Source of the DNA: a bacterium
GTDB lineage: Bacteria > Patescibacteriota > Minisyncoccia > Phycocordibacterales > UBA12088
Length of the DNA stretch: 64,000 nt
Assembly (NCBI GenBank): GCA_003252295.1
Contig: QKEV01000007.1
Span: 80,139-144,138 of the forward strand
Direction: 5' to 3'
The notes under the pieces: generated by a model
The model's database searches: none
The model's input: the letters and a program-made list of their open reading frames with translations, nothing else
Told to the model about the DNA's origin: nothing
Shown: piece by piece, positions 1 to 64,000 of the stretch
Position numbering within the stretch: the first letter of the stretch is position 1
Layout of the letters: every line of letters starts with the position of its first letter
Position numbers and translations under genes: made by a program

Positions 1-289
1 GTAGATACCTCGTCTGCGTAGTTCTGGTGTAAGTTCACTTTCAATTTCTAAACTGTTAGGTAAAACAAAAGAAGTTCGGTCATTGCTATTTGCAACAAGT
101 ATTGGACCGAGTACTGTTTGGTCAGTGCCCCATGTTGCACCTATCTCATCTTGCACCTCATTATGTCTACTCTCACGTTCAAAGGTAACACCCTGCACCA
201 CGAAGCTTGCAATGAGACATAGTGCGGCAATTGCACCAATAAGTAAAAGTTTTAGTGTAATGTTTTCCTTATGCATAGTTACGATTTGT
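1..289 (-). CDS. CreD-like inner-membrane protein, N-terminal fragment. The gene runs off the window start.
   Basis: Minus-strand ATG at 289 gives MHKENITLKLLLIGAIAALCLIASFVVQGVTFERESRHNEVQDEIGATWGTDQTVLGPILVAN.... This is a TM helix followed by an ER..R..EV.D.I....G..Q.L.GP pattern, as at the CreD N-terminus. It is not in the ORF table because it is partial. Confidence 0.4.
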
Positions 290-354
290 AACACATATAC
301 TGTATAAAAAGTTACAGTATTTACAAGCAATAAAGTTAAAGTGCTTTGTTGCAA

Positions 355-1263
355 CTAATCGTGCACTGTTACTGTTGTACCAAGATTAGCCCATGAGTAG
401 ATCAGTCTTGCCGTATCAGGTGGCAGATTGACGCAACCATGTGAGTACGGTGACCCAAAACTTTCATGCCAGTAGGCACCGTGTATGACAGCACCTCCCT
501 CTGTAAAGTACAAGTTCCATGGTACACCAGGTAGGTCATAGTACTGCTTGTCAGAAAGGTATGGCAATGGCCCTTGCATGTACCTACTTGGTGTTTTTTT
601 GTATATCTTAAAGGTGCCTGCAGGTGTTGGTGTAAGCGCTAAGCCAGTGGAAATTTTAGCTGTCATAAATATGTTGTCACCTTCATATGCTGTGAGTTCC
701 TGTTTAGTGCGATCAACAATGATTCGTTTATTTGTTTCAGGTACTACTGTGCCGTCTAGTTCCTTATCACCTTCATCCAGGAGCACGTCGACATAGTCAG
801 CAATAACATACCAGTCACTCGTAATACGTTCTGGGTAACGCAACCATTCGTCAAAAATGATCTTGTACCAAGTTTGTCCGTCACGTTCAACCTTGCCACC
901 TACTTTTAAAACCATGCCGTTTCTGAGACGTGACACAACAGGAAAGTCAGTACCTGGACCACCGCGTACACGTAAACATTCACCTTCAAAGTGTGGACCA
1001 CAACCATCTTTCACCTCAACATATTCAAAGAGTACTTTTTCGACTGGTAGTGGTACTTCAACTTCTTTATCATCGATAGTTTCTTTTACATACACGACTT
1101 CTTCTACATGCAGGTATGGTTGCTCTGTTTGATTCTTTACTGTTCCAAAGATAGGAGGAAGTGTGCCACCGTGTTTTTCTGTGGTGATGAGTACATATAC
1201 AAAAACGAGCTGTATCAGTAAGACAAACAGCCCTAGTGTTTTGCCAACCTTGCTAACCTTCAT
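355..1263 (-). CDS. L,D-transpeptidase (YkuD/ErfK catalytic domain) with an N-terminal membrane anchor
   Basis: The C-terminal motif HGAYWHESFGSPYSHGCVNL is the L,D-transpeptidase His/Cys active-site signature. There is an N-terminal TM helix. Confidence 0.8.
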   Translation of the reverse strand: MKVSKVGKTLGLFVLLIQLVFVYVLITTEKHGGTLPPIFGTVKNQTEQPYLHVEEVVYVKETIDDKEVEVPLPVEKVLFEYVEVKDGCGPHFEGECLRVRGGPGTDFPVVSRLRNGMVLKVGGKVERDGQTWYKIIFDEWLRYPERITSDWYVIADYVDVLLDEGDKELDGTVVPETNKRIIVDRTKQELTAYEGDNIFMTAKISTGLALTPTPAGTFKIYKKTPSRYMQGPLPYLSDKQYYDLPGVPWNLYFTEGGAVIHGAYWHESFGSPYSHGCVNLPPDTARLIYSWANLGTTVTVHD

Positions 1264-1316
1264 CTAGTTAGTATATAAGCGGTTGTGTAGTTGAACCAAA
1301 CACTTTTTATGAAAAA

Positions 1317-1715
1317 CTATTTTTCTTTTTTACGTGCAGCACGACGCTCTTGTTCACGTGCTCGTACCTCTCTTTCATTGAGTCCAAAGTGGTGTCCTAT
1401 CTCATGCCATACTGTTTCTGCAACCTCTTCACGCACCCGCTCAGGTATGTTCTGTGCTGCATGGAGGATCGGTTTCTTAAAGATAGTTATCTTGTCAGGA
1501 AGCACCATGTAGTAGTGCACTCCGCGTCTTGTTTGTGGTACCCCTTCGTAGAGTCCAAGGAGTGTGTGGTGACTATCAAGTTTCATCTTTTCTCGTTGCG
1601 CTCTGCTTGGTTCATCTTCAATAATAAAGGCAACGTTTTGTATTTTGTCACGGAATGGTTCTGGAATTTCACCAATACCCTCCCAAACTAATTTTTCAAA
1701 TGCAGCATCGTCCAT
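1317..1715 (-). CDS. Small predicted Zn-dependent metallopeptidase of the minimal MMP-like family
   Basis: HEIGHHFGL is an HExxHxxG zinc-binding motif near the C-terminus of a 132-aa protein. Confidence 0.6.
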   Translation of the reverse strand: MDDAAFEKLVWEGIGEIPEPFRDKIQNVAFIIEDEPSRAQREKMKLDSHHTLLGLYEGVPQTRRGVHYYMVLPDKITIFKKPILHAAQNIPERVREEVAETVWHEIGHHFGLNEREVRAREQERRAARKKEK

Positions 1716-1738
1716 ATCCTTAATTGTATACTTTTTTG

Positions 1739-3463
1739 CTACAGTGTCTTCACCATGTAGGTATGGTCGAGTTTGTACCCAAGTTTGTTCTTATAGTACT
1801 CACGTACCCCAACACCTGAGATAACTGCTAGTTTTTTACAACCGGATTCACGTGCAATACGTTCTGCTTCCTGCATGAGTCGCATACCTAAACCACGATG
1901 CTGACCCTGGTCACCCTTATTCTTGATTTTCATGAGCTGTCCGTAGGTATGCAGTTCCCGTACAATAGCAGCGTCACGTAAGACTTCTAAGTTACCTGTG
2001 AATGTAGTGGTAGCATCTTTGTCAGGTAAACGTAGTCTACAGAATGCTGCACACTTGTTTTCAGATGTGTGTTCAAAGCTAAGAAAAATCTCTTTTCCAG
2101 TAACGGTGTTGTACTCAATAGTTTGCAGTTCGTAATCATCCAGTTGTACTTGGTTGTTGCGGATCTCACGACAGCGTATACACTCACATTGCCAGTTGTG
2201 CTTTTTCTGATCTTCGAGTATCACTTGTCGAAGGTTAGAAACCTTGCTTCCTGCAATGATGTAACTTGCCGGAATATCACGTATGACTCGCAGGATACGA
2301 ACGTACCTTGGTACCTGTTTTTTCGCCTCACGAAGTACATGTATCAATTCATCGTCAGTGTATGGTTTGAACTCACCTCGCTCCCACATGGTGTAGAGCA
2401 CGCTTCCTTTCAGTACGACACAAGGATACATTTTGAGCATATCCGGATGGTACTTGTTGCCATTAAAAAGATCACCAAACATTTGTATATCCATCTCGGG
2501 TGTGCTGCCGGGTAAATTTGGCATCATGTGGTACACCACCTTGAAACCAGCGTTTCTCATGAGCTCAGTTGCATCAGAAATTTCTTTTGCCGTCATGTCA
2601 CGTTGATTGAATGACAAAACACTATCCTGTAAGTGCTGTACACCAATTTCTATCTTCGTGACACCGAGCCATCGAAGTCTATTCAACTCCTCTTCGTTTA
2701 TATGATCAGGTCGCGTTTCAATAGAGAGACCTATGATTCGAGCACCAGCAGTCTCATTCTCCTGTTGCAGCTCTTCAAGTGATAGTTCAGTGCCAGTCTC
2801 ATACTCATCATCACCCTTAGTAAAGTTGTTGGCAGCACGAAATATTTCAGAGATAAACTCTTCCTGGTAGTCCTTCTCGTATGCACTCCACGTTCCACCT
2901 ATGACAATAACTTCAAGCTTATCTATAGGGTGTCCATTTGCCACGAGTGCTCGCATTCTGTTTTGTACCTGTGCATAGGGATCAAAGTTGTTGGCAAGTG
3001 CTCGTGCAGCAGCAGGTTCTTTCGATAGGTAGCTTTTCGGCATTTCCTTCTCAAAGGGGCAGTAGATACATCTTCCGGGACATTGGTACGGTTTTGTTAA
3101 GAGCGAAACAACAGCAACACCGGAATTACTGCGCACTTTTATTTTCCGTAAAATTTGCTCAACTTCTTTTGATGGCTTTTGCTCACCCTTTTTTACCAAG
3201 TCTTTGTAGTAGGCAACCATCTCAGAGTTTGATGGCATCCTCCTCTCATCGTTTGGATTGCTAGCATGTTTCAAGTCAGGTCCATACGTTGTTGCGGTCT
3301 TTTTTCGAATATCCATAAAGTGTGCGTGCAAATTCTTATCACGCATTATGTTGCACTTAAGCAGTTCTAGGTCTTTTTCTGTTTTTATGTCGTCGAAAAG
3401 CATCGCTGTATCTTTAATGGAATTCAATGATAGTATGTTTGAGTGAAAAAGGAAACAGCGCAA
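1739..3463 (-). CDS. elp3: Elp3-like tRNA uridine(34) modification enzyme: radical SAM domain plus C-terminal GNAT acetyltransferase domain
   Basis: Radical SAM cluster CPGRCIYCP. The length is 574 aa. The C-terminal acetyl-CoA-binding motif is QHRGLGMRLMQEAERIA. The true start is possibly ATG at 3403 (MLFDDIK...), 22 nt downstream of a TACTAT -10-like box. Confidence 0.85.
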   Translation of the reverse strand: MRCFLFHSNILSLNSIKDTAMLFDDIKTEKDLELLKCNIMRDKNLHAHFMDIRKKTATTYGPDLKHASNPNDERRMPSNSEMVAYYKDLVKKGEQKPSKEVEQILRKIKVRSNSGVAVVSLLTKPYQCPGRCIYCPFEKEMPKSYLSKEPAAARALANNFDPYAQVQNRMRALVANGHPIDKLEVIVIGGTWSAYEKDYQEEFISEIFRAANNFTKGDDEYETGTELSLEELQQENETAGARIIGLSIETRPDHINEEELNRLRWLGVTKIEIGVQHLQDSVLSFNQRDMTAKEISDATELMRNAGFKVVYHMMPNLPGSTPEMDIQMFGDLFNGNKYHPDMLKMYPCVVLKGSVLYTMWERGEFKPYTDDELIHVLREAKKQVPRYVRILRVIRDIPASYIIAGSKVSNLRQVILEDQKKHNWQCECIRCREIRNNQVQLDDYELQTIEYNTVTGKEIFLSFEHTSENKCAAFCRLRLPDKDATTTFTGNLEVLRDAAIVRELHTYGQLMKIKNKGDQGQHRGLGMRLMQEAERIARESGCKKLAVISGVGVREYYKNKLGYKLDHTYMVKTL

Positions 3464-4135
3464 GCGCTTCTGAAACTTTCAAGAGACGAGTACGACACAT
3501 ATGCATCTGAGTTTTCTGGTACGAGAAAGTTTTTTTGGCGTGAGCTTGAGTTTCTAAAAGAGTATGTGACACCAGGTTCTAAGATACTTGATATTGGCTG
3601 CGGTAACGGTCGCCTCCTTGATCTCTTTGAGGGTCTAGATATTGAGTACACAGGTATAGACTCTTCAAAAGAGCTTATCGCAATAGCACAAAAAGAAAGA
3701 GGATCACGAGGTGCTTTTATTCATGCTGACGCACTCTCGCTTCCCTTTGAGGATGGTACTTTTGATGTTGTGTTTTCGGTAGCTATGCTACATCATGTGC
3801 CTGATCATAAAAATAGGATGCAGTGTGTTTCTGAGGCGCAGCGTGTTTTGAAGCATGGAGGTACTTGTGTGTTTACTGTCTGGAACACCTTACAGTGGCG
3901 GTTTTTTAAGCAACATCTAGTACAAACAGGTAGAAAACTTTGTGGTCTCTCAGACTTAGATCTTGGTGACATGATCATCACCTTTGGAAAAAAGAAGAGA
4001 AAGCGCTTCGTGCATTCTTTATCAAAGAGAGCACTTCAATCACTCTTTGAGAAAAATAGTTTTTTGGATACTATGGTGAGAGAGGTAAAACGTAAAAGTG
4101 GTTTTGCAAACTTTATAGTAACTGCAAAAAAATAA
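3443..4135 (+). CDS. Class I SAM-dependent methyltransferase, Trm9-like
   Basis: Motif I ILDIGCGNGRLL and motif LHHV. GTG start 6 nt after a TAGTAT box. It is divergent from elp3. Confidence 0.7.
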   Translation: MKKETAQALLKLSRDEYDTYASEFSGTRKFFWRELEFLKEYVTPGSKILDIGCGNGRLLDLFEGLDIEYTGIDSSKELIAIAQKERGSRGAFIHADALSLPFEDGTFDVVFSVAMLHHVPDHKNRMQCVSEAQRVLKHGGTCVFTVWNTLQWRFFKQHLVQTGRKLCGLSDLDLGDMIITFGKKKRKRFVHSLSKRALQSLFEKNSFLDTMVREVKRKSGFANFIVTAKK

Positions 4136-4140
4136 ACATA

Positions 4141-4545
4141 TTGCTTATGGATACAAAAATAATTATTGCTTCAGGTCCGGTGATTGTCGAAGATGGTAAG
4201 GTTCTTCTTGACGAGCACGGTGATACTGATTACTGGAAATTTTGTGGTGGTGAGGTGCAGGACTTTACTCATGACCTCATCGAAAATGCTAAAAACAGAG
4301 CGAAAGAAGAGATTGGTGTTGATGTTGAGATACTTGATGAGACGCCGTTTATTTTTCATACAACAAAGGTAAAAGAGTATGGTAGAGTTGACTACCTTGT
4401 AGTGCATTTTTTGGCAAAGCGAATTGGAGAGGTGGTACCCGGAAGTGACATACGAGAATGGGCATGGATACCCCTTAATGAGCTTCGTGCACACAAACTT
4501 GCTCCAAGTATTATGCCAGCACTCAAACACTTCAAGTTTCAGTAA
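4141..4545 (+). CDS. NUDIX-family hydrolase (probable)
   Basis: GGEVQDF...RAKEEIGV resembles the Nudix box GX5EX7REUXEEXGU, with partial matches. 134 aa. Confidence 0.5.
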   Translation: MLMDTKIIIASGPVIVEDGKVLLDEHGDTDYWKFCGGEVQDFTHDLIENAKNRAKEEIGVDVEILDETPFIFHTTKVKEYGRVDYLVVHFLAKRIGEVVPGSDIREWAWIPLNELRAHKLAPSIMPALKHFKFQ

Positions 4546-4550
4546 AAAAA

Positions 4551-4580
4551 CAAAACGGAGGTGAATTCACCCCCGTTTCA
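4551..4580. terminator. Bidirectional rho-independent terminator hairpin
   Basis: aacggaggtgaattcacccccgtt palindrome flanked by A and T runs. Confidence 0.5.
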
Positions 4581-4601
4581 AACTGTATAGCGCCATAATC
4601 A

Positions 4602-5135
4602 TTACACGGTCGCCATATTTGTACTTATTTTTTTTGCCCACATGAGGGCTCTTCCCTTCACACCATATCTTCTTCCTGGTATGTGCCGTGAAGACCTTGA
4701 GAAACTACAAGGTTTAGCCACGGTACGCCTGATGATTTGTTCATTTTCAGCGTCATCAGATGGACTGAAAATCTCTAAATCATCCGAATCATCTGACATC
4801 AACCAGAAATCGTCAACAATTGGATTTCCTTCAATGTCAGCAATCCCACCTTTAACTTTGCCAATCGAAGATGGGATGCGTGTCTCTCCATCAGGACATC
4901 CTTGAGGTGTGAATCCTTCCTCCCCCCAAATGTGTGGTTTGGTGGTCGAAAGTGCTGTGTGGTTTGTGTGGATACCTTGAACGAATCCAGGCGATTCACA
5001 CCGTGACTCTTCGACTCCAAGACCACGCTGCAAACGCAGTTCAAGTGAAAACGGAACAAAATATTTTTGTCCGCCGATGTTCCTGATGTCTCGTCCGTCT
5101 TTAAATCGATCTTCCAACTCTTGAATTCTTCCCAT
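4602..5135 (-). CDS. Hypothetical protein
   Basis: 177-aa ORF with no recognisable motif. Acidic D/S-rich central segment. Confidence 0.4.
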   Translation of the reverse strand: MGRIQELEDRFKDGRDIRNIGGQKYFVPFSLELRLQRGLGVEESRCESPGFVQGIHTNHTALSTTKPHIWGEEGFTPQGCPDGETRIPSSIGKVKGGIADIEGNPIVDDFWLMSDDSDDLEIFSPSDDAENEQIIRRTVAKPCSFSRSSRHIPGRRYGVKGRALMWAKKISTNMATV

Positions 5136-5295
5136 GACTACCCCCTTTTTCTTAAGTTTTGTTAAATACCTACTCTTTATATTATAACATAGTATATATA
5201 TAAGTCAAGTTACGTGTTGCAAAAATAGCCATTATTTACCATGTATTTTTCACATATATCTTTGCAACAAGTCACAACAAGTCTACAATGTAATC

Positions 5296-5964
5296 ATGAG
5301 GAACATAAACACTATTCCCTATATTCGTTACATTTACTTTGCCGCACTTACAGTCCTCCTCCTCTTGGTACTTTTTACACCAACACTCATCCATGATGGC
5401 TTTTCCGTTGTTACTGAGGAGATGCTTGAAGGTATTTGTCTCCTCATTATTACCATTGCAGGTTTTATTATTTACTCTTCCCTTGAACGACATCTTCGTG
5501 AGACGCGAAGCAAGTATGATGATTTGGCGCGTCATGTTGGTGCACTCAACCTACAGACTGTGCAGGTAGAAGCGCTCTTTGATGAGATAACAAAACTCCC
5601 TGAGAACAAACGTGACATTAAAAAAATACTCAAATCGATAGCACTCAATGTACTTTCTGTTATCACCGAGGAATGGGTGCTCGTACGTATCATTGATAAG
5701 GCAAGTGGAAGGACACTCACTGAACATATAGAGGTAAAAGATGGTAGTGATACACAGGCAAATGTGATTCCGACCATAAGCAATAAAGCTATTCTGACCG
5801 ACGAGCGTGCAAAGGAGTACTCGGTCTACACATCACGACCTGAAAATACGCGCGTGATTGCTTGTTGTGTCTTCCCTACTCATTCACTCAACAAACACCA
5901 AGAAGTGGTTATCAAAGCGGCTGTAAATAGCCTAGCGATCATTTACCTCGTGTTTGAAAAGTAA
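5296..5964 (+). CDS. Hypothetical membrane protein: two N-terminal TM helices plus a soluble domain
   Basis: Hydrophobic N-terminus. ATG sits 6 nt after a TACAAT box. Confidence 0.5.
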   Translation: MRNINTIPYIRYIYFAALTVLLLLVLFTPTLIHDGFSVVTEEMLEGICLLIITIAGFIIYSSLERHLRETRSKYDDLARHVGALNLQTVQVEALFDEITKLPENKRDIKKILKSIALNVLSVITEEWVLVRIIDKASGRTLTEHIEVKDGSDTQANVIPTISNKAILTDERAKEYSVYTSRPENTRVIACCVFPTHSLNKHQEVVIKAAVNSLAIIYLVFEK

Positions 5965-6024
5965 CACCACTACTACAAAAACACACCTTAGAAAACCAAA
6001 GTGTGTTTTTGTGAAATGTGCTGT

Positions 6025-6432
6025 TTAACTAGCTCTTGATTGACGACTTTGTGTCTGTGCACTTACTGTACTTGATTGTGTCGTATCTTCGTCAGTAGAG
6101 ACAGTACTTGTGTCTTCATCATCAGTAGCCAAGAAAGCACTTGTGTCAGATGTTGTAACCTCTGTTACATATGTTGCCTCGCTACTTTGAGTTGTATCTA
6201 CAGCTTGTTTATTGTACATAAACACTCCGCCTAAAGCAGCCGTAATCACCAAAAGTATTGCAATTAGCGTACTTTTTTCGTTATTTTTCATAAACTTTTT
6301 ATGTTTATAAGCCAATAATTGCGAAATGTAGGTAGGTGAAAAGTGTTTTGAAATTTCTACAACACGAATTGCGTAATAGATTCTGTTAACGGTGAATGAC
6401 CTACTTACATCTGCGCCACCGTTAGTACGCAT
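6025..6432 (-). CDS. Hypothetical membrane-anchored protein with a Thr/Ser/Asp-rich low-complexity tail
   Basis: TM helix LIAILLVITAALGGVF followed by T/S/D/E-rich sequence. Confidence 0.4.
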   Translation of the reverse strand: MRTNGGADVSRSFTVNRIYYAIRVVEISKHFSPTYISQLLAYKHKKFMKNNEKSTLIAILLVITAALGGVFMYNKQAVDTTQSSEATYVTEVTTSDTSAFLATDDEDTSTVSTDEDTTQSSTVSAQTQSRQSRAS

Positions 6433-6461
6433 GTAAGAACAATTTTCTTTTACTTAAAAAC

Positions 6462-7358
6462 ATGAAAGAGTATTCATACAACGAACGACATATGGGAACA
6501 GAAGTATCTGTTTCTTTGGTATGTACGGATGAGCAAATGGCACAAAACATAGCATCAAGTATGTTTCAAATGATACATAATTATGAACTACGTTTCTCAC
6601 GCTTTTTGGAAGAGAGTGAACTTTCGTTACTCAACAAGCAAGGAACTGCTGTGGTGAGTGATGAGTTTATGCAAGTGCTTACTCGTAGCTTGGAGCTCAA
6701 TAAGTTCACGAAGAACGTCTTTAACCCACTCGTGCAGGTATCACGTCTCGGGTATACAACCACGTTTACAAAGATAAAGGGTACACTTAGAGAACAGGAT
6801 ACTGATGTGTACAGTACAGCCACTGGCAGAGTGCAAATAGATAAAGATGTAAACCGTATCAGAATCGGTAAAGATCAACAGCTTGATTTTGGTGGCATGC
6901 TCAAGGGATACCTCTCTACCAAACTTGCAGATGTTGTCATGGAAACATATGGAGAGAAATGTGCAGGTCTCGTGATCAACCTAGGTGGTGACCTCACTAC
7001 ACGAGGTTACGACGAGTTTCAGCGGGCGTTCATCTTTCAACTGTACAATCCTGTGAGTGACAAAGAAACTTCTGTCACACTCACCAACACTGCTCTTGCA
7101 ACAAGTGGTACATACGCTCGTACGTGGCAAACAAAAGAAGGAAGTGTAAACCACATTGTCGATGCACGTGTGCAGAGAAACCCAGTATCAGGAGTAGTGT
7201 CGGCAAGTATCATCCACACAGATGGTGCGGTATGCGAAGCAGTTGCAAAGCTGTTTCTCATACAAGGTGTTGAAAAGGCACAGGAAATAGCACCTAGTTC
7301 TAATTATCAGTTTTTTGCAGTTTTGCAGAATGGAAAAGAAGTAACAAACATTACATGA
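6462..7358 (+). CDS. apbE: FAD:protein FMN transferase (ApbE/Ftp family)
   Basis: MGT near the N-terminus, GGMLKGY, INLGGD, ALATSGTYAR, NHIVDAR and DGAVCEA match the ApbE family signature blocks. Confidence 0.8.
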   Translation: MKEYSYNERHMGTEVSVSLVCTDEQMAQNIASSMFQMIHNYELRFSRFLEESELSLLNKQGTAVVSDEFMQVLTRSLELNKFTKNVFNPLVQVSRLGYTTTFTKIKGTLREQDTDVYSTATGRVQIDKDVNRIRIGKDQQLDFGGMLKGYLSTKLADVVMETYGEKCAGLVINLGGDLTTRGYDEFQRAFIFQLYNPVSDKETSVTLTNTALATSGTYARTWQTKEGSVNHIVDARVQRNPVSGVVSASIIHTDGAVCEAVAKLFLIQGVEKAQEIAPSSNYQFFAVLQNGKEVTNIT

Positions 7359-7966
7359 AAACGTACATAACATGGATCACACGAGTACAAACAGCACTTC
7401 TTGTGGTTTCGATCGTACTACTCGCAACTCTTCCTACCACACTTGCGCTCAAACCAGCTATCTTTACCGATGCTGTGTATTTTTGGTTGTATCTCATTGT
7501 GCATGTTGCTTTGTTTTTGGTAATGATGGTGCGTCCACTTGCTGATATTTTTACAAAGGTAAAATGGATCAGACCACTCGTCATACTACGAAAAGGTATG
7601 GGTGTACTCTCTGCGTCGATTATTGTTTCGTTCATTATTGCAAAACTCATCACCAACGCAGGTGGATACCTGTCAGGTTTTCTCACTTCCGCGTACTGGT
7701 CACTTAACAACTTTGCACTCTTTGTTCACGTTGCAGATATTGCAGCCGTACTGTTGCTTGTTACGTCAAACAACTTTTCAAAGCGTTTGCTTGGTAAAAA
7801 TTGGAAACGCGTTCAGCGATTGTCGTATGTGTACTTCTATGCGAGTGCTGTGTATGTTTTCTGTATTCTCAATGAAGCATATATGGCGTACTTCATCATT
7901 GCCGTAACCCTTGTTACTGTACTTGTTTGGTTTAAGAATCACGGTGTTATTGCAGTGAAGAACTAA
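7355..7966 (+). CDS. Polytopic membrane protein with a ferric-reductase-like / MsrQ(YedZ)-like transmembrane domain
   Basis: About 6 TM helices. Two intramembrane His (LIVHVALF, FVHVADI). WKRVQRLSYVYF resembles the MsrQ W+RLHRLxY motif. The start overlaps the apbE stop (ATGA). Confidence 0.45.
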   Translation: MKTYITWITRVQTALLVVSIVLLATLPTTLALKPAIFTDAVYFWLYLIVHVALFLVMMVRPLADIFTKVKWIRPLVILRKGMGVLSASIIVSFIIAKLITNAGGYLSGFLTSAYWSLNNFALFVHVADIAAVLLLVTSNNFSKRLLGKNWKRVQRLSYVYFYASAVYVFCILNEAYMAYFIIAVTLVTVLVWFKNHGVIAVKN

Positions 7967-8038
7967 CATTCTGCTGGAAGAAATGCATGACCATGTGCGT
8001 ACTAATCATTACAAGCAATTATCAATTAAATTACTCGT

Positions 8039-8416
8039 ATGAAAAAAACATTTACACTACTTGCTTCTGCTCTTGTACTTGTTTTAAGTGGTGCCTACTT
8101 TGTGCACGCACAAACAAGCATGATGGACGGATACGGGTGGGAGCCAAACATTACTAGGTATAACGATCATTACGGTATGATGAACTATGGACTCGGAGGT
8201 TACGGCCTCTTTGGTGGTGGTATAGTCGCCCTCATCTTCTGGCTATTGCTTATTGGTAGTATTGTTGCGCTTGTTCGCTACTTCTCACACGACAGTAAGA
8301 TGCACAGCACACCATCAAGGTCAGACAATGCGATGAATATCTTGAAAGAACGGTACGCTAAGGGTGAAATAGGTAAGGAGGAGTTTGACGCAAAGAAAGA
8401 GGATCTAGAAAACTAA
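8039..8416 (+). CDS. SHOCT-domain membrane protein
   Basis: Signal/TM helices. The C-terminal LKERYAKGEIGKEEFDAKKEDL is the SHOCT motif. Confidence 0.7.
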   Translation: MKKTFTLLASALVLVLSGAYFVHAQTSMMDGYGWEPNITRYNDHYGMMNYGLGGYGLFGGGIVALIFWLLLIGSIVALVRYFSHDSKMHSTPSRSDNAMNILKERYAKGEIGKEEFDAKKEDLEN

Positions 8417-8440
8417 GGTTGATGTAGTGAGATAAAAAAA

Positions 8441-8472
8441 CAGCACACCAGACATAACAAGGTGTGCTGTTT
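8441..8472 (+). terminator. Rho-independent terminator
   Basis: cagcacacc..ggtgtgctg hairpin followed by ttt. Confidence 0.5.
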
Positions 8473-8748
8473 AAGCAAATCAAATAATTATTAAAAGTGA
8501 AACAAGTTTCTAATTGTTGACCCAAGTTTGGTGCACCATATACTCAAGTGCCCACGTACACCAAGCTTGGGTGTGAGCCAGGGAAATTCGCTAACCTCGT
8601 TCTGTGCTTTCATGTATGTTTCCTTTAGGTAAAGTTGTCTGGTTTACTACTGTCCGTGAAGTATGATACTGCTTCTTTATAACGTGTCAAACAAATCAAT
8701 TGTTAATAATTTTTAACTTTTTAGGTATTTCAAGTAGAATATAGATAT

Positions 8749-9180
8749 ATGGAAACCATTAAAAATAAAAAGATTATTATCGCTGTGTTGGTAGTAGGTG
8801 TAGTCGTGTTGTACTACGTTTTGTCATCAAGTGGTAATGGTGGCAACGCTAACAAAGTTGTGCTTGATGAAAAGTTTGCAAGTAGAGTGGAAGCAAGTGA
8901 TACCACGTTTAATTGCTCTGACATCACTTCGATTCAAATCGCTGGTGACAGAGATGTGAAGAAGATTACCGTTAATGTCGACGATGATTCTGTGCGATCA
9001 CAGTTGTTTGCTGAACTTGATAAGGAGAGTGGTACCTTTACCTGGTATCCAGAGATCACTCCAGAGCAACCTGAGAACCAGGAAAAAGCTGACCAGAACA
9101 AAGATGAACTTAAGAACTGCAAAAATGCAGATGGAAAAACATTTTTTGAACTCTACAAAGAGGCAGTACCTGAAAACTAA
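8749..9180 (+). CDS. Hypothetical membrane-anchored / secreted protein
   Basis: N-terminal TM IIIAVLVVGVVVLYYVL. No domain recognised. Confidence 0.45.
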   Translation: METIKNKKIIIAVLVVGVVVLYYVLSSSGNGGNANKVVLDEKFASRVEASDTTFNCSDITSIQIAGDRDVKKITVNVDDDSVRSQLFAELDKESGTFTWYPEITPEQPENQEKADQNKDELKNCKNADGKTFFELYKEAVPEN

Positions 9181-9202
9181 TTAAGTGAGGAACTGTTTAA
9201 AC

Positions 9203-9595
9203 CTAGCTACTCTTGTAGTAGCTAGGTTTTTTGGGTTCTTCAAGTGTGTTGTAATCAATCAATATCTCTTCACCCTCTGCAATATCTCTTTTTGCGTACC
9301 AGTTATAGTCTTTATGTTCAGCATTAGCATTTTGTGAGTGGTTTAAGTACCATCCAACTGGCATGTTTCCAAAATCTTCAGGACATACAAGTGTGTCACT
9401 TCTATCCATACAGTACTCGTCAAATGGTTTTGGTACATCGTTTGTGCTAAGTATTCGTATGCGGTTTTCAAGTAGTTTTTCATCTCCAAATAACCTCAAA
9501 AAAGTTCCTTTTACTATTCCATGAGTAGCAAAAACACCCACACCATACTCTGATGGTTTTAAGATAAATGAAAATTCATTAGTGCTATTTTTCAT
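9203..9595 (-). CDS. SET-domain protein (putative protein lysine methyltransferase), minimal ~130 aa form
   Basis: GVGVFATHGIVKGTFL (SET N-region), YLNHSQNANAE (NHSCxPN-like) and IAEGEEILIDY (ELxxDY). Confidence 0.75.
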   Translation of the reverse strand: MKNSTNEFSFILKPSEYGVGVFATHGIVKGTFLRLFGDEKLLENRIRILSTNDVPKPFDEYCMDRSDTLVCPEDFGNMPVGWYLNHSQNANAEHKDYNWYAKRDIAEGEEILIDYNTLEEPKKPSYYKSS

Positions 9596-10106
9596 GATTA
9601 TTGTTGTTTACAGTATCAAAAGATATACGTAGTTCAGGGAAAATCGTGCTTGGTTTTGCATAAGTGACATCTGTTTCTGGTAACACAACACTACCGTCAA
9701 GGGCAAAGTTGTGTGTTCCTTCATTGTACGGTTCTGGTGCATCAGGACCACAAGCATCTCGTATCTCTATCGTAACAGGAACTTTGTCTATACCGTGTTC
9801 TTTGAGGACTTGGATACGATGGTTCCCTGCTTCTAATCGAAGTGTTCTTGATGTGCGTCCCATACGTACAATGAGCGGGTCAAAGAGACCGTTTTCTTTG
9901 ATGTCGTTCCAGAGGTCATCAAGACTGCACAGATTTCCATTTTTTAGGTCAGCTGTTGTGGAAACATCAGTGCCTCGATACTTAAAAACCCAGTCTACAG
10001 GTACGAGTTCCACATACCCCTGCTTACAGAGTTCATGCTCTCTCCATATTTCCTTTACCTGCATTACAAATATAGTAACATTTTTACTCTCCATATGATA
10101 AATCAT
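9585..10106 (-). CDS. ParB/Sulfiredoxin-fold (ParB N-terminal-like nuclease/NTP-binding) domain protein
   Basis: GLFDPLIVRMG...LRLEAGNHRIQVLKEHGIDKVPV matches the ParB-box-like GxHR core. It overlaps the downstream SET gene by 11 nt. Confidence 0.55.
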   Translation of the reverse strand: MIYHMESKNVTIFVMQVKEIWREHELCKQGYVELVPVDWVFKYRGTDVSTTADLKNGNLCSLDDLWNDIKENGLFDPLIVRMGRTSRTLRLEAGNHRIQVLKEHGIDKVPVTIEIRDACGPDAPEPYNEGTHNFALDGSVVLPETDVTYAKPSTIFPELRISFDTVNNNNHEK

Positions 10107-10145
10107 ATGGATGCAAATGATCTACAACACAGGGACATTTCTGGA

Positions 10146-10859
10146 TTATTTCAGTTTTTCAAAAACAACAGGAATTTCAAATGACGCGTCGTTCTCTGGA
10201 AGACCAGATGGGTTATCGTTACGGAAAATGATAGCACCGTTACTGCTTGGTGTATCGGTTGCGAAAGTGTAACCAATGCTACCGCTAAATGGGACAAACT
10301 CTTCGGTCATCCAGTCGCCTTCTGCTGTGATGTATCCTTCACCGATAATGAGTCCATCCCAGTCAACAACGGTAACAGGAGCAGTACCTTCAAAGAACCA
10401 ATACCCACGTGCGCTGCCATATAGTTGTATTGGGTTTGCTACTACACCATCTTCTTGTGGTACATCTACCATGATCTGTTCAGTTGAGGTTGCATCCTTT
10501 GTATCAACAACTAGAACGCAATCAGTGTACTCAACACCCTGAATGGTGATGTTTGCAGTATCCTGATGCTCCCAGAAGCTCACTGTACCATCCTCACTTT
10601 CATAACGTGCCCCAGAAGCAGTCATACTCCTGTTGAGAATGTATGTGTCATCGTTATGTACCAATCTTGCAGCATCAGCGTTTTCGCTGTACTGAATACT
10701 AAAAATATCATTCTGATGAGTGAACTGGTAAACATCCTCTCGATACTGAATCGTGTCTATCACACTTTCCTCAGTCACTACTGTACGTGTACCACTCCAG
10801 TAAAAGTAAGCAACCAAGATCACAAGTAGACCAAGAACTAGTACTACTGCATTTTTCAT
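10146..10859 (-). CDS. Hypothetical secreted / membrane-anchored protein
   Basis: N-terminal TM AVVLVLGLLVILVAYFYW. No motif recognised. Confidence 0.45.
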   Translation of the reverse strand: MKNAVVLVLGLLVILVAYFYWSGTRTVVTEESVIDTIQYREDVYQFTHQNDIFSIQYSENADAARLVHNDDTYILNRSMTASGARYESEDGTVSFWEHQDTANITIQGVEYTDCVLVVDTKDATSTEQIMVDVPQEDGVVANPIQLYGSARGYWFFEGTAPVTVVDWDGLIIGEGYITAEGDWMTEEFVPFSGSIGYTFATDTPSSNGAIIFRNDNPSGLPENDASFEIPVVFEKLK

Positions 10860-10886
10860 ACAATAATGTTCTCACTTTTGCAGTAA

Positions 10887-11357
10887 ATGTCAATCATACA
10901 TACCTATTCCTCACATGGTCGTGCTTGGTATACTTTGAGTATGCAACTTTGGATCATATATGCACTCCTGTCAGCTGTTTTTGCATCGCTTGTAGCTATT
11001 TTAGGTAAAGTTGGCTTAAAAGATATTGATAGTACGCTCGCAACCACGGTACGTGCCTGCATTATGGCAGGTTTCCTGGTACTTCTTACTTTTGTACTAG
11101 GAAAATGGAATGGCTTATCTGAGATACAGAACAAGTCACTCGTTTTCATTTTACTTTCTGGTGTAGCTGGTGCTCTCTCGTGGCTTGCATACTTTGCAGC
11201 GTTGAAAACAGGACCTACGTCAGATGTCAGCGCACTCGATCGCCTTTCGATTGTTTTTGTCTTTGTGTTTGCGGTACTATTTCTTGGAGAAGCGTTCACA
11301 TGGAAAGCAGCACTTGGTGTTGGTCTGATAGTAAGTGGTGCATTTCTGATGCTGTAG
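10887..11357 (+). CDS. EamA/DMT-family small membrane transporter (single EamA domain)
   Basis: 4-5 TM helices. GKVGLKD...TVRACIMAGF is typical EamA sequence. The likely true start is ATG 10941 (MQLWIIY...), 6 nt after TATACT. Confidence 0.6.
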   Translation: MSIIHTYSSHGRAWYTLSMQLWIIYALLSAVFASLVAILGKVGLKDIDSTLATTVRACIMAGFLVLLTFVLGKWNGLSEIQNKSLVFILLSGVAGALSWLAYFAALKTGPTSDVSALDRLSIVFVFVFAVLFLGEAFTWKAALGVGLIVSGAFLML

Positions 11358-11471
11358 CACTTGTGTGCAATACATAAAATTATATAAAGCTGTGTAAAGA
11401 TTTCCATTGTGTGTTTTTAGGGAAAAAATCAGTTATACTTTACCTAACATTTACTCACTAAATTTATAACT

Positions 11472-11885
11472 ATGAAAAAGACACTTTTCACCCTTTCGCT
11501 TCTTGGGCTTGCATTCTCAGGATATCTAGGAGGGGTAAAACTATTTTCAGGTACCTGTGCATTTAACCAGTCATGCCCTTACTTTTTAGGCTACCCGGCA
11601 TGTTTCTACGGTTTCTTCATGTACGTTATTATCACCTTAGCTGCAACGAAGCTCGTATTCTGTAAACGAGGCAATCCTCTTACTGCACTTCCAGTACTCT
11701 ACTGGACCTCGCTTGTGGGCATGATCTTCTCAGGATACTTTGTTGCAGGAGAGTTGCCTGATATCACGACGTGTACCCTTGGTTTTGTGATGTACATTGT
11801 CATCTTTGTAATGACCATCATGATCAAGAAAAATGCATCACAGAGCGACAGTACGCCAGAAATTTCTGATGAAGTAACTGAGTAG
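11472..11885 (+). CDS. Hypothetical polytopic membrane protein, Cys-rich N-terminal loop
   Basis: 4 TM helices with CAFNQSC and CFYG. No confident family. Confidence 0.4.
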   Translation: MKKTLFTLSLLGLAFSGYLGGVKLFSGTCAFNQSCPYFLGYPACFYGFFMYVIITLAATKLVFCKRGNPLTALPVLYWTSLVGMIFSGYFVAGELPDITTCTLGFVMYIVIFVMTIMIKKNASQSDSTPEISDEVTE

Positions 11886-11902
11886 TCTCACTGTATCTGC
11901 AC

Positions 11903-11939
11903 AAAACACCTCGAACGAGTTATGTTCGAGGTGTTTTTT
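11903..11939. terminator. Bidirectional rho-independent terminator
   Basis: aaaacacctcgaac-gagttat-gttcgaggtgtttttt. Confidence 0.6.
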
Positions 11940-11950
11940 ATGTATTACCA

Positions 11951-11974
11951 ATGAACATACCATGGTATGTTCAT
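11951..11974. repeat. Perfect 24-nt palindrome atgaacatacca|tggtatgttcat
   Basis: Exact inverted repeat in the intergenic region downstream of the ABC-F gene. Confidence 0.6.
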
Positions 11975-12153
11975 TCATCGTAACAATTTTTTGCACCGCA
12001 CCATGGGCAGTGCCACTCTTTTCGTGTCTTGGGTGCATCACCAATAGACCACCACTTGTTGCACTCCTTGCATGTGAAATGGTAAATGACTTCCATACTT
12101 TTTGTACCTTTCTCTGCTTTTTTGGTTTTAGGGTCTGTTGTCACGTTGTATTT

Positions 12154-13632
12154 TTAAGCTTTACCAAGCTCTAGTGTTTCGTTGAGACGTATCTGTGAAG
12201 TGAACTCAGGTACATGGGAGACTAAGAGCATCGCGCCTTCAAACTTGTCGAGTGCGCGTGCAATGACCGGTATGTGCCTGAAGTTGATATGGTTCGTTGG
12301 TTCATCAAGTATCAAGAGTCCCGGCTTTAGGAGTACCAGACGAGCAAATGCAACCAAACCTTTCTGTCCTTCGGAAAGTAAGCCGATCTTTGTATGTATC
12401 ACATCACTCGTGAGAAGAAACCCTGCAGCAACTGAACGCATCTCCTCTTGCAACTGCACATCCATAACTTCAAGCAAGCAATCATAGACTGTTTGATCAA
12501 AGTCCAAGTTTGAAAAGTCCTGTCGGTAGTACCCAATACGCACACCCTGTTCTACCAGCTCACCATCAGCATGACCTGATGCAAGTGACTCAAGAAGCGT
12601 CGTCTTTCCGATACCATTTGGACCAACAATGTGTACATGATCGTTTCGTTTAACTGAAAAGTCACACGTAACCTTCTTAGGTACGTGGTCACGTATCACC
12701 TTGTATGAGGTGAGGTGCAGCACTTTTGCAGGTAAGTCTTTTTGTGTGGGAATAGTAAAGTCACGGATTGTTTTGTCATCTCTTCGGACATCAACCTTGT
12801 TTGCTTCGTGCTCTTCAACTTTTTCACGCATGCGTTTAGCAACCAAGCGCAGCTTTCCTCCCTTGTGTGCAAAGTAGTTCGCCTTCTCCTTGTTTGCGAG
12901 AATATCCTTTTCAAGTTGCGCATTCTTCCGCCTCTCCTTTTCCACCTGTGCCGCTATCTCCTTTACCACATCATGATAGTCACCTGTGTATCGTTCAATG
13001 TTCCTTGTTTGTACATTCAAGTAGAGCACGCCTTCGGTAAAAGCATTGAGAAAATCAGCATCATGAGAAATAACGATTACTGTTTTTCGGTACTCCTTGA
13101 GAAACTTAGTGAGATGTTCGATACCTTCACGATCAAGGTTGTTGGTTGGTTCATCTAAGAGTAGTACATCAGGGTTTTGTATGAGCGCAGAAGCAAGAAG
13201 CAGTCGCGCCTGCTGTCCACCAGAGAAACTACCGACAATGCGATCCTTGAACTCACTCGCTACACTCGCCTTTTTAGGAGCAAGATTCACCACCTCAAGT
13301 ATTTCGTCGATCTTTACATCAATGTTGTACATCTTTTCTGTAAAGCATTTCTCAAAATACGCTCGCAAAGTAAGGTCAAGATCACTGCGCGGTATCACCT
13401 GCTTTGCTGTTGCAATACTTGTACGTGGAGCAATAGAAATTTTCCCAGTATCTGGTTTGAGCACACCTGTGATGAGCCCAAAGAGTGTGCTTTTTCCAGC
13501 ACCGTTTTGCCCCATAAGTGTGAGCTTAGCACCACGACGAACTGAAAAACTCGCCTCATGCAAGATGGGTTTTAGGTCAACATGCTCAAATGAGACGTTG
13601 TTAAAATTTATAAATCCTTCACGTTGTGACAT
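12154..13632 (-). CDS. ABC-F family ATPase (two tandem ABC nucleotide-binding domains, no TM domain)
   Basis: Two Walker A motifs (GQNGAGKST, GPNGIGKTT). Two signature motifs (FSGGQQARL, LSEGQKGLV). Two Walker B motifs (LLLDEPTN, LILDEPTN). Confidence 0.85.
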   Translation of the reverse strand: MSQREGFINFNNVSFEHVDLKPILHEASFSVRRGAKLTLMGQNGAGKSTLFGLITGVLKPDTGKISIAPRTSIATAKQVIPRSDLDLTLRAYFEKCFTEKMYNIDVKIDEILEVVNLAPKKASVASEFKDRIVGSFSGGQQARLLLASALIQNPDVLLLDEPTNNLDREGIEHLTKFLKEYRKTVIVISHDADFLNAFTEGVLYLNVQTRNIERYTGDYHDVVKEIAAQVEKERRKNAQLEKDILANKEKANYFAHKGGKLRLVAKRMREKVEEHEANKVDVRRDDKTIRDFTIPTQKDLPAKVLHLTSYKVIRDHVPKKVTCDFSVKRNDHVHIVGPNGIGKTTLLESLASGHADGELVEQGVRIGYYRQDFSNLDFDQTVYDCLLEVMDVQLQEEMRSVAAGFLLTSDVIHTKIGLLSEGQKGLVAFARLVLLKPGLLILDEPTNHINFRHIPVIARALDKFEGAMLLVSHVPEFTSQIRLNETLELGKA

Positions 13633-13775
13633 AGTGCCAAAGGATACACTAGACGGTACATAGAATCAATTAAGTTATATGTAGTTTACATAAGAAAGAA
13701 TCCTGTACATTTCTGCACAGGATTTTTCTTGTACTCTTATTCGTTTGCTATAGGTAACCTTGTAACAGGTACTTT

Positions 13776-15956
13776 CTATATTCCATCTGTAATAGTGTTA
13801 CCGTGTGCATCGATACTGCAACCGATTTGGTTATATCCTTCAAAGATATCTTTCAAGGCATTGTAGTCTTGCTTGGTACCATCAGGATAGATATCATTGA
13901 ATGCATTGATGATCTCGTCAGTTGACATTGGGTACGGTACATCAGTATGAGCCGCATTTAGGAGTGCTGCTACTGTATGACGTCCAAGCGCAATGAGTCC
14001 TCCTCCACCTTGTCCTAGTACATCCAGAAGAGTGCTACCTGGGAATGCGTCCTCAAAGTAGGTTGCAAAAAGATCATCCGACATATACGGGTTAGCCCAG
14101 AGTTCAGTGTGGTTTTTCCAGAAACCTGGTGTACAACCAGCAAACTCAAGTGTCTCAATACTGATCGTGTGTGCATCATCATCCATAATCTCATTTGGGA
14201 ATCCTTCTGGGTTGTAGAGCACATCTACAATGTTAACAAGTGGATTTGGGTCTGACCCTTGTATCGTGTAATCAACTGTAAAGTTACAGCTATCACCAAA
14301 ACCAAGTGTGTCACAACCTGCATTTGTTGCTTCAGTAGTGATGTCACCTATCACATCATCAAGCACACTCACCAGTATAAGATCTGGCGCATCACTAGAA
14401 CTCATATTCTCTATGGTGTAGTCGTACGTAACCGTGTCACCTACCGCTGCCGTACTTGGACCATTCTTGGTGACCATAACTGATGGCTGGAAGAGGTTAA
14501 GTGAGTGCGTATCACTACTTGAAACCTCGGCACCATCAAGACCTTCCATGGTGTTGTAGAGTACTGTAACCTCGTTCTCTAGAGGATCATTTGCACCTTC
14601 AGGAACGGTAAACAGCACGTCAAACTGACAGCTTTCACCTGCCGCAAGAAATGCACATCCTGCGTCTGTGGCATCTGAGGTTAGGTCTCCGATAACATCA
14701 TCATCTACACTCTCCATAAAGAGATCAGTATCACCCTGGTTTGTAATGGTGAAGCTGTAGGTGGTGTCATCTCCGATTTTTGATAGGTTGTCACCCGTCT
14801 TTTCAACGAGAATAGACGGGTTTGAACAGGTAACGGTTACCAACGCATCATCACTCTGACCGGTTTCTGTGATCGTAGCAATGTTTGGACGCTCACCTTC
14901 ATCTCTATCACAAGCAAACTCAACATCGTAGTTATACGTTGTGTCATCATTAGTCATTACAGGGTCACCACCATTCTGTGCCGCAAACTCACCATTGGTA
15001 TCAGTAATGGTCACTTCATCGAAACCAATAATGTTTGGGTTCACGCCTGCAAAATCAATGTCTGCCGTACCTGAACCACCAGAGACCAAACTTCCATTTG
15101 TTACCTCTACGGTAGCGGTGTTCGTGCGTGTTGTGTCATCTGGCAGCATAGATGTGTACTCACATTCAAGGGTCTCACCTGGAGCTAGTTCGAACGGAAA
15201 GTCTACACCACAAGTAACCTCATCTGCATCACCATAACCATCTATCACATCAGACACACTTTCGATGTAGGCAACTTCTGAATCATTCGGATTGTAAATA
15301 GTAATGGTTCCAGTCACGGCATAGTTGTCATCAACTGTCGTTTTGTCTACGCCGATGGTGTACGTTGAAGTGTCACTTTGTCCTGTTAGAAGGTTGTGCG
15401 TGTCTACATCAACATCTTTTGTTATATCCCACGTAAAAGTGCGGTCAAAGCTTGGTACCGCATCTTTTGAAACTTCCAAGCTAATCACCTCATTCACTGA
15501 TGCGTTCTTAGAACCACTTGAATTAAGGTCAGTAATCGCTTTGAGTGTTCCATCCCATGTTACATTTGCTGTCCAAAGCCCCCCTACCATGTCTGCTGCA
15601 TCAGCAATGTACGGTACACTACCGATAGCTGCGGTTGGTGTTGGGTTTGGGTAGTTTGCAGGACCAAAGTCTGTGGTACTACCATCAGGAAGTGTAACGG
15701 TTACGGTACGGTTCTCAATATCACAACCATCAAGACTTGCCGGGTTTCCAGCACTTACGGTAAAGGTAATTGTTTCTCCTTCTTCAGCGACAATTTTATC
15801 TGAAGAAATATTGACAACACTGTTGTCAGCACTACAGCCAGTTGGAGATTCTGCTAGTGCCACTTGTGCAAAGCCAAATGATAAAACAGCAAAAACAAGT
15901 CCAGTGACTGCCATGCTGAGTCTTAAAAGCTTTGCCGATATACTCGGTAAATACAT
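13776..15956 (-). CDS. Large secreted surface protein with internal DUF11-like repeats
   Basis: Signal peptide/TM. Repeated blocks (...TITNQGDTDL..., VLYNTMEGLD / VLYNPEGFPNE, ATDAGC / ATNAGC). T/D/G-rich beta-repeat composition. Confidence 0.6.
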   Translation of the reverse strand: MYLPSISAKLLRLSMAVTGLVFAVLSFGFAQVALAESPTGCSADNSVVNISSDKIVAEEGETITFTVSAGNPASLDGCDIENRTVTVTLPDGSTTDFGPANYPNPTPTAAIGSVPYIADAADMVGGLWTANVTWDGTLKAITDLNSSGSKNASVNEVISLEVSKDAVPSFDRTFTWDITKDVDVDTHNLLTGQSDTSTYTIGVDKTTVDDNYAVTGTITIYNPNDSEVAYIESVSDVIDGYGDADEVTCGVDFPFELAPGETLECEYTSMLPDDTTRTNTATVEVTNGSLVSGGSGTADIDFAGVNPNIIGFDEVTITDTNGEFAAQNGGDPVMTNDDTTYNYDVEFACDRDEGERPNIATITETGQSDDALVTVTCSNPSILVEKTGDNLSKIGDDTTYSFTITNQGDTDLFMESVDDDVIGDLTSDATDAGCAFLAAGESCQFDVLFTVPEGANDPLENEVTVLYNTMEGLDGAEVSSSDTHSLNLFQPSVMVTKNGPSTAAVGDTVTYDYTIENMSSSDAPDLILVSVLDDVIGDITTEATNAGCDTLGFGDSCNFTVDYTIQGSDPNPLVNIVDVLYNPEGFPNEIMDDDAHTISIETLEFAGCTPGFWKNHTELWANPYMSDDLFATYFEDAFPGSTLLDVLGQGGGGLIALGRHTVAALLNAAHTDVPYPMSTDEIINAFNDIYPDGTKQDYNALKDIFEGYNQIGCSIDAHGNTITDGI

Positions 15957-16248
15957 AAGCCAAAGTATTATCTAATAATGCTACTAATAACGAATAAGAG
16001 ACATTATCAATAACATGCTTTCGTAATGGTGATGGTCTGAAGTGAAGTCAAATACGCACTATCATAGTGTCGTGCGAAGAGCGGTCACTCGTCCTAAAAC
16101 TTTCACAACTGAGGTAGAGGTTCTGTTACTTCTCAGTCTATGCTAATAAAGGAAACCGTCTAGTTGACAAATATTTCTATAATGACACAGTCGGAAAATT
16201 TATAGTTTATACAGAACACAAACTAACCACGAAGCATGTTGTACATCA

Positions 16249-16707
16249 CTACTTCGTTTCTACAATAAGTTTTCCCACCATTCCCATCTGACGATGCTGT
16301 CCTACAGAACAGTAGTACTCATACTCACCTGCCTTGTCAGCAACAAACGTTACTGACGTCACAGTACCGGGGTTGACCTGTAGGGTTGATGCATTGAACT
16401 CATCAACCACCCAATCATGAAACCCGTCTTTCGACTCAAAGTTGATAGTGACCGTATCACCCTCTTGTACAGTGATTTCAGTTACATCAAAGGCAAAGTT
16501 GGTTCCAGAAACATTAAAAATAACGTTTCCAGTATCATCTTCTACCATTGTTTCAGGTACAGCTTGCTGCTCGACCGTTGTCGTAGTAGCCGGCACCTGC
16601 TCATCCTTTGAAGACGTGAATACAAATACACCTGCCAAGAGAACCAAAATGATTCCGACAATAATGTATGTAGACCTCATAGTACTAATGATTAATCTAA
16701 TAATCAC
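16249..16707 (-). CDS. Membrane-anchored cupredoxin (plastocyanin/azurin-like type-1 blue copper protein)
   Basis: N-terminal TM. Cu ligands FHDW (His) and YEYYCSVGQHRQMGM (Cys-x4-His-x2-Met). Confidence 0.7.
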   Translation of the reverse strand: MIIRLIISTMRSTYIIVGIILVLLAGVFVFTSSKDEQVPATTTTVEQQAVPETMVEDDTGNVIFNVSGTNFAFDVTEITVQEGDTVTINFESKDGFHDWVVDEFNASTLQVNPGTVTSVTFVADKAGEYEYYCSVGQHRQMGMVGKLIVETK

Positions 16708-16796
16708 GTTCCCTTGTCCTAATGCACCACTAGGAGTGAATGTGTTACCTGTAGTATATCAAAAGTGTTAAAAAAGAAAAATCACCTGATTATTTT

Positions 16797-17684
16797 TTAA
16801 TTAAGGAAGTTGGCAAGTTTTCTTGTTGCTCCTTTCCCAAAGGTACTATCTATAAGTCTAACAAAAGGCAGTATGTTACCAGTTACTTGTGCCTTAATAA
16901 AAATATCAATAATCTCTTTCTTATTTGTAAATCGACTTTCGTCCTTAGAAAAAATAAGATCTACAAACTCAAGAAATCTTTTTACTTCTTTTTGTCTGCT
17001 TGTATCAACAGTTTTACCACTCTCGTTAAGTAACTCAAGTTCTTCCTTAAACATCTCGTCATTTTGTATAACTTCGTTAAAAAATCTTTTTGTCATGTAT
17101 CCAGTAAGTGCTTCATCAACTGGTCCAAGAAGTTTATCTTCAGCATTTTGACGACTAAAAATATGTAAACCAGTGCGATAGTTTTGCAACATCCCCTCCT
17201 TTGTTATCTGTAGAGCATTATATGAAGCAAGTCTGTGCCAAAGTTCATGAAAGGTTGTGATTGCTGTCTCAATATCAGATCTACGATCAATTTTCACCTC
17301 ACCAAAAAATGATGAATGACTGCCTTGTAGTAATCTTCCTCCAGAAATCTTTTCTAGTGAACCTTCTTTAAGTAAGTGAATATGTTCATCAGTTATGTTT
17401 ACAAACTCATCTTTACCATACTGTTTCGCATACTCGATTACCGTGTTTTTTACCAGTGCGATCAGTTCCAGATCTTCGGGAGTTTTTTTAAGTTCATATT
17501 TCTTGTACTTACTTGCACCTACTTCTCTATACACCTTTTCAAGAATTACTTCTGGGTCAGTGATCAAAGTCCCATTATCAGAATAGATGCAGTCATGTAA
17601 CCGTGTTTCTAACTCCATATAGTCCATATCATTTTCAGAACCCACTAGTTTTTCGTAGTGTGAATTTAGAAACTTTTCACTCAT
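16797..17684 (-). CDS. HExxH-motif protein, putative zincin-like metallopeptidase. Paralog of the 20211..21149 gene.
   Basis: ITTFHELWHRLAS, then NYRTGLHIFS, then C-terminal TFGKG. These are alignable to LLHEMTHYVS / ARTGYKIVS / SFGKK in the paralog. Leaderless start (TATACT-N7-ATG). Confidence 0.55.
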   Translation of the reverse strand: MSEKFLNSHYEKLVGSENDMDYMELETRLHDCIYSDNGTLITDPEVILEKVYREVGASKYKKYELKKTPEDLELIALVKNTVIEYAKQYGKDEFVNITDEHIHLLKEGSLEKISGGRLLQGSHSSFFGEVKIDRRSDIETAITTFHELWHRLASYNALQITKEGMLQNYRTGLHIFSRQNAEDKLLGPVDEALTGYMTKRFFNEVIQNDEMFKEELELLNESGKTVDTSRQKEVKRFLEFVDLIFSKDESRFTNKKEIIDIFIKAQVTGNILPFVRLIDSTFGKGATRKLANFLN

Positions 17685-17755
17685 TTACAAAGTATACATA
17701 CTACACCTTACTGTTGCCAGGTTGTTGTAGAGTACTAGAATATGTATATAAAAAA

Positions 17756-17786
17756 CAGGGAGAGCTGCTAAACTCTCCCTTTTTTG
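17756..17786. terminator. Bidirectional rho-independent terminator
   Basis: aaaaaa-cagggagag-ctgctaaa-ctctccct-tttttt. Confidence 0.65.
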
Positions 17787-17789
17787 ATT

Positions 17790-18240
17790 CCCAGAACCTA
17801 GGATGTGTTGTTTCCAACAAACACCGTTAAGCGGTCAACTGGGTCCATGTTCCCGTGATGTAGCACCAACCAAACTGGAAAAACTATTCGTTATTCTTAC
17901 CCAAAAAATTCTTCCGTCAGTTGCACCACTCGAAGCTTCGGTACTAGGCTACGCCTTCGCCTTCCTACACTGCCGCACCTCAAAGGTAGGTTGCCAGATT
18001 TAAAGACCTTAGCTGTCGATCTGTATCACCCGCGACTTAGTTTACAAAGTAAACACACTACTACCATAACTCCTGGTTGTCACGTTATAGTGACCTCTCG
18101 TTCCGCAGAACTTAAAACATGGAAAGACCTACTAAACAAGTTATAAGAAATGTTAAATTATTACAAGTTTACAAACAGCAGTAAGTATTATGATTTCATT
18201 TATTTATCAGTTCCCTTCTAATAAAGCTACAAAGAGTTAA
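17790..18240. ncRNA. Candidate structured non-coding RNA of unknown identity and unresolved strand
   Basis: About 450 nt with no credible ORF in a compact genome. It is bracketed by two strong intrinsic terminators (17756-17786, 18241-18271). A degenerate copy of the island leader motif lies at 17805-17825 on the + strand. Confidence 0.3.
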
Positions 18241-18271
18241 GCGCCATACCGTGAAAAGGTGTGGCGCTTTT
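18241..18271 (+). terminator. Rho-independent terminator (+ orientation)
   Basis: gcgccatacc-gtgaaaa-ggtgtggcgc followed by ttttat. Confidence 0.6.
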
Positions 18272-18728
18272 ATAAAAAATACCGTGGAGAAATTCTTCCT
18301 TTAGGGTTTCCGGTACAAAAAATGCACCATTTCACATCTCTAAGAGATGTCGTATCGGAGTGTCGTCCTTCGCGATACAGCTCAAAGTCTGTATCCAACT
18401 TAACTCCGCGATGCTACCGGTTGCTTCCACCCTCCTTTTGGGGAAGATGTACTCTGGATACCACATAGGTAAAAGTTGATCTTGAGACGGTTTTCTCTCG
18501 CGACCGCGTTTAGTCCGTGTTTGTGGTCCAACAACCCCTGGTAAACCAGGTTTGCCCTGTTCCCATTTCAGATTTCCGTGGTCATCTGTCCCGAGAATCG
18601 ATTTTTTCTTTCTTGAAAGAACTCGCTCCATACTTAAAATAGCATATCCAATCATCAATGCAAATCATTTTTAAGTACTGGCTGTCCCCCCTTCGTTGAA
18701 GCTACAGCGGATAAAATCTGGGACAATG

Positions 18729-19151
18729 TTAGAACTTTTTTGCTAACAGATGCAAATGTTTAACAATGTTTGCAATTGACATCCAAATTCCGAGAGTAAT
18801 AAACACAATTAAAAGATAAAAGAAAGTGGTATCAATATCTGAGTATCCTATCATTTCTCCAGAATGTTGAGTATTACTTGATAATGAAAATACAGCACCA
18901 TATGAAATGTAAAAGTAACCTGTAATTATTAACAGCAACACTCTTGAGAGTAAAAAAAGTACCGACATAATATTTTTAGGAATTTTAAGCTGCTTCTTGA
19001 ATATCAATATAATCATCAACATTGGTGATACACCAAAAGACAATACCAAGAACCAAAAGAAATTTCCAAAATATATTACACTACTCAAAAAAAGAACATC
19101 AAAAGTTAAGTACACTTTCGATTTAGTTTGTATTGGTGAAGTATTTTTCAT
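18729..19151 (-). CDS. Small polytopic membrane protein, hypothetical (island gene D)
   Basis: 140 aa, about 4 TM helices. Preceded by the conserved leader ...CAGTTCCGAGTCCTAGGTTGTTTGTGTATATACT-GAGATT-ATG. Confidence 0.5.
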   Translation of the reverse strand: MKNTSPIQTKSKVYLTFDVLFLSSVIYFGNFFWFLVLSFGVSPMLMIILIFKKQLKIPKNIMSVLFLLSRVLLLIITGYFYISYGAVFSLSSNTQHSGEMIGYSDIDTTFFYLLIVFITLGIWMSIANIVKHLHLLAKKF

Positions 19152-19197
19152 AATCTCAGTATATACACAAACAACCTAGGACTCGGAACTGGGTCGA

Positions 19198-19764
19198 TTA
19201 TTTTGTTGGTTCATAGGATAAACCAGGAGTGTCTAAATCGACAAATGGAACACCAATAAAAGTAGCTAACTCATTAGCAACCTCTTTTAATTTTTTTAGC
19301 TTTAAATCAAAAACCTTAACTCCGTTAACACTCATTCCACCAGATGAGGATGTGCTAAGTCTTCTGATGCCACCATCTCTGGTTTTTAAAGCAAGTTTGT
19401 ATTTTCTTGTTCTGTTGTCATTTTTATCTCTGCCATTAATATAATGAATCATGACATGTTCGATTTCAGAAAAATCATAATCAGTCTTCAACTTTTCTTT
19501 TGACCACACATGTTTTTTATAAACAAATACTTTTCTTCCCTGCAAATCTACAACAACCTTTATAGTGCTTGTAAACAGAGTAATAAATAAACCTACAACA
19601 AAAAAAATCCCAATAGGAACAAGGTAACGTATATTTTCATGCCAAGGTATAAAAGCAAGAAGTACTACTGGTGCAATTATAAAAAAGATAAAAATTATTA
19701 TTCTTGCAACTGTATGACTCTCAATTAGTGTTAATGTATTACTAGTTTTTTGTTTTATTTTCAT
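19198..19764 (-). CDS. Membrane protein (2 TM helices plus cytoplasmic domain), hypothetical (island gene C)
   Basis: The ORF table starts at GTG 19779, but ATG 19764 (MKIKQKT...) sits 6 nt after the conserved TATACT of the leader motif. Confidence 0.5.
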   Translation of the reverse strand: MKIKQKTSNTLTLIESHTVARIIIFIFFIIAPVVLLAFIPWHENIRYLVPIGIFFVVGLFITLFTSTIKVVVDLQGRKVFVYKKHVWSKEKLKTDYDFSEIEHVMIHYINGRDKNDNRTRKYKLALKTRDGGIRRLSTSSSGGMSVNGVKVFDLKLKKLKEVANELATFIGVPFVDLDTPGLSYEPTK

Positions 19765-19808
19765 AAATATAGTATACACAAAAACAACCTAGCACTGGAA
19801 CTGCAAAA

Positions 19809-19855
19809 AAGAATCAGGTGAGATGTGCCCATTGGGTAGTAATCACCTGATTCTT
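19809..19855. repeat. Split inverted repeat aagaatcaggtga...tcacctgattctt (13-bp arms, 21-nt spacer), followed by T-run. Bidirectional terminator-like.
   Basis: It shares arms with the perfect palindrome at 21190-21219. Confidence 0.6.
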
Positions 19856-19956
19856 TTTGGTGGCCGTCCTCCTCTACTACAACTAGAGCAGATAAGATTT
19901 AGAACAATACACACTACGTACCGATCAATGCTCAGGTACTAGGGTTAGGACTTTTG

Positions 19957-20184
19957 TTACTGATTCTCAGACTGATTTCGCTCCTCAGCTAATCTAAGTA
20001 TTTCATCCTGATCAACCTTATCAGGAAAGCGAAGCTCAACCTCACCCCACATTATCAGCCCATTCCTATAATCATCCACTATACTTTCAATGGTAGGATA
20101 CCGCTCTCTTGCTTCTTCACCCTGTTCAACATTCAATTCCCTTTCTTATGCAAGTTCATCATTAAAATTTTCTATTTTTTCCAT
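19957..20184 (-). pseudogene. Small ORF (island gene B) interrupted by an in-frame TAA after codon 12. Possible pseudogene or leader-peptide plus downstream ORF.
   Basis: MEKIENFNDELA-TAA-ERELNVEQGEEARERYPTIESIVDDYRNGLIMWGEVELRFPDKVDQDEILRLAEERNQSENQ-TAA. It is preceded by the conserved leader motif (GTGTATACT-N8-ATG). Confidence 0.3.
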
Positions 20185-20210
20185 ACTTAGTAAGTATACA
20201 CAAAAACAAC

Positions 20211-21149
20211 CTAGGATTCACTCTCAATTGGATTGTTTTCAATGTAGGAAAATATTTCACTTTCGGTATTTTCTTTTGTATCCTCATCTTCTTCTGAAAA
20301 ATATTTTTCAATGAGACGAAGGAGTGCTTCTTCCTTATGTGCGTCCACATGAAGGTATGTTCCTAGTAACCCTAGGATCTTTAAAGATTTTTTACCAAAA
20401 GAATCACCAACTTTCTTTAAAACCAGCAAGTTCTGAGTAAATAATCCTTTAAGAAAATCTGTGTAAACTTCACGTTTATTAGCAAGTGTATCAATAGCAA
20501 TTTTTTCTACAATAGGATTTAGTACGTCAATATACTCCGCATACATATACTCATTATTTTCCAAATCATTCTCTGAAATACCGTATTCACTCTCAAGATA
20601 TTCTTGATTTTCATAAAGTGTTTGTGATACAAAAAAATCAACAAGCAATTCATTTAAACCTATAAAAGCTTTTTTTTGCTGTGGTTTCCAGTTTGAAACT
20701 ATCTTATATCCTGTCCTTGCTACATTAATATTGTCTTGTGATGCAAAAAATTTTCTTTTTGATACATAGTGTGTCATTTCATGGAGTAGTGTTGTAATAA
20801 GTGTTAGCTGATCTGAACATTTATCAATATTGATATAGATAGCATCTTCAACTGAATCAAATATCCCTCGAGAATTTGTTTCAAATTTATTTATAAAATC
20901 ATCCGATGAAAGTAGATGGATTTTTGAACTATCTATAGCAACTTGTTCATTAAAACCAAGTTCTTCAAGTTTATTAATCAAAAAATCGTTTAAAAAATCA
21001 ATCAATTCAAGCACCTCATTACTTTTAGTGATCTCATTTTCAATCGGTTGAGTAAACTGCTCTCTATACTTATCTAAATCAGCTTTTAAGGTAGTTTTTT
21101 CATCTTCCTTATACGTTCGTGTGCCTATAAAATTTGATTCTATACTCAT
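20211..21149 (-). CDS. HExxH-motif protein, putative zincin-like metallopeptidase. Paralog of 16797..17684 (island gene A).
   Basis: LLHEMTHYVS...ARTGYKIVS...SFGKK. ATG at 21149 (MSIESN...) is 7 nt after the TATACT of the leader. The ORF table starts at an upstream TTG. Confidence 0.55.
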   Translation of the reverse strand: MSIESNFIGTRTYKEDEKTTLKADLDKYREQFTQPIENEITKSNEVLELIDFLNDFLINKLEELGFNEQVAIDSSKIHLLSSDDFINKFETNSRGIFDSVEDAIYINIDKCSDQLTLITTLLHEMTHYVSKRKFFASQDNINVARTGYKIVSNWKPQQKKAFIGLNELLVDFFVSQTLYENQEYLESEYGISENDLENNEYMYAEYIDVLNPIVEKIAIDTLANKREVYTDFLKGLFTQNLLVLKKVGDSFGKKSLKILGLLGTYLHVDAHKEEALLRLIEKYFSEEDEDTKENTESEIFSYIENNPIESES

Positions 21150-21189
21150 AAACACAAGTATACACAAAACATCCTAAGACTCGAACTGA

Positions 21190-21219
21190 AAGAATCAGGT
21201 GATTAATCACCTGATTCTT
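21190..21219. repeat. Perfect 30-nt palindrome aagaatcaggtgatt|aatcacctgattctt between island gene A and tRNA-Gln
   Basis: Exact inverted repeat. Half-sites also occur at 16780-16792 and 58484-58494. Confidence 0.7.
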
Positions 21220-21224
21220 TATTG

Positions 21225-21295
21225 CTGCCGGACTAGGACTCGAACCTAGATTAACGGGACCAAAACCCGTCGTCCTACCATTAGACGATCCGGCA
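21225..21295 (-). tRNA. tRNA-Gln (anticodon UUG)
   Basis: Minus-strand UGCCGGAUCGUCUAAUGGUAGGACGACGGGUUUUGGUCCCGUUAAUCUAGGUUCGAGUCCUAGUCCGGCAG. 7-bp acceptor stem, D-loop AAUGGUAG, anticodon loop UUUUGGU, T-loop GGUUCGAGUCC. CCA is not encoded. Confidence 0.8.
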
Positions 21296-21386
21296 ATTAT
21301 TTACTACCTATTTTCTTTATCATCTCTTCCTGGCAATAAATGTGCCCTACAGAGTACCTTGAAAAGGGCTTTTACTCAAGGTGTTT

Positions 21387-22037
21387 TTAACATTCTGGGC
21401 AGATGTAGCCCTCCTCTACTTTCCAGGTGCCATCGAGTGTGTCACCGTACTCACCATCCGCTGTCCAAGTGGTTTTAAAGACACAGCCGTTCTTTATTTC
21501 CAAGTTCTTCCAGAGCGCCCTCCTGTACCTACCGAGTGGTGACAAGCCGTCATCCTGCATACTTGAACGCATGTTTGCCATGAGTCCGCGGTGGGTCACA
21601 ACGAGGATGTTTTGCTCTTCTCTCCTTGCAAGGCACTGGAGTGCATTAAAAGCGCGCTTCTGAAACTCACCAAGGTTCTCCTCATCACTGTAGTGCCAGT
21701 CATTGTTTCCTGCACGGAAGTACAACTGCCCCATCACCCAGAGCGACTTTGGCGAGAGCCAGCTCCTTCCCTCGAGCTCTGACGGTTTCCTCAACTCCGT
21801 GAAGAACTCGTTGGTCTCAAGTGGTGCTGAGAACATCCTGTTTACAATCTGTGCTGTTTCGTACGCACGCTCATAGGGACTCGTGATCACCAGTTCTATA
21901 GGAAGATTTTTAATTTTTTGAGCAATTGCCTCTGCCTGCTCACGACCAAGCTTTGAAAGTGGTGTATCAGGAGACTGATGCACCACTTTTTTGTTCAACT
22001 CTGTCTGTCCGTGTCGTAAAAAGTAAATTGTTTTCAT
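21387..22037 (-). CDS. Histidine phosphatase family protein (phosphoglycerate-mutase-like)
   Basis: N-terminal IYFLRHGQTELN (RHG catalytic motif). Confidence 0.7.
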   Translation of the reverse strand: MKTIYFLRHGQTELNKKVVHQSPDTPLSKLGREQAEAIAQKIKNLPIELVITSPYERAYETAQIVNRMFSAPLETNEFFTELRKPSELEGRSWLSPKSLWVMGQLYFRAGNNDWHYSDEENLGEFQKRAFNALQCLARREEQNILVVTHRGLMANMRSSMQDDGLSPLGRYRRALWKNLEIKNGCVFKTTWTADGEYGDTLDGTWKVEEGYICPEC

Positions 22038-22042
22038 AATAG

Positions 22043-22717
22043 CTACTGTAATGTGCGAAGTTCACGTGGCAAATGTGAGTAATCGTTCCAAACCTTAAGT
22101 CGCCACTTATTAGCTATTGTAGCATTCTCATGGTGGTCAATAATACTCACCCCTGTGTTTTCAGAGCGTAGGAAGCGGAAGAGTCGTGTTGCAGAAGTAG
22201 GTGCCAACTCACCCTCGTACATCATGGTGTTCAAAAGAATCGAGATAAAAGCGCCGTGCGAGACGAGCATAATGCGCTTTTCGGTACGCTGTGTGAGCAT
22301 ATCCATGATCTCTTGAGAACGTACATGCAAATCCTTGTAGTTATCCTCGTCAGTGTAGCGCCAGTCTGGGTTGTCTATGTTCTTGTAGAGTTCATCATGA
22401 AAATCAAGACTCTCTTTTGAGTTGTACGGTTTATTTACAAGCGAAGTTGGAAGCATGTACTCACGTAACGCATCACACTTCTCTAGTGGTACCTGTGTTT
22501 CCTTCTGCACAATGGATGCTGTTTCAAGTGCGCGATCCATAGTACTTGTGATGATCACCTCAGGAGCAAGCTCTACCGCATGATGCGCAAAATGTTCCGC
22601 TTGCTCACGTCCGAGGTCTGTGAGCTGGTCAGTGTCATCTTGGAACACCTTTTTTACGTTTGCCTCAGTTTGGCCGTGTCGAACTATGAATATTTTTTTT
22701 GACGGAGTACTGAACAT
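22043..22717 (-). CDS. Histidine phosphatase family protein, tandem paralog
   Basis: N-terminal IFIVRHGQTEAN RHG motif and ...LVSHGAF. Confidence 0.7.
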   Translation of the reverse strand: MFSTPSKKIFIVRHGQTEANVKKVFQDDTDQLTDLGREQAEHFAHHAVELAPEVIITSTMDRALETASIVQKETQVPLEKCDALREYMLPTSLVNKPYNSKESLDFHDELYKNIDNPDWRYTDEDNYKDLHVRSQEIMDMLTQRTEKRIMLVSHGAFISILLNTMMYEGELAPTSATRLFRFLRSENTGVSIIDHHENATIANKWRLKVWNDYSHLPRELRTLQ

Positions 22718-22720
22718 ACG

Positions 22721-23758
22721 CTACTTTGCAGGGTCAAGGTGTTCAATAATAGCGAGCTCGAGTGGTAATTGTGGAATATAGGTGGTACCAAGTCGTGTGT
22801 AGGCATCAAGCAAGTGTAAGAGAAACTTTGAGTTTATAAACTGCTTTGAAACACCTGCGTACTGTTCAATCTTTGCAAAATCCTCAGGACTGAACTCTTG
22901 CTGAAGCTCTTTACGCATAGAAGGTGCACTCCTTAAGAGCAGTACCGCACGCACCAAGCGGAGTAAGAGTGTAAGCAGTGTCTGCATGTCAGCGTTTGCG
23001 TCAGTCACCTTTTTTACCACTAAGAGTGTTTTGTCTGAGCTTCCCTCAGCTACAGCATCGAGTAGCTCAAGCAATAGTATACCTCGTGGTGCACCGGAAA
23101 CAGCTTCTATTTCCTCGAGCGATATCTTCTTGTCACTTGAAACACTCAGTGCCTGCTGCAGGTAACCATGTGCATCTCTGAATGACCCATTTGCTAGAAG
23201 GGCAAGCAGCTCTGCACTTCCTGGTTCAAGTTCAAAACCTTCCTTTTTTGCAACACGGGAGATCATGGTGCTCAGTATCTCAACGGTCGGTTTCTTAAAG
23301 GTAAATGACTGACAACGAGAAATGATAGTGTCCGGCAATTTTTCAACCTCAGTTGTAGCAAGGATAAAGACCACGTGCTTTGGTGGCTCCTCTAGAGTCT
23401 TCAAGAGCGCGTTGAACGCTTCTTTCGTAAGCATGTGCACCTCATCAATGACGTACACCTTGTACGGTGACTCAAACGGCAGTGTATGCACTTCCTCACG
23501 GAGCGCACGCACATCATCAATACCGCGGTTACTCGCAGCATCTATTTCATGCAGATCACGGTTCGTAGTGCCTATCCGATCTGCAAAAATACGAGCAAGC
23601 GAGGTTTTACCGGTACCACGTGTACCAGAGAAAAGGTATGCGTGCCCAATGTTTTCCTGCTCTATCGCTCCTCTGAGCGCCTTCACAACATGGTCTTGTC
23701 CTATGACCTCCTTAAAGTTGTTTGGGCGATACTTTCGATAGAGTACGGTCTGTGACAT
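22721..23758 (-). CDS. dnaX: DNA polymerase III clamp-loader subunit (DnaX gamma/tau-like). Short form lacking the Zn module and C-terminal tau domains.
   Basis: GQDHVVKALRGAIEQENIGHAYLFSGTRGTGKTSLARIFA, Walker B VYVIDEVHML, and sensor LEEPPKHVVFILATTE. It could alternatively be HolB-like. Confidence 0.7.
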   Translation of the reverse strand: MSQTVLYRKYRPNNFKEVIGQDHVVKALRGAIEQENIGHAYLFSGTRGTGKTSLARIFADRIGTTNRDLHEIDAASNRGIDDVRALREEVHTLPFESPYKVYVIDEVHMLTKEAFNALLKTLEEPPKHVVFILATTEVEKLPDTIISRCQSFTFKKPTVEILSTMISRVAKKEGFELEPGSAELLALLANGSFRDAHGYLQQALSVSSDKKISLEEIEAVSGAPRGILLLELLDAVAEGSSDKTLLVVKKVTDANADMQTLLTLLLRLVRAVLLLRSAPSMRKELQQEFSPEDFAKIEQYAGVSKQFINSKFLLHLLDAYTRLGTTYIPQLPLELAIIEHLDPAK

Positions 23759-23765
23759 TGAGACA

Positions 23766-24749
23766 TTATACCCTACTTTTGAGATACTGTTGTACCAAAT
23801 CCTCTACCTCATCCACAGAATTTGTGGCAAAAAGTGCTATACGTAGCTCTTTTGAGCCCTTAAAACCAGTGACGTACGCCTTGAAATGTTTCTTCATGAC
23901 CGCAAAGCTCTTGTGTAAACAGTATGACTCATAGAGACGGCAGTGCTCCAGCATGATACGCAATCGTTCTTCTATAGAGGGTTCTTCACTATCGGCAAAA
24001 AACCACGGCTTCCCAAAGATCCCACGACCTACCATGTAGCCATCTGCGCCTGTTTCCCTACATTTCTCTTCACCCTCTGCCACACTCACTACATCACCGT
24101 TCCCTATAATGCGTACATGTGAGAGTCCCATTCTGTCACGCATTTTTACCAGTTCAGCAACATGTTCCCATCTGGCAGGTACGTTCGACATCTCTTTTCG
24201 TGTACGAGCATGCAGGGTTATCGCACTTGGCTCTTCTCTGAGAATCATAGGAAGCCACTCTTCCAGTTCATTCTTGTTGTATCCTATACGTGTCTTTACT
24301 GAGAGCGGTATCCTACCTGCAAGACCTTTCTTAGCACTCTGTATGAGCTCCACAGCGAGCTCTTTTGTCTTCATAAGTGCTGCACCGGCTCCTTGCTTTT
24401 CTATCGCTGTATGAGGGCACCCCATGTTGATATCCATACCATCGAAACCAAGCTCCACAATGAGGTTTGCAACGTACTCCATCATTTCAGGTTTTGAGGT
24501 AAATACCTGCGCAACGATAGGTCGCTCAATCGAAGAGAAACGCAGGTCTTTCATGAGCGGGTTCTCCTCGTCAGGCATCTTCTGTATCTCACGAGTATGG
24601 TAGAGACCATCAGCAGAGACAAATTCAGTCCACATCACGTCCGGCTTTCCGTACTTCGCAATCATCTCACGAAACGGCGCATCAGTGACATCCGCCATAG
24701 GAGCCAAGCATCCGAAAGGAGTTTCTAAACTATCCCAAAAATTAGTCAT
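23766..24749 (-). CDS. tRNA-dihydrouridine synthase (Dus family)
   Basis: DINMGCP...GAGAALM and TIM-barrel Dus motifs. Confidence 0.8.
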   Translation of the reverse strand: MTNFWDSLETPFGCLAPMADVTDAPFREMIAKYGKPDVMWTEFVSADGLYHTREIQKMPDEENPLMKDLRFSSIERPIVAQVFTSKPEMMEYVANLIVELGFDGMDINMGCPHTAIEKQGAGAALMKTKELAVELIQSAKKGLAGRIPLSVKTRIGYNKNELEEWLPMILREEPSAITLHARTRKEMSNVPARWEHVAELVKMRDRMGLSHVRIIGNGDVVSVAEGEEKCRETGADGYMVGRGIFGKPWFFADSEEPSIEERLRIMLEHCRLYESYCLHKSFAVMKKHFKAYVTGFKGSKELRIALFATNSVDEVEDLVQQYLKSRV

Positions 24750-24784
24750 GAAAGGTAGTGTACCGTTCGTAGCAAAAGATGCAA

Positions 24785-27253
24785 TTACTTGAGTTCACTG
24801 AACGTAAAAGTCTCTCCAGGATGCACATTCCCCTTAAGTATCTCATCAGCGAGTGTCTGCTCTACTATTTCCTGAATAGCGTGCTCAAGCGGACGTCCAC
24901 CAAACTTAGGGTTGTAACCCTTTTGCGCTACGTAGTCTATGAGTGCATCATTTACCTCAATATCAATATTCTTTTCATTCTTAATGCGTTTTGCAAACGC
25001 CTTGAGGTGTATTTCTGCTATCTCACGTACATGTGTTGGCTTGAGTGCATGGAAAACAACAACATCATCAAAACGGTTCAGGAACTCTGGTCTGAAACTC
25101 TGACTTGAAACAAGGTGGTCAATGAGTGCATCCTTCTCATTCTCTACATCCTTACCCTCCTTCTCAAGTTCCCATATGAAATCTGCTCCCGCATTACTCG
25201 TCGCAATAATCACCAGGTTGCGCATGTTCACACTCTTTCCAAAACCATCAGTGAAGTGTCCCTCATCGAGTATCTGTAGGAAGAGGTCATGAATACCCCT
25301 GTCTGATTTCTCAAACTCATCAAGCAAGAGTACGCCATACTGACGCTCACGCATAAGTGCATCAAGTCTTCCTGACTTACCTGTTACTGCAGAACCAATG
25401 AGTTCATCAAGTGCATTCACCGACTGGAACTCTGACATGTCTAGGCGAGTCATTGCTTTTTCATCATTGAAGAGCACCTCTGCAAGTGCTTTTGCTGTCT
25501 CTGTCTTTCCTACTCCTGTAGGTCCAAGAAAAAGGAAGGTACCTATTGGTTTTTTAGCACTTCCAATACCAGAACGTGCTCTTCGCAGTGCACGCGATAT
25601 GACATCAACCGCCTTATCCTGTGCTATAACACGTTTGTGAAGTATCTCTTCAAGGTGCAAAAGTTTGTCACGCTCCTCCTTGTCCGGCTCACCTACTGGC
25701 ACATGTGATTTCCTTGTGACAAGTGTGTCTACATGAGCCGGCAAGACCTGATGTATTGAGCTTGAAAGTGCAACAGGTACTAGCTCCTCTAAAAGGTCAT
25801 ACGCCTTGTCAGGCATAACACCTGTTGGGAAGTAACGATCTGCAAGGTCAGCAATATGTTCCAATGCTGGAATACTAAAGACAATATCTGAAGTGCGTTC
25901 ATGCATCATTGCACGCTGTTCAAGCAGCTCAAGTACACCAGTGTTCTGAACATCCTTCATTTGAATAACATCAAATGCTTGTGCGATCCTGCTGTCTCGA
26001 GCCAAGTGTTCATCATAGTTTTCACTCAGTTCTGCGAATACTATTTGAATATTGAGTGACTCAAAGTATGGTGAAAGCAACTCAACAAGATCTACACCGA
26101 TCTTTTGTGTACTCTCAATGATTGCAGAGATGTTCTCCATGTACAAGATTGTGTTGCCTGAAAATACTGCCTGGTTACAAACATCCATCAGCAACTTTTC
26201 AAAAGATTGTTTTTCACCTGAAGCAATGATTACCGACTCAACATCAATGTAATACATCACCTTATCCTCAATAGGTGGAAGTGCGTGACCTTCACGTATT
26301 TTGTGATACAGCTGTGCTGTGCGTACGCGTGCATTAGAAACATCATGCGCAAGCAGGAGCGCGTTACTTTGACGTGACCGACATAGGATGTTCTCTAGAT
26401 CCTCAACCTCATCTTCCTCTTCATGCCGTGTCATGAGTGCACTCTGCCACATAGGATCCTCTGTTAACTCATGCCCATACCGTCGCAACAGGTACGTCTC
26501 ACCGTAACTCCAATCCTTTCCAAGGCCAGGTATTCTGCCAAGGTTGTCACGTGACCACCAACGCTTCGCTCGTCTCTCACGTCGCTCTATGCTTGTTACC
26601 CATTCAGCAGCATGTATGAGCTGCCGTTCATTGATGTTGCATGTCTGTAGGAAATGACGAAATGCCTCATCATACTTATAGACACTTTTGGTGTAGGTAC
26701 TCAACACAACACCACCATCTCTATCTACAATAAACTCTTGCGCGGTAAGCGTTGGTGTACGTTTCTTTTCAAAATCAGCATACATCGCTTCATCAACACC
26801 TGCCCTAAAGAGAATTTCTTGACCAAAGTCAGAATTCAAGAAACCACCTGTGATATCACTATCTGGTGTGTCAAAAATAATGGTGGCAACCTCCCAGCTG
26901 AGTGCAGGGGTTCCCTCATTGCTTCCCTCTTTCAACACTTCCTGCAGACCAGTGAAGTAGTAGGAACGATGCATTGCCTCAAGCGATGAGAAAATAAATG
27001 TGACAGAGAAAATAAGCAGGAACAACCCCCATATCTTAAAAGAAATGAGAGCAATGATATTCAAACCATACAGTGCACCAGCAGGTGATGTATCTAGCGC
27101 AAAAGCAAAAATAGTAACAAACAACAGGAATATGGAGGCAAAAAATAGATTCTGGTTGATACGTTGTCGCACCTCAGGAGAAACTACAGCACGTAATGCA
27201 AGTGCTCCTCCATATAACTTATACATTACCTTTTTAAGTTGGAAGTACGGCAT
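24785..27253 (-). CDS. Membrane-anchored Clp/Hsp100-family AAA+ ATPase with an inactive first AAA+ domain (D1) and an intact second (D2)
   Basis: N-terminal TM helices. The D2 Walker A/B and sensor motifs are intact, and the D1 catalytic motifs are lost. Residue-level detail is in the finding. Confidence 0.65.
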   Translation of the reverse strand: MPYFQLKKVMYKLYGGALALRAVVSPEVRQRINQNLFFASIFLLFVTIFAFALDTSPAGALYGLNIIALISFKIWGLFLLIFSVTFIFSSLEAMHRSYYFTGLQEVLKEGSNEGTPALSWEVATIIFDTPDSDITGGFLNSDFGQEILFRAGVDEAMYADFEKKRTPTLTAQEFIVDRDGGVVLSTYTKSVYKYDEAFRHFLQTCNINERQLIHAAEWVTSIERRERRAKRWWSRDNLGRIPGLGKDWSYGETYLLRRYGHELTEDPMWQSALMTRHEEEDEVEDLENILCRSRQSNALLLAHDVSNARVRTAQLYHKIREGHALPPIEDKVMYYIDVESVIIASGEKQSFEKLLMDVCNQAVFSGNTILYMENISAIIESTQKIGVDLVELLSPYFESLNIQIVFAELSENYDEHLARDSRIAQAFDVIQMKDVQNTGVLELLEQRAMMHERTSDIVFSIPALEHIADLADRYFPTGVMPDKAYDLLEELVPVALSSSIHQVLPAHVDTLVTRKSHVPVGEPDKEERDKLLHLEEILHKRVIAQDKAVDVISRALRRARSGIGSAKKPIGTFLFLGPTGVGKTETAKALAEVLFNDEKAMTRLDMSEFQSVNALDELIGSAVTGKSGRLDALMRERQYGVLLLDEFEKSDRGIHDLFLQILDEGHFTDGFGKSVNMRNLVIIATSNAGADFIWELEKEGKDVENEKDALIDHLVSSQSFRPEFLNRFDDVVVFHALKPTHVREIAEIHLKAFAKRIKNEKNIDIEVNDALIDYVAQKGYNPKFGGRPLEHAIQEIVEQTLADEILKGNVHPGETFTFSELK

Positions 27254-27256
27254 ACA

Positions 27257-27643
27257 CTATGAAAATGTTATCAGCTCAACACCATAGATAATGAGAAACA
27301 GTAGCAATAATGGTGCAAGCAACCATATGAAAAAGAACAATGTGCCAGCAACGATTGTAAGGAGTATGAATAACAACCCAACAATAATGAGCAATGTTCG
27401 CATCACAAAACCGACCAGGCGCATGAGTGTATTTACGGTGAGAGCAGTAAAAAATGCCTCAAAATGCAAACCTTTTCCTTCGTATGACTCACCTAAACGA
27501 CGAAACGGGGCAAAAAGTGTACGCACCATGAGTGGTAAGGAAAAAAAGTTGTAGAAGAACCACACAAAATTACGAACGATATTGATATAATCAACTATCG
27601 CCTTACCGTAATGCCACCGTACATAGTAAATCAGCAAACGCAT
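27257..27643 (-). CDS. Small polytopic membrane protein, hypothetical
   Basis: 128 aa, 3-4 TM helices. Confidence 0.45.
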   Translation of the reverse strand: MRLLIYYVRWHYGKAIVDYINIVRNFVWFFYNFFSLPLMVRTLFAPFRRLGESYEGKGLHFEAFFTALTVNTLMRLVGFVMRTLLIIVGLLFILLTIVAGTLFFFIWLLAPLLLLFLIIYGVELITFS

Positions 27644-27681
27644 ATTACTTTTGTGCTTCTACTATAGCATGAAGTATATAC

Positions 27682-28572
27682 TCACTCCTCAACGTTATCA
27701 CCGAAATATCTCACAAATGCTTTATTTCCAAAACGCAGATCTATGTACTCGACATCTTTTTCAGCATCAATAGAGTCTGAGCCAAGCAAGGCAAACAATC
27801 GACGAGATATAACCTCGACATCTTCTTCACGTGGTATGAGCAACTTGTAACCGTTAGTGAGATACACCTCAACATCATGTTCATCCACAAACAGCATGGC
27901 ATGCGCTGGAAGGTTATTGTCATTCAGTATCTTGTTAAAGTACTGCCAACGTGTGAAGTTTTCAGTATCTATGTACTGCTGAGCTATTGGCTCTGCTTTT
28001 GTGAGTGACCCATAGTACCGTGGCAACACCGTCCCACTATACTGTGGTGCACGTGCGTAAATGTAACCAGTTTTATCAACAAGGTAGCAGGTACCCCAGA
28101 GATTGTCTGAAGTGTCATCAAGGTCAGATAGCTTTACGTATGCTATCGGTGGCACCACGTCGCCACACCACAACGCAGCAGGTGTTCGTTCATGTACAGC
28201 TACATGTAAGTTGTAGAAATCAGTTCGTGTAATAGCGACATCTTCTATTCTCGGGAATGCCTCTATGAGAGAAGCTTTCAAGTTTTTATGTGAAAAACGA
28301 AACACGGTGTCATGCGGAACAACTCCAAAAAAGGTCCCTGTGACACTTTCTGCAAGCGAGTTAGTAAGCATGTCCTGACCGATAATCCCATCAGTCTCAA
28401 TAGTGAGTTCTGTAAGTCGAAACACATCAAGATGGATAACATATACCATGAGTGCACAAAACAACGCTACACCTACGAGCATGGCACCACTTTTCAAGGC
28501 AACACGAACACGTTCACGTTTTCTTGCTTGTTCTGTTCTAAACTTGCGCTTGGCTATCATGTGGTGGTTCAA
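27682..28572 (-). CDS. ftsQ: Cell division protein FtsQ/DivIB-like (TM plus POTRA)
   Basis: Cytoplasmic basic N-terminus and a single TM. POTRA-like LTIETDG...PRIEDVAITRTDFYNLHVAVHERTPAALW matches the FtsQ V.R..P..L.V.V.ER.P.A.W pattern. Confidence 0.55.
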   Translation of the reverse strand: MNHHMIAKRKFRTEQARKRERVRVALKSGAMLVGVALFCALMVYVIHLDVFRLTELTIETDGIIGQDMLTNSLAESVTGTFFGVVPHDTVFRFSHKNLKASLIEAFPRIEDVAITRTDFYNLHVAVHERTPAALWCGDVVPPIAYVKLSDLDDTSDNLWGTCYLVDKTGYIYARAPQYSGTVLPRYYGSLTKAEPIAQQYIDTENFTRWQYFNKILNDNNLPAHAMLFVDEHDVEVYLTNGYKLLIPREEDVEVISRRLFALLGSDSIDAEKDVEYIDLRFGNKAFVRYFGDNVEE

Positions 28573-29833
28573 TACGATCTTTACCCATGTACGGACGTAG
28601 TACCTCAGGTATCACTATTGAGCCATCAGCTTGCTGATAGTTCTCTACGATCGGTACGAGCGCTCTTGGTGTCGCCAAGGCGGTATTGTTCAAAGAATGG
28701 ACAAACTGCATACGACCATTGTCATCTTTGTAGCGTATATTGAGTCTCCTTGTCTGGAAATCATGGAAGTATGATGCTGAATGAGTCTCTCGATACTTTC
28801 CCTCAGATGGCACCCACGCCTCAATATCATACTTCTTTACCTGACCAAGTCCGATATCGCCACCACAATTCACAACTACATGGTACGGTATCCCAAGTGC
28901 TTGCATGAGCTTCTCTGAGTTTTGTGTGATCTCTTCATGGAACTTCACAGACTCCTCGTGGTTTGCCTCACAGAGCACCACCTGCTCGATCTTGAAGAAC
29001 TCATGTACACGGATAAGACCCTTCGTGTCTTTTCCATGACTTCCAGCTTCTCTTCGGAAGCAAGGTGAAAATGCAATAAACTTCATTGGTAAGTCCTTCT
29101 TCTCAACTACCTCATCCATAAAGTAACTCATCATGGCAACTTCAGCGGTACCTGCAAGGAAATCACCATCCTGTGTCTTATAAAGGTCTTCCTCAGACTG
29201 CGGCAAGTAGCCGGTACCCATAAATGGCTCACGTCGCACCATACTTGGTACGAGCATTTCCTTGTACTCTGGGTGCTCCTTTGCAAACGTGTCAAACACA
29301 AACTGCCAAAGTGCAAATGAAAGCTTCAGGCCATCACCAGTGAGGTAGTATCCGCGAAATCCTGATGTCTTAGTACCGCGCTCAAGGTCAATCATACCTA
29401 GGTTCTGCATGAGCTCTATATGACTCTTTGGTTCAAAATCAAACTTGGTAACTTCACCTACAACGCGCACCTCCTGGTTATCTGCATCACTCTCTCCCTC
29501 AGGCACCGTCATGTCAGGTATGTTTGGTACATGAAGCATCAAGAGCTGCCACTGCTTAATAGTACGCTTCAGGTCAGCTTCGTCCTTTTGTAAACCGTCC
29601 TTTAGGGTTTTCATCTCTGCAATCATTTTTTCACGTTCATCCGACGACGAAGCCTGTGCTATTTTTGTGCTCATCTCATTTTGGGATGCGCGCTTCTCAT
29701 CAAAGGCTTGCTGGAGCTTTTTACGCTTGTCGTCAAGACGCATGAGCTTATCGAGGTCAACATCGATATGCTTTTTCTTGGCGGCAGCTTTCACGAGGCT
29801 CAGATTTTCTCGTATGAACTTAATATCTAACAT
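28538..29833 (-). CDS. serS: Seryl-tRNA synthetase
   Basis: The MLDIKFIRENLSLV start, N-terminal coiled-coil, class II aaRS core and 431-aa length are all typical of SerRS. Confidence 0.9.
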   Translation of the reverse strand: MLDIKFIRENLSLVKAAAKKKHIDVDLDKLMRLDDKRKKLQQAFDEKRASQNEMSTKIAQASSSDEREKMIAEMKTLKDGLQKDEADLKRTIKQWQLLMLHVPNIPDMTVPEGESDADNQEVRVVGEVTKFDFEPKSHIELMQNLGMIDLERGTKTSGFRGYYLTGDGLKLSFALWQFVFDTFAKEHPEYKEMLVPSMVRREPFMGTGYLPQSEEDLYKTQDGDFLAGTAEVAMMSYFMDEVVEKKDLPMKFIAFSPCFRREAGSHGKDTKGLIRVHEFFKIEQVVLCEANHEESVKFHEEITQNSEKLMQALGIPYHVVVNCGGDIGLGQVKKYDIEAWVPSEGKYRETHSASYFHDFQTRRLNIRYKDDNGRMQFVHSLNNTALATPRALVPIVENYQQADGSIVIPEVLRPYMGKDRIEPPHDSQAQV

Positions 29834-29988
29834 ACTCCCTAATTAACTCCGTACGTAACTACGGAGCACTTGTAATGTATTTTAGTGTAGCATGTTAGCG
29901 CCCTTTTGCCAGAATTACGTACCTATTGACTAGGCAACCATTGTGTTCTATAAAATACATAGAGGGTACATTATTCAAAACAATATAG

Positions 29989-30420
29989 ATGGAGGTTGCT
30001 ATGGAAACAAACACGTACATGATACAAGTCAATTTGGAGGTCAATCCTGATACAGAAAACGTACTCACCTTCTCTCACAAGGGTATCGAATTTGGGAGGC
30101 ATGCGCACCAGGAACTTACGTGGTTAGAAGGAGAGACATGTTCAATAGCCATAACATCTATTGTCTGGAAGGATTTTATTAAAAAGACAAATCTTGCCGA
30201 CCTGTTTAAACCTTTACGAGGAAAATTGTCTTCAACATTCATGCGTGCAATGTACGATTACAAGGAACATCTACCTATGCTCGATTGTGATTTAGTTACA
30301 AACTATTGGCGATTCTTTCCTGCAGCAGAACCAGATGACATCATGCTGTGGGCAATAACCAAAGTTGATGACGCTGTGTTCAGAAGCAAAAAAAGGTCGG
30401 ACTTTATAGTCACCAACTAG
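29989..30420 (+). CDS. Hypothetical protein. Likely start ATG 30001, preceded by GGAGG.
   Basis: ORF with canonical SD GATGGAGGTTGCT-ATG. No motif recognised. Confidence 0.4.
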   Translation: MEVAMETNTYMIQVNLEVNPDTENVLTFSHKGIEFGRHAHQELTWLEGETCSIAITSIVWKDFIKKTNLADLFKPLRGKLSSTFMRAMYDYKEHLPMLDCDLVTNYWRFFPAAEPDDIMLWAITKVDDAVFRSKKRSDFIVTN

Positions 30421-30553
30421 ACCACCTGCGCCGTACTTCACTGTTGTGATGTGCGGCGCTTTACCATATACCTCAAGTATCTTCGTAATTGACTTACATA
30501 CAAGAGATTGTACACTTCGTAGAGATAAACAATTACTCACGGAGGGAAGAGAA

Positions 30554-30976
30554 ATGAACGATGTTAATACATACTACATTGAAGGAGAAATTGTCTACGA
30601 AAAACAAAAAGACCTTACCTTGAAAGCAAGACGATCACTCGCTTTTTACTATAGAAAAAGCAAGGGTGAAAAAAAAGAGATCTTTAGAAACAAAAACCTG
30701 ATTTTACAGTTTATTCTTGGTTCAACGGTAGTAAGGGTGTTATATAAGATTCTCTGGAATGAGGTAATTGATTTTACAAGTATCGACCCCAAGCTTTTAG
30801 ATAAAACAGGAGAAAGTTTGTGGTACGCACTAGGAGAATACAAGGATGGACGCCAAAAAAAACTAGAGGAATGGTATTTTGTGCCAGATGACACAACGAG
30901 TGAGAATCCTATGCTTTGGATGCTTACAAATTTGGAGGAAACAGGTAGAATTCCAGAGAACATAGTTACTGAGTAG
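30554..30976 (+). CDS. Hypothetical protein. The ORF table starts at 30446, and the SD-supported start is ATG 30554.
   Basis: ACGGAGGGAAGAGAA-ATG (MNDVNTYYIEGE...). No motif recognised. Confidence 0.4.
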   Translation: MNDVNTYYIEGEIVYEKQKDLTLKARRSLAFYYRKSKGEKKEIFRNKNLILQFILGSTVVRVLYKILWNEVIDFTSIDPKLLDKTGESLWYALGEYKDGRQKKLEEWYFVPDDTTSENPMLWMLTNLEETGRIPENIVTE

Positions 30977-30995
30977 TTCTTCCCTACACCGCATA

Positions 30996-31910
30996 ATGAA
31001 AAACATTGTGCGGTGTAATCTTTCTACACACGCATGCTACTATTACTGCATGGACAAGTATGATATCAAATCACTCACGATCCCTGCACCTTTAACAGAA
31101 ATACCTGATCCACCAAAACAGCTTTTTATTCGCGGCACCTATCCTAAAGGTACTGAACTAAAGTTCCTTACTGTTGTTGGAGCACGCAAGTACACTCCAT
31201 ATGGTAAGCAGGTCTGCGAACATCTCATTCATGAACTGAAAGGATACCCTGTTGTTATCATTTCCGGACTTGCACTCGGCATTGATGGCGTGGCACACAG
31301 AGCGGCACTCGATGCGGGACTCACCACCATAGCAGTACCTGGTTCAGGACTTTCTGACACTGTACTGTACCCACGAACACATCTGCAACTTGCTCACGAC
31401 ATATTGGAACACAATGGTGCACTCATTTCTGAATTTGAACCTGACTGGAAACCACGTCCAGAGAGCTTTCCACAGAGAAATCGCATCATGGCAGGTATGA
31501 GTGATGCTGTGCTCGTCGTAGAGGCGGAACTTCGCTCAGGTACACTTATTACTTCACGACTTGCCACTGAATATAACCGTGATGTACTCGCGATTCCGGG
31601 ACCTGTTCACTCTGAGACATCGAAAGGTCCACACATGCTCATACAAAAAGGTGCTGCTCTTATTACTTCAGGTACTGACATTCTTGAGACACTTGGTATT
31701 GATGCTAAAAAAGAAAAAAATAGCAATTTAGAAATCATGCTTTCATTAAAAGAGCAACGGGTAAAGGACTTTCTTACACACCCCCTACAACGAGACGAAC
31801 TTATTCAAAAACTTTCTCTTCCTGTTTCTGAAGCAAATATCCTACTCTCTGGTCTTGAACTCAAGGGTTACCTTAGAGAAGTACTTGGAAGTATCGAATG
31901 GATACAGTAA
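30996..31910 (+). CDS. dprA: DNA processing protein DprA (Smf)
   Basis: VVGARKYTPYG...VVIISGLALGIDGVAHRAAL...TIAVPGSGL...FPQRNRIMAGMSDAVLVVEA...SGTLITSRLA...VLAIPG are DprA Rossmann-fold signature blocks. The probable start is ATG 31050, 6 nt after TACTAT. Confidence 0.85.
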   Translation: MKNIVRCNLSTHACYYYCMDKYDIKSLTIPAPLTEIPDPPKQLFIRGTYPKGTELKFLTVVGARKYTPYGKQVCEHLIHELKGYPVVIISGLALGIDGVAHRAALDAGLTTIAVPGSGLSDTVLYPRTHLQLAHDILEHNGALISEFEPDWKPRPESFPQRNRIMAGMSDAVLVVEAELRSGTLITSRLATEYNRDVLAIPGPVHSETSKGPHMLIQKGAALITSGTDILETLGIDAKKEKNSNLEIMLSLKEQRVKDFLTHPLQRDELIQKLSLPVSEANILLSGLELKGYLREVLGSIEWIQ

Positions 31911-31965
31911 TACAAAACAACCCCACGCTAGGGGTTGTTTTGTATAAGACTGATTTATGTATTGC

Positions 31966-34900
31966 TTATCGTTTGTAGCCACCGTCAGAAGCTGTCGCCC
32001 TCGGAGTATCTCCAGTACGAGCATCTTCATACTCATCACCAGCATAGAGTGCCTGCTTTGCCTCCTGTTCTTTACGTAGTTCTTCCTGTAGTTCTGTGAC
32101 ACGTTCAAACTTCTTTGAGCCCTTGTAGCCGGTACCAGCAGGGATGATGCGACCAATAATCACATTTTCCTTCAAACCACGAAGTGGGTCTGTGGTACCT
32201 CGTACCGCATTGTTAATAAGAACTCGTGTTGTGTTCTGGAAGCTAGAAGATGATAACCAGCTTTTTCGTGTAAGTGAGACCTCCATGATTCCACAAAGGT
32301 ATGCATCACCAATCGCTTCTTCCTTACCTTCCTCTCGTGCCTTTTCGTTTGCCTCTAGAAGTTCCCAAACTTCAACAACATCACCGACAGCGAGGTGCGT
32401 ATCACCACCATATTTTATCTTACGTCGTGAGAACATCTGACGAATAATAACCTCCATATGCTTTCGGCTAATGCTCACACCCTGTAGTTCGTATATCTTA
32501 CTGGTTGCTGCAATAATGTACTCCTGAGTACGTTCACGTCCACCATACTTGTAGAGTTCGGTAAGGTCAGCTGATCCATCAGTAAGGAAATCTCCCTTTG
32601 TGACACGTTGCCCCTCCTTTACCACAAGTACACGTGGATGATACACAACAAACTCAACATTCTTATCTTTCTTCTTGAGCTGACCTTCATCTGCAAGTAC
32701 GTGCACAATCTTTTGTGAACCAGTATCATTGATTTCAGTAATAAGTCCACTCACGCTTGCAATGACTGCAGGACTCTTCGGACTACGTCGTTCAAACACC
32801 TCTTCCACACGAGGAAGACCTTGCACCACGTCACCTCCGGCTGCTGCCGCACCTCCAGCATGCTTCGTATTCATGGTGAGCTGTGTTCCTGGTTCACCAA
32901 TAGCCTGTGCCGCAACGGTTCCAACTGCTTCACCAAGATCAACGATCTGCCAAGTGGTTACATCAGCACCATAACAGTGTTGACAAATACCATGATGTAA
33001 CTCACAGGTAAGTGGTGAGCGTACCCATACTTCTTCTGCAGTACTTGCTGCGATAGTTTTCGCTTCTTCACGGTTGAGGAAAGTACCCTTCTTCATTATT
33101 ACGTTACCATCAGCGTCATTGACATCCTTTGCAAGGAAGCGACCACGTATACCCTTCGTAATATCAGTTTCAACACCGAGTGCATTCACACGAGTTATCT
33201 TAACGCCGTCCTTTGTTCCACAATCATTATCAGTAATGATAGAATCCTGTGCTACATCAAAGAGTTTTCGTGTAAGGTATCCTGCACGTGCAGTGTTAAG
33301 TGCTGTATCAGCAAGACCAGAACGTGAACCATGTGTCGTCGTAAAGTACTCAATAGGAGTAAGACCTTCTTTGTATGATGCAATAATCGGGAACTCAATA
33401 GTCTCACGCTGCGTGTTCTGAATAAGACCTTTCATACCTGACATCTGTGTAAGCTGCCCCATAGAACCTCGGGCTCCTGAGATCACAAGGTCATGTACTG
33501 GCCCTTCAGGATCGATAGTGTTAGGAATTGCTTCCTCAACATCACTCTTTGCCTTGTGCCACACCTCAATAACAAGACGTCGTTTTTCATCACGTGATAA
33601 CAGACCATCCTTATACTGCTGGTTTATTGTTGCAACCTGTTCACGTGCAGCCTTGATAATACCTTCCTTCTCTGGTGGTGTCTGAATGTCATCGAGTGAC
33701 CAGGTAACACCACTACGAGTAGCGTACTCAAATCCAAAGTTTTTGATCTTATCAACAATTCCTGGTACACGCTCAAGTGAGTAGTGGTCAATGAGTCTGT
33801 TGATGAGCTTCACGAGTGAACTCTTCTTCATGGTCTCGTTGAGGAATGGGTAGTCAGATGGAAGTACTGAGTTAAAGAGGAGTCGTCCTACAGTTGTCTC
33901 AAACACCTTACCTTCAAACTCTTGGTACTTCTGTGAATCAGTTGCAAGCACTTTGATCTTTGCGCGGAAATCTACAACACCGTAATCATAAGCACTAATC
34001 GCTTCGTTTGGACTTGCAAAGTAACGTCCTTCTCCCTTTGCACTCTCAATATCTTTGGTCATCCAGTAACATCCGAGCACGATATCTTGTGTCATAGCAA
34101 CTACTGGCTCACCATTACCTGGCTTCAAGATGTTCTTGTTAGCACTCATGAACATAGCTGCCTCGAGCTGCGCCTCACGTGAAAGTGGCACATGTACTGC
34201 CATTTGGTCACCATCAAAGTCTGCATTAAAAGCAGGACAAACGAGCGGATGAATACGGATAGCGTTACCCTCGATCAAGACTGGTCGAAATGCCTGAATT
34301 CCAAGACGATGAAGTGTCGGTGCACGGTTCAAAAGTACGTGCTTGTCTTTTGTTACCTCCTCAAGAATACCCCACACTTCTGGTGTTGCCTCTTCAATGA
34401 GACGGCCTGCACCACGAATGTTGTATGCGAGTTCTCGTTCGAGTAGTTTTGCAATAATGAATGGTCGGAACAACTCAAGTGCCATATGCTTTGGTAGACC
34501 ACATTGGTCAAGCTTGAGTTCAGGACCAACCACGATCACGCTACGTCCTGAGTAATCAACACGCTTTCCGAGAAGGTTCTGACGGAAGTACCCTTGCTTT
34601 CCCTTAAGGTAATCAGAGAGTGACTTGAGTGGACGTCGTTGTGATATATTCATTGCTCCACTAGAGTTTCCTCGTCGAATAGAGTTATCCATGAGCGCAT
34701 CGACTGCTTCCTGTAGGATTCGTTTTTCATTTCGAAGAATAACCTCAGGTGCCTGAATGTCGATAAGCTTCTTGAGACGGTTGTTTCGGTTAATGACACG
34801 TCGGTAGAGATCGTTCACATCTGAGCTCGCATGTCGTCCACCCTCTAGCGGTACCATTGGTCGAAGTGCAGGAGGAGATACTGGGAGTATAGTAAGGAAC

Positions 34901-35715
34901 ATGTTCTCTGGTCGTTGATTTGATCGAAGAAGTTGCTGTACAAGTGCAATACGCTTGTTGAGCTTTGTTTTTTCAGCAGCTCCAGCCTTCTCACGTGCCT
35001 CTATAAGTGTCTGAAGGAATTTCTCAAGATCAATCTCCTTAAAGAGGTTGTAAATTGCCTCAGCACCAATACCAGCCTCAAAGATGGTGCCGTAACGCAT
35101 TGAGTACACATGATAGGTCTCCTCATCGATAATAGTTCCCTGTGAGATGTTTGCTACCTCCGCCTTTACCTCGTTGAAGCGTTCCTTCAATCGTTTCTTT
35201 TCAGCATCATTACTTGCCGCTTTTGTTTTTGTTTTAAACTCAGTATCAATGTCTGCAAGAACGCGTGTGCGTTCTTTTTCATCAACTGAAGTTACTATGT
35301 AGCTTGCAAAGTACACCACCTTCTCAACCGATGCAGCTGAAATACCAAGTAGTGTTGCAATTCGAGATGGAATACCTCGTAAGAACCAGATGTGTGCTAC
35401 AGGACTTGCAAGTTCAATATGTCCACCACGTTCACGTCGTACAACGTTACGTGTAATCTCAACACCACATCGATCACAAACAATATTCTTGTATCGAATA
35501 CCTTTGTACTTACCACAGAAACACTCAAAGTCACGTGTTGGACCAAAGATCTTTTCGTCGAAAAGACCATTCTTCTCAGCACGCTGTGTTCGGTAGTTAA
35601 TCGTTTCTGGTTTTGTTACTTCTCCAAATGACCAATCTCGTATACGCTCCGGACTTGCTATCCGTATGGATACCGCATCGAAATGGTTTGAAGGATTGTA
35701 GTGATTTTCTTTCAT
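31966..35715 (-). CDS. rpoC: DNA-directed RNA polymerase subunit beta'
   Basis: 1249 aa. The Zn-binding N-terminus CFCGKYKGIRYKNIVCDRCGVE, NADFDGDQM catalytic Asp triad, trigger loop and bridge helix regions are present. Confidence 0.95.
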   Translation of the reverse strand: MKENHYNPSNHFDAVSIRIASPERIRDWSFGEVTKPETINYRTQRAEKNGLFDEKIFGPTRDFECFCGKYKGIRYKNIVCDRCGVEITRNVVRRERGGHIELASPVAHIWFLRGIPSRIATLLGISAASVEKVVYFASYIVTSVDEKERTRVLADIDTEFKTKTKAASNDAEKKRLKERFNEVKAEVANISQGTIIDEETYHVYSMRYGTIFEAGIGAEAIYNLFKEIDLEKFLQTLIEAREKAGAAEKTKLNKRIALVQQLLRSNQRPENMFLTILPVSPPALRPMVPLEGGRHASSDVNDLYRRVINRNNRLKKLIDIQAPEVILRNEKRILQEAVDALMDNSIRRGNSSGAMNISQRRPLKSLSDYLKGKQGYFRQNLLGKRVDYSGRSVIVVGPELKLDQCGLPKHMALELFRPFIIAKLLERELAYNIRGAGRLIEEATPEVWGILEEVTKDKHVLLNRAPTLHRLGIQAFRPVLIEGNAIRIHPLVCPAFNADFDGDQMAVHVPLSREAQLEAAMFMSANKNILKPGNGEPVVAMTQDIVLGCYWMTKDIESAKGEGRYFASPNEAISAYDYGVVDFRAKIKVLATDSQKYQEFEGKVFETTVGRLLFNSVLPSDYPFLNETMKKSSLVKLINRLIDHYSLERVPGIVDKIKNFGFEYATRSGVTWSLDDIQTPPEKEGIIKAAREQVATINQQYKDGLLSRDEKRRLVIEVWHKAKSDVEEAIPNTIDPEGPVHDLVISGARGSMGQLTQMSGMKGLIQNTQRETIEFPIIASYKEGLTPIEYFTTTHGSRSGLADTALNTARAGYLTRKLFDVAQDSIITDNDCGTKDGVKITRVNALGVETDITKGIRGRFLAKDVNDADGNVIMKKGTFLNREEAKTIAASTAEEVWVRSPLTCELHHGICQHCYGADVTTWQIVDLGEAVGTVAAQAIGEPGTQLTMNTKHAGGAAAAGGDVVQGLPRVEEVFERRSPKSPAVIASVSGLITEINDTGSQKIVHVLADEGQLKKKDKNVEFVVYHPRVLVVKEGQRVTKGDFLTDGSADLTELYKYGGRERTQEYIIAATSKIYELQGVSISRKHMEVIIRQMFSRRKIKYGGDTHLAVGDVVEVWELLEANEKAREEGKEEAIGDAYLCGIMEVSLTRKSWLSSSSFQNTTRVLINNAVRGTTDPLRGLKENVIIGRIIPAGTGYKGSKKFERVTELQEELRKEQEAKQALYAGDEYEDARTGDTPRATASDGGYKR

Positions 35716-35735
35716 GTTAGTTTCGCAGAGCGTAA

Positions 35736-38700
35736 TTAGTCGTTAGTAATATCCTTATTCTCCTCAAGTCGAACATCAAGTGCTAGTGCACGTAGATGAT
35801 GTGTGAGTACGTTAAATGCTGCTGGCGTGTTCGTATGGGTAATGAGACCATCGCGCACAATAGCATCAAATGCTGCTGATCGACCTTGTATATCGTCTGA
35901 TTTTACGGTGAGCACCTCACGAAGCGTGTATGCTGCTCCGTATCCAAGAAGTGCCCACACTTCCATCTCTCCAAATCGTTGTCCTCCGTTTTGTGCCTTA
36001 CCTCCAAGTGGCTGTTGTGTAATGAGTGAGTATGGACCAATAGAACGCATATGAATCTTGTCCTCAACCATATGATGCAGCTTCATGATGTACATGTAGC
36101 CAATAGCTACCTTCTGGTTGAAGTCTTCACCGGTGCGACCATCACGTAGCTGTACCTTTCCGTCTTCTGGGTAACCTGATGCTACGAGTTCTGACTTGAT
36201 TTCTTCTTCAGTTGCTCCTGCAAATGGAGGACACACTGCCTGGTAGCCAAGTGTGTGTGCTGCAAGGCCAAGATGTAGCTCAAGGATCTGTCCTAGGTTC
36301 ATACGACTCGGCACACCGAGTGGAGTCAAGATAACATCAATTGGTCGTCCATCCTCAAGGTACGGCATGTCCTCCTCAGGAAGAATACGTGAAATAACAC
36401 CCTTGTTTCCATGTCGTCCAGCAAGCTTGTCACCTACTGAAACACTTCGCACCTGTGCCATGGTCACCTGTACTTTCTTTAAAATACCTGATTCGAGTTG
36501 ATCACCTGCCTCACGTGAGAATATCTGTACACCAACAACTCGTCCTTGTTTTCCACCTTGAAGTCGCAAGCTGGTATCTTTCACATCCTTCGCCTTTTCA
36601 CCGAAGATACTTCGAAGCAGTCGCTCTTCTGGAGTCAACTGACTTTCACCCTTAGGAGTTACCTTACCAACAAGAATGTCACCTGTGCGAACCTCTGCAC
36701 CAATACGAACAATACCTTCCTCATCAAGATTTTTGAGTTTTGCTTCACCAACGTTCGGGATGTCATGTGTCGTTACCTCTGCACCAAGCTTGGTGTCACG
36801 AACAACACACTCAAACACCTCCATGTGAATAGAACTGAACTTAGCATTCTTTACGAGACGCTCTGAAAGAATGATTGCATCCTCGTAGTTTGCTCCTGCC
36901 CATGGCATGAATGCAACGAGTGCATTCTGTCCAAGTGCGAGCTGTCCCTCTACTGTTGAACTGGTATCAGCTAGGAGTTCACCCTTCTTTACCTTCTGAC
37001 CTACCTTCACAACCGGTCGTTGGAAGAAGCAGGACATGTCGTTCGTTCGTGAGAAATCAACAAGTGGGTACTCTATACTCTTTCCTTTCTTGTTCTTGAA
37101 CACAATATGCTTTGCATCAACTGCAGCAATCTCTCCTGCTTCTGGTGCGAGTATGAGACGTCCTGTGTCCTGTGCTGCTCGAGCCTCAATTCCTGTTCCC
37201 ACGAGTGGAATTTCAGGAACGAGACATGGAGTAGCTTGTTTCTGCATGTTTGATCCCATGAGTGCACGGTTAGCATCATCGTTCTCTAGGAACGGGATCA
37301 TGGTTGTTGCAACAGAGAATGGCTGCATGGTTGATACATCCATGTACTCTACGTCGTTACGTGATACCACTGTTGGTTCACCACTGTGACGTACCTCAAT
37401 CTGACTCTCAACGATCGTTTTTTTGTCATTGAGCTTTGTTGCAGCATGGGCAATGTATGCTTTCTCTTCTTCGAGTGCATTGAGGTACACAACCTCCTCA
37501 GTTACCCTACCTTTTTCAACCTTTAAGTATGGAGTCTGAATGAATCCAAAACGGTCAATAACACTAAAGTTTGCAAGGTGGAGAATGAGTCCGATGTTTG
37601 GACCTTCTGGTGTGTGAATAGGACATACACGTCCGTAGTGACTAGGATGTACATCACGTACTTCAAACCCTGCTCGTTCACGTGTTAGACCACCTGGGCC
37701 GAGTGCTGAAAGGGTTCGTAAGTGCTCAAGCTCTGTAAGCATGTTCTGCTGCTGCATGAACTGTGAGAGCTGGTTTGTGTTAAAGAATTCCTTTATTGCA
37801 GCCTGAAGTGGTCGTGGGTTGATGATGGTTACAGGTGAAGATGTCTCCGGCTCAATAGTACTCATACGATCCTGAATGTTTCGCTTCATGCGGCTCACAC
37901 CAACACGAATCTTCTGCATCATCATCTCACCAACAAAACGAACACGGCGGAAACCAAGGTGATCAATATCATCAGCGATTGCATTTGGATCTGCATTCAT
38001 CTCCATAACCTTCGTAAGGATAGTGATAAGGTCATCAAGAGTAATGGTACGTACCGCAATATCTTTTGGTGTCATACCCTTTCCAAAACGCTGATTGAAT
38101 CGATGGCGTCCTACCTCAGAAAGGTCATAACGTTCCTCACCGAGCACTGAAAGCACAAAGTCACGTGCGGTCTCAGGTGTTGCAATATCACCATCACGCA
38201 TACGTCGATACATTTCTATAAACGCATCCTCAGTTGTTTTTGCTGGATCTTTCTCTAGTGTTGTCTGTATCGTATCTTTTCCACCATCAACTGACTTAAA
38301 GAGATCGAGCATATCCTTATCAAAGGCTGCACCAAGGATACGTAGGAAGCTTGTTATTGGAAGCTTTCGTTTTCGGTCGATACGTACGTAAATTGCTCCA
38401 TCCGCCTCACTCTCGATTTCGATCCACACACCTCGTCCTGGAATAATCTTTGCACCAAAATAGGTTTTTCCTTTAAGAAGTTGGCTGGTGAAAAATACAC
38501 CTGAACTTCGTGCAAGCTGTGGTACAACAACGCGCTCGACACCATTAATAATAAAGGTGCCGTGGTCAGTCATCATTGGGAAATCAGCAAGAAAGATTTC
38601 CTGCTCGTTCTCTGTTCCAAGTGTCTTATTCTTAAGTTTTATCCTTGCCTTGATAGGAGCTTCGTATGTACGATTGTTCTTCTTTGCGTAGTATTCATCG

Positions 38701-38915
38701 TTTACTGGCTCACCGATCTCATATCCCTCAAAAGTGAGGTCAAATTTCTTCTCACCGTAATCGCGGATTGGTGAGAACTCTTTAAAGACTTCGCTGATAC
38801 CATCCTCAACGAGCCATTTGAAACTGGTGAGCTGGTGCTCAACCAAGTTTGGCAGATCCTGGTCTGCTGGACGATACCTACTGAAGGTCTTTTGTGTAGT
38901 GGTACTGGTTGACAT
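35736..38915 (-). CDS. rpoB: DNA-directed RNA polymerase subunit beta
   Basis: 1059 aa. Conserved beta-subunit blocks are present (GRHGNKGV, LGGKAQNGGQRFGEME). It lies directly upstream of rpoC. Confidence 0.95.
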   Translation of the reverse strand: MSTSTTTQKTFSRYRPADQDLPNLVEHQLTSFKWLVEDGISEVFKEFSPIRDYGEKKFDLTFEGYEIGEPVNDEYYAKKNNRTYEAPIKARIKLKNKTLGTENEQEIFLADFPMMTDHGTFIINGVERVVVPQLARSSGVFFTSQLLKGKTYFGAKIIPGRGVWIEIESEADGAIYVRIDRKRKLPITSFLRILGAAFDKDMLDLFKSVDGGKDTIQTTLEKDPAKTTEDAFIEMYRRMRDGDIATPETARDFVLSVLGEERYDLSEVGRHRFNQRFGKGMTPKDIAVRTITLDDLITILTKVMEMNADPNAIADDIDHLGFRRVRFVGEMMMQKIRVGVSRMKRNIQDRMSTIEPETSSPVTIINPRPLQAAIKEFFNTNQLSQFMQQQNMLTELEHLRTLSALGPGGLTRERAGFEVRDVHPSHYGRVCPIHTPEGPNIGLILHLANFSVIDRFGFIQTPYLKVEKGRVTEEVVYLNALEEEKAYIAHAATKLNDKKTIVESQIEVRHSGEPTVVSRNDVEYMDVSTMQPFSVATTMIPFLENDDANRALMGSNMQKQATPCLVPEIPLVGTGIEARAAQDTGRLILAPEAGEIAAVDAKHIVFKNKKGKSIEYPLVDFSRTNDMSCFFQRPVVKVGQKVKKGELLADTSSTVEGQLALGQNALVAFMPWAGANYEDAIILSERLVKNAKFSSIHMEVFECVVRDTKLGAEVTTHDIPNVGEAKLKNLDEEGIVRIGAEVRTGDILVGKVTPKGESQLTPEERLLRSIFGEKAKDVKDTSLRLQGGKQGRVVGVQIFSREAGDQLESGILKKVQVTMAQVRSVSVGDKLAGRHGNKGVISRILPEEDMPYLEDGRPIDVILTPLGVPSRMNLGQILELHLGLAAHTLGYQAVCPPFAGATEEEIKSELVASGYPEDGKVQLRDGRTGEDFNQKVAIGYMYIMKLHHMVEDKIHMRSIGPYSLITQQPLGGKAQNGGQRFGEMEVWALLGYGAAYTLREVLTVKSDDIQGRSAAFDAIVRDGLITHTNTPAAFNVLTHHLRALALDVRLEENKDITND

Positions 38916-38987
38916 ATGTATATGGTTAATAATTTTGTATTGATACTCTATTTACATACTGCGAGTAGTTGGCAAGGTCCAGACAGA

Positions 38988-39008
38988 GCAAAAACCCTCA
39001 TAGAGGGC
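38988..39008 (-). terminator. Rho-independent terminator of the rpsP-KH-trmD operon
   Basis: Minus-strand gcgccctc-tat-gagggttttt. Confidence 0.6.
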
Positions 39009-39182
39009 GCACTATCTTAACCACTTAACGCAGTAGCAACACTATCCTTACTTTTACTATTTATAATAGAGGCATCTCCCGCTCCCAAAACTCAATCAAC
39101 CCGCTATATTGTCAAGTAGTATACGCGAGAAAGGTTAAATGTCAACACTAGTCAACCCTACTTTTTATAAAACTGTGGAAAA

Positions 39183-39839
39183 CTAGCGTTTTTGTTTCCA
39201 TTCCTCTATTTTTTTGTGATCACCAGAGAGAAGTACCTTTGGTACACGGTAGTTCTTTTCTTTCCATTTTAATACCTCAGGTCGAGTATACACATCGTGA
39301 CTTGCAGTGCGTCGCTCTTCAAGAGAGTCGTAGTTACCAAGTACACCAGGTACCCTCCTTGCAATAGCGTCAAGCATAACCATCGCTGGCAGCTCACCAC
39401 CAGTAAGTGTATACGGACCTATGGTCACCGCCTCTGCACGAAGTATTTTCTTCACACGCGCATCAATTCCCTCATACCTGCCACATATCATAACCACATG
39501 ATCGTAGCGCTTTGCCACCTTTTCAGCGTAGCCAGTATCAAACTGCGTTCCCTCCGGCTCAAAAAATATTACTTTTACCTGCCTCCTATCCTTTCTGCCG
39601 ATTGCCTTGGAAACCGCCTTCAAGATACTTTCAGCTTCAAGCACCATACCTGGTCCACCACCATACGGCTTTTGATCTACACGTCTATGCTTGTCTTTTG
39701 TAAAGTCACGCGGGTTGTACATCCTCACCTCGATCTTCTTGTCTTCAATAGCTCGCTTCACAATGGATTCCTCAAGGTAAGAATCAAGTGCATGTGGAAA
39801 CAAGGTGATTATGTGAAATGTAATTTTATTTGTTTTCAT
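39183..39839 (-). CDS. trmD: tRNA (guanine37-N1)-methyltransferase
   Basis: SPOUT-fold motifs. RVDQKPYGGGPGMVL and the 218-aa length are typical of TrmD. Confidence 0.85.
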   Translation of the reverse strand: MKTNKITFHIITLFPHALDSYLEESIVKRAIEDKKIEVRMYNPRDFTKDKHRRVDQKPYGGGPGMVLEAESILKAVSKAIGRKDRRQVKVIFFEPEGTQFDTGYAEKVAKRYDHVVMICGRYEGIDARVKKILRAEAVTIGPYTLTGGELPAMVMLDAIARRVPGVLGNYDSLEERRTASHDVYTRPEVLKWKEKNYRVPKVLLSGDHKKIEEWKQKR

Positions 39840-39918
39840 GTTTGTACGATACTACTTCTTACCATTTAATGACAAGGAGCGCTACAAGTGGTATCACTTG
39901 TAGCGCTTCAAAACTTAC

Positions 39919-40074
39919 TCATTCTTCATTTGCTGTTTCCGTCTTAAGAGTAGGAAGTGTATCATCTCCGGTATCATCTTTCACAGCATCCTTCCGTACC
40001 CTGTCTTCATCACACCCCAACTCCCATAACATATTATTTAATATGTCTTCTGGAAACATGTCTTCTGGAAACAT
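39919..40074 (-). CDS. Small acidic protein (51 aa) with N-terminal MFPED-MFPED tandem repeat and a canonical SD
   Basis: AAGGAGGttgct-ATG. The ORF is MFPEDMFPEDILNNMLWELGCDEDRVRKDAVKDDTGDDTLPTLKTETANEE. It is not in the ORF table (<60 aa). Confidence 0.35.
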   Translation of the reverse strand: MFPEDMFPEDILNNMLWELGCDEDRVRKDAVKDDTGDDTLPTLKTETANEE

Positions 40075-40204
40075 AGCAACCTCCTTGAGGATAATTCATA
40101 CACCTTTACGTTGTTTCTAGATTATTTGTACGTGATACCCTCTTACCTGTCAAACACAAAACGCCCAGTGGGCGTTTTGTGTTTAGAAAGTTTAAAATTT
40201 CAAC

Positions 40205-40621
40205 TTAGTCCATTTTAAGGTCAGCCATTGCCTCGTCGAGAGACTTGGTAACCTCAGATGTGTCGCTGTATGATGCATCCTCCTCAGCTGGAGCTGCTGC
40301 TCCTTCCTGTGAACGAAGACCACCTTCAGGTTCATTTATTTTAAGATTTACACGTGAATTGTTTTTCATTCCGACTACACGAAGTAGGGTACGTATTGCC
40401 TTTGCTGTGTTTCCACTGCGGCCAATGATTTTACCCATGTCTGCTGCGTCAACATCAAGAGTAAGAAGCACACCCATTTCATCAACGGTGCGATCTACCT
40501 TTACAGCATCAGGATTATCTACGAGTCCTTTAACAACGTACTCTAAAAATTTCTGATCATCTTCCATATTACTTTTTTTCAGAATTAACTGGTTATCTGT
40601 TAATAAATGTGTCGAATACAC
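40205..40621 (-). CDS. KH-domain RNA-binding protein (KhpA/YlqC-like) with an acidic C-terminal extension
   Basis: GKIIGRSGNTAKAIRTLL is a KH GxxG loop. Position between rpsP and trmD as in the canonical operon. Confidence 0.7.
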   Translation of the reverse strand: MYSTHLLTDNQLILKKSNMEDDQKFLEYVVKGLVDNPDAVKVDRTVDEMGVLLTLDVDAADMGKIIGRSGNTAKAIRTLLRVVGMKNNSRVNLKINEPEGGLRSQEGAAAPAEEDASYSDTSEVTKSLDEAMADLKMD

Positions 40622-40675
40622 TCGACTAGTACTATTGTACCTGCGAGTGCTGTATTCGCAAAATCATAAGTGCTA

Positions 40676-41095
40676 CTACTTTTCTTCAGTAGCTTCAGCG
40701 GGTGTTTCTTCTTTAGTTTCTTCAGGAGCTTCCTCAGTCTTTACCTCCTCAGTGTCGCCTTCCTCTTTCTTTGCTTCAGCAGGAGCTTCCTCTGCTGGTA
40801 CTTCTTCAGTCTCCTTTACTATTGGACTCTTCTTAGGAAGTACATTCTTCTTTTCTCCCTTTATTACACCTTCACGCACGAGAAGGTTGTGAAGCGTATC
40901 TGATACCTGTGCTCCAACACCAATCCAGTGCTGAACACGCTCAGTATCAAGCTTTATCTCATCAGTATGTGGGTTGTAATGCCCTATTAACTCCTTATAG
41001 TTTGAGCTCTTAGCAGCTCTTGTCTTTTCGGTAACAACCACGCGAAATTCAGCATGGTTTCTTCGTCCGACACGTTGCAATCGAATCATTAACAT
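40676..41095 (-). CDS. rpsP: 30S ribosomal protein S16 with a Lys/Glu-rich C-terminal tail
   Basis: MLMIRLQRVGRRNHAEFRVVV...GHYNPH matches the S16 N-terminus. The ORF table begins at an upstream Met (41134). Confidence 0.8.
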   Translation of the reverse strand: MLMIRLQRVGRRNHAEFRVVVTEKTRAAKSSNYKELIGHYNPHTDEIKLDTERVQHWIGVGAQVSDTLHNLLVREGVIKGEKKNVLPKKSPIVKETEEVPAEEAPAEAKKEEGDTEEVKTEEAPEETKEETPAEATEEK

Positions 41096-41179
41096 AGTGG
41101 GGAGTACTGTACCAGACTTACATAAAATGGTCAAGAAAAAAACGAACCCCGTGCAGTACGTACGGGGTTCTCCAAAAGA

Positions 41180-41836
41180 TCATGCAAGCTTTTTAATTAT
41201 TTTGCGTTCTTCTCGGTAACTACCAAGAAGTATACAAAGTATCGCGACACCAACGATGCTGGCAAATACAAATACGGTAAAAAAACAGATAAACGGAAGA
41301 TACTTTATGAGTATTACTCCTTCTGGTAATGCTGGATGCAACATCAGGACATACAAAAAATTTGTAAAGAAAATCAAGACTGCACCAAAAAAAATAAATT
41401 CTGCTTCAATTTCACCGACCACACGATAACATGCAAAAAGTATAATTAGTGCACCTAAAATCGGTGTAATAGTAAGGAGATGTGGTAGATATAACATGTA
41501 TGAGTCAGGTGCAGGAACGAGTGGTAGACTGATTACAATTACTTTTAAGATGATTGCAAACACAACACTTACTACAACCCATACCACGAGTACGAATAGT
41601 AGTCCACTGTAATCATTACCGTTAAAAACTAGGTAATCAACAACTCCTATCACTGTAGGGGTTGCAAACATAACCATTACCGCAATGACATACCAAGGTA
41701 TATGTATATCTAGCGCACTCTTTCCAAGTGGTAACGATAAATCGGTAGGTAATTGCGGTGCTGTAGCATAGAAAGCAAGCATAAAAATAATTAGAACTAA
41801 CCACACACTCAAGATTACTTTAAATTTTACATTCAT
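41180..41836 (-). CDS. Polytopic membrane protein, hypothetical
   Basis: 218 aa, about 6 TM helices. No motif recognised. Confidence 0.45.
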   Translation of the reverse strand: MNVKFKVILSVWLVLIIFMLAFYATAPQLPTDLSLPLGKSALDIHIPWYVIAVMVMFATPTVIGVVDYLVFNGNDYSGLLFVLVVWVVVSVVFAIILKVIVISLPLVPAPDSYMLYLPHLLTITPILGALIILFACYRVVGEIEAEFIFFGAVLIFFTNFLYVLMLHPALPEGVILIKYLPFICFFTVFVFASIVGVAILCILLGSYREERKIIKKLA

Positions 41837-41916
41837 GTTTTCCTCCTATTTCACAGGTTGAGTGGATGAATCTTTTTCTGCTCACAAAATACCACATTTT
41901 ATTGAACTAGCAATAC

Positions 41917-41946
41917 TAAAAAACTAGGTGTTGTACCTAGTTTTTT
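41917..41946. terminator. Bidirectional rho-independent terminator
   Basis: aaaaaa-ctaggt-gttgt-acctag-tttttt. Confidence 0.65.
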
Positions 41947-41970
41947 ATTTTATTTGTATGTGATTCTCTG

Positions 41971-42687
41971 CTATCCCCACCCTTTTGCCTCGAGTGCTGC
42001 CTGAGCTGCCTCCTGCTCTGCCTCCTGCTTACTCCTACCCTTCCCAGTAGCCACCTGCTCATCGTTCAGGAATGCTCCAACAGTGAAATGTTTATCATGG
42101 TCTGGACCCTCTTCCTTCACCACAGCATAGCTTGGTGTGATAGAAACATGCTCCTGTGCCTTTTCTTGGAAGTAGCTCTTGCTGTCCTGCCAGAGGCGTT
42201 TCTTCACCACCTCATCAGCAAGCGGGAAGATATTTTTCGCAATAAAGTCATTTGCCACCTCGTACCCCTGATCAAGATAAATAGCGCCAATCACCGCCTC
42301 AAATGCATCAGCAAGTATGTACTGTCGCGCGCGTCCTGTGTCTCGTGACTCACCCTTTGACAGGAATAGACAGTCGTTCATACCGAGCTTTGTTGCAGCA
42401 CTAGAAATAGTATGTGTGTTTACGAGTGCAGCACGATACGCCGTTAGATCACCCTCATTCTTTTCTTCATACTTATCAAAAAGAAACCGAGTGACCGTGA
42501 GTTCGAGTACCGCATCACCCAAGAACTCGAGTCGCTCGTTGTGTTCAATACTCTCACCACGGTGCTCGTTTACGTAACTCCGATGTGTGAACGCAGTATG
42601 AAGTAATGAAATGGTGTTAAAAGATATACCAATATTATTTGCAAAATTTTGTATGTTGTTCTGTATTGTATCTCGTGACATAGACAT
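41971..42687 (-). CDS. rnc: Ribonuclease III
   Basis: ERLEFLGDAVLE RNase III signature plus C-terminal dsRBD. Confidence 0.9.
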   Translation of the reverse strand: MSMSRDTIQNNIQNFANNIGISFNTISLLHTAFTHRSYVNEHRGESIEHNERLEFLGDAVLELTVTRFLFDKYEEKNEGDLTAYRAALVNTHTISSAATKLGMNDCLFLSKGESRDTGRARQYILADAFEAVIGAIYLDQGYEVANDFIAKNIFPLADEVVKKRLWQDSKSYFQEKAQEHVSITPSYAVVKEEGPDHDKHFTVGAFLNDEQVATGKGRSKQEAEQEAAQAALEAKGWG

Positions 42688-42746
42688 AAATATAACTACA
42701 CGCCCACTTTACCAGAGGCGCGTCTGCATTTCTAGTGTTAGCATTT

Positions 42747-43670
42747 TTATTTCTCGTCCCCAACTGCAAGGAGAACATTTATCGCTTTAGTAATGATCGG
42801 AAGCATGTCATGGTAGAAGTTGAGCTCAAGAATATCAGCAAGCTTAAACCAACGCGCATCATCAAGCCCTCCTTTGTCTTCTAGCACAATATCCTTAAAA
42901 GGTGCTTCAACAAGGAAATAGGTAACATTTTTACGTATCTTTCCTTTTTCCGGATTTGAAGCAACGTACTCATTCTCACCTAGTTTTTCTTTAATCGTTA
43001 CCTCAAGACCCAGTTCCTGTTTGATCTCACGAACCGTACCTTCCTCCTCGGTCTCAGCATCTTCGATGCCACCCTTTGCCAAGGTCCAGTGTCCAAAGAC
43101 ATCATGTACGAGTGCAACATACATATCACCCTCATGTTGGGCATACACCACAGCACCACCTTTTCGCTCAATTGGCATCTTTTCATATGGCACCATTGGC
43201 ATTTTCTTTTTCTTTTTTGATGTCTCGTCCTTACCTGGTTCACCAAGCTCTTTATAAACACCACCAATAACACCATTCACAAATGCACCTGATGAATCAC
43301 CACCAAAATTCTTTGCAAGCTCAATCGCCTCATTAATAGCAACTTTTGCAGGCACCTCAGCGCGATCAGCAAACAAAAGCTCATAGAGTCCTATACGCAA
43401 GATATTTCTATCTACTCGAGCTATCTTGTCGAGTGGCCACTCCGGTGCTGCTTTTGTAATAACAGCATCAAGATCTTCTTGTTTTGTTAGTACACCATCA
43501 AGGAGCCGCTTCATAAACGGCTTGTCTTTTGTAGTATCAGTAAATTCTTTGATGTTGCGGTCAAGAATTACCTCAGGCGTTTCTGCCTCGGTTTTACCTT
43601 CTTCTGTGTTCATGTCCCACTCAAAGAGTGTTTGCAGAACTATTGACCTTGATAGGTGTCTATTCGACAT
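42747..43670 (-). CDS. nusB: NusB-like antitermination domain fused to a C-terminal NUDIX hydrolase domain
   Basis: The N-terminal ~150 aa is a NusB fold. The C-terminal half has the Nudix box GGIEDAETEEEGTVREIKQELGLEV (REx2EExGU). Confidence 0.65.
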   Translation of the reverse strand: MSNRHLSRSIVLQTLFEWDMNTEEGKTEAETPEVILDRNIKEFTDTTKDKPFMKRLLDGVLTKQEDLDAVITKAAPEWPLDKIARVDRNILRIGLYELLFADRAEVPAKVAINEAIELAKNFGGDSSGAFVNGVIGGVYKELGEPGKDETSKKKKKMPMVPYEKMPIERKGGAVVYAQHEGDMYVALVHDVFGHWTLAKGGIEDAETEEEGTVREIKQELGLEVTIKEKLGENEYVASNPEKGKIRKNVTYFLVEAPFKDIVLEDKGGLDDARWFKLADILELNFYHDMLPIITKAINVLLAVGDEK

Positions 43671-43739
43671 GGGTTATAAATGAACGTGCGTAATGTATTG
43701 TAAAGCCCCGTAAGTACTTCGTACCACCGGAACTTCACA

Positions 43740-44012
43740 CTACTTACTCGCCTCCTCTTTCTTCTTTGAAGAAGCTTTTTTCGTGTCAGCAACTTTCTTT
43801 ACAGGTTTTTTCTTAGCTGGTGCCTTTTTAGTAGTAACCTTTTCAGCACCACCTACAGCAATAATCTGCTTACCACGATACATGCCAGTATCTGGATCTG
43901 CAAAGTGACGTCGTCGGACGCCTGTTTTTGTTGCAACAAGACGTGGCGTGCCTTTGTTATGATGGGCACGACGTGAAGCCGTCTTGCTATGGGTCAATTT
44001 CATTCGTACTGA
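43740..44012 (-). CDS. rpmF: 50S ribosomal protein L32 with a Lys/Ala-rich C-terminal extension
   Basis: KTASRRAHHNK...RRRHFADPDTGMYRGKQI matches the L32 pattern (..SRRR..RRSH.AL....D..TG.Y.RG..I). The ORF table starts at an upstream Met. Confidence 0.65.
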   Translation of the reverse strand, partial: SVRMKLTHSKTASRRAHHNKGTPRLVATKTGVRRRHFADPDTGMYRGKQIIAVGGAEKVTTKKAPAKKKPVKKVADTKKASSKKKEEASK

Positions 44013-44187
44013 CATAGCGTCTACTATACTCAACAATTCCAAATATGCAAGCCCTGTTAGAGATTAAAACTGTATAACCATGGCTTTATTAAGCAGGAGG
44101 TTACTTAAAAAACATCACGAAAATCGATCAAAAAACGAACGGACACGACATGTGTTCTATCTCTAACGGGGTAATGGGTTTTCTACA

Positions 44188-44784
44188 CTATTTCTCAACT
44201 GAAATATTTTTACAGAACGAAATTCTGTGAATTGGTGTAAAGCCGTGTGTTGCTATTACCTCACGATGCCGCTTTGTTCCGTACCCCTTATGCCCAGCAA
44301 GTCCATACTCAGGGTACTTTTTGTCGTACTCCACCATGAGTCTGTCGCGCGTCACTTTAGCAACAATAGATGCTGCGGAGATGACAGGTACTGTATCATC
44401 ACCACGAATAACAGTCTCCTGTACCTTATACTCTGCTGGTGCATGTAAACCACCATCAAGAAAGAGCTCACAGTCGTTTGGATCAAGTTGTAATCCTTTC
44501 AGGGCATTTTTAAGTGCCAAACGTATCGAAGATTGTATCCCTGTAGTATCAATGTTTTGTGAGGAAACTGAAACGACAGCATGCTTCGCATGTTCCATTA
44601 CAGTAAGCTTTTGGAACCATGCTTCACGTTTCTTCTCTGAAAGTTTTTTTGAATCACGTACACCTTCAAGAATAGCAAAATCAGAATCTTTCTGTATAGC
44701 AAAAGCTCCAACGGTAACAGGACCAGCTAGTGGACCACGTCCAACCTCATCAATACCAACGATCCACTTTACTTGTTTTTCCAT
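44188..44784 (-). CDS. rnhB: Ribonuclease HII
   Basis: IVGIDEVGRGPLAGPV catalytic motif. Start taken at MEKQVKW (44784). The ORF-table N-terminal extension overlaps divergent dnaE. Confidence 0.8.
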   Translation of the reverse strand: MEKQVKWIVGIDEVGRGPLAGPVTVGAFAIQKDSDFAILEGVRDSKKLSEKKREAWFQKLTVMEHAKHAVVSVSSQNIDTTGIQSSIRLALKNALKGLQLDPNDCELFLDGGLHAPAEYKVQETVIRGDDTVPVISAASIVAKVTRDRLMVEYDKKYPEYGLAGHKGYGTKRHREVIATHGFTPIHRISFCKNISVEK

Positions 44785-44855
44785 AATGACACAGTATACA
44801 ACGACACAACACAATTGTTGAAAAGTGAATTTTAACGTCATGGTATACTTTCGCC

Positions 44856-47800
44856 ATGAAAAGCGGTTTTGTGCATTTACACACCCATAGCCACTATTCA
44901 CTTTTGGGTGCAGTTCCAAAGATAAAACCCCTTGTTGCACGTGCAAAAGAGTACGGGATGGATACACTCGCACTCACTGATAACGGCAACATGTACGGTG
45001 CTATTGAGTTTTACCAAACATGTGAGAAAAATGAGATCAAGCCAATACTTGGTGTTGATGCCTACATCGCTGTGCGTTCACGAAAAGATAAGGAACATGA
45101 TCAAGATCGTACAAGATACCGTTTAGTACTCTTGGCTGAAAATAATACCGGGTACAAGAATCTTATTAAACTCGTAACAGATTCTTACATTGAGGGACTC
45201 TTCTACAAGCCACGTATGGATAAGGAAACACTCGAAAAATGGCACGAAGGGCTCATTGCTATACTCCCAGCATCTAAAGGACCACATGTAAATGCGCTTC
45301 TTGGTAATGATTTTGAAAAAGCAGAAGAGGTTATACAGTGGTACAAACAAGTGTATGGTGACGACAGTACGTTTCTAGAGATTACACATCACCCCGAAAT
45401 TGAGAATCATGAGTTTCTACAGTCTCAGATCAAGAAGCTCGCTGAAAAGACAATGACACCACTCATTGCCGCACACGACACCTACTACCTTGACCCCGAA
45501 GATCGTTCAGCACGCGAAACCATGATACGTATACAGACTGATGGCACCCTGGAAGAAGAAGGGTTTGAGGAGGATGAGAACATGTCGTTTATAAACGGAG
45601 AGGAAGCTGATAAGCTTTTTAAGAATGAGGAAGAGGCGCTTGAAAACACTCGCAAGGTTGCAGATCGCTGCAACGTACATATCACACTCGGTGAGTGGTA
45701 CTTCCCTGACTTTGAAATCGAATCTGGAAGGAATGCAGATGATGAGGTACAACATATTGCAACCACAGGTCTCAAATGGCGCAAAATGCCATATGAGGGT
45801 GCAATTAAAGAACGTCTCGACTACGAGCTCAAGGTTATTCGAGACAAAGGATACAGTGCCTACTTTCTTGCTGTTGCAGACCTGCTCCGTGAGGCACGCG
45901 AAAGAAAGATCCTCACGACCATTCGTGGTTCCGTTGCCGGATCACTTGTCACCTACGCCATGGGTATTACAAACGTAGACCCGCTCCGTCTCAACCTCCC
46001 CTTTGAGCGTTTCTTGAACCCACATCGACCGAGTGCTCCTGATATTGACATGGATTACGCTGATAACCGCAGAGACGAGATGATCGAGTACGCAAAGGAA
46101 AAGTATGGTCATGCAAACGTTGCACAGATTGGTACCTTTGGAACCATGATGGCACGTGCTGCGGTTCGTGATGTTGCACGAGCACTTGGATACTCCTACG
46201 GTATTGGGGACAAGATTGCAAAAGCCATACCATTTGGTTCTCAAGGTTTTCCAATGACTATCGACATAGCTCTCGACACTGAAAAAGAGTTTAGCGATCT
46301 CTACAAGAAAGATGCTGACACACGACGCATTGTTGATCTTGCTAAAAAGATAGAAGGGTGTGCGCGACATGTGGGAGTACATGCCGCTGGTGTCGTCATC
46401 GCCCCTGAACCGCTTTCCGAGTTTGTACCGGTACAACCTGACCCAAAAGGTGGTGGTAAATTTATCACCCAGTACGACATGCATGGTGTTGGTGAAGATG
46501 GTGTGGGACTTCTTAAGTTTGACTTTCTTGGTATCAAGAACCTTTCCATCCTTGCTGACGCTGTTGAGCGAGTTCGCGAACGACATAATGTCGAAATAGA
46601 TATTGAAAATATTGATCTTGAGGACAGAAAGACGTACACCATGCTTGCTCAAGGCGAGACTGGTGGTGTTTTCCAACTCAATGGTGCCGCAATGACACGT
46701 TACCTAAAGGAACTGCGACCTACGAAGATCGAGGACATAAACGCTATGATCGCACTCTATCGACCTGGGCCAATGAAAAACATTCCCGACTACATTGCTC
46801 GTAAACAAGGTCGCGCTCCGATACGATACTTCCATCCAAAAGCAAAGAACTTCTTGGAACCATCATATGGCATTCTCGTGTACCAAGACGACCTTTTGTT
46901 CTGCGCCCTTGAACTTGCAGGATACAACTGGGAAACGGTAGACAAGTTCCGTAAGGCAGTTGGTAAAAAGATCCCAGAAGAAATGGCAAAACAACACGTC
47001 ATATTTGTTGAAGGTTGTCAGAAACATTCTGGAATGAGTGCAGCAGATGCTGAAAAGATATGGGATCTCTTTGAACCATTCCAGGGATACGGTTTCAACA
47101 AAGCGCATGCTGCAAGTTATGGTAAAGTGGCATACCAAACTGCATACATGAAAGCAAACTACCCTGTTGAGTACATGGCCGCAATTCTTACTGCTGACTC
47201 TGGTGACGTCGAAAAGGTGTCTGAAGCGATCAATGAATGCAAGCGAATGAATATCCGCGTCTTGAAACCTGACGTGAATCAAAGTTTTGGAAACTTTACT
47301 GTAGTTGATAAGGATGGTGAAGCAGCTATACGTTTTGGACTGAACTCAATTAAAAACTTCGGTGAAGGTATTGCAAAAGTCATTATTGATGAACGAGAAG
47401 AAAACGGCCCATTTAAAAACCTTAGTGATTTTCTTACACGCATCCAAGACCGTAACCTCAACAAGAAATCACTAGAGGCTCTCATTAAAAGTGGATCACT
47501 CGACACGTTTGAGTACAAGCGTGGTCGTATGTTGCGATACATTGATGAGCTTCTCACCTTTAACAAAGAGCAGTCAGCTGATAAGGCACAGGTTTCCCTT
47601 TTTGCATCATCAGAAGACACAGGAACACTTACACTGCCAGAAGCAGAACAGGCGTCGCAAAGTGACATGTTGCGATGGGAGAAAGAACTCCTTGGTCTTT
47701 ATATTTCAGGACACCCACTTGATGAGTATAAGGAAAGGCTTGAAAAGTTTGGCAGAACAATAACCGATGTAAAACGTGGCTATGTTGGTGCCGATACCAT

Positions 47801-48074
47801 AGCTGCTGGCATTCTCACTGAGGTAAAACCGTTCACCACAAAAAAGGGTGACAAGATGGCATTCATTAAACTTTCAGACTACGGAGACACTATTGAAGCA
47901 GTTGCTTTTCCGAAGATATACAACGAATTTCGCAACATACTAGTACAAGAAAACTGTGTCGCTTTTAAGGGTCGCACAAATGAACGCAACGGCGAACGTA
48001 GTTTTGTGATAGACAAAGTGAAAGCTCTAAGTGATTTTCGCAACAAGAAACCTGAGGAGGTTGCTACTCAATAG
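44856..48074 (+). CDS. dnaE: DNA polymerase III alpha subunit
   Basis: PHP domain FVHLHTHSHYSLL, polymerase core and OB fold in 1072 aa. ATG is 6 nt after TATACT. Confidence 0.95.
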   Translation: MKSGFVHLHTHSHYSLLGAVPKIKPLVARAKEYGMDTLALTDNGNMYGAIEFYQTCEKNEIKPILGVDAYIAVRSRKDKEHDQDRTRYRLVLLAENNTGYKNLIKLVTDSYIEGLFYKPRMDKETLEKWHEGLIAILPASKGPHVNALLGNDFEKAEEVIQWYKQVYGDDSTFLEITHHPEIENHEFLQSQIKKLAEKTMTPLIAAHDTYYLDPEDRSARETMIRIQTDGTLEEEGFEEDENMSFINGEEADKLFKNEEEALENTRKVADRCNVHITLGEWYFPDFEIESGRNADDEVQHIATTGLKWRKMPYEGAIKERLDYELKVIRDKGYSAYFLAVADLLREARERKILTTIRGSVAGSLVTYAMGITNVDPLRLNLPFERFLNPHRPSAPDIDMDYADNRRDEMIEYAKEKYGHANVAQIGTFGTMMARAAVRDVARALGYSYGIGDKIAKAIPFGSQGFPMTIDIALDTEKEFSDLYKKDADTRRIVDLAKKIEGCARHVGVHAAGVVIAPEPLSEFVPVQPDPKGGGKFITQYDMHGVGEDGVGLLKFDFLGIKNLSILADAVERVRERHNVEIDIENIDLEDRKTYTMLAQGETGGVFQLNGAAMTRYLKELRPTKIEDINAMIALYRPGPMKNIPDYIARKQGRAPIRYFHPKAKNFLEPSYGILVYQDDLLFCALELAGYNWETVDKFRKAVGKKIPEEMAKQHVIFVEGCQKHSGMSAADAEKIWDLFEPFQGYGFNKAHAASYGKVAYQTAYMKANYPVEYMAAILTADSGDVEKVSEAINECKRMNIRVLKPDVNQSFGNFTVVDKDGEAAIRFGLNSIKNFGEGIAKVIIDEREENGPFKNLSDFLTRIQDRNLNKKSLEALIKSGSLDTFEYKRGRMLRYIDELLTFNKEQSADKAQVSLFASSEDTGTLTLPEAEQASQSDMLRWEKELLGLYISGHPLDEYKERLEKFGRTITDVKRGYVGADTIAAGILTEVKPFTTKKGDKMAFIKLSDYGDTIEAVAFPKIYNEFRNILVQENCVAFKGRTNERNGERSFVIDKVKALSDFRNKKPEEVATQ

Positions 48075-48687
48075 TCACCTCTTTTGAACCTTTTCCGTAT
48101 TCTGGATACTCGATCTCAAACGTATACGTACCGCTTCGAAGCTGATAGTAATCCTGCTTATGCGTCACCCCAAACATTCGTGTATCTCGTGCTGCAAGCT
48201 TATATGTCACCCGTTCATCTGTAGTACAGCGATCTGTATCTTTACTCGTGTACAACTCAGTTCCCGTTTCGTCATATATCGTGTACACCACCTGACAACC
48301 ACGCTTTGCTTCTAGCATGATAGGTTCATCAGTCTCATTAGTGATCAGTAGTAGTAACCCATCAATATCTTCATACTGATTATAAACCCCATCACTCTCG
48401 CCAATAAATTGACTCACTTTCACAGAAACCTTGTCTGCATTCATTGCCACATCTTTAGTATCATTCTTTACTTCACTCTCATTGAACATTTGCCCTAATT
48501 CACGTGCAGTTTCCTGTTTCTCCGTACTAATGATTCCACGTTCAATGAGCATCTCAATAAAACCAGTCATGCTGTACAGCACAAAACCTTGTGACGACAA
48601 CGCATGCACTGTTTGATTGGTAACAAATGTAAATGTGAGTGCTACAAAGAGCACACAAAGTATCTTTTTCATGTCACTATGATGCAC
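48064..48687 (-). CDS. Hypothetical secreted protein
   Basis: Signal peptide/TM MKKILCVLFVALTFTFV. No motif recognised. Confidence 0.45.
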   Translation of the reverse strand: MHHSDMKKILCVLFVALTFTFVTNQTVHALSSQGFVLYSMTGFIEMLIERGIISTEKQETARELGQMFNESEVKNDTKDVAMNADKVSVKVSQFIGESDGVYNQYEDIDGLLLLITNETDEPIMLEAKRGCQVVYTIYDETGTELYTSKDTDRCTTDERVTYKLAARDTRMFGVTHKQDYYQLRSGTYTFEIEYPEYGKGSKEVTIE

Positions 48688-48913
48688 GCAGAAGGCCTTC
48701 TCTGCAAGCGAACAAACGGTAAACTATTTCAAACATGATACGTAAATACCATACACACGTAGCAGGGTTTACAAAGTTTGCTAATAGGTATAGCATCAAA
48801 CTATGTCATTGACTGGTACAACAACAACGACAACTTCCTAACCCTCACGCGGGCGTCGTTGTAACACTTTGACCCCGCACAAGGGGATTTTTTATTAAAA
48901 CTAGTTCACATGT

Positions 48914-50683
48914 ATGGATACAAAACTTTACAACATTCGTCACACTCTCTCACACCTCCTTGCTGCTGCAGTACTTGAAATATATCCCGAAGCAAAACCA
49001 ACACTCGGACCTCCGGTTGATAACGGTTTCTACTATGATTTTGATTTTGGCAACGGAGAGAAACCAACACCAAAAGAGCTTGGTCGCATAGAACAGAAAA
49101 TGCGAGAGTTTTTGAAGACTTGGGAGGCAGTATCAGCTGAAGAGGTGAGTAAAGATGACGCATTGTCATTCTTTGAAAAAAATCCATACAAAACAGAGCT
49201 CATTAACGAAATTGCAGAGAAAAAAACACCTATCACCTTTTATCATTCTGGACCTACAGGGGTCACGGCTGAGAACGCACTCTTTACTGATCTATGTGAA
49301 GGAGGTCATGTCGATGCACCAAAGAACGAACTAAGGAATGTAGGTTTTAAACTTGACCGTATTGCTGGTGCCTACTGGAGAGGTGATGAAAAGAACACTA
49401 TGCTCACTCGTATTTACGGACTTGCGTTTGAGACAAAGGAGCAACTTGCTGAGTACGAACACAGTATTGAGGAAGCAAAGAAACGGGACCACCGAAAGCT
49501 CGGTAAGGACCTTGACCTCTTTACCTTCTCTGACCTTGTAGGACCCGGACTTCCACTCTGGACACCACAAGGCACTATACTTCGACATGAACTTGATACG
49601 TTTGTATGGGAGCTTAGACAAAAACACGATTATAGCAGGGTTACTATTCCACACATCACAAAGAAGGATCTTTACCAAACAAGTGGTCACTGGGACAAGT
49701 TTTCAGACGAGCTCTTTAAAGTAATGACCCGTGAAGGTAAGGAATATGCTCTAAAGCCAATGAATTGCCCTCACCACACACAAATCTTTGCTCGTCGTCC
49801 ACACAGCTACAAAGAAATGCCACAACGTTATGCGGAAACTACTATGGTGTATCGTGATGAACAATCAGGTGAGCTTGGTGGTCTCACACGTGTACTCTCT
49901 ATTACACAAGATGATAGTCACGTATTTTGCCGTCGCTCACAGATTAAAGACGAGTTTTATAGAATATGGGACATTGTTGACACACTCTACAGTACCTTTG
50001 ATTTTAAACTGAGAGTTCGACTCTCATTCCATGATCCAGAGCAAATGGAGAAATACCTTGGCGATGAAGCAATATGGAAAGAAGCAGAGGAAGCACTCAC
50101 TGAGATAGCACAGGAACGAAATGCTGATTACTTTGAGGGTGTTGGCGAAGCCGCTATGTATGGACCAAAGCTTGATTTTGTCGCAAAGGACTCACTTGGT
50201 CGAGAACATCAGGTTGCAACTATTCAACTCGACTTTAACCTTCCTGAGCGTTTTGATCTCACCTGTATCAATGAAGCAGGAGAAAAAGAACGCATCGTTA
50301 TGGTACATGCCGCTATTATGGGATCAATAGAACGGTTTACCGCTGTACTCATTGAACACCTTGAAGGTAACTTCCCTCTCTGGCTTGCACCAACACAAAT
50401 CAGAATTCTTCCTATTGCCAAAAACCACAATGAGTATGCACAGAAAGCTTTTGATGCATTCAAAGCAGCAGGTGTTCGAGTTGAACTTGATGGCACCTCA
50501 GAATCATTTGGCAAAAAGGTACGTCGAGCAAAGACCGATAAAATACCGTACTTCATATGTATTGGTGATAAAGAAATCGAGGCTGAAACACTCAAGCTGG
50601 AAAACAGAAAAGGTGAAGCTATTGAGAAACCTTTCACAGAAGCTATCACTTTTGTAACTGAGCAGATCAAGAATCGCACATAA
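48914..50683 (+). CDS. thrS: Threonyl-tRNA synthetase, short form lacking the N-terminal TGS region
   Basis: Editing/second-domain HxxxH (RHTLSHLLAAAV), class II core and C-terminal anticodon-binding domain in 589 aa. Confidence 0.85.
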   Translation: MDTKLYNIRHTLSHLLAAAVLEIYPEAKPTLGPPVDNGFYYDFDFGNGEKPTPKELGRIEQKMREFLKTWEAVSAEEVSKDDALSFFEKNPYKTELINEIAEKKTPITFYHSGPTGVTAENALFTDLCEGGHVDAPKNELRNVGFKLDRIAGAYWRGDEKNTMLTRIYGLAFETKEQLAEYEHSIEEAKKRDHRKLGKDLDLFTFSDLVGPGLPLWTPQGTILRHELDTFVWELRQKHDYSRVTIPHITKKDLYQTSGHWDKFSDELFKVMTREGKEYALKPMNCPHHTQIFARRPHSYKEMPQRYAETTMVYRDEQSGELGGLTRVLSITQDDSHVFCRRSQIKDEFYRIWDIVDTLYSTFDFKLRVRLSFHDPEQMEKYLGDEAIWKEAEEALTEIAQERNADYFEGVGEAAMYGPKLDFVAKDSLGREHQVATIQLDFNLPERFDLTCINEAGEKERIVMVHAAIMGSIERFTAVLIEHLEGNFPLWLAPTQIRILPIAKNHNEYAQKAFDAFKAAGVRVELDGTSESFGKKVRRAKTDKIPYFICIGDKEIEAETLKLENRKGEAIEKPFTEAITFVTEQIKNRT

Positions 50684-50750
50684 AAAAAATCAATGTACAA
50701 AAAAAATACACCGCTCATGGCGGTGTATTTTTTAAGTTCCGTAAATGTGA

Positions 50751-53246
50751 TTATTTTGAATCAAAGTGCTCGAATGCTTTTGCAAGAGCAATCTTTGTGC
50801 CGATACGATTACTTGAGTAGCTGTAGTCAATACACTCCACGAGAATACCCAGTACCTTTTCAAAATCCTCATTAGACCAAGATGCTGTCTTGTACACGAG
50901 GTCCTCGTTAGGTGTACGATTCCCCTCAATACGATCCTTGTATACCTCATCAAGTTCTCGAACCACGAGCGTGATGAAAGCAGCCACATCAACACCGCGT
51001 GTTGTAATGCTGCGCATAAGATCGAACGCCTCCTTCTTTTTTACGAGTACGAGGTAGTCGAGGAATGCTGCCACAAGATTTTGTGACGGCGATCCATTAT
51101 TGTTTTTCTTTGGAGCTCTCTCTGCCTGCTCACGGTGAGCAGGTGCTTGAGGTCGCGGCATATCTGCAACAGGTTGGCTAGTACCATTTCTATGGGTAAG
51201 TGTTTCCTTCATTGCCTTTGGTTCAACACGAAATGGTCGTTGTACCTCCTCTTCCTCAGCGTCTTCTGTTCGAGCAGTAGCCTGTGCAACTGGTTCGGTA
51301 TTTGCTACAGAAACTTGTGCCTCAGCAGTACCCTGTTCAGAAAGAAGTAGCTCAGCACGCTCTTTTGAGAGCAGTATCCAACCATCTTCACGTGGATACT
51401 CAGCCTTAGCTTTCTCAATAAGGTGCGACATAAATGTAGCAACACCCTCTCCAGATGCTATAAGTGTAGCTTGAATAAGTCGGAACGCTTCTGGTGAAAG
51501 AAGAATATTCTCACCATGTGACATTTCCTCAATCTCTGATGGTTCATGACTATTCTGGGAGATAGCCGTTGCACTCACATGTGTGACCTGACTTGCAACC
51601 GGCGCCATCATCTCAACAACACGCGTCCCTTTATCTTGTTCATTTTCAGTATGAGCAAAGACCATACGAATACGCTCTGCCACCTGATAACGTGTCGCAA
51701 AGTAAGCAATAAGTACACTCAACGCAAAGACTCCAGTCCAAAACGTTACCGTTAGAAGCGGTCCCGCCTCAAAACCAGTGTATGGTACCTGATCAAGCGT
51801 AATAGTTCCTCCAGACTTTGTTATAGTTTTACCAAGAATGATGGTTGGATTTGGATCATTGTCGTCGTCATCATCGTCATCATCATCGTCACAATTTAAA
51901 CAACTACCTCCTCCTGTCTTAACAGCAACCGTTGCTGAACAGGTAACTGAGTTACCATCAGCATCAGTAAAGGTTCCTGTATAGGTTGTCTTGTCGTTAA
52001 CAATAACGCTCTTGTTCCCATTCAAAGCAACAGAACCTATACCGTTATCGATCACCGCTGTTACGGCTTCATCACTCGTCCAAGTGATCACAGAGGTGTA
52101 TCCCTTGGTATCTTTTGTTGGTGAAGCACTCATCGTACAAGCAAGTTCCGGCTCGTCCGTATGGTGTCGTACCGTCAATGTTGCCTCACAGGTAAGTGGA
52201 TCACTTCCGTCCGTTGTGTAGAACGTTCCTACGTATGTTGTCGTAGTTGCTGGTGATACCAAACTGGAACCAAGGACATCCAAACCTGTACCGATCTCTG
52301 TAATATCTACAGACGATACAAGGTAACTGTCCCAGCTAATGGTTGAGCTGTCACCATCATATATACTTGTTGGATCTGCACTTAGTTCACACCATGGTTC
52401 ATCCGGTTCCTCTTGTCGTTCAAAAGCAACACAGATAGGTACAACTGAGTTTGGTGAAGAGTTATCCGGGTACACGTGATGTACCACTGCAACTGCAGTT
52501 CCATCTTCAGTAAGCGTAAATGCATCAGTAAAGGTGTCCTTCTCCATTGTCTCAACAACAAAGTCATCAAGCTCGGTTGTAGGACCAACAGATGCTAGTA
52601 CGTCACCGTTCCCGTCACGCACCTCTGTGTCCCATTTTTCATTGAACTGCTCAGAGTATATACGATCAGCATACCCATCCCATGATGCAGTGTATACATT
52701 ATATGTACCTGCTAGTAGGGCTGTATTTGAAACAAGCTCGTAAGGACCGGCACCGTTTGAGAAAAGTGTCGTGTCCCAGTTCTTATCACCGGCACTGTTG
52801 AACTCAACAACAATCGTGTCATCAGAAGCGGTAAACGGGCATGCAGGCACCTTTGGCTCCTCTGGAGGACGTACGGTAACCGTTGCTGAACATTCGTAGT
52901 AGTCAGAGGTGCTCGCCATTGTTGCACGTGCTATGTACGTCGTTGTCTCAGTTGGCGAGACGCTAGTGGAACCTGTAAGACCTGGCCATTCCTCACCTGG
53001 TAGCTGATCAATCGTTACCGTGATAGTGTCAGGATCATCTTCAGGACCCTCAAAAAATTGCCATGCAAGTGTTGATGACTCACCCTGATCGATCACCTCG
53101 GGTGTTGCTGTCATGTCAACACAGTGCCATGCAAGCACACTACTTGGTGCTACCGCTAGCACTCCAAAGAATGCCGCTACGGCCACCATGTATACTGCGC
53201 TCTGTTTTATGTATGCAACCATGATACTTTTTTTATAATTATTCAT
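50751..53246 (-). CDS. Large membrane / cell-surface protein: signal, Thr/Ser-rich extracellular beta-rich region, poly-Asp run, internal sorting-signal-like motif, one TM and a ~330-aa cytoplasmic C-terminal domain
   Basis: CLNCDDDDDDDDDDNDPNP, then VPYTG + hydrophobic LLTVTFWTGVFALSVLIAYF + RYQVAERIR, then a soluble domain. Confidence 0.5.
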   Translation of the reverse strand: MNNYKKSIMVAYIKQSAVYMVAVAAFFGVLAVAPSSVLAWHCVDMTATPEVIDQGESSTLAWQFFEGPEDDPDTITVTIDQLPGEEWPGLTGSTSVSPTETTTYIARATMASTSDYYECSATVTVRPPEEPKVPACPFTASDDTIVVEFNSAGDKNWDTTLFSNGAGPYELVSNTALLAGTYNVYTASWDGYADRIYSEQFNEKWDTEVRDGNGDVLASVGPTTELDDFVVETMEKDTFTDAFTLTEDGTAVAVVHHVYPDNSSPNSVVPICVAFERQEEPDEPWCELSADPTSIYDGDSSTISWDSYLVSSVDITEIGTGLDVLGSSLVSPATTTTYVGTFYTTDGSDPLTCEATLTVRHHTDEPELACTMSASPTKDTKGYTSVITWTSDEAVTAVIDNGIGSVALNGNKSVIVNDKTTYTGTFTDADGNSVTCSATVAVKTGGGSCLNCDDDDDDDDDDNDPNPTIILGKTITKSGGTITLDQVPYTGFEAGPLLTVTFWTGVFALSVLIAYFATRYQVAERIRMVFAHTENEQDKGTRVVEMMAPVASQVTHVSATAISQNSHEPSEIEEMSHGENILLSPEAFRLIQATLIASGEGVATFMSHLIEKAKAEYPREDGWILLSKERAELLLSEQGTAEAQVSVANTEPVAQATARTEDAEEEEVQRPFRVEPKAMKETLTHRNGTSQPVADMPRPQAPAHREQAERAPKKNNNGSPSQNLVAAFLDYLVLVKKKEAFDLMRSITTRGVDVAAFITLVVRELDEVYKDRIEGNRTPNEDLVYKTASWSNEDFEKVLGILVECIDYSYSSNRIGTKIALAKAFEHFDSK

Positions 53247-53278
53247 CGATATAACTTGTAAACTGCTATTAGCTCAAA

Positions 53279-54037
53279 CTAAAGTGCATATTTTGATACT
53301 AATGTTGCGATCACTACCCATCGCTCCTCTTTCGCGCCAAAATTATTGCACGTTACGAGCGTTAGTGATGGCTCACTAGCATCAAAAGATACCTCAGCGT
53401 CACCAGCATCTGAAAGGAACACTTCATTTACTGAGTACACGTACCTGTGTGTAGCAGAGTACACATCGATCGTGTCACCCACACTGAGCTTGTTGAGTTC
53501 ATTGAAGGCCTTGTACGCCTTGTTGTAAACAACAGGTAAATGACTTGAGTGTCCAAATATGAGTACATTTGCATTTTGACCAAGCATTCCTGATCCAGGA
53601 TAGTACACAGCACCACTCAAGAGTGCCGTATCAAGTGAAGCAATGTCTGCTTCTTCTGGAGCAAGTACAACAGTATCAATACCAACATCGGTAGCTACTA
53701 TACGCACCGGCAGCTCGGTTTCAGAAGAATAGACAACGTTTCCCGCAACAGTTGTTGCAGTACTATCAGACGCACCGTCAGTAGCAAGTACCACAGCACC
53801 CACAGTGGATACTGTTTCTACTACTTCATTATTTACGACGAGAGTATCTTCTACAGGAGAAGATACCGTAATGGTTGCTTCTGGGTCGCCTTCAGCGCGA
53901 ATTGTCAGCTCGGGAACAAAGTCGATAGCAAATAGAAAAGTGGCAAATAACACAAAAATGCCAAAGGTCTGAAGGTAAAACACCTTGTAACCAGTAGCAA
54001 CTCCATGTGTATTCTTTTGTGTATTTTGCGCTTCCAT
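53279..54037 (-). CDS. Sortase-family transpeptidase
   Basis: N-terminal TM. Catalytic His (LIFGHSSHL), Cys (LTLVTCNNFG) and Arg (EERWVV). Confidence 0.75.
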   Translation of the reverse strand: MEAQNTQKNTHGVATGYKVFYLQTFGIFVLFATFLFAIDFVPELTIRAEGDPEATITVSSPVEDTLVVNNEVVETVSTVGAVVLATDGASDSTATTVAGNVVYSSETELPVRIVATDVGIDTVVLAPEEADIASLDTALLSGAVYYPGSGMLGQNANVLIFGHSSHLPVVYNKAYKAFNELNKLSVGDTIDVYSATHRYVYSVNEVFLSDAGDAEVSFDASEPSLTLVTCNNFGAKEERWVVIATLVSKYAL

Positions 54038-54107
54038 GTCCTAACGGTTATCACAGCACTACACGTAAAAAATGTGGAGTAATCCTGTGAAAACTATATA
54101 AATTTTT

Positions 54108-54854
54108 TTACTTTGTGTCAATAGTACTAAAACCTGTCCCGTGTACCAACTCAGCGTACAAGATTGAGAGAACTTCGCCAAGTGCACCACGTTTCTTTAC
54201 TACGGAATTTTGTGCTGTGTTACGCATTGACCTTACGGTATAGGTTATCGGAATCCTTCGAATAATAGGCGTATATGCAACTTCTAGTTTAGTAACGGAG
54301 ACCCTTTCCTGCATTTTGCGTGCTTCCAAACGTAACGTATGTAATTCAAGTCGTTCCATTCTCTCTGCATTCTGCATGGCACAACGTTCGCGAAACTCTG
54401 TCACACGTTCACCTGTGTACATTTTTAAGTCTTGGTACGCATTGCCCAAAAATGCATCCAATTCAAGCATGAACTGTACACCCTTTGTGCCAATCATCTT
54501 AAACACTGCAACCCCACGTGAGGTATACTTCTTACACTGCTTACCTAACTTTGCATAATCAACGATCGTCGCTTCCGCACCAGCACTCCTGTAACTTCTA
54601 GGAAGTATTGCACCATTTCTGTAAATACGCGCAAAAGCAACATCCTCATCAACAACATTTCCAGATGTGTTATCAAGATCGATGTGCGTGAACTGATTTA
54701 CCACTGAAGCACTGTGATAGGAATACTTATCTACCTTGCTGGTGAGTGAATCAATAATGAGCTGCGTTTCTCGCATTGGGTTTTGTATTTCAAAGGAATT
54801 TTGAAAATTAGTGACTGCTGTAGCCATATTTTTTATCACATGAATAAAGCTCAT
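54108..54854 (-). CDS. Hypothetical protein
   Basis: 248-aa ORF with no motif recognised. Confidence 0.4.
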   Translation of the reverse strand: MSFIHVIKNMATAVTNFQNSFEIQNPMRETQLIIDSLTSKVDKYSYHSASVVNQFTHIDLDNTSGNVVDEDVAFARIYRNGAILPRSYRSAGAEATIVDYAKLGKQCKKYTSRGVAVFKMIGTKGVQFMLELDAFLGNAYQDLKMYTGERVTEFRERCAMQNAERMERLELHTLRLEARKMQERVSVTKLEVAYTPIIRRIPITYTVRSMRNTAQNSVVKKRGALGEVLSILYAELVHGTGFSTIDTK

Positions 54855-55044
54855 GTATATACCCTTATATTACAATATATTTATATATATGTCAAGTTTC
54901 TGCACTTGTTTCTATTGACATATAAAGTTAAATATGATATTTATATGGTATATTACCAAATATTTTTGGTGCCCCCTGTTCATTAACAAACAGTATGAAA
55001 ATTGCTTCATATTGCTTGTTGACTTGTGGTACCAATATAAAATT

Positions 55045-56124
55045 ATGAATGATTCCAATACACAACGAAGTGAAAAGATAGCAGCAAAAATTTTACGTGT
55101 ACTTGCTGTTATTGGTCTTGTTGCAGTTCTTGCACTCGCTTCATGGGTTATAGTTCGTGGTACTCAATCAGTTCCAGCGGTACGTGAAAGTATGAGCGCA
55201 GCAGTCACTGCGATACAGAGTATCTTTACAAGTGCTCCGGAAGAATCTCTTATCTTTGAACTTGAAGAGAGAACAGTTCCAGTCGGTAAAAAAACTACCC
55301 TTGCATGGAACTACACCGGTGAGACAATGCCAGAATCATACTTGTTTAGCTATACTTGTGGCACAGCTGCTGAACTCACCATGGTTGATAATGAAGGTTG
55401 GCACCTTCTCACATGCGGGGAAAAATACAAGACTAGCGATCAGAGTATTACCGTAACAGCAGCAAACACCAAGACACGTTTTGCAGACCTTGAACTCATG
55501 GTTGCAGCAAATGAACTTACAGACACAACAGTTATCAGTATTGTTAACACTGATATTACTGCAGACACAGAAAGCACAGATACTGCTACAGCTTCTTCAA
55601 ACACCACAACAGAAACGGTAGCAAGTAATACAAACACAAACACTGTACCAACAACTGCTGCACCTATCGCAGTTACTACCCCTACTCAGGGCCAGTCAAC
55701 CCAAACAGTAATACAGCGCACGACAGTACCAGTCTACACTGGACCAGCAGACCTTGTGGTAAATATTGAAGAGACTGGTGTCATTCTTGATGTTGATGGT
55801 GAGGACACTTTTTTCCCTGTTGATGAAATACCTACAGACAAAGTTGCTGGAGTTGTCTTTACTGTTACCAACCGTGGTGGTGAGACATCTGAAATATGGA
55901 CATTTGACGCAACACTACCTATCGAAGGTGATGATGAGTACGAGTACACTTCACCAAAGCAAATGCCACTTGCATCAGGTATGGAGATTAGGTTTACACT
56001 CGGCTTCGATGAACTACTCGAAGAAAATGATGGAAAGATTACTATCGAACTTGACCCAAACAATGATGACGATAAAACATCTAATAACGAAGACTCCGTT
56101 GTTATTGATATAGATGTTAAGTAA
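55045..56124 (+). CDS. Secreted / membrane-anchored Thr-rich protein, hypothetical
   Basis: Start taken at MNDSNTQRSEKIAAKILRVLAVIGLVAVLA (signal anchor). T/A/N-rich linker and C-terminal beta-rich domain. Confidence 0.45.
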   Translation: MNDSNTQRSEKIAAKILRVLAVIGLVAVLALASWVIVRGTQSVPAVRESMSAAVTAIQSIFTSAPEESLIFELEERTVPVGKKTTLAWNYTGETMPESYLFSYTCGTAAELTMVDNEGWHLLTCGEKYKTSDQSITVTAANTKTRFADLELMVAANELTDTTVISIVNTDITADTESTDTATASSNTTTETVASNTNTNTVPTTAAPIAVTTPTQGQSTQTVIQRTTVPVYTGPADLVVNIEETGVILDVDGEDTFFPVDEIPTDKVAGVVFTVTNRGGETSEIWTFDATLPIEGDDEYEYTSPKQMPLASGMEIRFTLGFDELLEENDGKITIELDPNNDDDKTSNNEDSVVIDIDVK

Positions 56125-56198
56125 AAGGAATCACACACGCAAAACAAAAGCGACCAGAACGGTCGCTTTTGTTTTTTTAGATAGAATAAAATACAGTG

Positions 56199-58358
<2,160 letters not shown>

Positions 58359-58451
58359 TTAAGCTGTATTTATGGTCAAAATACTAAGTTTATTGCTTGT
58401 TTATACTATATAAAAAATTGACACATTTCAAAAGTATTATATTATTTAACA

Positions 58452-58676
58452 AGGCATCAAAAAAAATTTTTGAAACTCAAGGGGGGAGCTGACCAGTGTT
58501 TTTGTCACAGCGTAGAATCAGGTGAAGATCCCATAGGCGACTCAATACGACGCATCAAGGGCACTTCTGGATCATGTGGTGATAGTGCCACATTTACCTA
58601 CATGAAGGAAAATGGTTGGTTTCAAGATTAACCCACATCAAGACCTGTCTGCTATCATAGCGGCAGGTCTTTTTTA
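58452..58676 (+). ncRNA. Candidate ~220-nt small RNA with its own promoter and intrinsic terminator
   Basis: TTGACA (58418-58423), 16-nt spacer, TATTAT (58440-58445). No ORF. Terminator hairpin agacctg...caggtct + tttttt at 58641-58676. No + strand gene downstream. Confidence 0.4.
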
Positions 58677-58706
58677 ATGCACACCTATATGAAGACACGA
58701 CCACCC

Positions 58707-60629
58707 TTACCGAACCTCCCAACCTTTCTTTCTGTTGAGCGTATTGGTGACATCCTCCATGATAGCACCAATTTCAACATCGGTAAGTGTCTTTTCTTTT
58801 GATTGGAACACTAGGTGCCATGCATACGAGACCTTCCCATCTTTTTCATACTCATCGAACTGATCATATCGCACCAAGAGCCCTGTTCCCTTTCTGATAA
58901 CCTCAGAGAGCACTTCTTCCGGCTTCACCTCACTTGGTACCCATACCGCTATATCACGCAGTACGTATGGGTATGGTGACCACATTTCAAAACGTGCTTC
59001 AGTATCCCACTGATGTCCAACCCCATACAGTTCTGGCACCTCAAGCGAACTGAGCACACCCTCAAGAGAGATCTCAAGTACACCATCCTCCACCTGCAAT
59101 TTTGGCTGCACTTGAAGAGACTTCATAAGCTCAGTTACGTCCTCTTGCATTGCAGTATCAAGCTTGCTCTGCTTTCCTATAAGCGCCTTTACACCAACAG
59201 CAAGATGCAGCTCTTCACCTTTACTCGTAAATACCGTTCCAACTTCAAAGAGTTTTACTGCATCAAGTGCAAGGAGCGGTGCATTCTGCGTATTGAGTTC
59301 AAGCGCCTGTGTCATACCTGTACGCAATGAAGCACGCATGAAGGATTTGTCAGAAGTAAAAGGGTTAGCTAACTCCACCTCACCTCTATCAAGCATGGTA
59401 TAGGTGAGCACTTCAGAGTAGCCATGCTCTGCAAAGAACTGCTGTATCAGAGTACTTAGGTACAAGTTTTTATTGACCGGTGGTTTTGCTTCAGGTACTT
59501 CGGGCAGTTTTGAAACAATGTTTGCGTAACCATACATGCGCCCGATCTCTTCTATGACAGCTTCTTTGGTGGTGAGATCAGTTCTCTCCCATGGACTCGT
59601 GACTGCAAACTCTTCACCATCAAGTGAGAACTCCCATTCAAAACGAACCAGTATTCCCTCAATATCCTCCTGTGATAGCTCTAAACCAAGCAAGGTGTTT
59701 ATCTCAGTAATGGTCACATCAATCGGGGTGTTCTCAACAACATGTTCATACCCATCTACAACCCCGACAACCTTCCCATTTGCAATATCCTCAATGAGTG
59801 TAAGTACCTCACGCATTGCAAAAGCAGGTAGCTGCACTGGCACCTCATTCTGATAACGAAGGGATGCGTCAGTGTGGAGTTTGATTCTGTTTGATGTTTT
59901 ACGGACTGTTACAGGATCAAAGGTGGCAACCTCTACAACAATGTCTGTCGTCTTTACAGTTACCTCTGCTTGCTTACCACCCTTTATTCCCGCAAGTGCT
60001 AAGGGTATATCGGAAACACCGTCAACAATAAGCTGATCTTTTTCGGTGAGCACGTAGCTATCATTGGTAAGCGTTGTTATCTCCTCTTCATCTTTTGCTA
60101 AACGAACAGCAATTCCCTTTTTACCATCTGCATCTGCTGTGAGTAGATCCATATCAAAAGCATGAATTGGTTGCCCCAGAGAGAACATGACAAAGTTGGT
60201 AGCATCAACTACATTGTTTATTGATTTTTGACCAATGGTTTCTAGGAACGTTTTGAGCCACTCAGGAGATGCACCAATTTCGACACCACGAACAACTCCC
60301 GCCATGTACCGTGAACAGAGATGCTCATCCTCAATCCGGACCTGCACGAGATCTGTACTGTCCCAAACAGGTAAGTTCTCACGTAACGGGTCACGCTTCA
60401 TTGGTACACCCATAATGGTTGCAAGCTCACGAGCAATACCTCGATGTGAGAGACAGTCAGATGACCTGTTTGGAAGCACGTCAACATCAATAACCCAATC
60501 GTCAGCAACCTGTTCAAGTCCTTCTACTTCAAACGCATGACCATTAAAAAGGTCGACGAGTTCTTCTGCTTTCGGCAACTCTTTCTCAAAGTATGTCTGT
60601 AGCCATTTTCTTGAAACCAACATATACAC
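58707..60629 (-). CDS. pheT: Phenylalanyl-tRNA synthetase beta subunit (short form)
   Basis: B3/B4, B5 and catalytic-like domains in 640 aa. Immediately downstream of pheS with a 1-nt overlap. Confidence 0.8.
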   Translation of the reverse strand: MYMLVSRKWLQTYFEKELPKAEELVDLFNGHAFEVEGLEQVADDWVIDVDVLPNRSSDCLSHRGIARELATIMGVPMKRDPLRENLPVWDSTDLVQVRIEDEHLCSRYMAGVVRGVEIGASPEWLKTFLETIGQKSINNVVDATNFVMFSLGQPIHAFDMDLLTADADGKKGIAVRLAKDEEEITTLTNDSYVLTEKDQLIVDGVSDIPLALAGIKGGKQAEVTVKTTDIVVEVATFDPVTVRKTSNRIKLHTDASLRYQNEVPVQLPAFAMREVLTLIEDIANGKVVGVVDGYEHVVENTPIDVTITEINTLLGLELSQEDIEGILVRFEWEFSLDGEEFAVTSPWERTDLTTKEAVIEEIGRMYGYANIVSKLPEVPEAKPPVNKNLYLSTLIQQFFAEHGYSEVLTYTMLDRGEVELANPFTSDKSFMRASLRTGMTQALELNTQNAPLLALDAVKLFEVGTVFTSKGEELHLAVGVKALIGKQSKLDTAMQEDVTELMKSLQVQPKLQVEDGVLEISLEGVLSSLEVPELYGVGHQWDTEARFEMWSPYPYVLRDIAVWVPSEVKPEEVLSEVIRKGTGLLVRYDQFDEYEKDGKVSYAWHLVFQSKEKTLTDVEIGAIMEDVTNTLNRKKGWEVR

Positions 60630-61336
60630 TAAACATTAAATTGATGAGTAAAACGTAAATCGCCCGTATGGAAGTACCGAACATCATCAACCTCAGCACC
60701 GATCATAATGAGTCGTTCAAGACCACCACCAAGAGCAAACCCTGAGTACTCTTCGGGATCAACACCACCAGCACGAAGCACGTTTGGATGTATCATACCA
60801 GCACCTAAAACTTCAACCCATTCTTTCGTACCATCTTTTTTGCGGAGGAGCATATCTACCTCAACCCCAGGCTCAACGAAAGGAAAGTAGCCAGGTCGAA
60901 AACGTATCGTAATATCACGCCCATAAAACTCTGAAAAGAAGTGCTCCAGTACACCCTTAAGGTGAGCAAGGGATACTTCCTTATCAATGTACATAGCTTC
61001 AACCTGGTAGAACTGTGCCTCATGTGTCGCATCAGTCGTCTCATTTCTAAACACACGTCCAGCGGTCACCATACGTATCGGCGGAGTATGTTCCTCCATG
61101 TGACGCACTTGCACATTGCTCGTGTGTGTACGCAGTACCGTCTCTTCACGACCCTTTATCCAAAAGGTGTCCTGCATATCACGAGCAGGATGATCACGTG
61201 GCACATTGAGTGCATCAAAGTTGTAGTACTCACTCTCAACAAGTGGTCCATCAACAAACGTAAACCCCAGGTTAGTAAAAATATCTTGTATTCTTGAAAT
61301 TGCTGCTGATATAGGATGTATGTGACCTTTTTTCAT
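60629..61336 (-). CDS. pheS: Phenylalanyl-tRNA synthetase alpha subunit (short form)
   Basis: FDALNVPRDHPARDMQDTFWI, class II motifs 2 and 3. 235 aa. Confidence 0.85.
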   Translation of the reverse strand: MKKGHIHPISAAISRIQDIFTNLGFTFVDGPLVESEYYNFDALNVPRDHPARDMQDTFWIKGREETVLRTHTSNVQVRHMEEHTPPIRMVTAGRVFRNETTDATHEAQFYQVEAMYIDKEVSLAHLKGVLEHFFSEFYGRDITIRFRPGYFPFVEPGVEVDMLLRKKDGTKEWVEVLGAGMIHPNVLRAGGVDPEEYSGFALGGGLERLIMIGAEVDDVRYFHTGDLRFTHQFNV

Positions 61337-61384
61337 ATTTTCGCAGTATACGCCAAAGCTAGGTACTTATAAAGTACCTATACC

Positions 61385-62371
61385 CTACAACTCAGTAACT
61401 CTAAAATGGCTACCGTCAAAAATAGCAAGGGTGTTGATATCAAGTAAACGAAAATCAAGATTCGGTTCTTCTATTATGGTCTGAATATTTCGCTGCGATC
61501 TGTTATCGAGTTCGACAACATACAGTCCACTCCTGGTGAGAACTATCACAACATCATTTCGATTTGGATAAAAATTGTAGCGGAGTATGTCATCTTCCCA
61601 CTGAATAGCAAGTTGATCCTGACACCCTCCTTCAGAGCAGAAGTAGTATGGGACCACGTCGTTTTCCCGTGCCCACACAGCATAGAGATCTCCATGTTCA
61701 AGCCAGGTCACAATACCGTCATGCTCACGAACCATCTCTTTTTCCGCAAGCTTGCTTGAGCTTGCCAGCGTTACAAGCCAGTCAGGGTAACGAATCTCAG
61801 TAACAATGGTCGTACTTGGGTAACGTATACCACGTATATACTCATATGTTGAAGTAGCAACCTCTACCTCAAACTGATCATGATCCTCTTCAAAAAACTC
61901 CACCTTATCTAGGTACTCCGGATTTGTAACCTCAGTTGTCGTACTGATACCTGTTTCAGTATCAAGCATGGTGAGTGTAGAGGTGGCATTAATCATTACC
62001 CATTCAAAAACCTTTGGGAGCATAAATATTTTCGCCTCAGTCACCAGTTTTGGTTCAACACGAAGCACCTTGACCCAGCTCTGATACTCCGGGCGTTCAA
62101 CACGTACCGCATAGTACCTATTTGGAAGCAACCCTTCGATAAACGTATTCCTGAGAAGTGCACCGTTGTTTTCAACAAACTCATCATCAAGATACACTGA
62201 TGTGTATGGTATATCAGAATGAAGATATATACCTCCCGTCTGAATAACACCCAGGGCATCATCAATTCTGTACCCTCTTGAGTACCCTATAAGGACTGGA
62301 GTACAAAGTAAAAATGTAAACAGTAAAAACCATAGTACCCTCCTGCGTATTTTTTTTGATAACGGCTTCAT
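61385..62371 (-). CDS. Hypothetical secreted / membrane-anchored protein
   Basis: N-terminal TM VLWFLLFTFLLCTPVLIGY. No motif recognised. Confidence 0.45.
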   Translation of the reverse strand: MKPLSKKIRRRVLWFLLFTFLLCTPVLIGYSRGYRIDDALGVIQTGGIYLHSDIPYTSVYLDDEFVENNGALLRNTFIEGLLPNRYYAVRVERPEYQSWVKVLRVEPKLVTEAKIFMLPKVFEWVMINATSTLTMLDTETGISTTTEVTNPEYLDKVEFFEEDHDQFEVEVATSTYEYIRGIRYPSTTIVTEIRYPDWLVTLASSSKLAEKEMVREHDGIVTWLEHGDLYAVWARENDVVPYYFCSEGGCQDQLAIQWEDDILRYNFYPNRNDVVIVLTRSGLYVVELDNRSQRNIQTIIEEPNLDFRLLDINTLAIFDGSHFRVTEL

Positions 62372-62374
62372 GGT

Positions 62375-63946
62375 TTATGATTCTTTTCTTTTCTCTTTTG
62401 GTGTCACCCAAAATTCACCCATATATTTACCAAAAGCTAACTTTGTTTGGGCATGCAAACCCGGTACAGCACCAAGGATCACTATGGTAAATGGAACGAG
62501 TAACCATTGTACGCTTGCCCAAAAGTACTTCATGCCGCGTTTTGGATAATCTTTAGGCAGTTTTGGCATAAATGAAAACGCGACACACGCAGCGAGGACA
62601 AGACCAAGCATGGCAACAAGCATGAGATTTCGTGTGATAAATGGAAGACTGTATGATATGACCGTATCCCGAAACGCATCACCTCCGAGCACAATAGGTA
62701 ACCATCCAAGGAGAAAAATAAGAATAGGATGTGTTGCGAGTGACCACCAACCTTCAAGCTGTACCATGGTGTGGTAGATACGCTTTCTAAGTGGTATTGA
62801 TTTGTTTTTCACAAAGCCAAAGAGCATGTATGGAACATTTTCAACACCCCACAACCATCGAAATTGCTGCTTGTATATATTCTTCAACGTTTTCAAGAAT
62901 GTTGGTGCGGTGGTTGCATCCATTGAAACTGGGTAGCTAATGGGTACCGTCGTATAATCACCATCATTTGCTAAAAAGAGGTTCCAAAAGATACGTGAGT
63001 CATCAGACACAACGTTCTTTTGCCAAAAACCGATCTCATTCAAAGCCTTAAAAGAAATTGCATGTGAAGAAAATGTTGTAAGTTTTTCTGAACGTTCCTG
63101 TTGTATCATCTGCCAAAACGTACTTGAAAAAGCAGCAACACGAGAAATAGCCGGTGCATCCCAGATGTTGTTGTTATATAGTGGAACTGGTTGGAAAGAA
63201 GTTTTGTGTGGATACTCAGCAGTTAAAAAATACCAAGTTAAACAGAGGAAGTACTGTGGATACACCACCGTATCAATATCAAACGCAGAAACTATAACAT
63301 CCTCATACGGAATATTATAGGCATCAACCACTTCCTTTTTTGCCATCTCCGCAGCGTACGTAATATTTGGACCCTTACCTTTTATCTCACCAGGTAAGCC
63401 CTCAGGATGCGCAGTAACAACAATATGCTTAAACGTACCAGCATACTTTTTCTTCATTTTGTATGCTATTGCAACTGCCTCCTCACCAGCTCGTTCTTCA
63501 GCAGCTAGACCGAGTATGATCTTTGTTTTGTCGTACTCTGCATTTGCAACAGACTGTATCGCCGCCTCAACTATTTGTTCTGGCTCCTTGTAATACGGAA
63601 GGATAACGTAATGATAGAGTTGCTCGTACTTAAAAGGTCTCATTTTCTCCTTCCAGTCCACCTTGAGGTTATGCTTCAGACGCTTCCAGTTGTACCGTTG
63701 ATGCATGGATAAGTAAAATGTTTTCAATACCCAGTATAAATCGAAGGTAATAATAAGATACGCAGCATAGGTTGGACCATACACAGAAAGAGCCACAATA
63801 GCAATAATTGTGGACCACGAAATGAATGCCGGTATCGCTTCTAAAAAACGATAGAGCGTCTTATCTTTCCCCTCCAAATCCCTCGCATGGGCTACCTTTA
63901 AATATGGTGTTTTTGAAAAGTGTGTTACTTGTCTTTTTTCCTTCAT
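62375..63946 (-). CDS. Membrane-embedded family-2 glycosyltransferase (processive, cellulose/chitin-synthase-like)
   Basis: N- and C-terminal TM helices. DxD-like SAFDIDT and the QQFRWLWG (QxxRW) motif. Confidence 0.6.
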   Translation of the reverse strand: MKEKRQVTHFSKTPYLKVAHARDLEGKDKTLYRFLEAIPAFISWSTIIAIVALSVYGPTYAAYLIITFDLYWVLKTFYLSMHQRYNWKRLKHNLKVDWKEKMRPFKYEQLYHYVILPYYKEPEQIVEAAIQSVANAEYDKTKIILGLAAEERAGEEAVAIAYKMKKKYAGTFKHIVVTAHPEGLPGEIKGKGPNITYAAEMAKKEVVDAYNIPYEDVIVSAFDIDTVVYPQYFLCLTWYFLTAEYPHKTSFQPVPLYNNNIWDAPAISRVAAFSSTFWQMIQQERSEKLTTFSSHAISFKALNEIGFWQKNVVSDDSRIFWNLFLANDGDYTTVPISYPVSMDATTAPTFLKTLKNIYKQQFRWLWGVENVPYMLFGFVKNKSIPLRKRIYHTMVQLEGWWSLATHPILIFLLGWLPIVLGGDAFRDTVISYSLPFITRNLMLVAMLGLVLAACVAFSFMPKLPKDYPKRGMKYFWASVQWLLVPFTIVILGAVPGLHAQTKLAFGKYMGEFWVTPKEKRKES

Positions 63947-64000
63947 TTATCTTTAGTGCATCGTAACTGCATATTGTCTGTACAGCCGAAAGCGAGACTC

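Follow-up and report, generated by a model that had tools for sequence, protein, structure and literature searches.

A divergent Elp3/Trm9-type gene pair in Patescibacteria and its predicted role in tRNA wobble-uridine modification

According to one review (PMC7694415), wobble modifications derived from cm5U belong to Archaea and Eukarya only, with cmnm5U, mnm5U and nm5U as the bacterial forms. A 64-kb stretch of bacterial DNA (the window) carries an Elp3 gene beside one for a class I methyltransferase, and a preliminary description had read the two as a possible (m)cm5U route in a bacterium. The question is whether such a route exists here. Based on the conservation of the gene pair and on the Trm9 profile and active-site residues of the methyltransferase, that reading was upheld: the locus is probably a two-gene tRNA wobble-uridine module, a stand-alone bacterial route from cm5U to mcm5U, with both nucleosides as predicted products.

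The host is clearly a bacterium since the window also encodes bacterial RpoB/RpoC, DnaE, GyrB, FtsQ and YkuD, and homologues in the databases carry the names Paceibacterota or Patescibacteria; it is a Patescibacteria (Paceibacteria-like) bacterium of the candidate phyla radiation. Three ORFs, Elp3 on the minus strand and the methyltransferase and a Nudix hydrolase on the plus strand, were confirmed at the positions first described (Table 1). All three have strong family matches and are real genes rather than chance ORFs. The Elp3 and methyltransferase genes are divergent and lie 39 bp apart.

Table 1. Features of the Elp3/methyltransferase locus (window coordinates; aa, residue numbers in the protein)
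Feature	Position	Strand	Basis
Elp3, radical SAM + GNAT (KAT), predicted tRNA U34 carboxymethyl-forming enzyme, 554 aa	1739..3403	-	TIGR01211, Pfam, PDB
GNAT acetyl-CoA-binding motif QHRGLG, aa 501-506	1886..1903	-	pattern; within PF00583 match
CECIRC three-cysteine motif, aa 406-411, linker of the two Elp3 domains; candidate Zn site	2171..2188	-	pattern only
Radical-SAM [4Fe-4S] motif CPGRCIYC, aa 108-115	3059..3082	-	pattern search of translation; within PF04055 match
Divergent intergenic region, 39 bp, with motif TGATAGTAT at 3428-3436	3404..3442	.	sequence; conserved in relatives
Trm9-family SAM-dependent methyltransferase (most likely), 230 aa, GTG start	3443..4135	+	Methyltransf_11, family profile, residue map
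Key methyltransferase residues	Y17, R28, D73, H117, H118, W147, F181, R188, N223	+	residue map
Nudix hydrolase, 132 aa	4147..4545	+	PF00293 at 6.6e-12
13-bp GC-rich hairpin + T-tract, intrinsic terminator of convergent gene 4602-5135(-)	4551..4580	-	terminator scan, sequence

The longest ORF for Elp3 (1739-3463, minus strand) begins with TTG and encodes 574 aa. Public gene calls place the start at the ATG at 3403, and homologues of 554-560 aa cover the resulting 554-aa protein at 100%. Elp3 scored 547.2 bits against TIGR01211 (cut-off 350) over model positions 36-522 of 522, and contained the Pfam domains Radical_SAM (PF04055, 1.4e-17), Radical_SAM_C (PF16199, 1.6e-20) and Acetyltransf_1 (PF00583). 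The last match, to residues 521-563 of the 574-aa ORF, is marginal taken alone (21.4 bits, cut-off 20.7), and the GNAT region is also within the TIGR01211 and PDB alignments. Solved Elp3 structures matched at 1e-115 to 4e-88 and were aligned to the last residue, the closest being those of M. infernus (1e-115) and D. mccartyi (3e-103). Together with the CPGRCIYC motif, these matches confirm the earlier reading of a full-length Elp3 with a CxxxCxxC motif and a GNAT domain. The candidate Zn site in the linker is proposed with reference to Lin et al. This gene does not qualify as MnmL/YtqA, the TIGR01212 score being 75.9 (2.9e-21) against a cut-off of 180, with alignment to the radical-SAM half only (residues 239-415).

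The identity of the second gene is less obvious from database names. JGI labels most homologues "ubiquinone/menaquinone biosynthesis C-methylase UbiE" and NCBI labels them "class I SAM-dependent methyltransferase"; the Pfam match is to Methyltransf_11 (1.4e-25), and a PDB search with the single sequence put natural-product methyltransferases at the top and Trm9 at rank 13 (1.3e-9; 5.6e-11 in the reverse search with Trm9). These generic or UbiE-type matches in Pfam and NCBIfam would suit a common UbiE/MenG-like methyltransferase of small molecules or lipids that stands beside Elp3 by accident. Against this, UbiE/MenG and all other NCBIfam models scored far below their cut-offs (TIGR01934, 59.6 vs 158.35; PRK00216-type models, 50-57 vs 216-327), and the UbiE/MenG models aligned to the SAM-binding half of the protein only.

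The predicted structure (AF2, pLDDT 92) has a Rossmann-type fold, and motif I, LDIGCGNG, was correctly likened to that of Trm9 in the preliminary description (VDIGCGNG in Yarrowia Trm9, YlTrm9). A family profile built from 38 members matched YlTrm9 (5cm2_Z) over its full length (8e-23; query 25-229 on chain 2-193), and the hhalign comparison gave a probability of 99.6% (E 1.2e-24, 185 columns), at an identity of only about 25%. Both the FSxTR helix at the N-terminus and the substrate-binding hairpin at the C-terminus are included in the homology, whereas in nearly all other PDB methyltransferases the profile aligned with the Rossmann half only (roughly residues 40-150). Trm9 ranked second in this search, slightly below an uncharacterised methyltransferase of M. 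mazei (3sm3) which does not have the Trm9 signature residues. In a crude neighbour-joining tree, drawn with a single bona fide Trm9 and without support values, the signature-positive sequences form a group that includes YlTrm9, and every signature-negative sequence falls outside that group. The protein therefore does not cluster with the small-molecule enzymes, as judged from low NCBIfam scores, the Trm9 profile match and the active-site residues, and most likely belongs to the Trm9 family.

Eight residues of yeast Trm9 (ScTrm9) are essential, namely R29, D72, H116, W145, W168, R241, Y243 and N271 (Letoquart 2015, PMC4678810). Their equivalents in the methyltransferase are R28, D73, H118, W147, F181, R188, V190 and N223, in that order, and the equivalent of ScTrm9 H115 is H117. 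Six of them (R28, D73, H118, W147, R188 and N223) recur unchanged in 36-38 of the 38 members of the alignment; D73, which aligns with YlD83/ScD72, is present in all 38. At the two remaining positions of the window protein the aromatic character is kept at F181 and lost at V190. Positions which are dispensable in yeast (K31, R122, E148, D270) vary in the family. With clustering at 50% identity, the large bacterial family with this catalytic signature comprises at least 1565 clusters (E<=1e-30). Among the best 150 of the 1565 cluster representatives, R28, H117/H118, W147, R188 and N223 were kept in 132-150, W (108) and Y (68) were the commonest residues at the ScW168 and ScY243 positions, and the commonest signature, YRDHHWWRYHN, was identical to that of YlTrm9.

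The divergent arrangement of Elp3 and methyltransferase was found in six of eight homologue look-ups, and in a seventh Elp3 lies 4.2 kb away. In these relatives the gap between the genes is about 25-43 bp, methyltransferase identity is 43-66%, and the other neighbours of the pair all differ. Among metagenome loci, on contigs of 35-76% GC, a divergent Elp3 was located within 800 bp of 27/50 signature-positive methyltransferases as compared to 1/10 signature-negative ones (Fisher p=0.014). When sampling was from the Elp3 side, a signature-positive methyltransferase adjoined Elp3 in two of four loci; in L002 and L098 Elp3 had no adjoining methyltransferase. No Elp3 lies near about 40% of the signature-positive methyltransferases. 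The pair is thus strongly conserved, yet not universal, and the Trm9-signature family shows genetic coupling to Elp3 both in Patescibacteria and on metagenome contigs that are unassigned. Adjacency beyond chance in 27 of 50 independent metagenome loci, the model scores and the retention of the Trm9 active-site signature largely refute a UbiE/MenG-type small-molecule methyltransferase, which we regard as very improbable.

The genes around the pair bear on a further reading, in which Patescibacteria have recruited it to envelope glycan or polysaccharide, for carboxymethylation of a sugar followed by methyl esterification, rather than to tRNA. In five loci (L007, L008, L010, L096 and L097) the pair is embedded in clusters of genes for glycosyltransferases, epimerases and polysaccharide synthesis, the partnerless Elp3 genes of L002 and L098 are likewise inside glycan-type clusters, and three family representatives (P0350, P0379 and P0387) are fused to a C-terminal WecG/TagA/CpsF glycosyltransferase domain. 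The fused proteins nevertheless retain the Trm9 signature, including the uracil-reading residues, and its full family score makes Elp3 an orthologue of enzymes with demonstrated tRNA specificity (PMC6367351). The surroundings of the pair are non-glycan in the window, L003, L005 and L012, with RtcB and archease adjoining it in L012. Moreover, patescibacterial genomes are rich in glycosyltransferase clusters and fuse unrelated genes, as in the NusB-Nudix gene of the window. We give a role in glycan modification very little credence.

As a tRNA-modifying module, the pair would act in two steps. In the first, predicted from orthology, the stand-alone Elp3 would carboxymethylate C5 of U34 to give cm5U, using SAM at the radical-SAM [4Fe-4S] site and acetyl-CoA at the GNAT/KAT site, a reaction demonstrated for the archaeal enzyme and suggested for that of D. 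mccartyi. In the second, predicted from the conserved active-site residues, the methyltransferase would transfer the methyl group of SAM to the cm5U carboxylate to give mcm5U. Following the structural model of Trm9, D73 would bind SAM, Y17, R28, H118 and R188 would position the carboxylate, H117 and N223 would read uracil O4 and O2/N3, and W147 and F181 would stack on the base and on a neighbouring nucleotide, respectively. Found conserved in many relatives, the pair predicts a tRNA modification so far unrecorded in bacteria.

Trm9 of H. volcanii (HvoTrm9; PMC6144793) and yeast Trm9 (PMC4678810) are strictly dependent on Trm112. A hidden Markov model of five bacterial Trm112 homologues identified no Trm112-like ORF in the 64-kb window or in the 95 loci with flanks of +/-6 kb. 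Three of the six hydrophobic positions which Trm112 shields are charged or polar across the methyltransferase family; the Trm112-contact residues V59, F78 and P112 of YlTrm9 correspond to K47, E68 and E103. These observations suggest that the methyltransferase probably works without Trm112.

Alternatively, the module may modify U34 by a non-canonical chemistry, with a Trm112-like activator encoded elsewhere, another Elp3-derived intermediate, or a further derivative such as mcm5s2U or ncm5U. The strict dependence of the two known enzymes favours this reading, as does the extent of the search, which spanned 64 kb of this genome and the short flanks of the other loci. The equivalents of ScY243 and ScW168 are changed in the window protein, and the cm5U intermediate of H. 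volcanii is quickly diverted to other products (PMC6144793). On the other hand, a Trm112 gene accompanies the pair in none of the 95 loci, the contact patch is partly polar throughout the family, and no variation is seen in the residues which would hold the carboxylate and the uracil in place. Non-canonical chemistry at U34 is therefore considered unlikely, and the cm5U-to-mcm5U route is preferred.

The closest known counterpart of this route is archaeal. Clustering of Elp3 and Trm9 genes was already noted in Sulfolobus solfataricus (PMC2584109), and HVO_1032/Trm112 of H. volcanii makes mcm5U (PMC6144793). As in Archaea, Elp3 occurs here without Elp1, 2, 4, 5 and 6, its nearest solved relative is the M. 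infernus enzyme, an Elp3 and a Trm9-type gene are clustered, and conversion of cm5U to mcm5U is predicted. The differences are the bacterial host, the absence of a Trm112 gene from the window and the 95 loci together with the partly polar contact patch, and the head-to-head arrangement of the genes around a shared control region of 25-43 bp. The locus shares with the eukaryotic system (Elongator, Elp1-6, with Trm9-Trm112 or ALKBH8-TRMT112) the radical-SAM and KAT architecture of Elp3 and, with Trm9, the fold, the DIGCGNG of motif I and the essential R29, D72, H115/H116, W145, R241 and N271. It differs in having no accessory Elongator subunits, no Trm112 in the window or the 95 loci and no AlkB or RRM domain, and in the Val and Phe at the positions of Y243 and W168. 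The term "eukaryote-like", as used in the preliminary description, holds insofar as Elp3 and Trm9 are shared, but the pathway is as much archaeon-like, Elp3 standing alone. The characterised bacterial Elp3, that of Dehalococcoides mccartyi (PDB 5L7J), is likewise stand-alone; a partner methyltransferase was not found described for it, whereas here a conserved Trm9-type partner adjoins Elp3.

Two bacterial pathways are analogous in part. In Firmicutes, the radical-SAM protein MnmL (YtqA) and the methyltransferase MnmM (YtqB) function in the mnm5s2U pathway, and there too an Elp3-like radical-SAM enzyme and a class I methyltransferase form a pair that works on xm5U34. The carbon chemistry is different, and to our knowledge MnmL has no KAT domain, unlike the Elp3 described here. 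No MnmM-specific family, which we take to be PF06962, was among the Pfam matches of the methyltransferase. In E. coli, CmoM, a Methyltransf_11-type enzyme, converts cmo5U to its methyl ester mcmo5U, an analogous SAM-dependent esterification of a carboxylate on the C5 side chain of the wobble uridine. CmoM was absent from the PDB and NCBIfam matches listed for the methyltransferase, and we know of no involvement of Elp3 in the cmo5U pathway.

The locus would thus be a bacterial addition to a known pathway and no new kind of system. If the proposed route is correct, mcm5U-type decoding extends to bacteria, and a naturally Trm112-independent Trm9 would become available for mechanistic work. It would also supply a cheap annotation rule for proteins now named "class I SAM-dependent methyltransferase" or "UbiE". 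Much more tentatively, Patescibacteria, a bacterial radiation of great size, might decode split codon boxes with mcm5U or a derivative, a wobble modification of archaeal and eukaryotic type. Elp3 on its own and a Trm9 that needs no Trm112 would make it, and in genomes as reduced as these the route may replace the canonical bacterial MnmE/MnmG pathway (cmnm5U/mnm5U). We think this possible, if somewhat doubtful; the domain Bacteria would then have its first mcm5U pathway, and a Trm9 acting without Trm112 would be known for the first time.

The two genes probably are co-expressed from the 39-bp intergenic region, which would act as a bidirectional promoter region centred on TGATAGTAT. The 8-9-mer (T)GATAGTAT is kept in the five closest relatives, whose intergenic regions are otherwise unalignable, and TGATAGTAT is conserved in L003, L005, L007 and L008; the exact 9-mer occurs once in the 64-kb window. 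We propose TGATAGTAT as a putative extended -10 element of the methyltransferase gene, and its complement TACTAT could be the -10 box of Elp3. The motif is located 6 nt upstream of the methyltransferase start codon in four of those five relatives. This spacing before the GTG implies that the methyltransferase mRNA is probably leaderless. Overlapping -10 boxes (TAGTAT/TACTAT) had been noted before: the sequences are present and conserved, and their coordinates were right to within one base (ATAGTAT at 3430-3436, with TAGTAT at 3431-3436 on the plus strand and TACTAT at 3435-3430 on the minus strand), but a generic scan for sigma-70 -35/-10 promoters did not call the motif since no -35 hexamer is present.

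The Nudix gene, which likely starts with the ATG at 4147 and not the TTG at 4141, lies 11 nt beyond the methyltransferase stop codon; the two genes share a strand and probably a transcript. Such an arrangement could indicate a functional cluster of three genes, in which the Nudix hydrolase would, for example, clear a by-product. In the other loci, however, no Nudix gene adjoins the pair (tblastn gave only weak or distant matches, some 3 kb off, in L003/L004 and L033), and each relative has a different gene downstream of the methyltransferase. The Nudix gene follows the methyltransferase as first described; it is outside the conserved module, and its lack of conservation contradicts the proposed single cluster of Elp3, Trm9-like and Nudix genes, which we consider highly improbable. 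The effect of the downstream hairpin on the Nudix transcript is uncertain because it has no T-tract on the plus strand; the hairpin marks the end of the methyltransferase-Nudix unit.

The three open reading frames of the preliminary description (elp3, a methyltransferase gene and a Nudix gene) are all present in the window. Translation of Elp3 almost certainly begins at the ATG at position 3403, since public gene calls use that ATG and homologues of 554-560 amino acids cover the resulting 554-residue product over 100%. Pfam matches to the Elp3 ORF were Radical_SAM, Radical_SAM_C and GNAT, the last being marginal, and the ORF exceeded the curated threshold of the NCBIfam Elp3 model TIGR01211 (350 bits) with a score of 547.2 bits, the alignment spanning positions 36-522 of the 522 in the model. 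Pattern searches revealed, besides the radical-SAM motif, a cysteine triad (CECIRC) and the GNAT motif QHRGLG. The closest solved structures were Elp3 of Methanocaldococcus infernus (1e-115), Elp3 of Dehalococcoides mccartyi (3e-103) and eukaryotic Elp3 (approximately 1e-89), with alignments which all extend to the final residue. The gene thus encodes, as had been proposed, a full-length Elp3 with radical SAM and GNAT domains, based on the TIGR01211 score and the CPGRCIYC and QHRGLG motifs. Elp3 is already known in bacteria (PMC6367351; PMC13315578), and automatic annotation names it in Patescibacteria.

Features of the Elp3-methyltransferase region, and methyltransferase residues equivalent to residues of Saccharomyces cerevisiae Trm9 (ScTrm9) with their occurrence in A1, an alignment of 38 family members
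Feature	Position	Strand	Remarks
Elp3 ORF	1739-3463	-	Longest ORF; likely start ATG at 3403, 554 aa
Radical-SAM motif CPGRCIYC	Elp3 aa 108-115	-	Pattern search
Intergenic region	3404-3442		39 bp between Elp3 and methyltransferase
Methyltransferase	3443-4135	+	GTG start, 230 aa, class I SAM, Methyltransf_11 type (Pfam)
Nudix gene	Likely start ATG at 4147	+	Downstream of methyltransferase; PF00293, 6.6e-12
tRNA-Gln(UUG)	21224-21295	-	Sole tRNA gene in window
ScTrm9 R29	R28		37/38
ScTrm9 D72	D73		38/38
ScTrm9 H115	H117		36/38
ScTrm9 H116	H118		36/38
ScTrm9 W145	W147		38/38
ScTrm9 W168	F181		F 27, W 11
ScTrm9 R241	R188		38/38
ScTrm9 Y243	V190		V/L/I/Y
ScTrm9 N271	N223		38/38

The methyltransferase was less readily named. 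Generic tools reached "UbiE-like" only, and all NCBIfam models scored far under their cut-offs; UbiE/MenG was rejected on those scores, and MnmL/MnmM and CmoM on scores under cut-offs or the lack of any match. Approximately 100 homologues of about 230 amino acids (37-68% identity) were found, nearly all from Patescibacteria; in public databases they carry generic names or "UbiE", and two members at JGI are called "TRM9". In a single-sequence search of the PDB, Trm9 of Yarrowia lipolytica (YlTrm9, 5cm2_Z) ranked 13 (1.3e-9). With a family profile based on the A1 alignment it climbed to rank 2 (8e-23), matching residues 25-229, which take in the N-terminal FSxTR helix and the complete C-terminal substrate-binding half; for nearly all other PDB methyltransferases the profile alignment was confined to the SAM-binding half (approximately residues 40-150). 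Profile-sequence comparison to Trm9 using hhalign gave a probability of 99.6% (E 1.2e-24, 185 columns, 25% identity). Both the profile and the Foldseek lists were topped by 3sm3, an uncharacterised archaeal methyltransferase (M. mazei Q8PUK2) which also aligned over the full length; it is without the HH, W, R and N positions of the Trm9 signature and may represent a sister family with another substrate. The AlphaFold model of the methyltransferase is of high confidence (pLDDT 92) and has a beta-hairpin at 176-191 bearing R/Y/H residues.

Mutagenesis of yeast Trm9 has established that R29, D72, H116, W145, W168, R241, Y243 and N271 are needed for activity, that H115 contributes to it, and that H24, K31, R122, E148, Q149 and D270 are dispensable (Letoquart et al. 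2015, PMC4678810). The YlTrm9 sequence was reconstructed from the published alignment, and its numbering agrees with the Yl residues of the paper. Conservation of the required residues is given in the table; the positions matching the dispensable K31, R122, E148 and D270 are unconserved in the A1 alignment. Such constraint, falling precisely on the positions that Trm9 needs, is expected if the substrate is shared. HMMER, run exhaustively over 1.84 billion cluster representatives, returned at least 1565 clusters at E<=1e-30, and among the best 150 of the 1565 the commonest 11-residue signature was YRDHHWWRYHN, which is that of YlTrm9 at all positions within the truncated crystal construct. In a neighbour-joining tree, which is crude, lacks support values and contains one authentic Trm9, YlTrm9 fell inside the signature-positive set and every signature-negative methyltransferase outside it. 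One signature-positive subgroup (L046, L064, L052, L074, L048, L067 and L047) is much nearer to the eukaryotic YlTrm9 (1e-24 to 2e-32) than is the window protein (5.6e-11); no Elp3 was found within these loci, and the methyltransferase ORF of L046 is 532 amino acids long. Based upon the full-length profile match and the conservation of essential residues, the designation "Trm9-like methyltransferase" was retained.

Eukaryotic and Haloferax volcanii Trm9 require Trm112 (PMC4678810; PMC6144793). An HMM constructed from five bacterial Trm112 homologues in the PDB was run against six-frame ORFs of the window and 95 loci, and nothing was found under E=0.17. The YlTrm9 hydrophobic residues buried against Trm112 are V59, F78, V102, A110, P112 and F116 (PMC4678810); their equivalents in the window protein are K47, E68, I93, P101, E103 and F107, and three of the six positions are charged or polar throughout the family. 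The lack of a Trm112 match in these sequences and the character of these contact positions together suggest that the methyltransferase may act alone.

Pairing of the two genes, as put forward in the preliminary description, was borne out in relatives. Eight methyltransferase homologues on long contigs were looked up. In six of them (43-66% identity) Elp3 is the directly upstream, divergent neighbour, with a gap of 25-43 bp in five and overlapping start codons in the sixth, while all remaining neighbours vary; for a homologue of 37% identity Elp3 lies 4.2 kb upstream in the same orientation, and for one of 34% identity no Elp3 occurs within 5 kb. A metagenome scan with the family alignment gave 80 loci, 57 of them signature-positive (at least five of six core residues). 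Counting was restricted to the 50 signature-positive loci whose upstream sequence reaches 400 bp or more: a divergent Elp3 lies within 800 bp in 27, and Elp3 is present anywhere in the locus in 29, versus one of ten signature-negative relatives with divergent Elp3 within 800 bp (27/50 vs 1/10, Fisher p=0.014). The GC content of these contigs spans 35-76%, so the linkage is not limited to one clade; in the GC-rich pair-bearing contigs the neighbouring genes encode iPGM, galactokinase, FadD-like and RecQ proteins, which point decisively to neither bacteria nor archaea. Looked up from the Elp3 side (59-61% identity), two of three loci have a divergently adjacent signature-positive methyltransferase and the third does not; the single locus from a genome-contig search with the Elp3 protein (L002, GTDB) has no methyltransferase next door. 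Linkage of Elp3 and the methyltransferase is therefore frequent, well beyond chance, yet not universal.

The other genes near the pair showed no such linkage. The Nudix gene had been described as part of an Elp3/Trm9/Nudix cluster; the Elp3/Trm9 part stands, and Nudix was rejected as a pathway member because it is not conserved alongside the pair in the compared loci. Downstream of Elp3 in the window, the zincin and YkuD genes likewise lack conservation with the pair. In two unrelated loci the Trm9-like gene has a RecQ-family helicase gene upstream, directly in L013 (3206-4987) and past an intervening Elp3 gene in L081 (2184-3611). The pair in locus L012 adjoins genes for RtcB, archease and NIF3, a tRNA-repair context.

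The mutually reverse-complementary -10-like boxes reported between the two genes are present within ATAGTAT at 3430-3436 (TAGTAT on one strand, TACTAT on the opposite strand); we infer a promoter role for them. A generic -35/-10 promoter scan made no call in 3404-3442. The element (T)GATAGTAT, at 3428-3436, is the sole conserved stretch when the intergenic regions of the five nearest members of the clade are compared, and in four of these it stands exactly 6 nt ahead of the methyltransferase start codon (GTG in three cases). Loci in which it is conserved upstream of the methyltransferase start are L003, L005, L007 and L008, and its exact 9-mer occurs once in the 64-kb window; in more distant loci TATACT- or CATACT-like hexamers often lie 6-10 nt ahead of the start codon. 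A 6-nt spacing to the GTG or ATG leaves no room for a Shine-Dalgarno sequence and implies a leaderless methyltransferase mRNA, of which (T)GATAGTAT would be the extended -10; its complement could possibly serve as the -10 for Elp3. In L012 the called starts of Elp3 (-) and the methyltransferase (+) share a CATG palindrome (5000-5003).

In three mutually distant family representatives (P0350, P0379 and P0387) a WecG/TagA/CpsF glycosyltransferase domain is fused at the C-terminus (PF03808, 2e-49 to 2e-60), and the pair, or a lone Elp3, often lies within clusters of glycosyltransferase, epimerase, Wzy/Polysacc_synt and CofD genes (L007, L008/L009, L010/L011, L096, L097, L098 and L002), a context absent around the window pair. 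Such fusions and clusters would fit a glycan-related role for the pair, but this is unlikely because the fused proteins retain the Trm9 signature, including the uracil-reading residues. Synthesis of mcm5U is a rather probable function of the pair. Judged by its orthology to enzymes of demonstrated tRNA specificity (PMC6367351; PMC13315578), Elp3 would use acetyl-CoA and SAM to form cm5U34, and the Trm9-family enzyme would methyl-esterify cm5U34 to mcm5U34. The locus is probably a Trm112-independent bacterial member of a known pathway. The tRNA-Gln(UUG) encoded in the window is a U34 tRNA, which in eukaryotes bears mcm5s2U, and is a plausible substrate of the two enzymes.

Clustering of Elp3 and Trm9 genes is already known from an archaeon (PMC2584109), and both mcm5U and Trm9-Trm112 have been demonstrated in H. 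volcanii (PMC6144793). A 2017 review described bacterial homologues of Trm112-partner methyltransferases as undetectable, and a 2020 review (PMC7694415) assigned only cmnm5U, mnm5U and nm5U to Bacteria. No report of a Trm9 family in bacteria, or of bacterial mcm5U, came up in our literature search, nor anything on Elp3 or on MnmE/MnmG in Patescibacteria.

The host of the window is a bacterium. Bacterial RpoB/RpoC, DnaE, GyrB, FtsQ, DprA and a YkuD L,D-transpeptidase are encoded, together with TrmD, Dus, RNase III and several aminoacyl-tRNA synthetases; at NCBI the near homologues of both paired proteins carry the names Candidatus Paceibacterota or Patescibacteria, and GC at the pair (0.42) is no different from the remaining window. 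Five large ORFs (50751-53246, 54934-56124, 20211-21167, 16797-17684 and 61385-62371; 831, 396, 318, 295 and 328 amino acids, respectively) had no Pfam match at E<=1e-5. Tandem His_Phos_1 histidine-phosphatase paralogues (21387-22037 and 22043-22717, both on the minus strand) lie beside a clamp-loader gene and the Dus dihydrouridine synthase gene (23766-24749). Two products seem unexpected for a reduced Patescibacterial genome: a SET-domain protein (9203-9595, minus strand; PF00856 in the public gene call of L001) and a copper protein of cupredoxin/plastocyanin-like type (16249-16707, minus strand). An ORF of 307 amino acids (42747-43670, minus strand) joins an N-terminal NusB domain (1.6e-35) to a C-terminal NUDIX domain (1.9e-13), an unusual fusion of a transcription antitermination factor and a Nudix hydrolase.

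Follow-up and report, generated by a model that had tools for sequence, protein, structure and literature searches.

The question raised by this locus is why four consecutive genes next to a tRNA gene should each begin behind a copy of the same short leader. The stretch of DNA analysed (the window, 64 kb) comes from an uncultured Patescibacteria (CPR) bacterium of Paceibacteria/Parcubacteria-like type and includes an AT-rich segment of 4.4 kb, which directly follows a DprA/SerRS-Dus-DnaX-tRNA-Gln block; the final element of the conserved Dus-DnaX-tRNA-Gln part is the tRNA-Gln gene itself (anticodon TTG, 21224-21295; identified by ARAGORN, 61.9 bits in Rfam). The genes, leaders, hairpins and other segments of the locus described below lie, like the tRNA, on the minus strand. 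The original prediction was of a tRNA-Gln-flanked accessory array of terminator, promoter and gene units, with toxin/immunity, effector/immunity or phage-defence arrays as examples. The tRNA was found at one side only, and the analysis points with moderate confidence to a flexible, AT-rich region with local copying of one promoter and one terminator module (“promoter reuse”), which would yield units that are monocistronic and leaderless.

Leader copies and hairpins beside tRNA-Gln

The leader (32-34 nt) occurs four times in the 64 kb, upstream of the genes originally named (A to D) and nowhere else. Copy A (CAGTTCGAGTCTTAGGATGTTTTGTGTATACT, 21157-21188) carries a TATACT -10 box at 21157-21162, 7 nt from the ATG; the corresponding values are 20193-20198 and 8 nt for copy B (20193-20225, upper coordinate approximate), 19771-19776 and 6 nt for copy C (19771-19803), and 19158-19163 and 6 nt for copy D (19158-19191). 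The 5' half of copy B runs over the final codons of gene A and its TAG stop, and copy D starts 6 nt past the stop codon of gene C. A 21-nt core, TAGGWTGTTTTTGTGTATACT, gave three matches in the 64 kb (B, C and D) against none expected, copy A departing from it by a 1-nt deletion, and pairwise identities were 22/22 for B/C, 30/33 for C/D and 29/32 for A/D. As the search covered 64 kb of a 154-kb contig, further copies may occur elsewhere in the genome.

The hairpins predicted before units A and C were both recovered. The first (T1, 21189-21220) is a perfect 32-nt palindrome, AAAGAATCAGGTGATT/AATCACCTGATTCTTT (-19.4 kcal/mol, z -6.65), which by position is the terminator of tRNA-Gln, and relatives likewise carry a hairpin after this tRNA. 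The second (T2, 19806-19858; -29.3 kcal/mol, z -5.0) has a 16-bp stem with the same 16-nt arms as T1, a 21-nt loop and a following TTTTTT; T runs follow both of these strong hairpins. Copies A and C share a hairpin-plus-promoter composite of 75-97 nt, their upstream modules being identical at 68/73 positions over the longer module including the hairpin. No terminator was found in the A-B and C-D intervals. The sequence AATCAGGTGATT has four exact copies, all inside the locus, against 0.38 expected with one mismatch allowed. A half-copy of the terminator, AAATAATCAGGTGATT (16780-16795), comprises the left arm only, gave no stable hairpin on folding and marks the border between the AT-rich segment and the promoter of a cupredoxin gene. 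The AATCAGGTGATT half-site at this distal edge (16780-16791) was absent from the original list of features.

This arrangement invites an explanation by site-specific accretion of cassettes at tRNA-Gln, in which the hairpin (dif/att-like) and/or the T-arm-like start of the leader would be recombination sites, and A+B (1.35 kb) and C-to-E (3.05 kb) would be non-autonomous elements inserted serially by a recombinase whose gene lies elsewhere. Three direct copies of AAAGAATCAGGTGATT mark the AT-rich segment, one at its tRNA-proximal edge, one in the middle and one exactly at its distal edge. Within the leader, GTTCGAGTC(C/T)TAG agrees with the T-arm of tRNA-Gln at 12/13 positions (p ~0.001 per 40-nt window), and all copies share the orientation of the tRNA. 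Neither this match nor the placement of hairpins at both edges and in the middle is accounted for by simple promoter duplication. The composition is also foreign-like, with a GC3 of 0.20-0.28 in A, C, D and E versus ~0.36-0.56 in flanking genes, and in one genome (L095) an A-type homolog lies near a serine recombinase. Furthermore, dnaX-tRNA-Gln is kept in 8/10 relatives, and these eight closer relatives have other genes downstream and none of A to E.

Nevertheless, cassette accretion appears unlikely. No recombinase was detected in the island or in ten flanking genes that were examined, the acceptor-stem 3' end required of a tRNA-restoring att site is missing from the T-arm-like pieces, and no tRNA remnant was seen above background upstream of T2. 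A plus-strand 10-mer also matches the tRNA D-loop, so that chance matches of such size do occur. IMG/VR contains neither leader nor hairpin, JGI metagenomes gave no match to the leader beyond two chance-like single ones, and the hairpins are fully accounted for as terminators. Moreover, two distant genomes (L096 and L089) have tRNA-Gln, a hairpin and an A-type gene in the absence of such repeats.

The order of tRNA-Gln followed by an A-type gene is syntenic in these two genomes; in one of them the whole DprA/SerRS-Dus-DnaX-tRNA-Gln-A order is collinear, and in the other the A-type gene comes immediately after tRNA-Gln. At least the tRNA-Gln/A junction is therefore old, and A occupies its ancestral position; with this order recurring, gene A is not a newly captured cassette. 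The GC3 of gene A (0.20) nonetheless fits purely vertical inheritance poorly, although in 6/9 other genomes, too, members of its family have a lower GC3 than any of the genes around them.

A generic -10 design with a private upstream part

At least ten other genes of the window have a TATACT-like box 6-8 nt before the start (for example at 10941, 44856, 44784, 61336, 23758, 24749 and 1263), and other Patescibacteria loci show a like design (TATAAT, 6 nt, ATG). In its 3' part (TATACT, 6-8 nt, ATG), the leader follows this genome-wide leaderless promoter design. At such a spacing, the mRNAs would begin at or next to the AUG, both their start sites and their leaderless state being deduced from this spacing. 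Gene E has such a generic promoter (17685-17696; TATACT and ttgtaa, then ATG), and the weaker leader copy proposed there dissolved on comparison of the upstream regions, which have only the -10 box and spacing in common. In the L005 locus, a comparable 40-nt leader is common to an E-type HExxH gene and an unrelated AAA_18 gene.

These data bear on the simplest alternative, that the leader is merely the promoter consensus of the organism and that the copies resemble each other as any strong promoters would. The original prediction had itself named a genome-wide promoter consensus, together with a locus content conserved across relatives, as evidence against an array; with TATACT-N6-8-ATG being general, half of this applies, whereas the 5' ~25 nt are private to A-D. 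This stretch of ~25 nt, which precedes the -10 box, shows conservation among A-D alone (22/22 to 30/33) and no similarity to the upstream regions of ~19 other leaderless-type starts; among the 23 such starts in the window, no further pair with similar leaders was found besides A-D. As the hairpin was also co-duplicated with the leader at A and C, this explanation is largely refuted and has little probability. Operon-internal genes elsewhere in the window, two histidine phosphatase genes among them, lack both a -10 box and a clear Shine-Dalgarno sequence (SD), so that a private promoter is not strictly required for translation.

HExxH proteins and their small neighbours

Gene A (20211-21149) encodes an A-type HExxH protein of 312 aa, predicted to be a gluzincin-like metallohydrolase, and gene E (16797-17684) a 295-aa E-type paralog with 40-58% identity to E-type homologs. 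As proposed, the two can be aligned (25% identity over 239 aa, E=1e-7) and are true paralogs, each from one of two subfamilies of a large Patescibacteria family without a name (1083 cluster representatives at E<=1e-3). The family has invariant H123, H127 and G147, nearly invariant E124, R145 and E167, N-terminal ELEKT and IHxL motifs, an RxG motif and a C-terminal FGKG helical domain. The predicted fold is a zincin core with HExxH and a downstream Glu, and the proteins are predicted to be zinc peptidases. No named family was matched, in agreement with the original prediction: sequence searches of Pfam, NCBIfam and PDB gave nothing above threshold, and Foldseek against PDB and BFVD gave no whole-chain match. 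Specifically, there was no above-threshold sequence match to zincin/gluzincin metallohydrolases (minigluzincins such as selecase, the M1 aminopeptidase catalytic domain, SprT/Wss1/Spartan, ArdC and YbeY), from which the family differs in having its own motifs.

The intervening units are lineage-specific ORFans. Unit B (19957-20184), without a family match, is broken by an in-frame TAA at 20146-20148, as had been noticed, leaving 59 aa with a TTG start (19957-20136), and is probably a pseudogene. Gene C (19198-19764) encodes 188 aa, in which two TM helices at the N terminus precede a beta-rich C-terminal domain (AF2 pLDDT 57), with weak matches to DUF6585 and EbsA under the cut-off, and gene D (18729-19151) encodes 140 aa with ~4 TM segments and lacks codon-position GC periodicity. 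Small membrane proteins therefore number two, C and D, instead of the predicted three, and neither has cluster members outside its own genome. Segment X (17697-18728; host-like GC of 0.42) holds a 108-aa ORF (18332-18658), a degenerate copy of the gene E promoter (18041-18061), a fifth TCCTAGGTT core (17795-17803) and a strong terminator (17757-17780).

A toxin/immunity, effector/immunity or anti-phage array, with the HExxH proteins as toxins or effectors and the small membrane proteins as immunity proteins or partners, would suit a zinc-hydrolase motif beside ORFans for small membrane proteins, in a stretch that is variable, AT-rich and adjacent to a tRNA gene, as well as the 90-aa membrane protein after the A-type gene in L089, but is highly improbable: database searches gave no integrase, toxin, immunity, phage or defence match at the locus (PADLOC, PHROG, Pfam toxins and NCBIfam included), A and E have no signal peptide, TM segment or trafficking domain, no relatives were found in phage, plasmid or viral collections, no B, C or D homologs lie next to any member of the HExxH family, and this family is widespread in Patescibacteria, mostly as a single gene amid housekeeping genes (tRNA synthetases, RecO, dUTPase, Def/Fmt, ribonucleotide reductase) with no conserved small neighbour.

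Proposed promoter reuse and comparison with known systems

Because the HExxH proteins form a large unnamed CPR family, the locus is best read as a locally rewired variable region. The modular promoters and terminators and the deviant GC3 speak for the predicted accessory array, but a defence or toxin content and a newly captured gene A are not supported. In the preferred reading, the genome starts transcription units with a TATACT -10 box placed 6-8 nt ahead of the start codon, and the AT-rich 4.4 kb is made up of five consecutive units of this predicted leaderless type. A to D each carry a copy of the 32-34-nt promoter module, and copies of the terminator hairpin stand in three places. The modules probably spread through local duplication or recombination. 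B (after A) and D (after C), lacking a Shine-Dalgarno sequence within a read-through transcript, would each gain their own leaderless mRNA, and A-D would probably be co-regulated via the private 25-nt upstream part. Gene A is in its ancestral place, B is apparently decaying, and C and D are lineage-specific small membrane ORFans.

Like tRNA-linked islands and additive flexible regions, the locus lies directly 3' of a tRNA gene, has deviant composition and varies in content among relatives; unlike these islands, it has no integrase or duplicated tRNA 3' end, and its first gene is syntenic. Integron gene-cassette arrays likewise consist of short single-gene units with a recurring sequence between them, which in some copies forms a hairpin. 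Here, however, no IntI or GTTRRRY core was found. The hairpin stems pair perfectly and have none of the extrahelical bases seen in attC, and each unit comes with a promoter, which integron cassettes generally lack. Bacterial leaderless units, whose -10 box precedes the start codon by ~6-8 nt, are known for example from mycobacteria (PMC3898074, PMC4633059) and share with the present units the -10 hexamer at a fixed short distance from the ATG and the lack of a Shine-Dalgarno sequence; the difference is that five consecutive genes here have their own promoter, some within read-through transcripts, their leaderless state being predicted. Putative mobile promoters (Matus-Garcia, Nijveen & van Passel 2012, PMC3488235), defined by 50-100 nt with >=80% identity, likewise involve highly similar sequences upstream of genes that share no homology within a genome. 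The modules of A and C fall within this definition (68/73 aligned positions), although the copies here lie within 2 kb instead of being scattered, those of B and D span 22-34 nt, and the copied promoter is of the predicted leaderless type, lacking a 5' UTR, and is accompanied by a terminator hairpin that was copied with it.

Gene order and repeated elements at the locus

The locus opens on the minus strand with tRNA-Gln(TTG) (21295–21224), followed on its 3' side by a perfect 32-nt palindrome (hairpin copy T1, 21220–21189). Next on the same strand come gene A (21149–20211; 312 aa, with the motif HEMTH), unit B (20184–19957), which is an ORF broken by an in-frame TAA at 20148–20146, a second hairpin (T2, 19858–19806) having the 16-nt arms of T1 around a 21-nt loop, gene C (19764–19198; 188 aa, two TM helices) and gene D (19151–18729; 140 aa, about four TM segments). 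A, B, C and D each have their own leader, a 32–34-nt promoter copy, directly upstream. Beyond a 1-kb segment without a convincing gene (segment X, 18728–17697 in the minus-strand reading) lies gene E (17684–16797, minus strand; 295 aa, HELWH), with a promoter unlike the A–D leader, and then the left arm only of the hairpin (16795–16780, minus strand), from which a cupredoxin gene promoter is separated by about 20 nt. The original prediction of a tRNA-flanked island encoding three small membrane proteins, with a weaker leader copy before E, needs correction in these respects, as tRNA-Gln stands on one side only, only C and D are membrane proteins, and E has just the generic −10 box and spacing.

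The repeats of the locus (CAGTTCSGAGTCYTAGGWTGTTT, AAGAATCAGGTGATT) exceed chance. A 21-nt core of the leader had three matches in 64 kb against none expected, copy A differing by a 1-nt deletion, and pairwise identities of the leaders were 22/22 (B and C), 30/33 (C and D) and 29/32 (A and D). A and C have a hairpin-plus-leader composite in common, in which 68 of the 73 positions that align are identical; the alignment spans 75 and 97 nt with two indels. The sequence AATCAGGTGATT occurs in four exact copies, all within the locus, compared with 0.38 expected when one mismatch is allowed. Hairpin copies are found at both edges and in the middle of the AT-rich segment, and the folding energies of T1 and T2 were −19.4 (z −6.7) and −29.3 kcal/mol (z −5.0). 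These counts, identities and energies, together with an alignment of A and E at 25% identity, bear out the repeats and the A/E homology noted originally. The repeat search covered 64 kb of a 154-kb contig, and on that scope the hairpin may be MITE-like. No transposase was found in the locus, the island DNA matched no plasmid, and an Rfam scan of the locus returned the tRNA alone, all else being below the gathering score, with no family at the leader above chance.

Segment X has a host-like GC of 0.42 and is enclosed by the AT-rich segment. It contains a 108-aa ORF of no family (18332–18658), a degenerate 19/21 copy of the gene E promoter in which TTTACT and ACT replace TATACT and ATG (18041–18061), a fifth TCCTAGGTT core (17795–17803) and a strong bidirectional terminator (17757–17780). 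A 391-nt part of it gave a folding z of −2.55, and the segment matched no Rfam family. Decay of a HExxH gene does not account for segment X or unit B, for which all profile scores were negative. At 13776–16707, adjoining the AT-rich segment, are encoded a cupredoxin of 152 aa with a membrane anchor and a surface protein of 726 aa that has DUF11-type repeats, neither of which was seen 3' of tRNA-Gln in relatives.

Promoter design and probable module copying

A TATACT-like hexamer stands 6–8 nt before the start codon in at least 10 other genes of the window (among them dnaX, dus and the starts at 10941, 44856, 44784, 61336 and 1263), and the same design (TATAAT, 6 nt, ATG) was seen in other Patescibacteria loci. 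The spacers between the −10 hexamer and the start codon are 7, 8, 6, 6 and 6 nt for A–E, within the 6–8 nt, free of a Shine-Dalgarno sequence, that mark a leaderless unit. The usual distance from a −10 box to the transcription start is 6–7 nt, which would put the 5' ends of these mRNAs at the A of the ATG. Since the TATACT rule is common in the window, the 3' third of the motif originally described is the organism's ordinary leaderless promoter. In the 25 nt upstream of this generic part, (C)AGTTC(C)GAGTCCTAGGTTGTTTTTGTG, only A, C and D pair up among 23 leaderless-type starts compared, with no other pair; unit B was left out of this comparison as a broken ORF, though it shares a 22-nt core. 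The objection that the leader might simply be a genome-wide promoter consensus therefore holds for its 3' third but not, within the 64 kb searched, for the 25-nt upstream part.

No terminator was found in the A–B or the C–D interval. The hairpins close the tRNA transcript and the A–B unit, the strong terminator of segment X (17780–17757) closes C–D–X, and neither B nor D has a Shine-Dalgarno sequence. In the mechanism proposed here, each of the units A–E would be read from its own −10 box at leaderless distance, internal promoter copies would supply B and D with separate leaderless mRNAs, and the shared 25-nt upstream part would place A–D under common control. The view that every gene needs its own promoter, there being no internal initiation independent of a Shine-Dalgarno sequence, is weakened by other operon-internal genes that lack both signals.

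The module copies were probably made locally, because the A and C modules take in the hairpin, the B copy overlaps the end of gene A (whose TAG stop sits within the CCTAGG of leader B), the E promoter has a dead 19/21 copy at 18041–18061, and another Patescibacteria contig (L005) provides an independent case of a 40-nt leader common to an E-type gene and an unrelated gene. The shared leader of L005, aaggggaggcgagataRaaYttttctgctataat(t)aaac (2540–2583 and 6140–6183 of that contig), precedes an E-type HExxH gene and an AAA_18 gene with 26/28 identity upstream of the −10 box, and most genes of L005 begin 6 nt after TGCTATAAT.

The HExxH family and the region after tRNA-Gln

Proteins A and E share 25% aa identity over 239 residues (E=1e-7). 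A profile search gave 1083 cluster representatives of the family at E≤1e-3, corresponding to at least 1000 clusters at 50% identity, which fall into two subfamilies, A-type (about 305–318 aa) and E-type (about 292 aa), whose genes are in some cases neighbours. H123, H127 and G147 do not vary among 63 aligned members, and E124, R145, E167, E39/K42 (ELEKT motif), H78 and G252 (FGKG motif) are at least 90% conserved. The AF2 model of A (pLDDT 84.5, pTM 0.87) comprises a beta-sheet, the HExxH helix (114–129), a beta-hairpin region, a helix carrying E167 (163–180) and a C-terminal helical bundle. This would place the third ligand, E167, on the helix following the HExxH helix, as in zincins/gluzincins, and the predicted fold is that of a zincin.

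As stated originally, the HExxH products match no recognised family. None of the models in Pfam, NCBIfam, PHROG or PADLOC matched A or E, the best Pfam match being far below cut-off (DUF6782, E=0.065), and SprT-like or MPTase-PolyVal appeared in 1 of 63 members. The closest PDB peptidase by sequence was selecase (E=0.11), and Foldseek of the A model against PDB and BFVD gave no significant match and no whole-chain relative. No solved structure and no Pfam, NCBIfam or MEROPS family was found to represent them. Protein A had no match in phages, and the E-type profile no relative in IMG/VR. From the alignment and the model we conclude that A and E belong to a new, unnamed family in the zincin/gluzincin superfamily and are predicted zinc hydrolases. 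The family seems to be a Patescibacteria hallmark, with recurrent linkage to tRNA-Gln. In L005, an A-type and an E-type gene lie within 2.5 kb (243–1172 and 2584–3609 of that contig), with a Peptidase_S51 gene and a gene for a secreted 189-aa protein between them; finding both types close together in a second genome points to a possible joint function of the two subfamilies. For C and D no relatives were found outside this genome. Gene C resembled two-TM protein families only below threshold, and its single-sequence AF2 model (pLDDT 57) was too poor for a fold search.

The GC3 of A, C, D and E (0.20–0.28, compared with about 0.36–0.56 in flanking genes) looks foreign. In 6 of 9 other genomes (L002, L005, L091, L093, L095 and L097) the HExxH gene likewise has the lowest GC3 among its neighbours, by 1.3–3.5 SD, being ordinary only in L096, L089 and L003, of which L096 and L089 are low-GC and tRNA-Gln-linked. 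Either transfer from low-GC relatives has frequently replaced the family, or fast evolution has let it drift towards AT.

The closest DnaX proteins, from MAGs labelled Kaiserbacteria, Parcubacteria or ‘Patescibacteria group’, reach no more than 62% identity. The position of tRNA-Gln(TTG) 3' of dnaX is kept in 8 of 10 relatives, with dus upstream in most of these. In these eight, no A–E, cupredoxin or surface protein was found within 10 kb, and only the tRNA is common at the DNA level. One relative (L016) has an ABC-F gene 72% identical to that at 12154–13632, which follows tRNA-Gln at a distance of 3 kb; the genes in between encode six unrelated small enzymes, and in the window the interval is 7.6 kb. 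These differences in interval and content make the stretch after tRNA-Gln variable. Between dnaX and tRNA-Gln, two tandem His_Phos_1 (histidine-phosphatase) paralogs (21387–22717) look inserted into a conserved block, because several relatives have the tRNA some 20–50 nt after dnaX and lack both genes there.

Gene A itself recurs after tRNA-Gln elsewhere. In L096 the order is DprA / SerRS, FtsQ-like, Dus, DnaX, (GIY-YIG), tRNA-Gln(TTG), hairpin, TATAAT-N6-ATG and an A-type gene, and positions 1–6936 of this contig are collinear with 20211–31910 of the window although DnaX is only 48% identical; the ClpC-like (822 aa) and 128-aa genes are extra in the window, and the GIY-YIG gene in L096. L089 has tRNA-Gln(CTG) 92 nt upstream of an A-type gene, and here too a hairpin and a leaderless promoter are present. 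tRNA-Gln is directly upstream in 3 of 9 A-type contexts, much more often than expected where a genome has one or two tRNA-Gln genes. Judged from this gene order, gene A would be no newcomer to the position. The description of the locus as variable and accessory is accordingly supported by the eight relatives without A–E but not by the synteny of gene A in L096 and L089. Other homologs are single, amid genes for tRNA synthetases, RecO, dUTPase, Def/Fmt, ribonucleotide reductase and the like.

Other features were seen beside tRNAs in further contigs. In L095 (572–4277) an A-type gene follows tRNA-Ser(CGA), with a SMODS-like protein, a large serine recombinase and a multicopper oxidase nearby, the only context with a recombinase in its vicinity. 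In the relative L013 (11943–12060) two copies of an approximately 30-nt direct repeat, aagttgagcgcgctcaRgNcgcgtcaaaa, come right after tRNA-Gln, and the next 2 kb or so are lower in GC. In L007 (10286–11800), about 1.5 kb with a GC of 0.52 (genome GC 0.40) and a structured-looking start without Rfam match directly follows tRNA-Gln.

Possible recombination sites and comparison with known systems

A rival explanation that is kept alive is that the hairpin or the T-arm-like start of the leader acts as a recombination site beside tRNA-Gln. The leader start, GTTCGAGTC(C/T)TAG, is identical at 12 of 13 positions, in the same orientation, to the T-loop and 3' T-stem of the adjacent tRNA-Gln, a score reached by about 0.1% of background windows, and the placing of the hairpin copies along the AT-rich segment also fits such sites. 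However, no recombinase domain was found in A–E, the 108-aa ORF or ten flanking genes, and the T-arm-like piece comes without an acceptor strand or any acceptor-stem remnant. IMG/VR viral contigs gave 0 matches to the leader or hairpin, and JGI metagenome contigs only two single, chance-like matches to the leader (one in a generic promoter upstream of a dUTPase gene, the other within a coding region). An exact 10-mer of the tRNA-Gln D-loop region, AATGGTAGGA, is present on the opposite strand inside unit B (20089–20098, plus strand); this match is probably due to chance and calls for caution in reading the T-arm match.

It seems improbable that the hairpin-plus-leader composite joins the units of a small CPR-specific cassette system with the integrase in trans, in which a dif-like palindrome and a T-arm-like core next to tRNA-Gln would capture short genes and the leaderless promoter (+1 = ATG) would be supplied automatically. 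If true, this would be a non-integron route to expressed gene arrays, and AT-rich ORFs that are new or evolve fast, C and D for example, would come to be expressed as a by-product. Tandem integration leaving a decayed tRNA 3' half upstream of T2 was rejected, its alignment score of 8 being reached by 25% of background windows.

The locus is not a recognisable toxin, immunity or defence array, as had been suggested, since homolog neighbourhoods are housekeeping and inconsistent; no recognised domains, trafficking domain or conserved toxin-immunity adjacency were found, and A–E and the 108-aa ORF gave nothing meaningful in Pfam, PADLOC, NCBIfam or PHROGs, the weak PHROG matches being at chance level. 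The original observation is confirmed and its interpretation partly supported. The locus is best read as a flexible region in which copies of a leaderless promoter and of a terminator module have rewired the genes; it holds two members of a widespread uncharacterised zincin-like family in Patescibacteria and changes no major concept.

Compared with a tRNA-integrated island, the locus gives a divided picture on composition and absence from relatives, since GC3 is 0.20–0.28 against about 0.4 and the genes are absent from eight relatives, yet the link of gene A to tRNA-Gln is kept in L096 and L089. No integrase or recombinase was found at either end, and the far boundary carries a hairpin arm instead of a direct repeat of the tRNA 3' end. 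Integrons have IntI with attI, and attC sites with R''/L''–L'/R' and a GTTRRRY core; here no integrase was found, the sequences after the hairpins (GTTCGAG and GTTCCAG) are unlike GTTRRRY, and the units carry promoters, unlike an integron cassette array.

Copied promoter modules find their counterpart in the published idea of reused or ‘mobile’ promoters, which the locus matches (PMC3488235). For such PMPs, at least two upstream regions of 50–100 nt with at least 80% identity in one genome are expected; A and C agree at 68/73 positions, the leader copies of B and D (22–34 nt) alone being too short to qualify. The downstream genes are non-homologous, as the HExxH profile matches A and E alone within the window, B belongs to no family, and C and D are ORFans with TM segments. 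The locus would be a compact example of a leaderless-mRNA genome wiring unrelated genes to one promoter by copying a 30–90-nt module, with no operon.

Follow-up and report, generated by a model that had tools for sequence, protein, structure and literature searches.

The kilobase between the genes ending at positions 17684 and 18729 of the window (the whole 64,000-nt stretch of DNA that was analysed) contains two segments, unit 1 and unit 2a, which derive from a diverged copy of a 23S rRNA gene carried on the minus strand. Neither segment is able to work in a ribosome. On balance, we favour the reading of this kilobase as the relic of a 23S gene copy of which the domain I piece, unit 1, was probably kept as a stand-alone structured RNA. 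The presence of an rRNA-derived kilobase in a variable island was unexpected.

Setting and coding content of the stretch

The stretch is located in a variable, A+T-rich island downstream from a tRNA-Gln gene in a Patescibacteria genome. Two patches of 46-52% G+C are found in it, the G+C content of the surrounding island being 28-35%. An identical 6.5-kb contig is present in an independent assembly and the sequence is therefore not an assembly artefact. For the source sample, the Logan contig derives from run SRR7216773.

The initial annotation described about 1 kb with no credible ORF, and our analysis agrees: the ORFs are short and overlapping, none of them has a Pfam match, and each has a negative score under a 3-periodic coding model that was trained on the window. 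The stretch contains no real gene and is non-coding. No ribosomal-protein gene adjoins it.

Unit 1 was discovered through the only database relative of a 108-aa ORF, which is encoded by DNA of the metagenomic contig L087; unit 1 is common to this contig and the window. The features of the stretch, from right to left, are the following:

18666-18680, minus strand: weak -10-like box CAGTACT (18674-18680) upstream of unit 1, followed after 5 nt by an ATG
18332-18658, minus strand: 108-aa ORF called by annotation pipelines, overlapping unit 1 and judged spurious
18281-18634, minus strand: unit 1, an RNA-like element of about 350 nt, homologous to a closed sub-domain of 23S domain I (approximately E. 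coli nt 205-460)
18615-18629, minus strand: 5' strand of the closing helix P1, GGAGCGAGUUCUUUC, pairing with 18286-18299 (15 bp)
18314-18416, minus strand: insertion of about 100 nt in a native 23S hairpin loop (CCGG...CCGG), from the covariance model alignment
18286-18299, minus strand: 3' strand of the closing helix P1, GGAAGAAUUUCUCC, within a 35-nt block identical in L087
18241-18267, minus strand: terminator-like hairpin directly after unit 1, 10 bp, G+C-rich, kept in L087
18062-18240, no strand: A+T-rich spacer, 31% G+C, with no 23S, L087 or other similarity
18040-18061, minus strand: near-copy (19/22) of the promoter/start of the neighbouring 295-aa gene, with ACT for ATG (repeat family D18)
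17924-18030, minus strand: unit 2a, a 23S domain II remnant in which the helix formed by approximately nt 985-1015 and nt 1145-1170 is kept
17792-17920, minus strand: G+C-rich tail of unit 2, including the hairpin GUGUUUGUUGGAAACAACAC, which the initial annotation took for a copy of an island leader
17757-17780, both strands: bidirectional intrinsic terminator flagged by the consensus scan, closing the stretch

The terminator flagged at 17757-17780 corresponds to the one originally placed near 17756-17786. For a second terminator, placed at 18241-18271, the hairpin was found at 18241-18267 and its copy in L087 is followed on the RNA strand by the U-run UUUUCUGUUU, but the window copy was not flagged by the same scan. 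A copy of a so-called island leader was likewise found, at 17797-17813, but the leader recurs hardly more often than chance predicts (2 occurrences, with 0.2 expected, a number also attained in 2 of 100 shuffles).

The -10-like box upstream of unit 1 is partly kept in L087 (TAGTATT...) and is similar to the TATACT-N6-9-ATG modules that accompany genes of the island. Segment 18666-18680 is a possible promoter of unit 1, the box being a poor one in the window, and 18040-18061 may be that of unit 2.

Homology of units 1 and 2a to 23S rRNA

A covariance model was built from the two copies of unit 1 (CM R1) and searched against real 23S genes. The model aligned to one fixed place, approximately nt 210-490, with scores of 40.1, 31.5, 26.6 and 12.8 bits for Limosilactobacillus, Bacillus, a cyanobacterium and Clostridioides, respectively; unrelated matches gave 7.9 bits or less, and the score of the model on itself is about 410 bits. 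This reciprocal match is the strongest test of the 23S origin of unit 1.

In the resulting alignment the helices of unit 1 map one to one onto 23S helices. Every native helix is kept, a long-range one being retained via two flipped pairs, and the helix interior is shortened relative to 23S. The 23S sequence motifs occur in the same order: AAGAAAG..AUCGAUUC, GGGCAAACC-hairpin-GGGGUUGU.GGACC, GGUAUCC.GAGUA, CAGCUAAGGUC and ACCGAAGCU. Two hairpins quoted in the initial annotation, at 18537-18550 and 18428-18449, do exist and both are native 23S helices. Unit 1 is thus homologous to part of 23S rRNA in both sequence and structure.

In its outer part the closing helix P1 corresponds to a native 23S helix; approximately 10 bp on the inner side are an extension. 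P1 includes G-U pairs which are possible only in the minus-strand RNA. The insertion at 18314-18416 takes up 107 model positions, compared with a 6-nt loop in real 23S rRNA. Inspection by eye had suggested that the 3' third of unit 1 corresponded to 23S nt 440-530 and the trailing hairpin to nt 565-590; the covariance model alignment identified the former as the insertion in the hairpin loop and the latter was not borne out.

The Rfam model of the large subunit rRNA (RF02541, gathering score 50 bits) had no match at the gathering threshold in the window, and none at E <= 10 in the sub-ranges 17500-19000, 18220-18700, 18275-18640 and 17745-18245. With cmscan, L087 aligned to RF02541 positions 104-510 with 13.8 bits (E = 0.054). 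Local alignment to the RF02541 consensus gave z = 6.3 for both copies of unit 1 and about -1 for the opposite strand. Searches of unit 1 against the E. coli 23S rRNA by blastn and nhmmer gave nothing, E. coli being too diverged in this region for these searches to have power. A chaining alignment with cheap gaps scored equally high on shuffled sequences; a stricter chain test gave P ~0.02.

For domain II, the entire window was searched, with filters switched off, using a model built from nt 975-1175 of 11 real 23S genes (CM R2). This model matched 18030-17924 on the minus strand with 30.1 bits (E = 2.4e-6), the only significant match in the window (next best, 10.1 bits). The interior of this segment, unit 2a, is cut from 129 to 46 nt, so that the GTPase-centre region is deleted. 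In a tiled nhmmer scan with 23S rRNA, the top six matches fell in the stretch or in the homologous part of L087; all window matches were on the minus strand and the best ones included unit 2a. Units 1 and 2a share a strand and follow each other as in 23S rRNA.

The tail of unit 2 at 17792-17920 aligns locally to E. coli 23S nt 1579-1791, an alignment equalled by 2 of 200 shuffles. Its assignment to 23S nt 1600-1797 was not confirmed: a model of nt 1595-1800 (CM R3) found nothing there or elsewhere in the stretch. No counterpart of unit 2 was found in L087, and neither the island nor unit 2 contains a paralogue of unit 1.

About 460 of the roughly 2,900 nt of a 23S gene are recognisable. The universal motifs of 23S rRNA have degenerated and much of the gene is lost, as expected of a pseudogene. 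A tiled profile scan of the window for domains III-VI, including domain V, found nothing beyond chance; for 16S and 5S rRNA there was no Rfam match in the window, and tile searches with the E. coli sequences, which have low power, were negative. The stretch thus has neither a complete set of domains nor a location in an rRNA operon. With the large-subunit model below threshold and domain V, 16S and 5S all undetected, the stretch is not a functional rRNA gene. The part of the stretch from 18240 to 17790 is most likely an inert remnant.

The RNA that had initially been left without an identity is, by the matches of CM R1 and CM R2, a much-diverged copy of portions of 23S rRNA. It is not a missing housekeeping RNA.

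Fold and conservation of unit 1

The consensus fold of unit 1 has an energy of -86 kcal/mol, compared with -47 +/- 5 for column shuffles (z = -8.1). The z value was -1.9 for the consensus of the plus strand and -3.96 for the single-sequence fold of unit 1. The left half of the stretch, 17786-18042, folds like shuffled sequence (z = 0.0 and +1.5 for the two strands), and no folding signal was obtained from the remaining 450 nt outside unit 1. The initial proposal of a structured RNA locus thus holds for the right-hand 350 nt of the minus strand (z = -8.1 and -4.0), but not for the left half.

Only two copies of unit 1 are known, those of the window and L087. Scans of metagenome-contig (2) and viral-contig (3) collections found no further copies of unit 1, and all copy scans together (2 metagenome-contig, 6 viral-contig) were equally negative. 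The two copies show about 74% identity in alignments and the conservation is patchy: the 35-nt block is identical and other parts are about 65% identical. Unit 1 of L087 begins and ends at the same points and is followed by the same hairpin, in surroundings of other genes.

The substitutions between the two copies tend to keep base pairs beyond what is expected by chance. Of 101 pairs in the fold of the window copy, 84 stay paired in L087. Simulation with substitutions at random columns gave 68 +/- 4 (0 of 5,000 as good), and with random bases at the same columns 79 +/- 2.7 (P = 0.047). When the fold was taken from one copy and judged on the other, with the roles then swapped, P was 0.0018. 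Double compensations numbered 11 against 5.9 expected (P = 0.006). The consensus structure, which is derived from the same two sequences, has 8 double changes and no broken pairs. Double compensatory changes also occur in the predicted helices of the insertion (13, 15). All of this covariation comes from one sequence pair, window and L087.

We consider that unit 1 is probably not simply decaying because its native helices are kept, P1 is lengthened by about 10 bp and the insertion of about 100 nt is structured, and because a second organism shares the ends and the trailing hairpin, with differences that preserve pairing.

The main alternative is a plain pseudogene, a second or transferred 23S copy that decays without function and in which the fold of unit 1 is inherited and not yet erased. 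We regard this as a serious possibility, although a somewhat doubtful one. The low score with the large-subunit model (at most 13.8 bits, threshold 50), the deletion of the GTPase centre (129 to 46 nt), the shortened helix interior of unit 1, the fold of unit 2, no better than shuffles, and the failure to detect domains III-VI, 16S or 5S in the window are all in agreement with it. The location points the same way, a variable island missing from relatives: in 80 loci around DnaX relatives the synteny Dus-DnaX-HisPhos-tRNA-Gln breaks off at the tRNA, and sequence similar to the stretch was found by blastn, tblastx, nhmmer or covariance models neither at these loci nor in the contexts of 4 homologues of the 295-aa gene. 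For the closest relatives in the protein collection, the contigs are too short to reach the region.

Against simple decay, the ends of unit 1 are the two strands of one native helix, lengthened and not eroded; conservation is patchy, with 35 nt identical compared with about 65% identity elsewhere; pairing is preserved beyond chance even inside the insertion, which has no rRNA counterpart; and unit 1 recurs with its trailing hairpin in another gene context. If the window and L087 organisms were close, an identity of 74% would be compatible with rapid neutral decay. Gene conversion from each organism's real 23S gene could also have brought in the compensatory differences of the rRNA-like helices.

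The two pieces could also be exons of a genuine 23S gene split by very long insertions which contain the island ORFs. Long 23S insertions are common in Patescibacteria. Insertions of at least 100 nt occur in 77% of CPR 23S genes, up to 5.7 kb in total (PMC9297842), and the two pieces follow each other in 23S order on one strand. Real exons would far exceed the Rfam threshold, but no part of the window does so; real 23S genes score only 13-40 bits with the unit 1 model, which gives about 410 on itself; nothing for nt 1595-1800 or domain V was found in the window and the interior of the GTPase centre is cut out; and the copies of unit 1 are only about 74% identical. We therefore hold this explanation to be very improbable.

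Equally slight is the chance that 18332-18658 (minus strand) encodes a small basic protein, which the similarity to L087 would then reflect. Gene callers predict 18332-18655 as a gene, its frame is the best-scoring of the six, and among 1.84 billion representatives there is a single weak relative, P0135 (E = 4e-5, 57% identity across 42 residues). The coding score is nevertheless negative, -0.034 bit/nt compared with 0.06-0.14 for core genes, and the ORF is an orphan, with no homologue other than itself among 5.8 billion proteins and clusters.

P0135 is encoded by the L087 DNA that is homologous to unit 1, which allowed a direct comparison. Seven frame-breaking indel events of 1 or 2 nt each separate window and L087 within unit 1, and similarity is the same in all three frames. 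The mismatches by codon position are 29:30:31 in the frame of P0135 and 34:27:29 in that of the 108-aa ORF, with no third-position excess in either. The best-conserved block sits beyond the stop codons of both ORFs, and this DNA corresponds to 23S rRNA both in its sequence and in its structure. A conserved small protein at 18332-18658, named from the start as the finding that would overturn an RNA locus, was thus not found: neither frame conservation nor third-position bias is present. The ORF is judged spurious because it overlaps unit 1.

The least credible reading is that of a new housekeeping RNA, such as a variant of RNase P RNA, tmRNA or SRP RNA, or of a large ornate RNA similar to ROOL, GOLLD or OLE. 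The element does have the length, the structure and the terminal hairpin for this, and its G+C content exceeds that of the surrounding sequence, but it matches no Rfam family even at E = 10, is missing from the syntenic loci of relatives, has two copies in the searched collections, and its fold is accounted for by 23S homology.

The Rfam search that the initial annotation had called for found no family in the stretch; lowering the cut-off from the gathering threshold to E <= 10 in the four sub-ranges brought up only chance-level matches such as sraA, sar, IMES-3 and drum. RNase P RNA, tmRNA, SRP RNA, 6S RNA and group I/II introns gave no match even at E = 10, ARAGORN found no tmRNA in the stretch and no tRNA is present there, in agreement with the earlier failure to recognise RNase P RNA, tmRNA, SRP RNA or tRNA there. 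No match was obtained by blastn against phages and plasmids. Four further candidates were rejected: a tRNA gene interrupted by a group I intron, an idea suggested by PMC13011429 (unit 1 is not flanked by tRNA halves); a tmRNA (tRNA-like ends are absent); a MITE with terminal inverted repeats (the G-U pairs of P1 make the pairing specific to one strand); and the remains of an integrase gene at the tRNA-Gln island (frames of this kind are absent).

Proposed role of unit 1 and comparison with known systems

If unit 1 is maintained as a stand-alone RNA, it would be a minus-strand transcript, initiated at a weak promoter of its own or produced by read-through of the gene upstream. The transcript would end at the hairpin 18267-18241 and persist as a free-standing folded RNA. 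The most likely mode of action would be mimicry of part of the large subunit, with unit 1 binding the usual protein of this region, an early-assembly ribosomal protein or an rRNA-binding factor. Such a mimic or decoy function is our own conjecture.

A more specific version is that the domain I sub-domain was excised at a native helix, clamped by a lengthened stem, enlarged by a new structured insertion and kept in variable islands of some Patescibacteria as a decoy or scaffold for a protein that usually recognises this part of the large subunit. We put this forward tentatively, as one possible history. The partner might be an assembly factor, a toxin or defence protein that targets ribosomes, or a ribosomal protein, with uL4, uL24 and bL28 as candidates for contacts of this part of domain I.

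A maintained unit 1 would be a clear example of a non-coding RNA newly arisen from a ribosomal RNA sub-domain, and would offer a natural autonomous folding unit of domain I for tests of protein partners. If the stretch is a relic only, it illustrates that diverged rRNA fragments slip below Rfam thresholds and that pipelines label such fragments as orphan "hypothetical proteins", as occurred here.

In comparison with 23S rRNA (RF02541), unit 1 shares the order of motifs and the helices, and unit 2a is matched by a model of real 23S genes. The stretch differs in scoring far below threshold, in its deleted helix interiors, extended closing helix and insertion of about 100 nt, and in lying in a variable island outside an rRNA operon, with no domain V, 16S or 5S found nearby. 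Bacterial rRNA pseudogenes and orphan partial rRNA genes resemble it as truncated, diverged, non-functional copies outside the operon; unlike them, unit 1 is bounded exactly by a native helix, occurs in a second organism in another context and shows pairing-preserving substitutions.

ROOL, GOLLD, OLE, raiA and HEARO RNAs are similar in size class, in their multi-helix folds and in their occurrence in variable or mobile regions near tRNA genes, but the stretch has no Rfam match to them and the fold of unit 1 is explained by 23S homology.

The rRNA mimics that bind ribosomal proteins (the L20, L10, L1 and S15 leaders) share with unit 1 the proposed rRNA-like surface outside the ribosome. Known mimics are 50-150 nt long, form the 5' leaders of ribosomal-protein operons, usually have a local likeness to rRNA, and are thought to have arisen independently. 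Unit 1, in contrast, is 350 nt long, visibly derived from rRNA and free-standing, with no adjoining ribosomal-protein gene, and protein binding is in its case a proposal.

Coding content of the stretch

The stretch 17690-18728 of the window is flanked by a gene for a 295-aa protein ending at 17684 and by a 140-aa ORF ending at 18729, both on the minus strand. Between 17684 and 18729 only short, overlapping ORFs were found, none with a Pfam match and all with negative scores under a 3-periodic Markov model of coding sequence for which the long genes of the window had served as training set; the largest (18332-18658, minus strand, 108 aa) scored -0.034 bit/nt versus 0.06-0.14 in core genes. The initial annotation, which saw no credible ORF in this 1 kb, was confirmed. 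Two patches of the stretch have a G+C content of 46-52%, compared with 28-35% in the surrounding island. An identical 6.5-kb contig is present in an independent assembly (Logan, SRR7216773), and the stretch is therefore not an assembly artefact.

Two strong terminators had been described; the first was flagged by a consensus scan, which left the second, a hairpin, unflagged:

17757-17780, both strands: bidirectional intrinsic terminator
18241-18267, minus strand: 10-bp hairpin

At Rfam gathering thresholds the whole window yielded tRNA-Gln (21224-21295) only. Permissive Rfam searches gave chance-level matches only and ARAGORN found no tmRNA, in agreement with the earlier failure to recognize known housekeeping RNAs in the stretch.

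The 108-aa ORF has no relative but itself among 5.8 billion protein clusters. An exhaustive HMMER search returned a single weak match (E = 4e-5), P0135, a singleton encoded on the 585-bp ENA metagenomic contig L087. Positions 18660-18240 (minus strand) align with L087 at the DNA level, with approximately 74% identity inside the segment 18634-18281, hereafter unit 1. Seven indel events of 1 or 2 nt each within unit 1 break both predicted ORFs; translated similarity is equal across all three frames; mismatches are distributed over codon positions as 29:30:31 in the P0135 frame and 34:27:29 in the 108-aa ORF frame; and the best-conserved block (35 identical nt) is positioned after both stop codons. 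By these sequence comparisons, conservation is at the nucleotides and not at a protein. The 108-aa ORF, an orphan, was rejected as a gene on these grounds, and the conserved small protein considered earlier for 18332-18658 was not found. At 508-585, 27 nt past its copy of the hairpin that trails unit 1 (ends 480), L087 also encodes the beginning of a P-loop protein (..RGNSGSGKSTVAKRL..), a neighbour different from that in the window.

Correspondence with 23S rRNA

In a permissive cmscan, L087 alone matched the bacterial LSU rRNA model over positions 104-510 (13.8 bits, E = 0.054), with the conserved motifs in the right order. Local alignment to the LSU consensus gave z = 6.3 for both copies of unit 1, approximately -1 for the opposite strand and 0.7 for unit 2, the left-hand half of the stretch.

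Eleven real 23S genes were fetched (E. coli and ten on plasmids or chromids). Six of them were searched, with filters off, with a covariance model (R1) for which the two copies of unit 1 were the only input. R1 matched one 23S site, nt ~213-490, with 40.1 bits in Limosilactobacillus, 31.5 in Bacillus, 26.6 in a cyanobacterium and 12.8 in Clostridioides; unrelated matches reached at most 7.9 bits each. This reciprocal test is decisive for the identity of unit 1.

In the R1/23S alignment the helices correspond helix to helix, which identifies unit 1 as a closed sub-domain excised from 23S domain I at a helix. P1, its closing helix, is native to 23S in its outer part and longer by ~10 bp in unit 1. 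AGGG/CCCU corresponds to the native long-range helix AGCC/GGCU, two pairs being flipped; in the long helix UUGGACCAC/GUGGUAUCCAG, also native, the interior measures 48 nt instead of 83. Both hairpins quoted in the initial annotation (18550-18537 and 18449-18428) are real and are native 23S hairpins. An insertion of 107 positions (~18416-18314) lies in a native 5-bp hairpin whose loop in 23S is 6 nt.

A tiled profile of the 11 23S sequences, run over the whole window and L087, placed its top six matches within the stretch or the homologous part of L087, all window matches being on the minus strand. A covariance model of real 23S nt 975-1175 (R2), with filters off, gave a sole significant match in the whole window, 18030-17924 on the minus strand (unit 2a; 30.1 bits, E = 2.4e-6; next best 10.1 bits). 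Unit 2a keeps the helix between CAGCUAAGGUC and ACCGAAGCU, with an interior of 46 nt versus 129 nt in real 23S, which there holds the GTPase-associated centre. Units 1 and 2a share one strand and follow 23S order, and their matches in the covariance-model searches replace the earlier description as an RNA of unknown identity.

Positions 17920-17792 align loosely with 23S nt 1580-1797; this assignment was left unconfirmed, as a model of nt 1595-1800 (R3) found nothing there. The A+T-rich 179-nt spacer 18240-18062 matches nothing, and unit 2 has no counterpart in L087. A 22-nt near-copy (19/22) of the promoter and start region of the 295-aa gene (17682-17704, minus strand) is located at 18040-18061, with ACT replacing ATG; as read from sequence, it could drive a ~285-nt transcript ending at the terminator at 17757.

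Genomic setting

The window derives from a Patescibacteria (CPR) genome whose DnaX shares no more than 62% identity with that of any species representative; the best DnaX matches are Kaiserbacteria- and Parcubacteria-type MAGs. The gene order Dus-DnaX-histidine phosphatase-tRNA is kept in relatives, the tRNA of the window being tRNA-Gln. Beyond the tRNA, gene content differs from genome to genome, placing the stretch within a variable island (~16800-21170). In the protein collection, the nearest relatives have contigs that are not long enough to include this region. The flanking 295-aa gene has homologues in other contexts, where the adjoining DNA shows no resemblance to the stretch. Directly downstream of the tRNA-Gln 3' end, 16800-21224 is a low-G+C island (28-35% versus 44% in core genes) that yielded no integrase or att repeat.

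The small island genes each have a repeated promoter-like module, often with their own terminator. On the minus strand the module consists of CCTAGGTTGTTTTTGTGTATACT, 6-9 nt, then ATG (19145-19183, 19758-19796, 20180-20218, 21140-21178 and 17682-17704); with the -10-like box so near the start codon, the transcripts of the island genes would have little or no leader. A similar module precedes a 92-aa gene of the relative L002. Terminator hairpins that are almost identical in sequence (AAAAAGAATCAGGTGA ... TCACCTGATTCTTTTT) occur after several island genes and beside tRNA-Gln (19803-19858, 21189-21220, 16780-16798), and seem to be copies of one repeated module and not separate terminators.

The 295-aa protein (16797-17684) and a 318-aa protein (20211-21167), both on the minus strand, are hypothetical paralogues whose HExxH-like motifs (HELWH, HEMTH) suggest putative metallopeptidases. 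The 295-aa protein has no Pfam assignment, and its family has ~50 members (24-58% identity, most 37-58%); the four loci fetched look Patescibacteria-like, and one member, in L006, directly follows the same tRNA. The membrane-like 140-aa ORF (18729-19151, minus strand) has a leave-one-out coding score of -0.06 and one pipeline called only 79 aa (18729-18968), leaving its extent, or its reality as a gene, uncertain. The acidic 59-aa ORF at 19957-20136 (minus strand) has no Pfam match, scores 0.078 bit/nt, as in core genes, and is probably a real small protein.

Fold, origin and fate

The two copies of unit 1 share a consensus fold closed by the 15-bp P1 (18629-18615 with 18299-18286). Its energy was -86 kcal/mol versus -47 +/- 5 for column-shuffled alignments (z = -8.1, 0/200 shuffles as good); the plus strand gave z = -1.9, and single-sequence folds z = -3.96 for the window and -1.98 for L087. 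The structured RNA locus proposed initially is supported for unit 1, on the minus strand, and not for unit 2, whose overall fold is no more stable than that of shuffled sequence, whichever strand is taken.

To avoid circularity, the fold of one copy was scored on the other, in a comparison of two sequences only. On L087, 84 of the 101 pairs of the window fold were still paired, versus 68 +/- 4 in simulations with substitutions at random columns (0/5,000 as good) and 79 +/- 2.7 with random bases at the same columns (P = 0.047). With the two copies exchanged, the test gave P = 0.0018, and 11 double compensations were observed versus 5.9 expected (P = 0.006).

These results show that the stretch is non-coding and descends from a gene for 23S rRNA. 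As an rRNA gene it cannot work: its score is far short of the Rfam threshold, it has lost essential parts, and nothing of domain V, 16S or 5S was detected in its vicinity; a spare 23S copy is dispensable in such a genome. On balance, we favour a relic whose domain-I piece may have been maintained as a stand-alone RNA. That the stretch is a plain pseudogene and unit 1 dead is a lesser possibility, though a real one: only two copies of unit 1 are known, and gene conversion from a real 23S gene could have occurred. A dead remnant accords poorly, however, with ends formed by both strands of a single native helix, extended and not eroded, with patchy conservation between the copies, with pairing-preserving substitutions even within the insertion, which has no rRNA counterpart, and with the recurrence of unit 1 and its trailing hairpin in another organism beside a different gene. 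Exons of the organism's real 23S gene are excluded by the low scores and the deletions.

If maintained, unit 1 might act as an rRNA mimic, binding a protein that normally recognizes this sub-domain. As a pseudogene the stretch would be ordinary; it would be notable should the domain-I piece turn out to be an exapted RNA. No such element was found described in Patescibacteria in the literature, and the stretch has no match among the large ornate RNA families. Among known RNAs, 23S rRNA itself comes nearest; as the stretch is below the family threshold and without most domains, it is best classed as a remnant derived from rRNA. Leader mimics that bind ribosomal proteins have the mode of action proposed for unit 1 but are short, cis-acting and without visible rRNA derivation.

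Follow-up and report, generated by a model that had tools for sequence, protein, structure and literature searches.

The window, a 64,000-nucleotide stretch of a Patescibacteria genome, carries a gene for an 822-amino-acid (aa) Hsp100-like ATPase with an N-terminal membrane anchor, preceded on the same strand by genes for a 128-aa membrane protein and for an FtsQ/DivIB-like protein (Table 1). These belong to an array of eight co-directional genes (serS-ftsQ-small-clp-dus-dnaX-gpm-gpm) with gaps of no more than 38 nucleotides, and the tightness of this arrangement means that the operon context says little about function. A scan of positions 21000 to 30400 for promoters and terminators was uninformative, since promoter-like sites were fewer than in shuffled sequences and terminator-like sites occurred at chance level.

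Table 1. Genes, domains and motifs of the locus, in positions of the window; residue numbers are those of the 822-aa ATPase.
Feature	Position	Strand	Basis or remark
Gene, 822-aa membrane-anchored Hsp100-like ATPase	24785..27253	-	ORF list, ATG start; stop codon 24785-24787
Basic cytoplasmic N-terminal helix, residues 1-31 (MPxxxLxxxxxxxYxPALxLR...R)	27161..27253	-	Conserved; AF2 helix 3-23, pLDDT 84-89
TM helix 1, residues 32-54	27092..27160	-	Kyte-Doolittle maximum 2.40; AF2 helix 26-55
TM helix 2, residues 73-95	26969..27037	-	Kyte-Doolittle maximum 2.38; AF2 helix 71-107; family-conserved
Putative divergent Clp_N-fold N-domain, residues 118-230	26564..26902	-	
Family-specific loop AKRWWSRDNLGRIPGLGKDWSYGE between N-domain and D1, residues 229-252	26498..26569	-	MAFFT: not in canonical ClpB/ClpC
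Degenerate D1 AAA+ module (large and small subdomains, no M-domain insertion), residues 253-497	25763..26497	-	phmmer, foldseek
D1 Walker A position, LLAHDVSNARV, residues 300-310	26324..26356	-	Lost; ClpB has GEPGVGKT; alignments
D1 Walker B position, TILYMENI, residues 368-375	26129..26152	-	Catalytic Asp-Glu lost; ClpB has ILFIDELH
D2 AAA+ module and ClpB_D2-small, residues 498-822	24788..25762	-	PF07724 1.5e-39; PF10431 1.5e-22
D2 Walker A, GPTGVGKT, residues 577-584	25502..25525	-	Invariant, 39/39 members
D2 pore loop 1, GSAVTGKSG, residues 620-628	25370..25396	-	HMMER and MAFFT alignments
D2 Walker B, VLLLDE, residues 641-646	25316..25333	-	Invariant in family
Gene, 128-aa partner membrane protein	27257..27643	-	Directly upstream of ATPase; stop 3 nt ahead of its start
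FtsQ/DivIB-like gene (one TM and POTRA/FtsQ C-domain)	27682..28572	-	PF03799 7.4e-7

The ATPase is a class-I Clp/Hsp100 protein of the ClpA/B/C superfamily. It matches the Pfam families AAA_2 and ClpB_D2-small, its matches in the PDB are ClpB, ClpC and ClpA, and its AF2 model (mean pLDDT 83.6) aligns over D1 and D2 with ClpC and ClpB chains across ~580 columns (foldseek TMt 0.77-0.80, with ClpC and ClpC1 at the top). The domain order is an N-terminal transmembrane (TM) hairpin, a divergent domain with a putative Clp_N fold, a D1 ring, a D2 ring and the D2-small domain. From the putative Clp_N fold onward, this is the order found in ClpB and Hsp104, to which the ATPase adds the hairpin, a loop insertion between the N-domain and D1, and a small membrane protein that is its predicted obligate partner.

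A sequence-only reading of this DNA had proposed that the protein begins with TM helices, with the caveat that a mis-called start codon could create them spuriously. The helices are there, and the start is correct. Approximately 70 homologues, each ~820 aa long, span 100% of the query beginning at residue 1, and among 598 cluster representatives the profile matches to full-length members begin at residue 1 as well. Because the protein is conserved from its first residue, a downstream start (M10, V28, L44 and others) can be excluded. Both hydrophobic segments (approximately residues 32-54 and 73-95) are found in all 39 aligned members and are modelled as long helices with pLDDT values of 84-90. 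Conservation reaches at least 90% at L20 and R29 of the preceding helix, and a conserved juxtamembrane motif, EAxHRSYYF, directly follows TM helix 2. The mean number of lysines and arginines is 5.4 ahead of the first helix, 0.5 in the loop and 2.4 past the second, a charge distribution that fits a predicted N-in/C-in hairpin; the K/R-poor loop (residues 55-72) agrees with a location outside. That the gene is an artefact, either a decaying pseudogene or an open reading frame whose wrong start yields spurious TM helices, seems to us barely worth entertaining. The loss of D1 motifs described below is all that points in this direction, whereas the full-length N-terminus is conserved in hundreds of clusters, D1 is clearly conserved and the AF2 model is confident. 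Pseudogene decay is rejected on the basis of this conservation.

The most conserved segment of the entire protein is the loop that precedes D1, RWWSRDNLGRIPGLGK (termed here the RWW loop), whose mean column identity is 0.68 compared to 0.59 for the large subdomain of D2. Its low pLDDT values (54-58) suggest that it is probably flexible.

D1 has retained its fold and lost its motifs. Residues 255-492 align to D1 of E. coli ClpB (residues 160-398; phmmer i-E 4e-9), which, together with the foldseek alignment noted above, dispels the concern that this N-terminal region might be unrelated to AAA+ D1. In these alignments, the Walker A sequence GEPGVGKT of ClpB is replaced by AHDVSNAR and the Walker B sequence ILFIDELH by ILYMENIS. 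The sequence-only reading had recognized both of these losses, and the arginine fingers (ERRF to AQAF) must now be added to them, as must the pore loop (KYRG to GEKQ), in which an acidic residue takes the place of the tyrosine. It had also been correct that C-terminal landmarks of D1 are kept, as evident by the alignment of the lid sequence VMPDKAYDLLEE with QLPDKAIDLIDE of ClpB. The Pfam model AAA_lid_9 scores 22.7 bits on this domain, against a cutoff of 22.8.

Degeneration of D1 is graded and extends throughout the family. None of 106 members carries GxGK[ST] in D1; GxGK persists in ten of them, and never with S or T as the next residue. Intermediate forms include GEPGVGKM (P0065) and GDPGAGKK (P0072), and a distant member at locus L062 still has GDAGTGKTS and ILFLDEA. 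D1 is nevertheless conserved to the same extent as D2-small (0.40-0.48 versus 0.43), and therefore must be under selection. As judged from alignments, D1 is a conserved AAA+ fold that lacks the motifs for nucleotide hydrolysis. We are aware of no report of a bacterial Hsp100 whose D1 has lost its activity. Inactive tiers do occur in NSF (D2) and in Pex1/Pex6 (D1), where they serve as structural or oligomerization scaffolds while the other tier hydrolyzes ATP. However, these proteins fall in another clade, outside the Hsp100s.

D2 is 40-45% identical to the D2 domains of ClpB and ClpC, and ClpB is its best sequence match (phmmer 2e-79). In addition to both Walker motifs, sensor-1 (TSN, residues 685-687), the arginine finger R727 and the sensor-2 residue R787 are invariant in the family. 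An initial description of D2 as fully intact is therefore accurate with regard to all catalytic motifs, but it does not extend to pore loop 1, which is four residues shorter than the corresponding GAPPGYVGYEEGG of ClpB/ClpC and is devoid of aromatic residues. Among 106 family members, 70 have F, Y or W in this loop (consensus GSFETG), and the aromatic is missing in the remaining 36, including the 822-aa ATPase and the members at L061 and L062. We also considered whether conservation within D2 is lowest in the pore-loop window. It is not, as the invariant glycines on either side place this window at rank 137 of 316, and our claim, as drawn from the alignments, is restricted to the four-residue deletion and to an aromatic position that is not conserved.

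The canonical gripping aromatics are thus missing from both rings of this protein, since the D1 change is matched in D2 by the replacement of GYVG with a short, aromatic-free loop. Processive threading in the manner of ClpB or FtsH is doubtful for this reason, and whether the ATPase is capable of classical threading at all must be regarded as uncertain. The role of unfoldase proposed in the sequence-only reading is for this reason an assumption rather than something that the sequence shows, given that the substrate-gripping loop of D2 is truncated and aromatic-free here and lacks its aromatic in 36 of 106 members.

Homologues of the ATPase are labelled by JGI and NCBI as 'ATP-dependent Clp protease ATP-binding subunit ClpC/ClpA', and these names, along with the identity of D2 to that of ClpB/ClpC, would be expected for a conventional disaggregase or ClpP partner of the ClpB/ClpC type whose membrane anchor is incidental. 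We regard this as very unlikely. The top NCBIfam match is TIGR03346 (ClpB), at 359.8 bits far under the equivalog cutoff of 1232.1, and the ClpA model, whose cutoff is 993, gives only 325.6 bits. No M-domain was detected when the protein was compared with ClpB by phmmer, as residues 492-500 correspond to ClpB residues 398-528 and fall ~120 residues short. The absence of this coiled coil, a trait shared with ClpA, argues against coupling of the ATPase to DnaK. Likewise, the [ILV]G[FL] loop that docks ClpC and ClpA onto ClpP is missing, as it is in ClpB: neither an insertion nor an x-G-F/L tripeptide follows D2 sensor-1 in the ATPase or in any of the 39 aligned members, whereas P0078 and P0082, two ClpC-type proteins that served as controls, have LGF and FGF inserted here. 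Relative to ClpB and Hsp104, the protein also lacks the D1 Walker motifs and arginine fingers and the pore-loop tyrosines of both rings. Relative to ClpC and ClpA, it is distinguished further by its dead D1 and its attachment to the membrane. A dependence on a membrane partner is equally foreign to an ordinary enzyme of this type.

The candidate partner is encoded by the small gene immediately upstream. Its product has an N-terminal part of ~80 residues, which carries the motifs WHY, FFS, TLFxP(F/W)xR and N..MR..G...R, followed by a C-terminal TM hairpin (residues 83-125). No specific match to this family was found in Pfam, NCBIfam or PADLOC, and only scattered chance matches to generic membrane families were seen, each in 1-2 of 35 members. 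Of the loci with upstream sequence, 56 of 56 have a gene for the small protein immediately 5′ of the ATPase gene and in the same orientation, and this holds even in unrelated neighborhoods from which FtsQ and SerS are absent. The two genes overlap by 4 nucleotides or are separated by 3, which suggests translational coupling. Moreover, they have been fused in frame in two independent instances on metagenomic contigs (L064, E 2.9e-29; L065, E 1.1e-12), in which the partner takes the position of the hairpin that the ATPase otherwise carries. This adjacency and these fusions point to the 128-aa protein as an obligate partner of the ATPase.

The sequence-only reading had placed the ATPase next to FtsQ and a small membrane protein. 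Both neighbors are confirmed, but the relevant one is the small protein. In the window and in 41 loci (33-68% ATPase identity), the gene immediately upstream of the pair is FtsQ-like, and a gene for a YkuD/Peptidase_S11 wall enzyme is found directly downstream in L063. Such neighbors could indicate that the pair acts together with FtsQ as a division or envelope-biogenesis factor that remodels or extracts components of the divisome or of the wall-synthesis machinery at the septum. However, the pair occurs without ftsQ or serS in ~15 loci, as well as in L061 and L062, and is kept beside genes for UvrD, MacB or HD-domain proteins where the serS-ftsQ synteny has been lost. The conserved block furthermore includes serS, dus and dnaX, and the linkage might simply reflect frozen synteny in a streamlined genome. 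We therefore consider a dedicated role with FtsQ to be improbable, while noting that some envelope or cell-division client is plausible, though unproven, given how frequently ftsQ is nearby.

We tentatively favor a reading, to which we assign somewhat less than half of our confidence, wherein the ATPase and its partner make up a two-component membrane AAA+ machine specific to Patescibacteria that is driven by D2, operates independently of ClpP and DnaK, and acts on membrane-proximal clients. By homology to ClpB and ClpC, the ATPase would form a hexamer, whose twelve hairpin helices, along with the hairpins of the partner, could keep the N-domain/D1 face close to the membrane on its cytoplasmic side. 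In this arrangement, D1 would provide a scaffold for assembly and docking, and D2 would be the sole motor. The conserved cytoplasmic part of the partner (TLFxPFxR and other motifs) and the RWWSRDNLGRIPG loop of the ATPase might constitute an interface or a client-recognition site. ATP hydrolysis by D2 would then pull on or remodel membrane-embedded or membrane-proximal proteins that arrive from the membrane-facing side, in an extraction or unfolding activity akin to that of a dislocase, and this activity would be uncoupled from ClpP proteolysis and from DnaK.

Structures of ClpB, ClpA and ClpC establish the N-domain/D1 face as the side on which substrates enter an Hsp100, and this is the face that the N-terminal anchor would tether to the membrane. 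FtsH likewise has two N-terminal TM helices and has the substrate-entry face of its AAA+ ring held to the cytoplasmic membrane. FtsH differs in having a single AAA module of the classic clade with a conserved pore-loop phenylalanine, an M41 protease fused to this module and a domain in the periplasm, whereas the ATPase has two tiers of the HCLR clade, lacks a protease and exposes just one loop of ~17 residues outside; no match to FtsH or Peptidase_M41 was obtained for it with Pfam and NCBIfam. Msp1/ATAD1, an AAA+ protein with an N-terminal anchor that pulls membrane proteins out, consists of one ring whose pore loop (KWYG) is strongly aromatic, unlike the ATPase. A precedent for a single active ring of the D2 type that works independently of Hsp70 and ClpP is Skd3 (human CLPB), which is made as a precursor with a hydrophobic N-terminal segment. 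For Skd3, the PDB matches 7us2 and 8zr0 align to D2 of the ATPase. Skd3 has ankyrin repeats instead of an N-domain and D1, keeps the essential tyrosine of GYVG, and is soluble once processed.

The orientation just described also bears on whether the complex could be a motor for export or insertion, in which the helices of the ring and its partners line a passage and the ATPase drives proteins through it, across or into the membrane, as for HSP101 on the PTEX pore or Bcs1. HSP101 is indeed a class-I Hsp100 that functions at a membrane with partner proteins. However, HSP101 is a soluble protein in which both rings are active and the D2 face makes the contact with the pore, unlike the ATPase. Hsp100 proteins translocate substrates from the N-domain/D1 side toward D2, and with an N-terminal anchor this direction leads away from the membrane. 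Coupled with the degenerate pore loops, this makes export a remote prospect.

A more serious competitor to the extraction mechanism is a switch that does not thread at all, in which conformational changes of D2 gate, assemble or regulate the partner in a manner resembling torsins with LAP1/LULL1 or MoxR proteins. Several observations would be accommodated well by such a switch: the shortened D2 pore loop and its missing aromatic in 36 of 106 members, the acidic residue at the D1 pore-loop position, the fact that conservation peaks in the RWW linker loop and not in a pore loop, and the strict 1:1 genomic coupling of partner and ATPase with occasional fusion. Torsins are Clp-D2-like and membrane-associated, lack aromatic pore loops and need a membrane-spanning partner. 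However, they are eukaryotic proteins of the ER lumen with a single AAA module and an arginine finger supplied by the partner, whereas R727 of the ATPase is invariant and its 128-aa partner is not AAA-like. Moreover, 70 of 106 members retain an aromatic (F or Y) within the loop, the arginine finger, both sensors and D2-small are exactly like those of threading Hsp100s, and the putative Clp_N-fold domain, which in known Hsp100s binds substrates or adaptors, has been kept. We judge the switch to be unlikely on balance, albeit well worth keeping in mind.

The most far-reaching reading of the data, which we would call a speculative one and somewhat less probable than the switch in its general form, is that a hexameric, non-threading motor derived from an Hsp100, with a dead D1 and aromatic-free pores, has been welded to its partner, through gene adjacency or fusion, to yield a transmembrane envelope machine of at least 24 helices that defines Patescibacteria. 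If this were true, it would represent a new mechanical principle for the Clp/Hsp100 family, and the machine could serve cell division, the biogenesis of surface structures or the remodelling of host contacts.

Hsp100/Clp proteins are known from textbooks as soluble, double-motor threading machines. The Patescibacteria protein departs from this description in that it is predicted to be integral to the membrane, powered by one ring, deprived of gripping residues and locked to a small membrane protein. It therefore offers a natural test case for AAA+ mechanism, specifically regarding the roles of a dead D1 tier, of pore-loop aromatics and of Clp_N at a membrane. Current annotation, which makes the ATPase a ClpC/ClpA protease subunit and its partner a hypothetical protein, is wrong, and the ClpC/ClpA label in such genomes is no basis for inferring ClpP-dependent proteolysis. 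A role in anti-phage defence was also considered and rejected, because PADLOC returns only generic matches to the D2 core (DolB, PDC-M37B), the partner is unmatched and the gene context is housekeeping. We found no description of a membrane-tethered Hsp100 with a small partner in the literature searched, and nothing relevant on membrane-anchored or D1-degenerate Hsp100s in CPR; most subscription journals lie outside the coverage of this search.

The sequence-only reading called the protein atypical, but it is not a one-off. All traits of the proposed family are present here (the TM hairpin, the RWWS[RK][DE]xLG loop, the degenerate D1, and a WHY/TLFxPFxR partner upstream), and a profile search yields 598, 404 and 228 representatives at E<=1e-3, 1e-10 and 1e-30, respectively. 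With clusters defined at 50% identity, this corresponds to ~600 clusters, and the family is thus a large, lineage-specific and Patescibacteria-wide group of Hsp100s. For CPR/Patescibacteria, the pair is a conserved two-gene module that often resides beside ftsQ, in genomes with very few understood components for envelope formation or division. All 55 genome loci derive from Patescibacteria-type MAGs, save for one 2-kb contig that was binned as Myxococcales.

By descent the 822-residue ATPase is a class-I Hsp100. Pfam places AAA_2 at residues 568-730 (1.5e-39), ClpB_D2-small at residues 737-817 (1.5e-22) and, near threshold, AAA_lid_9 at residues 443-492. In phmmer searches against PDB sequences, residues 500-816 align to the second AAA+ ring (D2) of ClpB (2e-79) and residues 255-492 align independently to the first, ClpB D1 160-398 (4e-9), which shows that the N-terminal region is related to AAA+ D1. 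The top NCBIfam matches (ClpB, ClpA, ClpG, ClpV and ClpK) all score far below their equivalog cutoffs, as evident by 359.8 versus 1232 for ClpB and 325.6 versus 993 for ClpA. The AF2 model, based on 39 family sequences (mean pLDDT 83.6), fits the D1-D2 chains of ClpC, ClpC1 and ClpB over ~580 columns by Foldseek (TMt 0.77-0.80).

Features of the window, of the ATPase protein and of homologous loci
Feature	Position	Strand	Remark
ATPase gene	24785..27253	-	ORF, ATG start, 822 aa
serS	28538-29833		array member
FtsQ/DivIB-like gene	27682-28572		array member
Small-protein ORF	27257-27643	-	128 aa; array member
dus	23766-24749		array member
Short dnaX	22721-23758		array member
Two His_Phos genes	21387-22717	-	array members
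318-aa ORF	20211-21167	-	
307-aa ORF	42747-43670	-	
831-aa ORF	50751-53246	-	
Sortase gene	53279-54037	-	
Conserved basic helix	residues 1-31		ATPase
TM hairpin	residues 32-95		ATPase
Juxtamembrane motif EAxHRSYYF and flexible linker	residues 96-117		ATPase
Helical domain (N-domain)	residues 118-230		ATPase
Inserted loop AKRWWSRDNLGRIPGLGKDWSYGE (RWW loop)	residues 229-252		ATPase
D1	residues 253-497		ATPase
D2 with D2-small	residues 498-822		ATPase
Uncalled partner gene	L005:6600-7064	+	
Distant ATPase relative	L062:6357-8732	+	791 aa
Fusion with complete small-protein module	L064:51-2489	+	
Fusion with shorter module	L065:3505-5400	+	

Two hydrophobic stretches (residues ~32-54 and 73-95; Kyte-Doolittle maxima 2.4) are kept in all 39 homologues of the alignment, whose identity goes down to 33%, and both are modelled as long helices. 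The mean K+R count falls from 5.4 ahead of TM1 to 0.5 in the 17-residue loop and is 2.4 beyond TM2, the distribution expected of an N-in/C-in hairpin under the positive-inside rule. The N-terminal TM helices proposed in the sequence-only reading are thus upheld, and a mis-called start is excluded by conservation of the N-terminus, including the hairpin, from residue 1. Approximately 70 homologues of ~820 aa (33-63% identity in a word-indexed search) span the query end to end, and among 598 cluster representatives those of full length align to a profile of residues 1-262 beginning at residue 1. An artefact or pseudogene is excluded because both the N-terminus and D1 are conserved across the family.

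The most conserved stretch of the entire protein is the RWW loop (column identity 0.68 versus 0.59 for D2-large), which by alignment has no counterpart in canonical ClpB or ClpC. The ATPase differs from ClpB in lacking the M-domain (nothing in it aligns to ClpB residues 398-528 by phmmer) and in scoring below the equivalog cutoff. It differs from ClpA and ClpC in lacking the ClpP-docking loop, which is absent from all 39 family members, whereas the insertion, with LGF or FGF, is present in the ClpC-type controls of that alignment. No ClpP, ClpX or canonical Clp gene is present within the 64-kb window. Databases call named relatives 'ClpC', 'ClpA' or 'hypothetical', but the protein does not pass the tests that define a ClpC/ClpA protease subunit, and such a role is very unlikely.

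The ATPase gene is part of a compact array of co-directional genes (gaps of at most 38 nt) that includes both the FtsQ-like gene and the small membrane protein originally seen beside it. The small-protein ORF stops 3 nt before the ATPase start and matches nothing in Pfam, NCBIfam or PADLOC. A homologue lies immediately upstream, on the same strand, in all 56 homologous loci that have upstream sequence; five loci without the partner, with 0-2 nt of such sequence, were left out. This adjacency holds throughout the 56 loci, but the wider neighbourhood does not: serS and ftsQ are absent in ~15 of the 56, where neighbours are unrelated (e.g. HD-domain and MacB genes in locus L005). A role in division or the envelope alongside FtsQ, which would be compatible with either a threading or a switch mechanism, has synteny as its sole basis and, with that synteny broken in a quarter of loci, seems improbable.

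A profile search recovered 121 standalone small-protein homologues of 115-172 aa. Each of the three most distant partners examined precedes a membrane Clp-like gene with a 4-nt overlap, and their settings are UvrD in Yanofskybacteria, MacB/FtsX and a serS-ftsQ block. In locus L064, a complete small-protein module (HMM positions 9-114, E 2.9e-29) is fused in frame to the N-domain, D1 and D2, where it stands in place of the ATPase's own hairpin; this gene call starts too late, as the WHY motif lies upstream of the called start. In locus L065 the fused module is shorter (positions 40-105, E 1.1e-12) and is joined to an RWW-like motif, D1 and D2; the N-domain is missing, D1 Walker A is kept (GSQGVGKTT), and here too the called start (3628) truncates the module. 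On this genomic evidence, the small protein appears to be the real partner of the ATPase, and the two genes show obligate genomic coupling with occasional fusion. Hydropathy and charge give a clean TM hairpin at partner residues 83-125 and a weakly hydrophobic stretch at 23-41, and the fusions place the partner C-terminus in the cytoplasm. These features suggest a membrane-peripheral cytoplasmic part of ~80 residues that holds every invariant residue (T42, F44, P46 and R82), together with the hairpin, in which P111 lies. In L005, the partner gene is present yet uncalled in the NCBI MAG. The ATPase of this locus has probably been given a start 20 codons upstream of the real one, which is likely MKIQDIP and overlaps the partner stop.

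Alignments agree with the initial view that D1 is truly homologous to Hsp100 D1, with Walker A and B lost and a C-terminal landmark kept. Relative to ClpB, the phmmer alignment pairs Walker A NPVLIGEPGVGKT with NALLLAHDVSNAR, Walker B ILFIDELH with ILYMENIS, the Arg fingers ERRF with AQAF and the pore loop KYRG with GEKQ, and the lid helix is kept (QLPDKAIDLIDE versus VMPDKAYDLLEE). No complete D1 Walker A occurs among 106 members; GxGK is kept in 10, never with S/T next. Because this decay is graded across the family (GEPGVGKM in homologue P0065, GDPGAGKK in P0072), and because L062, a distant relative reached via its partner gene, retains GDAGTGKTS and ILFLDEA, the sequences suggest a membrane-anchored ancestor with two active rings. 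L062 has a TM hairpin and a partner gene but no RWW loop, and it may represent this ancestral state; its D2 pore loop lacks both an aromatic residue and the flanking Gly. D1 column identity is 0.40-0.48, versus 0.43 for D2-small. Therefore, given this conservation despite motif loss, D1 is apparently retained for a non-catalytic role.

This leaves D2 as the one tier predicted to be catalytically competent. Its catalytic motifs are invariant (Walker A GPTGVGKT, Walker B VLLLDE, sensor-1 TSN, Arg finger R727 and sensor-2 R787), so the description of D2 as fully intact holds for catalysis but not for pore loop 1, which is four residues shorter and carries no aromatic (GSAVTGKSG versus GAPPGYVGYEEGG in ClpB/ClpC). 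The Tyr of this loop drives threading in ClpB and ClpC. Among the 106 non-redundant members, an F, Y or W occurs in this short loop in 70 (consensus GSFETG) and is missing in 36. By column conservation, other parts of D2 are less conserved than the loop, and we limit the claim to a truncated loop whose aromatic position is free of the strict constraint of threading Hsp100s. Since the D1 pore-loop Tyr is also lost, neither ring of the ATPase carries a canonical substrate paddle. The main rival explanation takes these degenerate loops at face value and, by analogy to torsin and LAP1, would make the protein a non-threading ring, an ATP-driven switch acting on the partner; we regard this as possible, though rather unlikely.

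We tentatively prefer a ClpP- and DnaK-independent machine that would pull on or remodel membrane-embedded or membrane-proximal proteins. The dedicated unfoldase for a membrane process proposed in the sequence-only reading is an assumption, given that the pore loops lack a canonical paddle. By Hsp100 homology, the preferred machine would be a hexamer whose N-domain/D1 face is pressed against the cytoplasmic side of the membrane by 12 helices of its own plus the partner hairpins, with D1 as scaffold and D2 as motor. In ClpA, ClpB and ClpC, substrates enter through the N-domain/D1 face. An export motor, which conflicts with the expected polarity, has very little probability. The RWW loop and the cytoplasmic motifs of the partner could serve as interface or client-recognition elements.

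The ATPase differs from active class-I Hsp100s generally in its D1 motifs and pore loops, and by analogy its mode of action would most resemble a combination of known ones: the membrane-facing entry side and N-terminal anchor of FtsH or Msp1, the single D2-type motor of Skd3, which needs neither Hsp70 nor ClpP, and possibly the membrane partner and non-aromatic pore of torsin. In the full-text literature searched, whose coverage is incomplete, neither the partner nor any bacterial Hsp100 with a membrane anchor or a dead D1 is described. The case does not yet amount to a new fold or a new principle. It concerns a large two-gene module, mis-annotated and lineage-defining, that breaks with the Hsp100 paradigm on four independent counts.

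An exhaustive profile search of 50%-identity clusters yields 598, 404 and 228 representatives at E<=1e-3, 1e-10 and 1e-30, respectively, and the named relatives come from Patescibacteria or Pacebacteria. Scanning one genome per species for RWWS[RK][DE]xLG[RTL] gives 55 loci, all but one in Parcubacteria/Paceibacterota-type MAGs (Kaiser-, Adler-, Nomura-, Taylor- and Sungbacteria); among them are many TPA MAGs bearing the unconfirmed label 'uncultured Ca. Saccharibacteria'. The sole exception is L015 (CAZRSD010000301.1), a contig of 2 kb assigned to a 'Myxococcales' MAG; it probably reflects contamination of that bin, not true presence of the family outside CPR.

The nearest genomic relatives of the window (GC ~42%) are Parcubacteria-group MAGs, and the identical ATPase protein is recorded, without a name, in NCBI, JGI and Logan on a 154-kb contig. 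The remaining genes are housekeeping (rpoB/C, dnaE, gyrB, pheT, a thrS-type synthetase, rnc, trmD, sortase). As listed, the serS 3′ end overlaps the TTG-start FtsQ-like ORF by 35 nt (28538-28572), and the actual start of the latter may be a downstream codon. The short DnaX (345 aa) is followed by two tandem phosphoglycerate-mutase-like His_Phos paralogues, a block syntenic in homologous loci L002 and L003. The 318-aa ORF has no Pfam match and carries an HExxH motif (LLHEMTHYV), making it a possible candidate for an unclassified zinc metallopeptidase. An unusual fusion joins a NusB domain (7-139) to a NUDIX hydrolase domain (175-293) in the 307-aa ORF. The 831-aa ORF, with no Pfam match, is directly downstream of the sortase gene and may encode a sortase-anchored surface protein.
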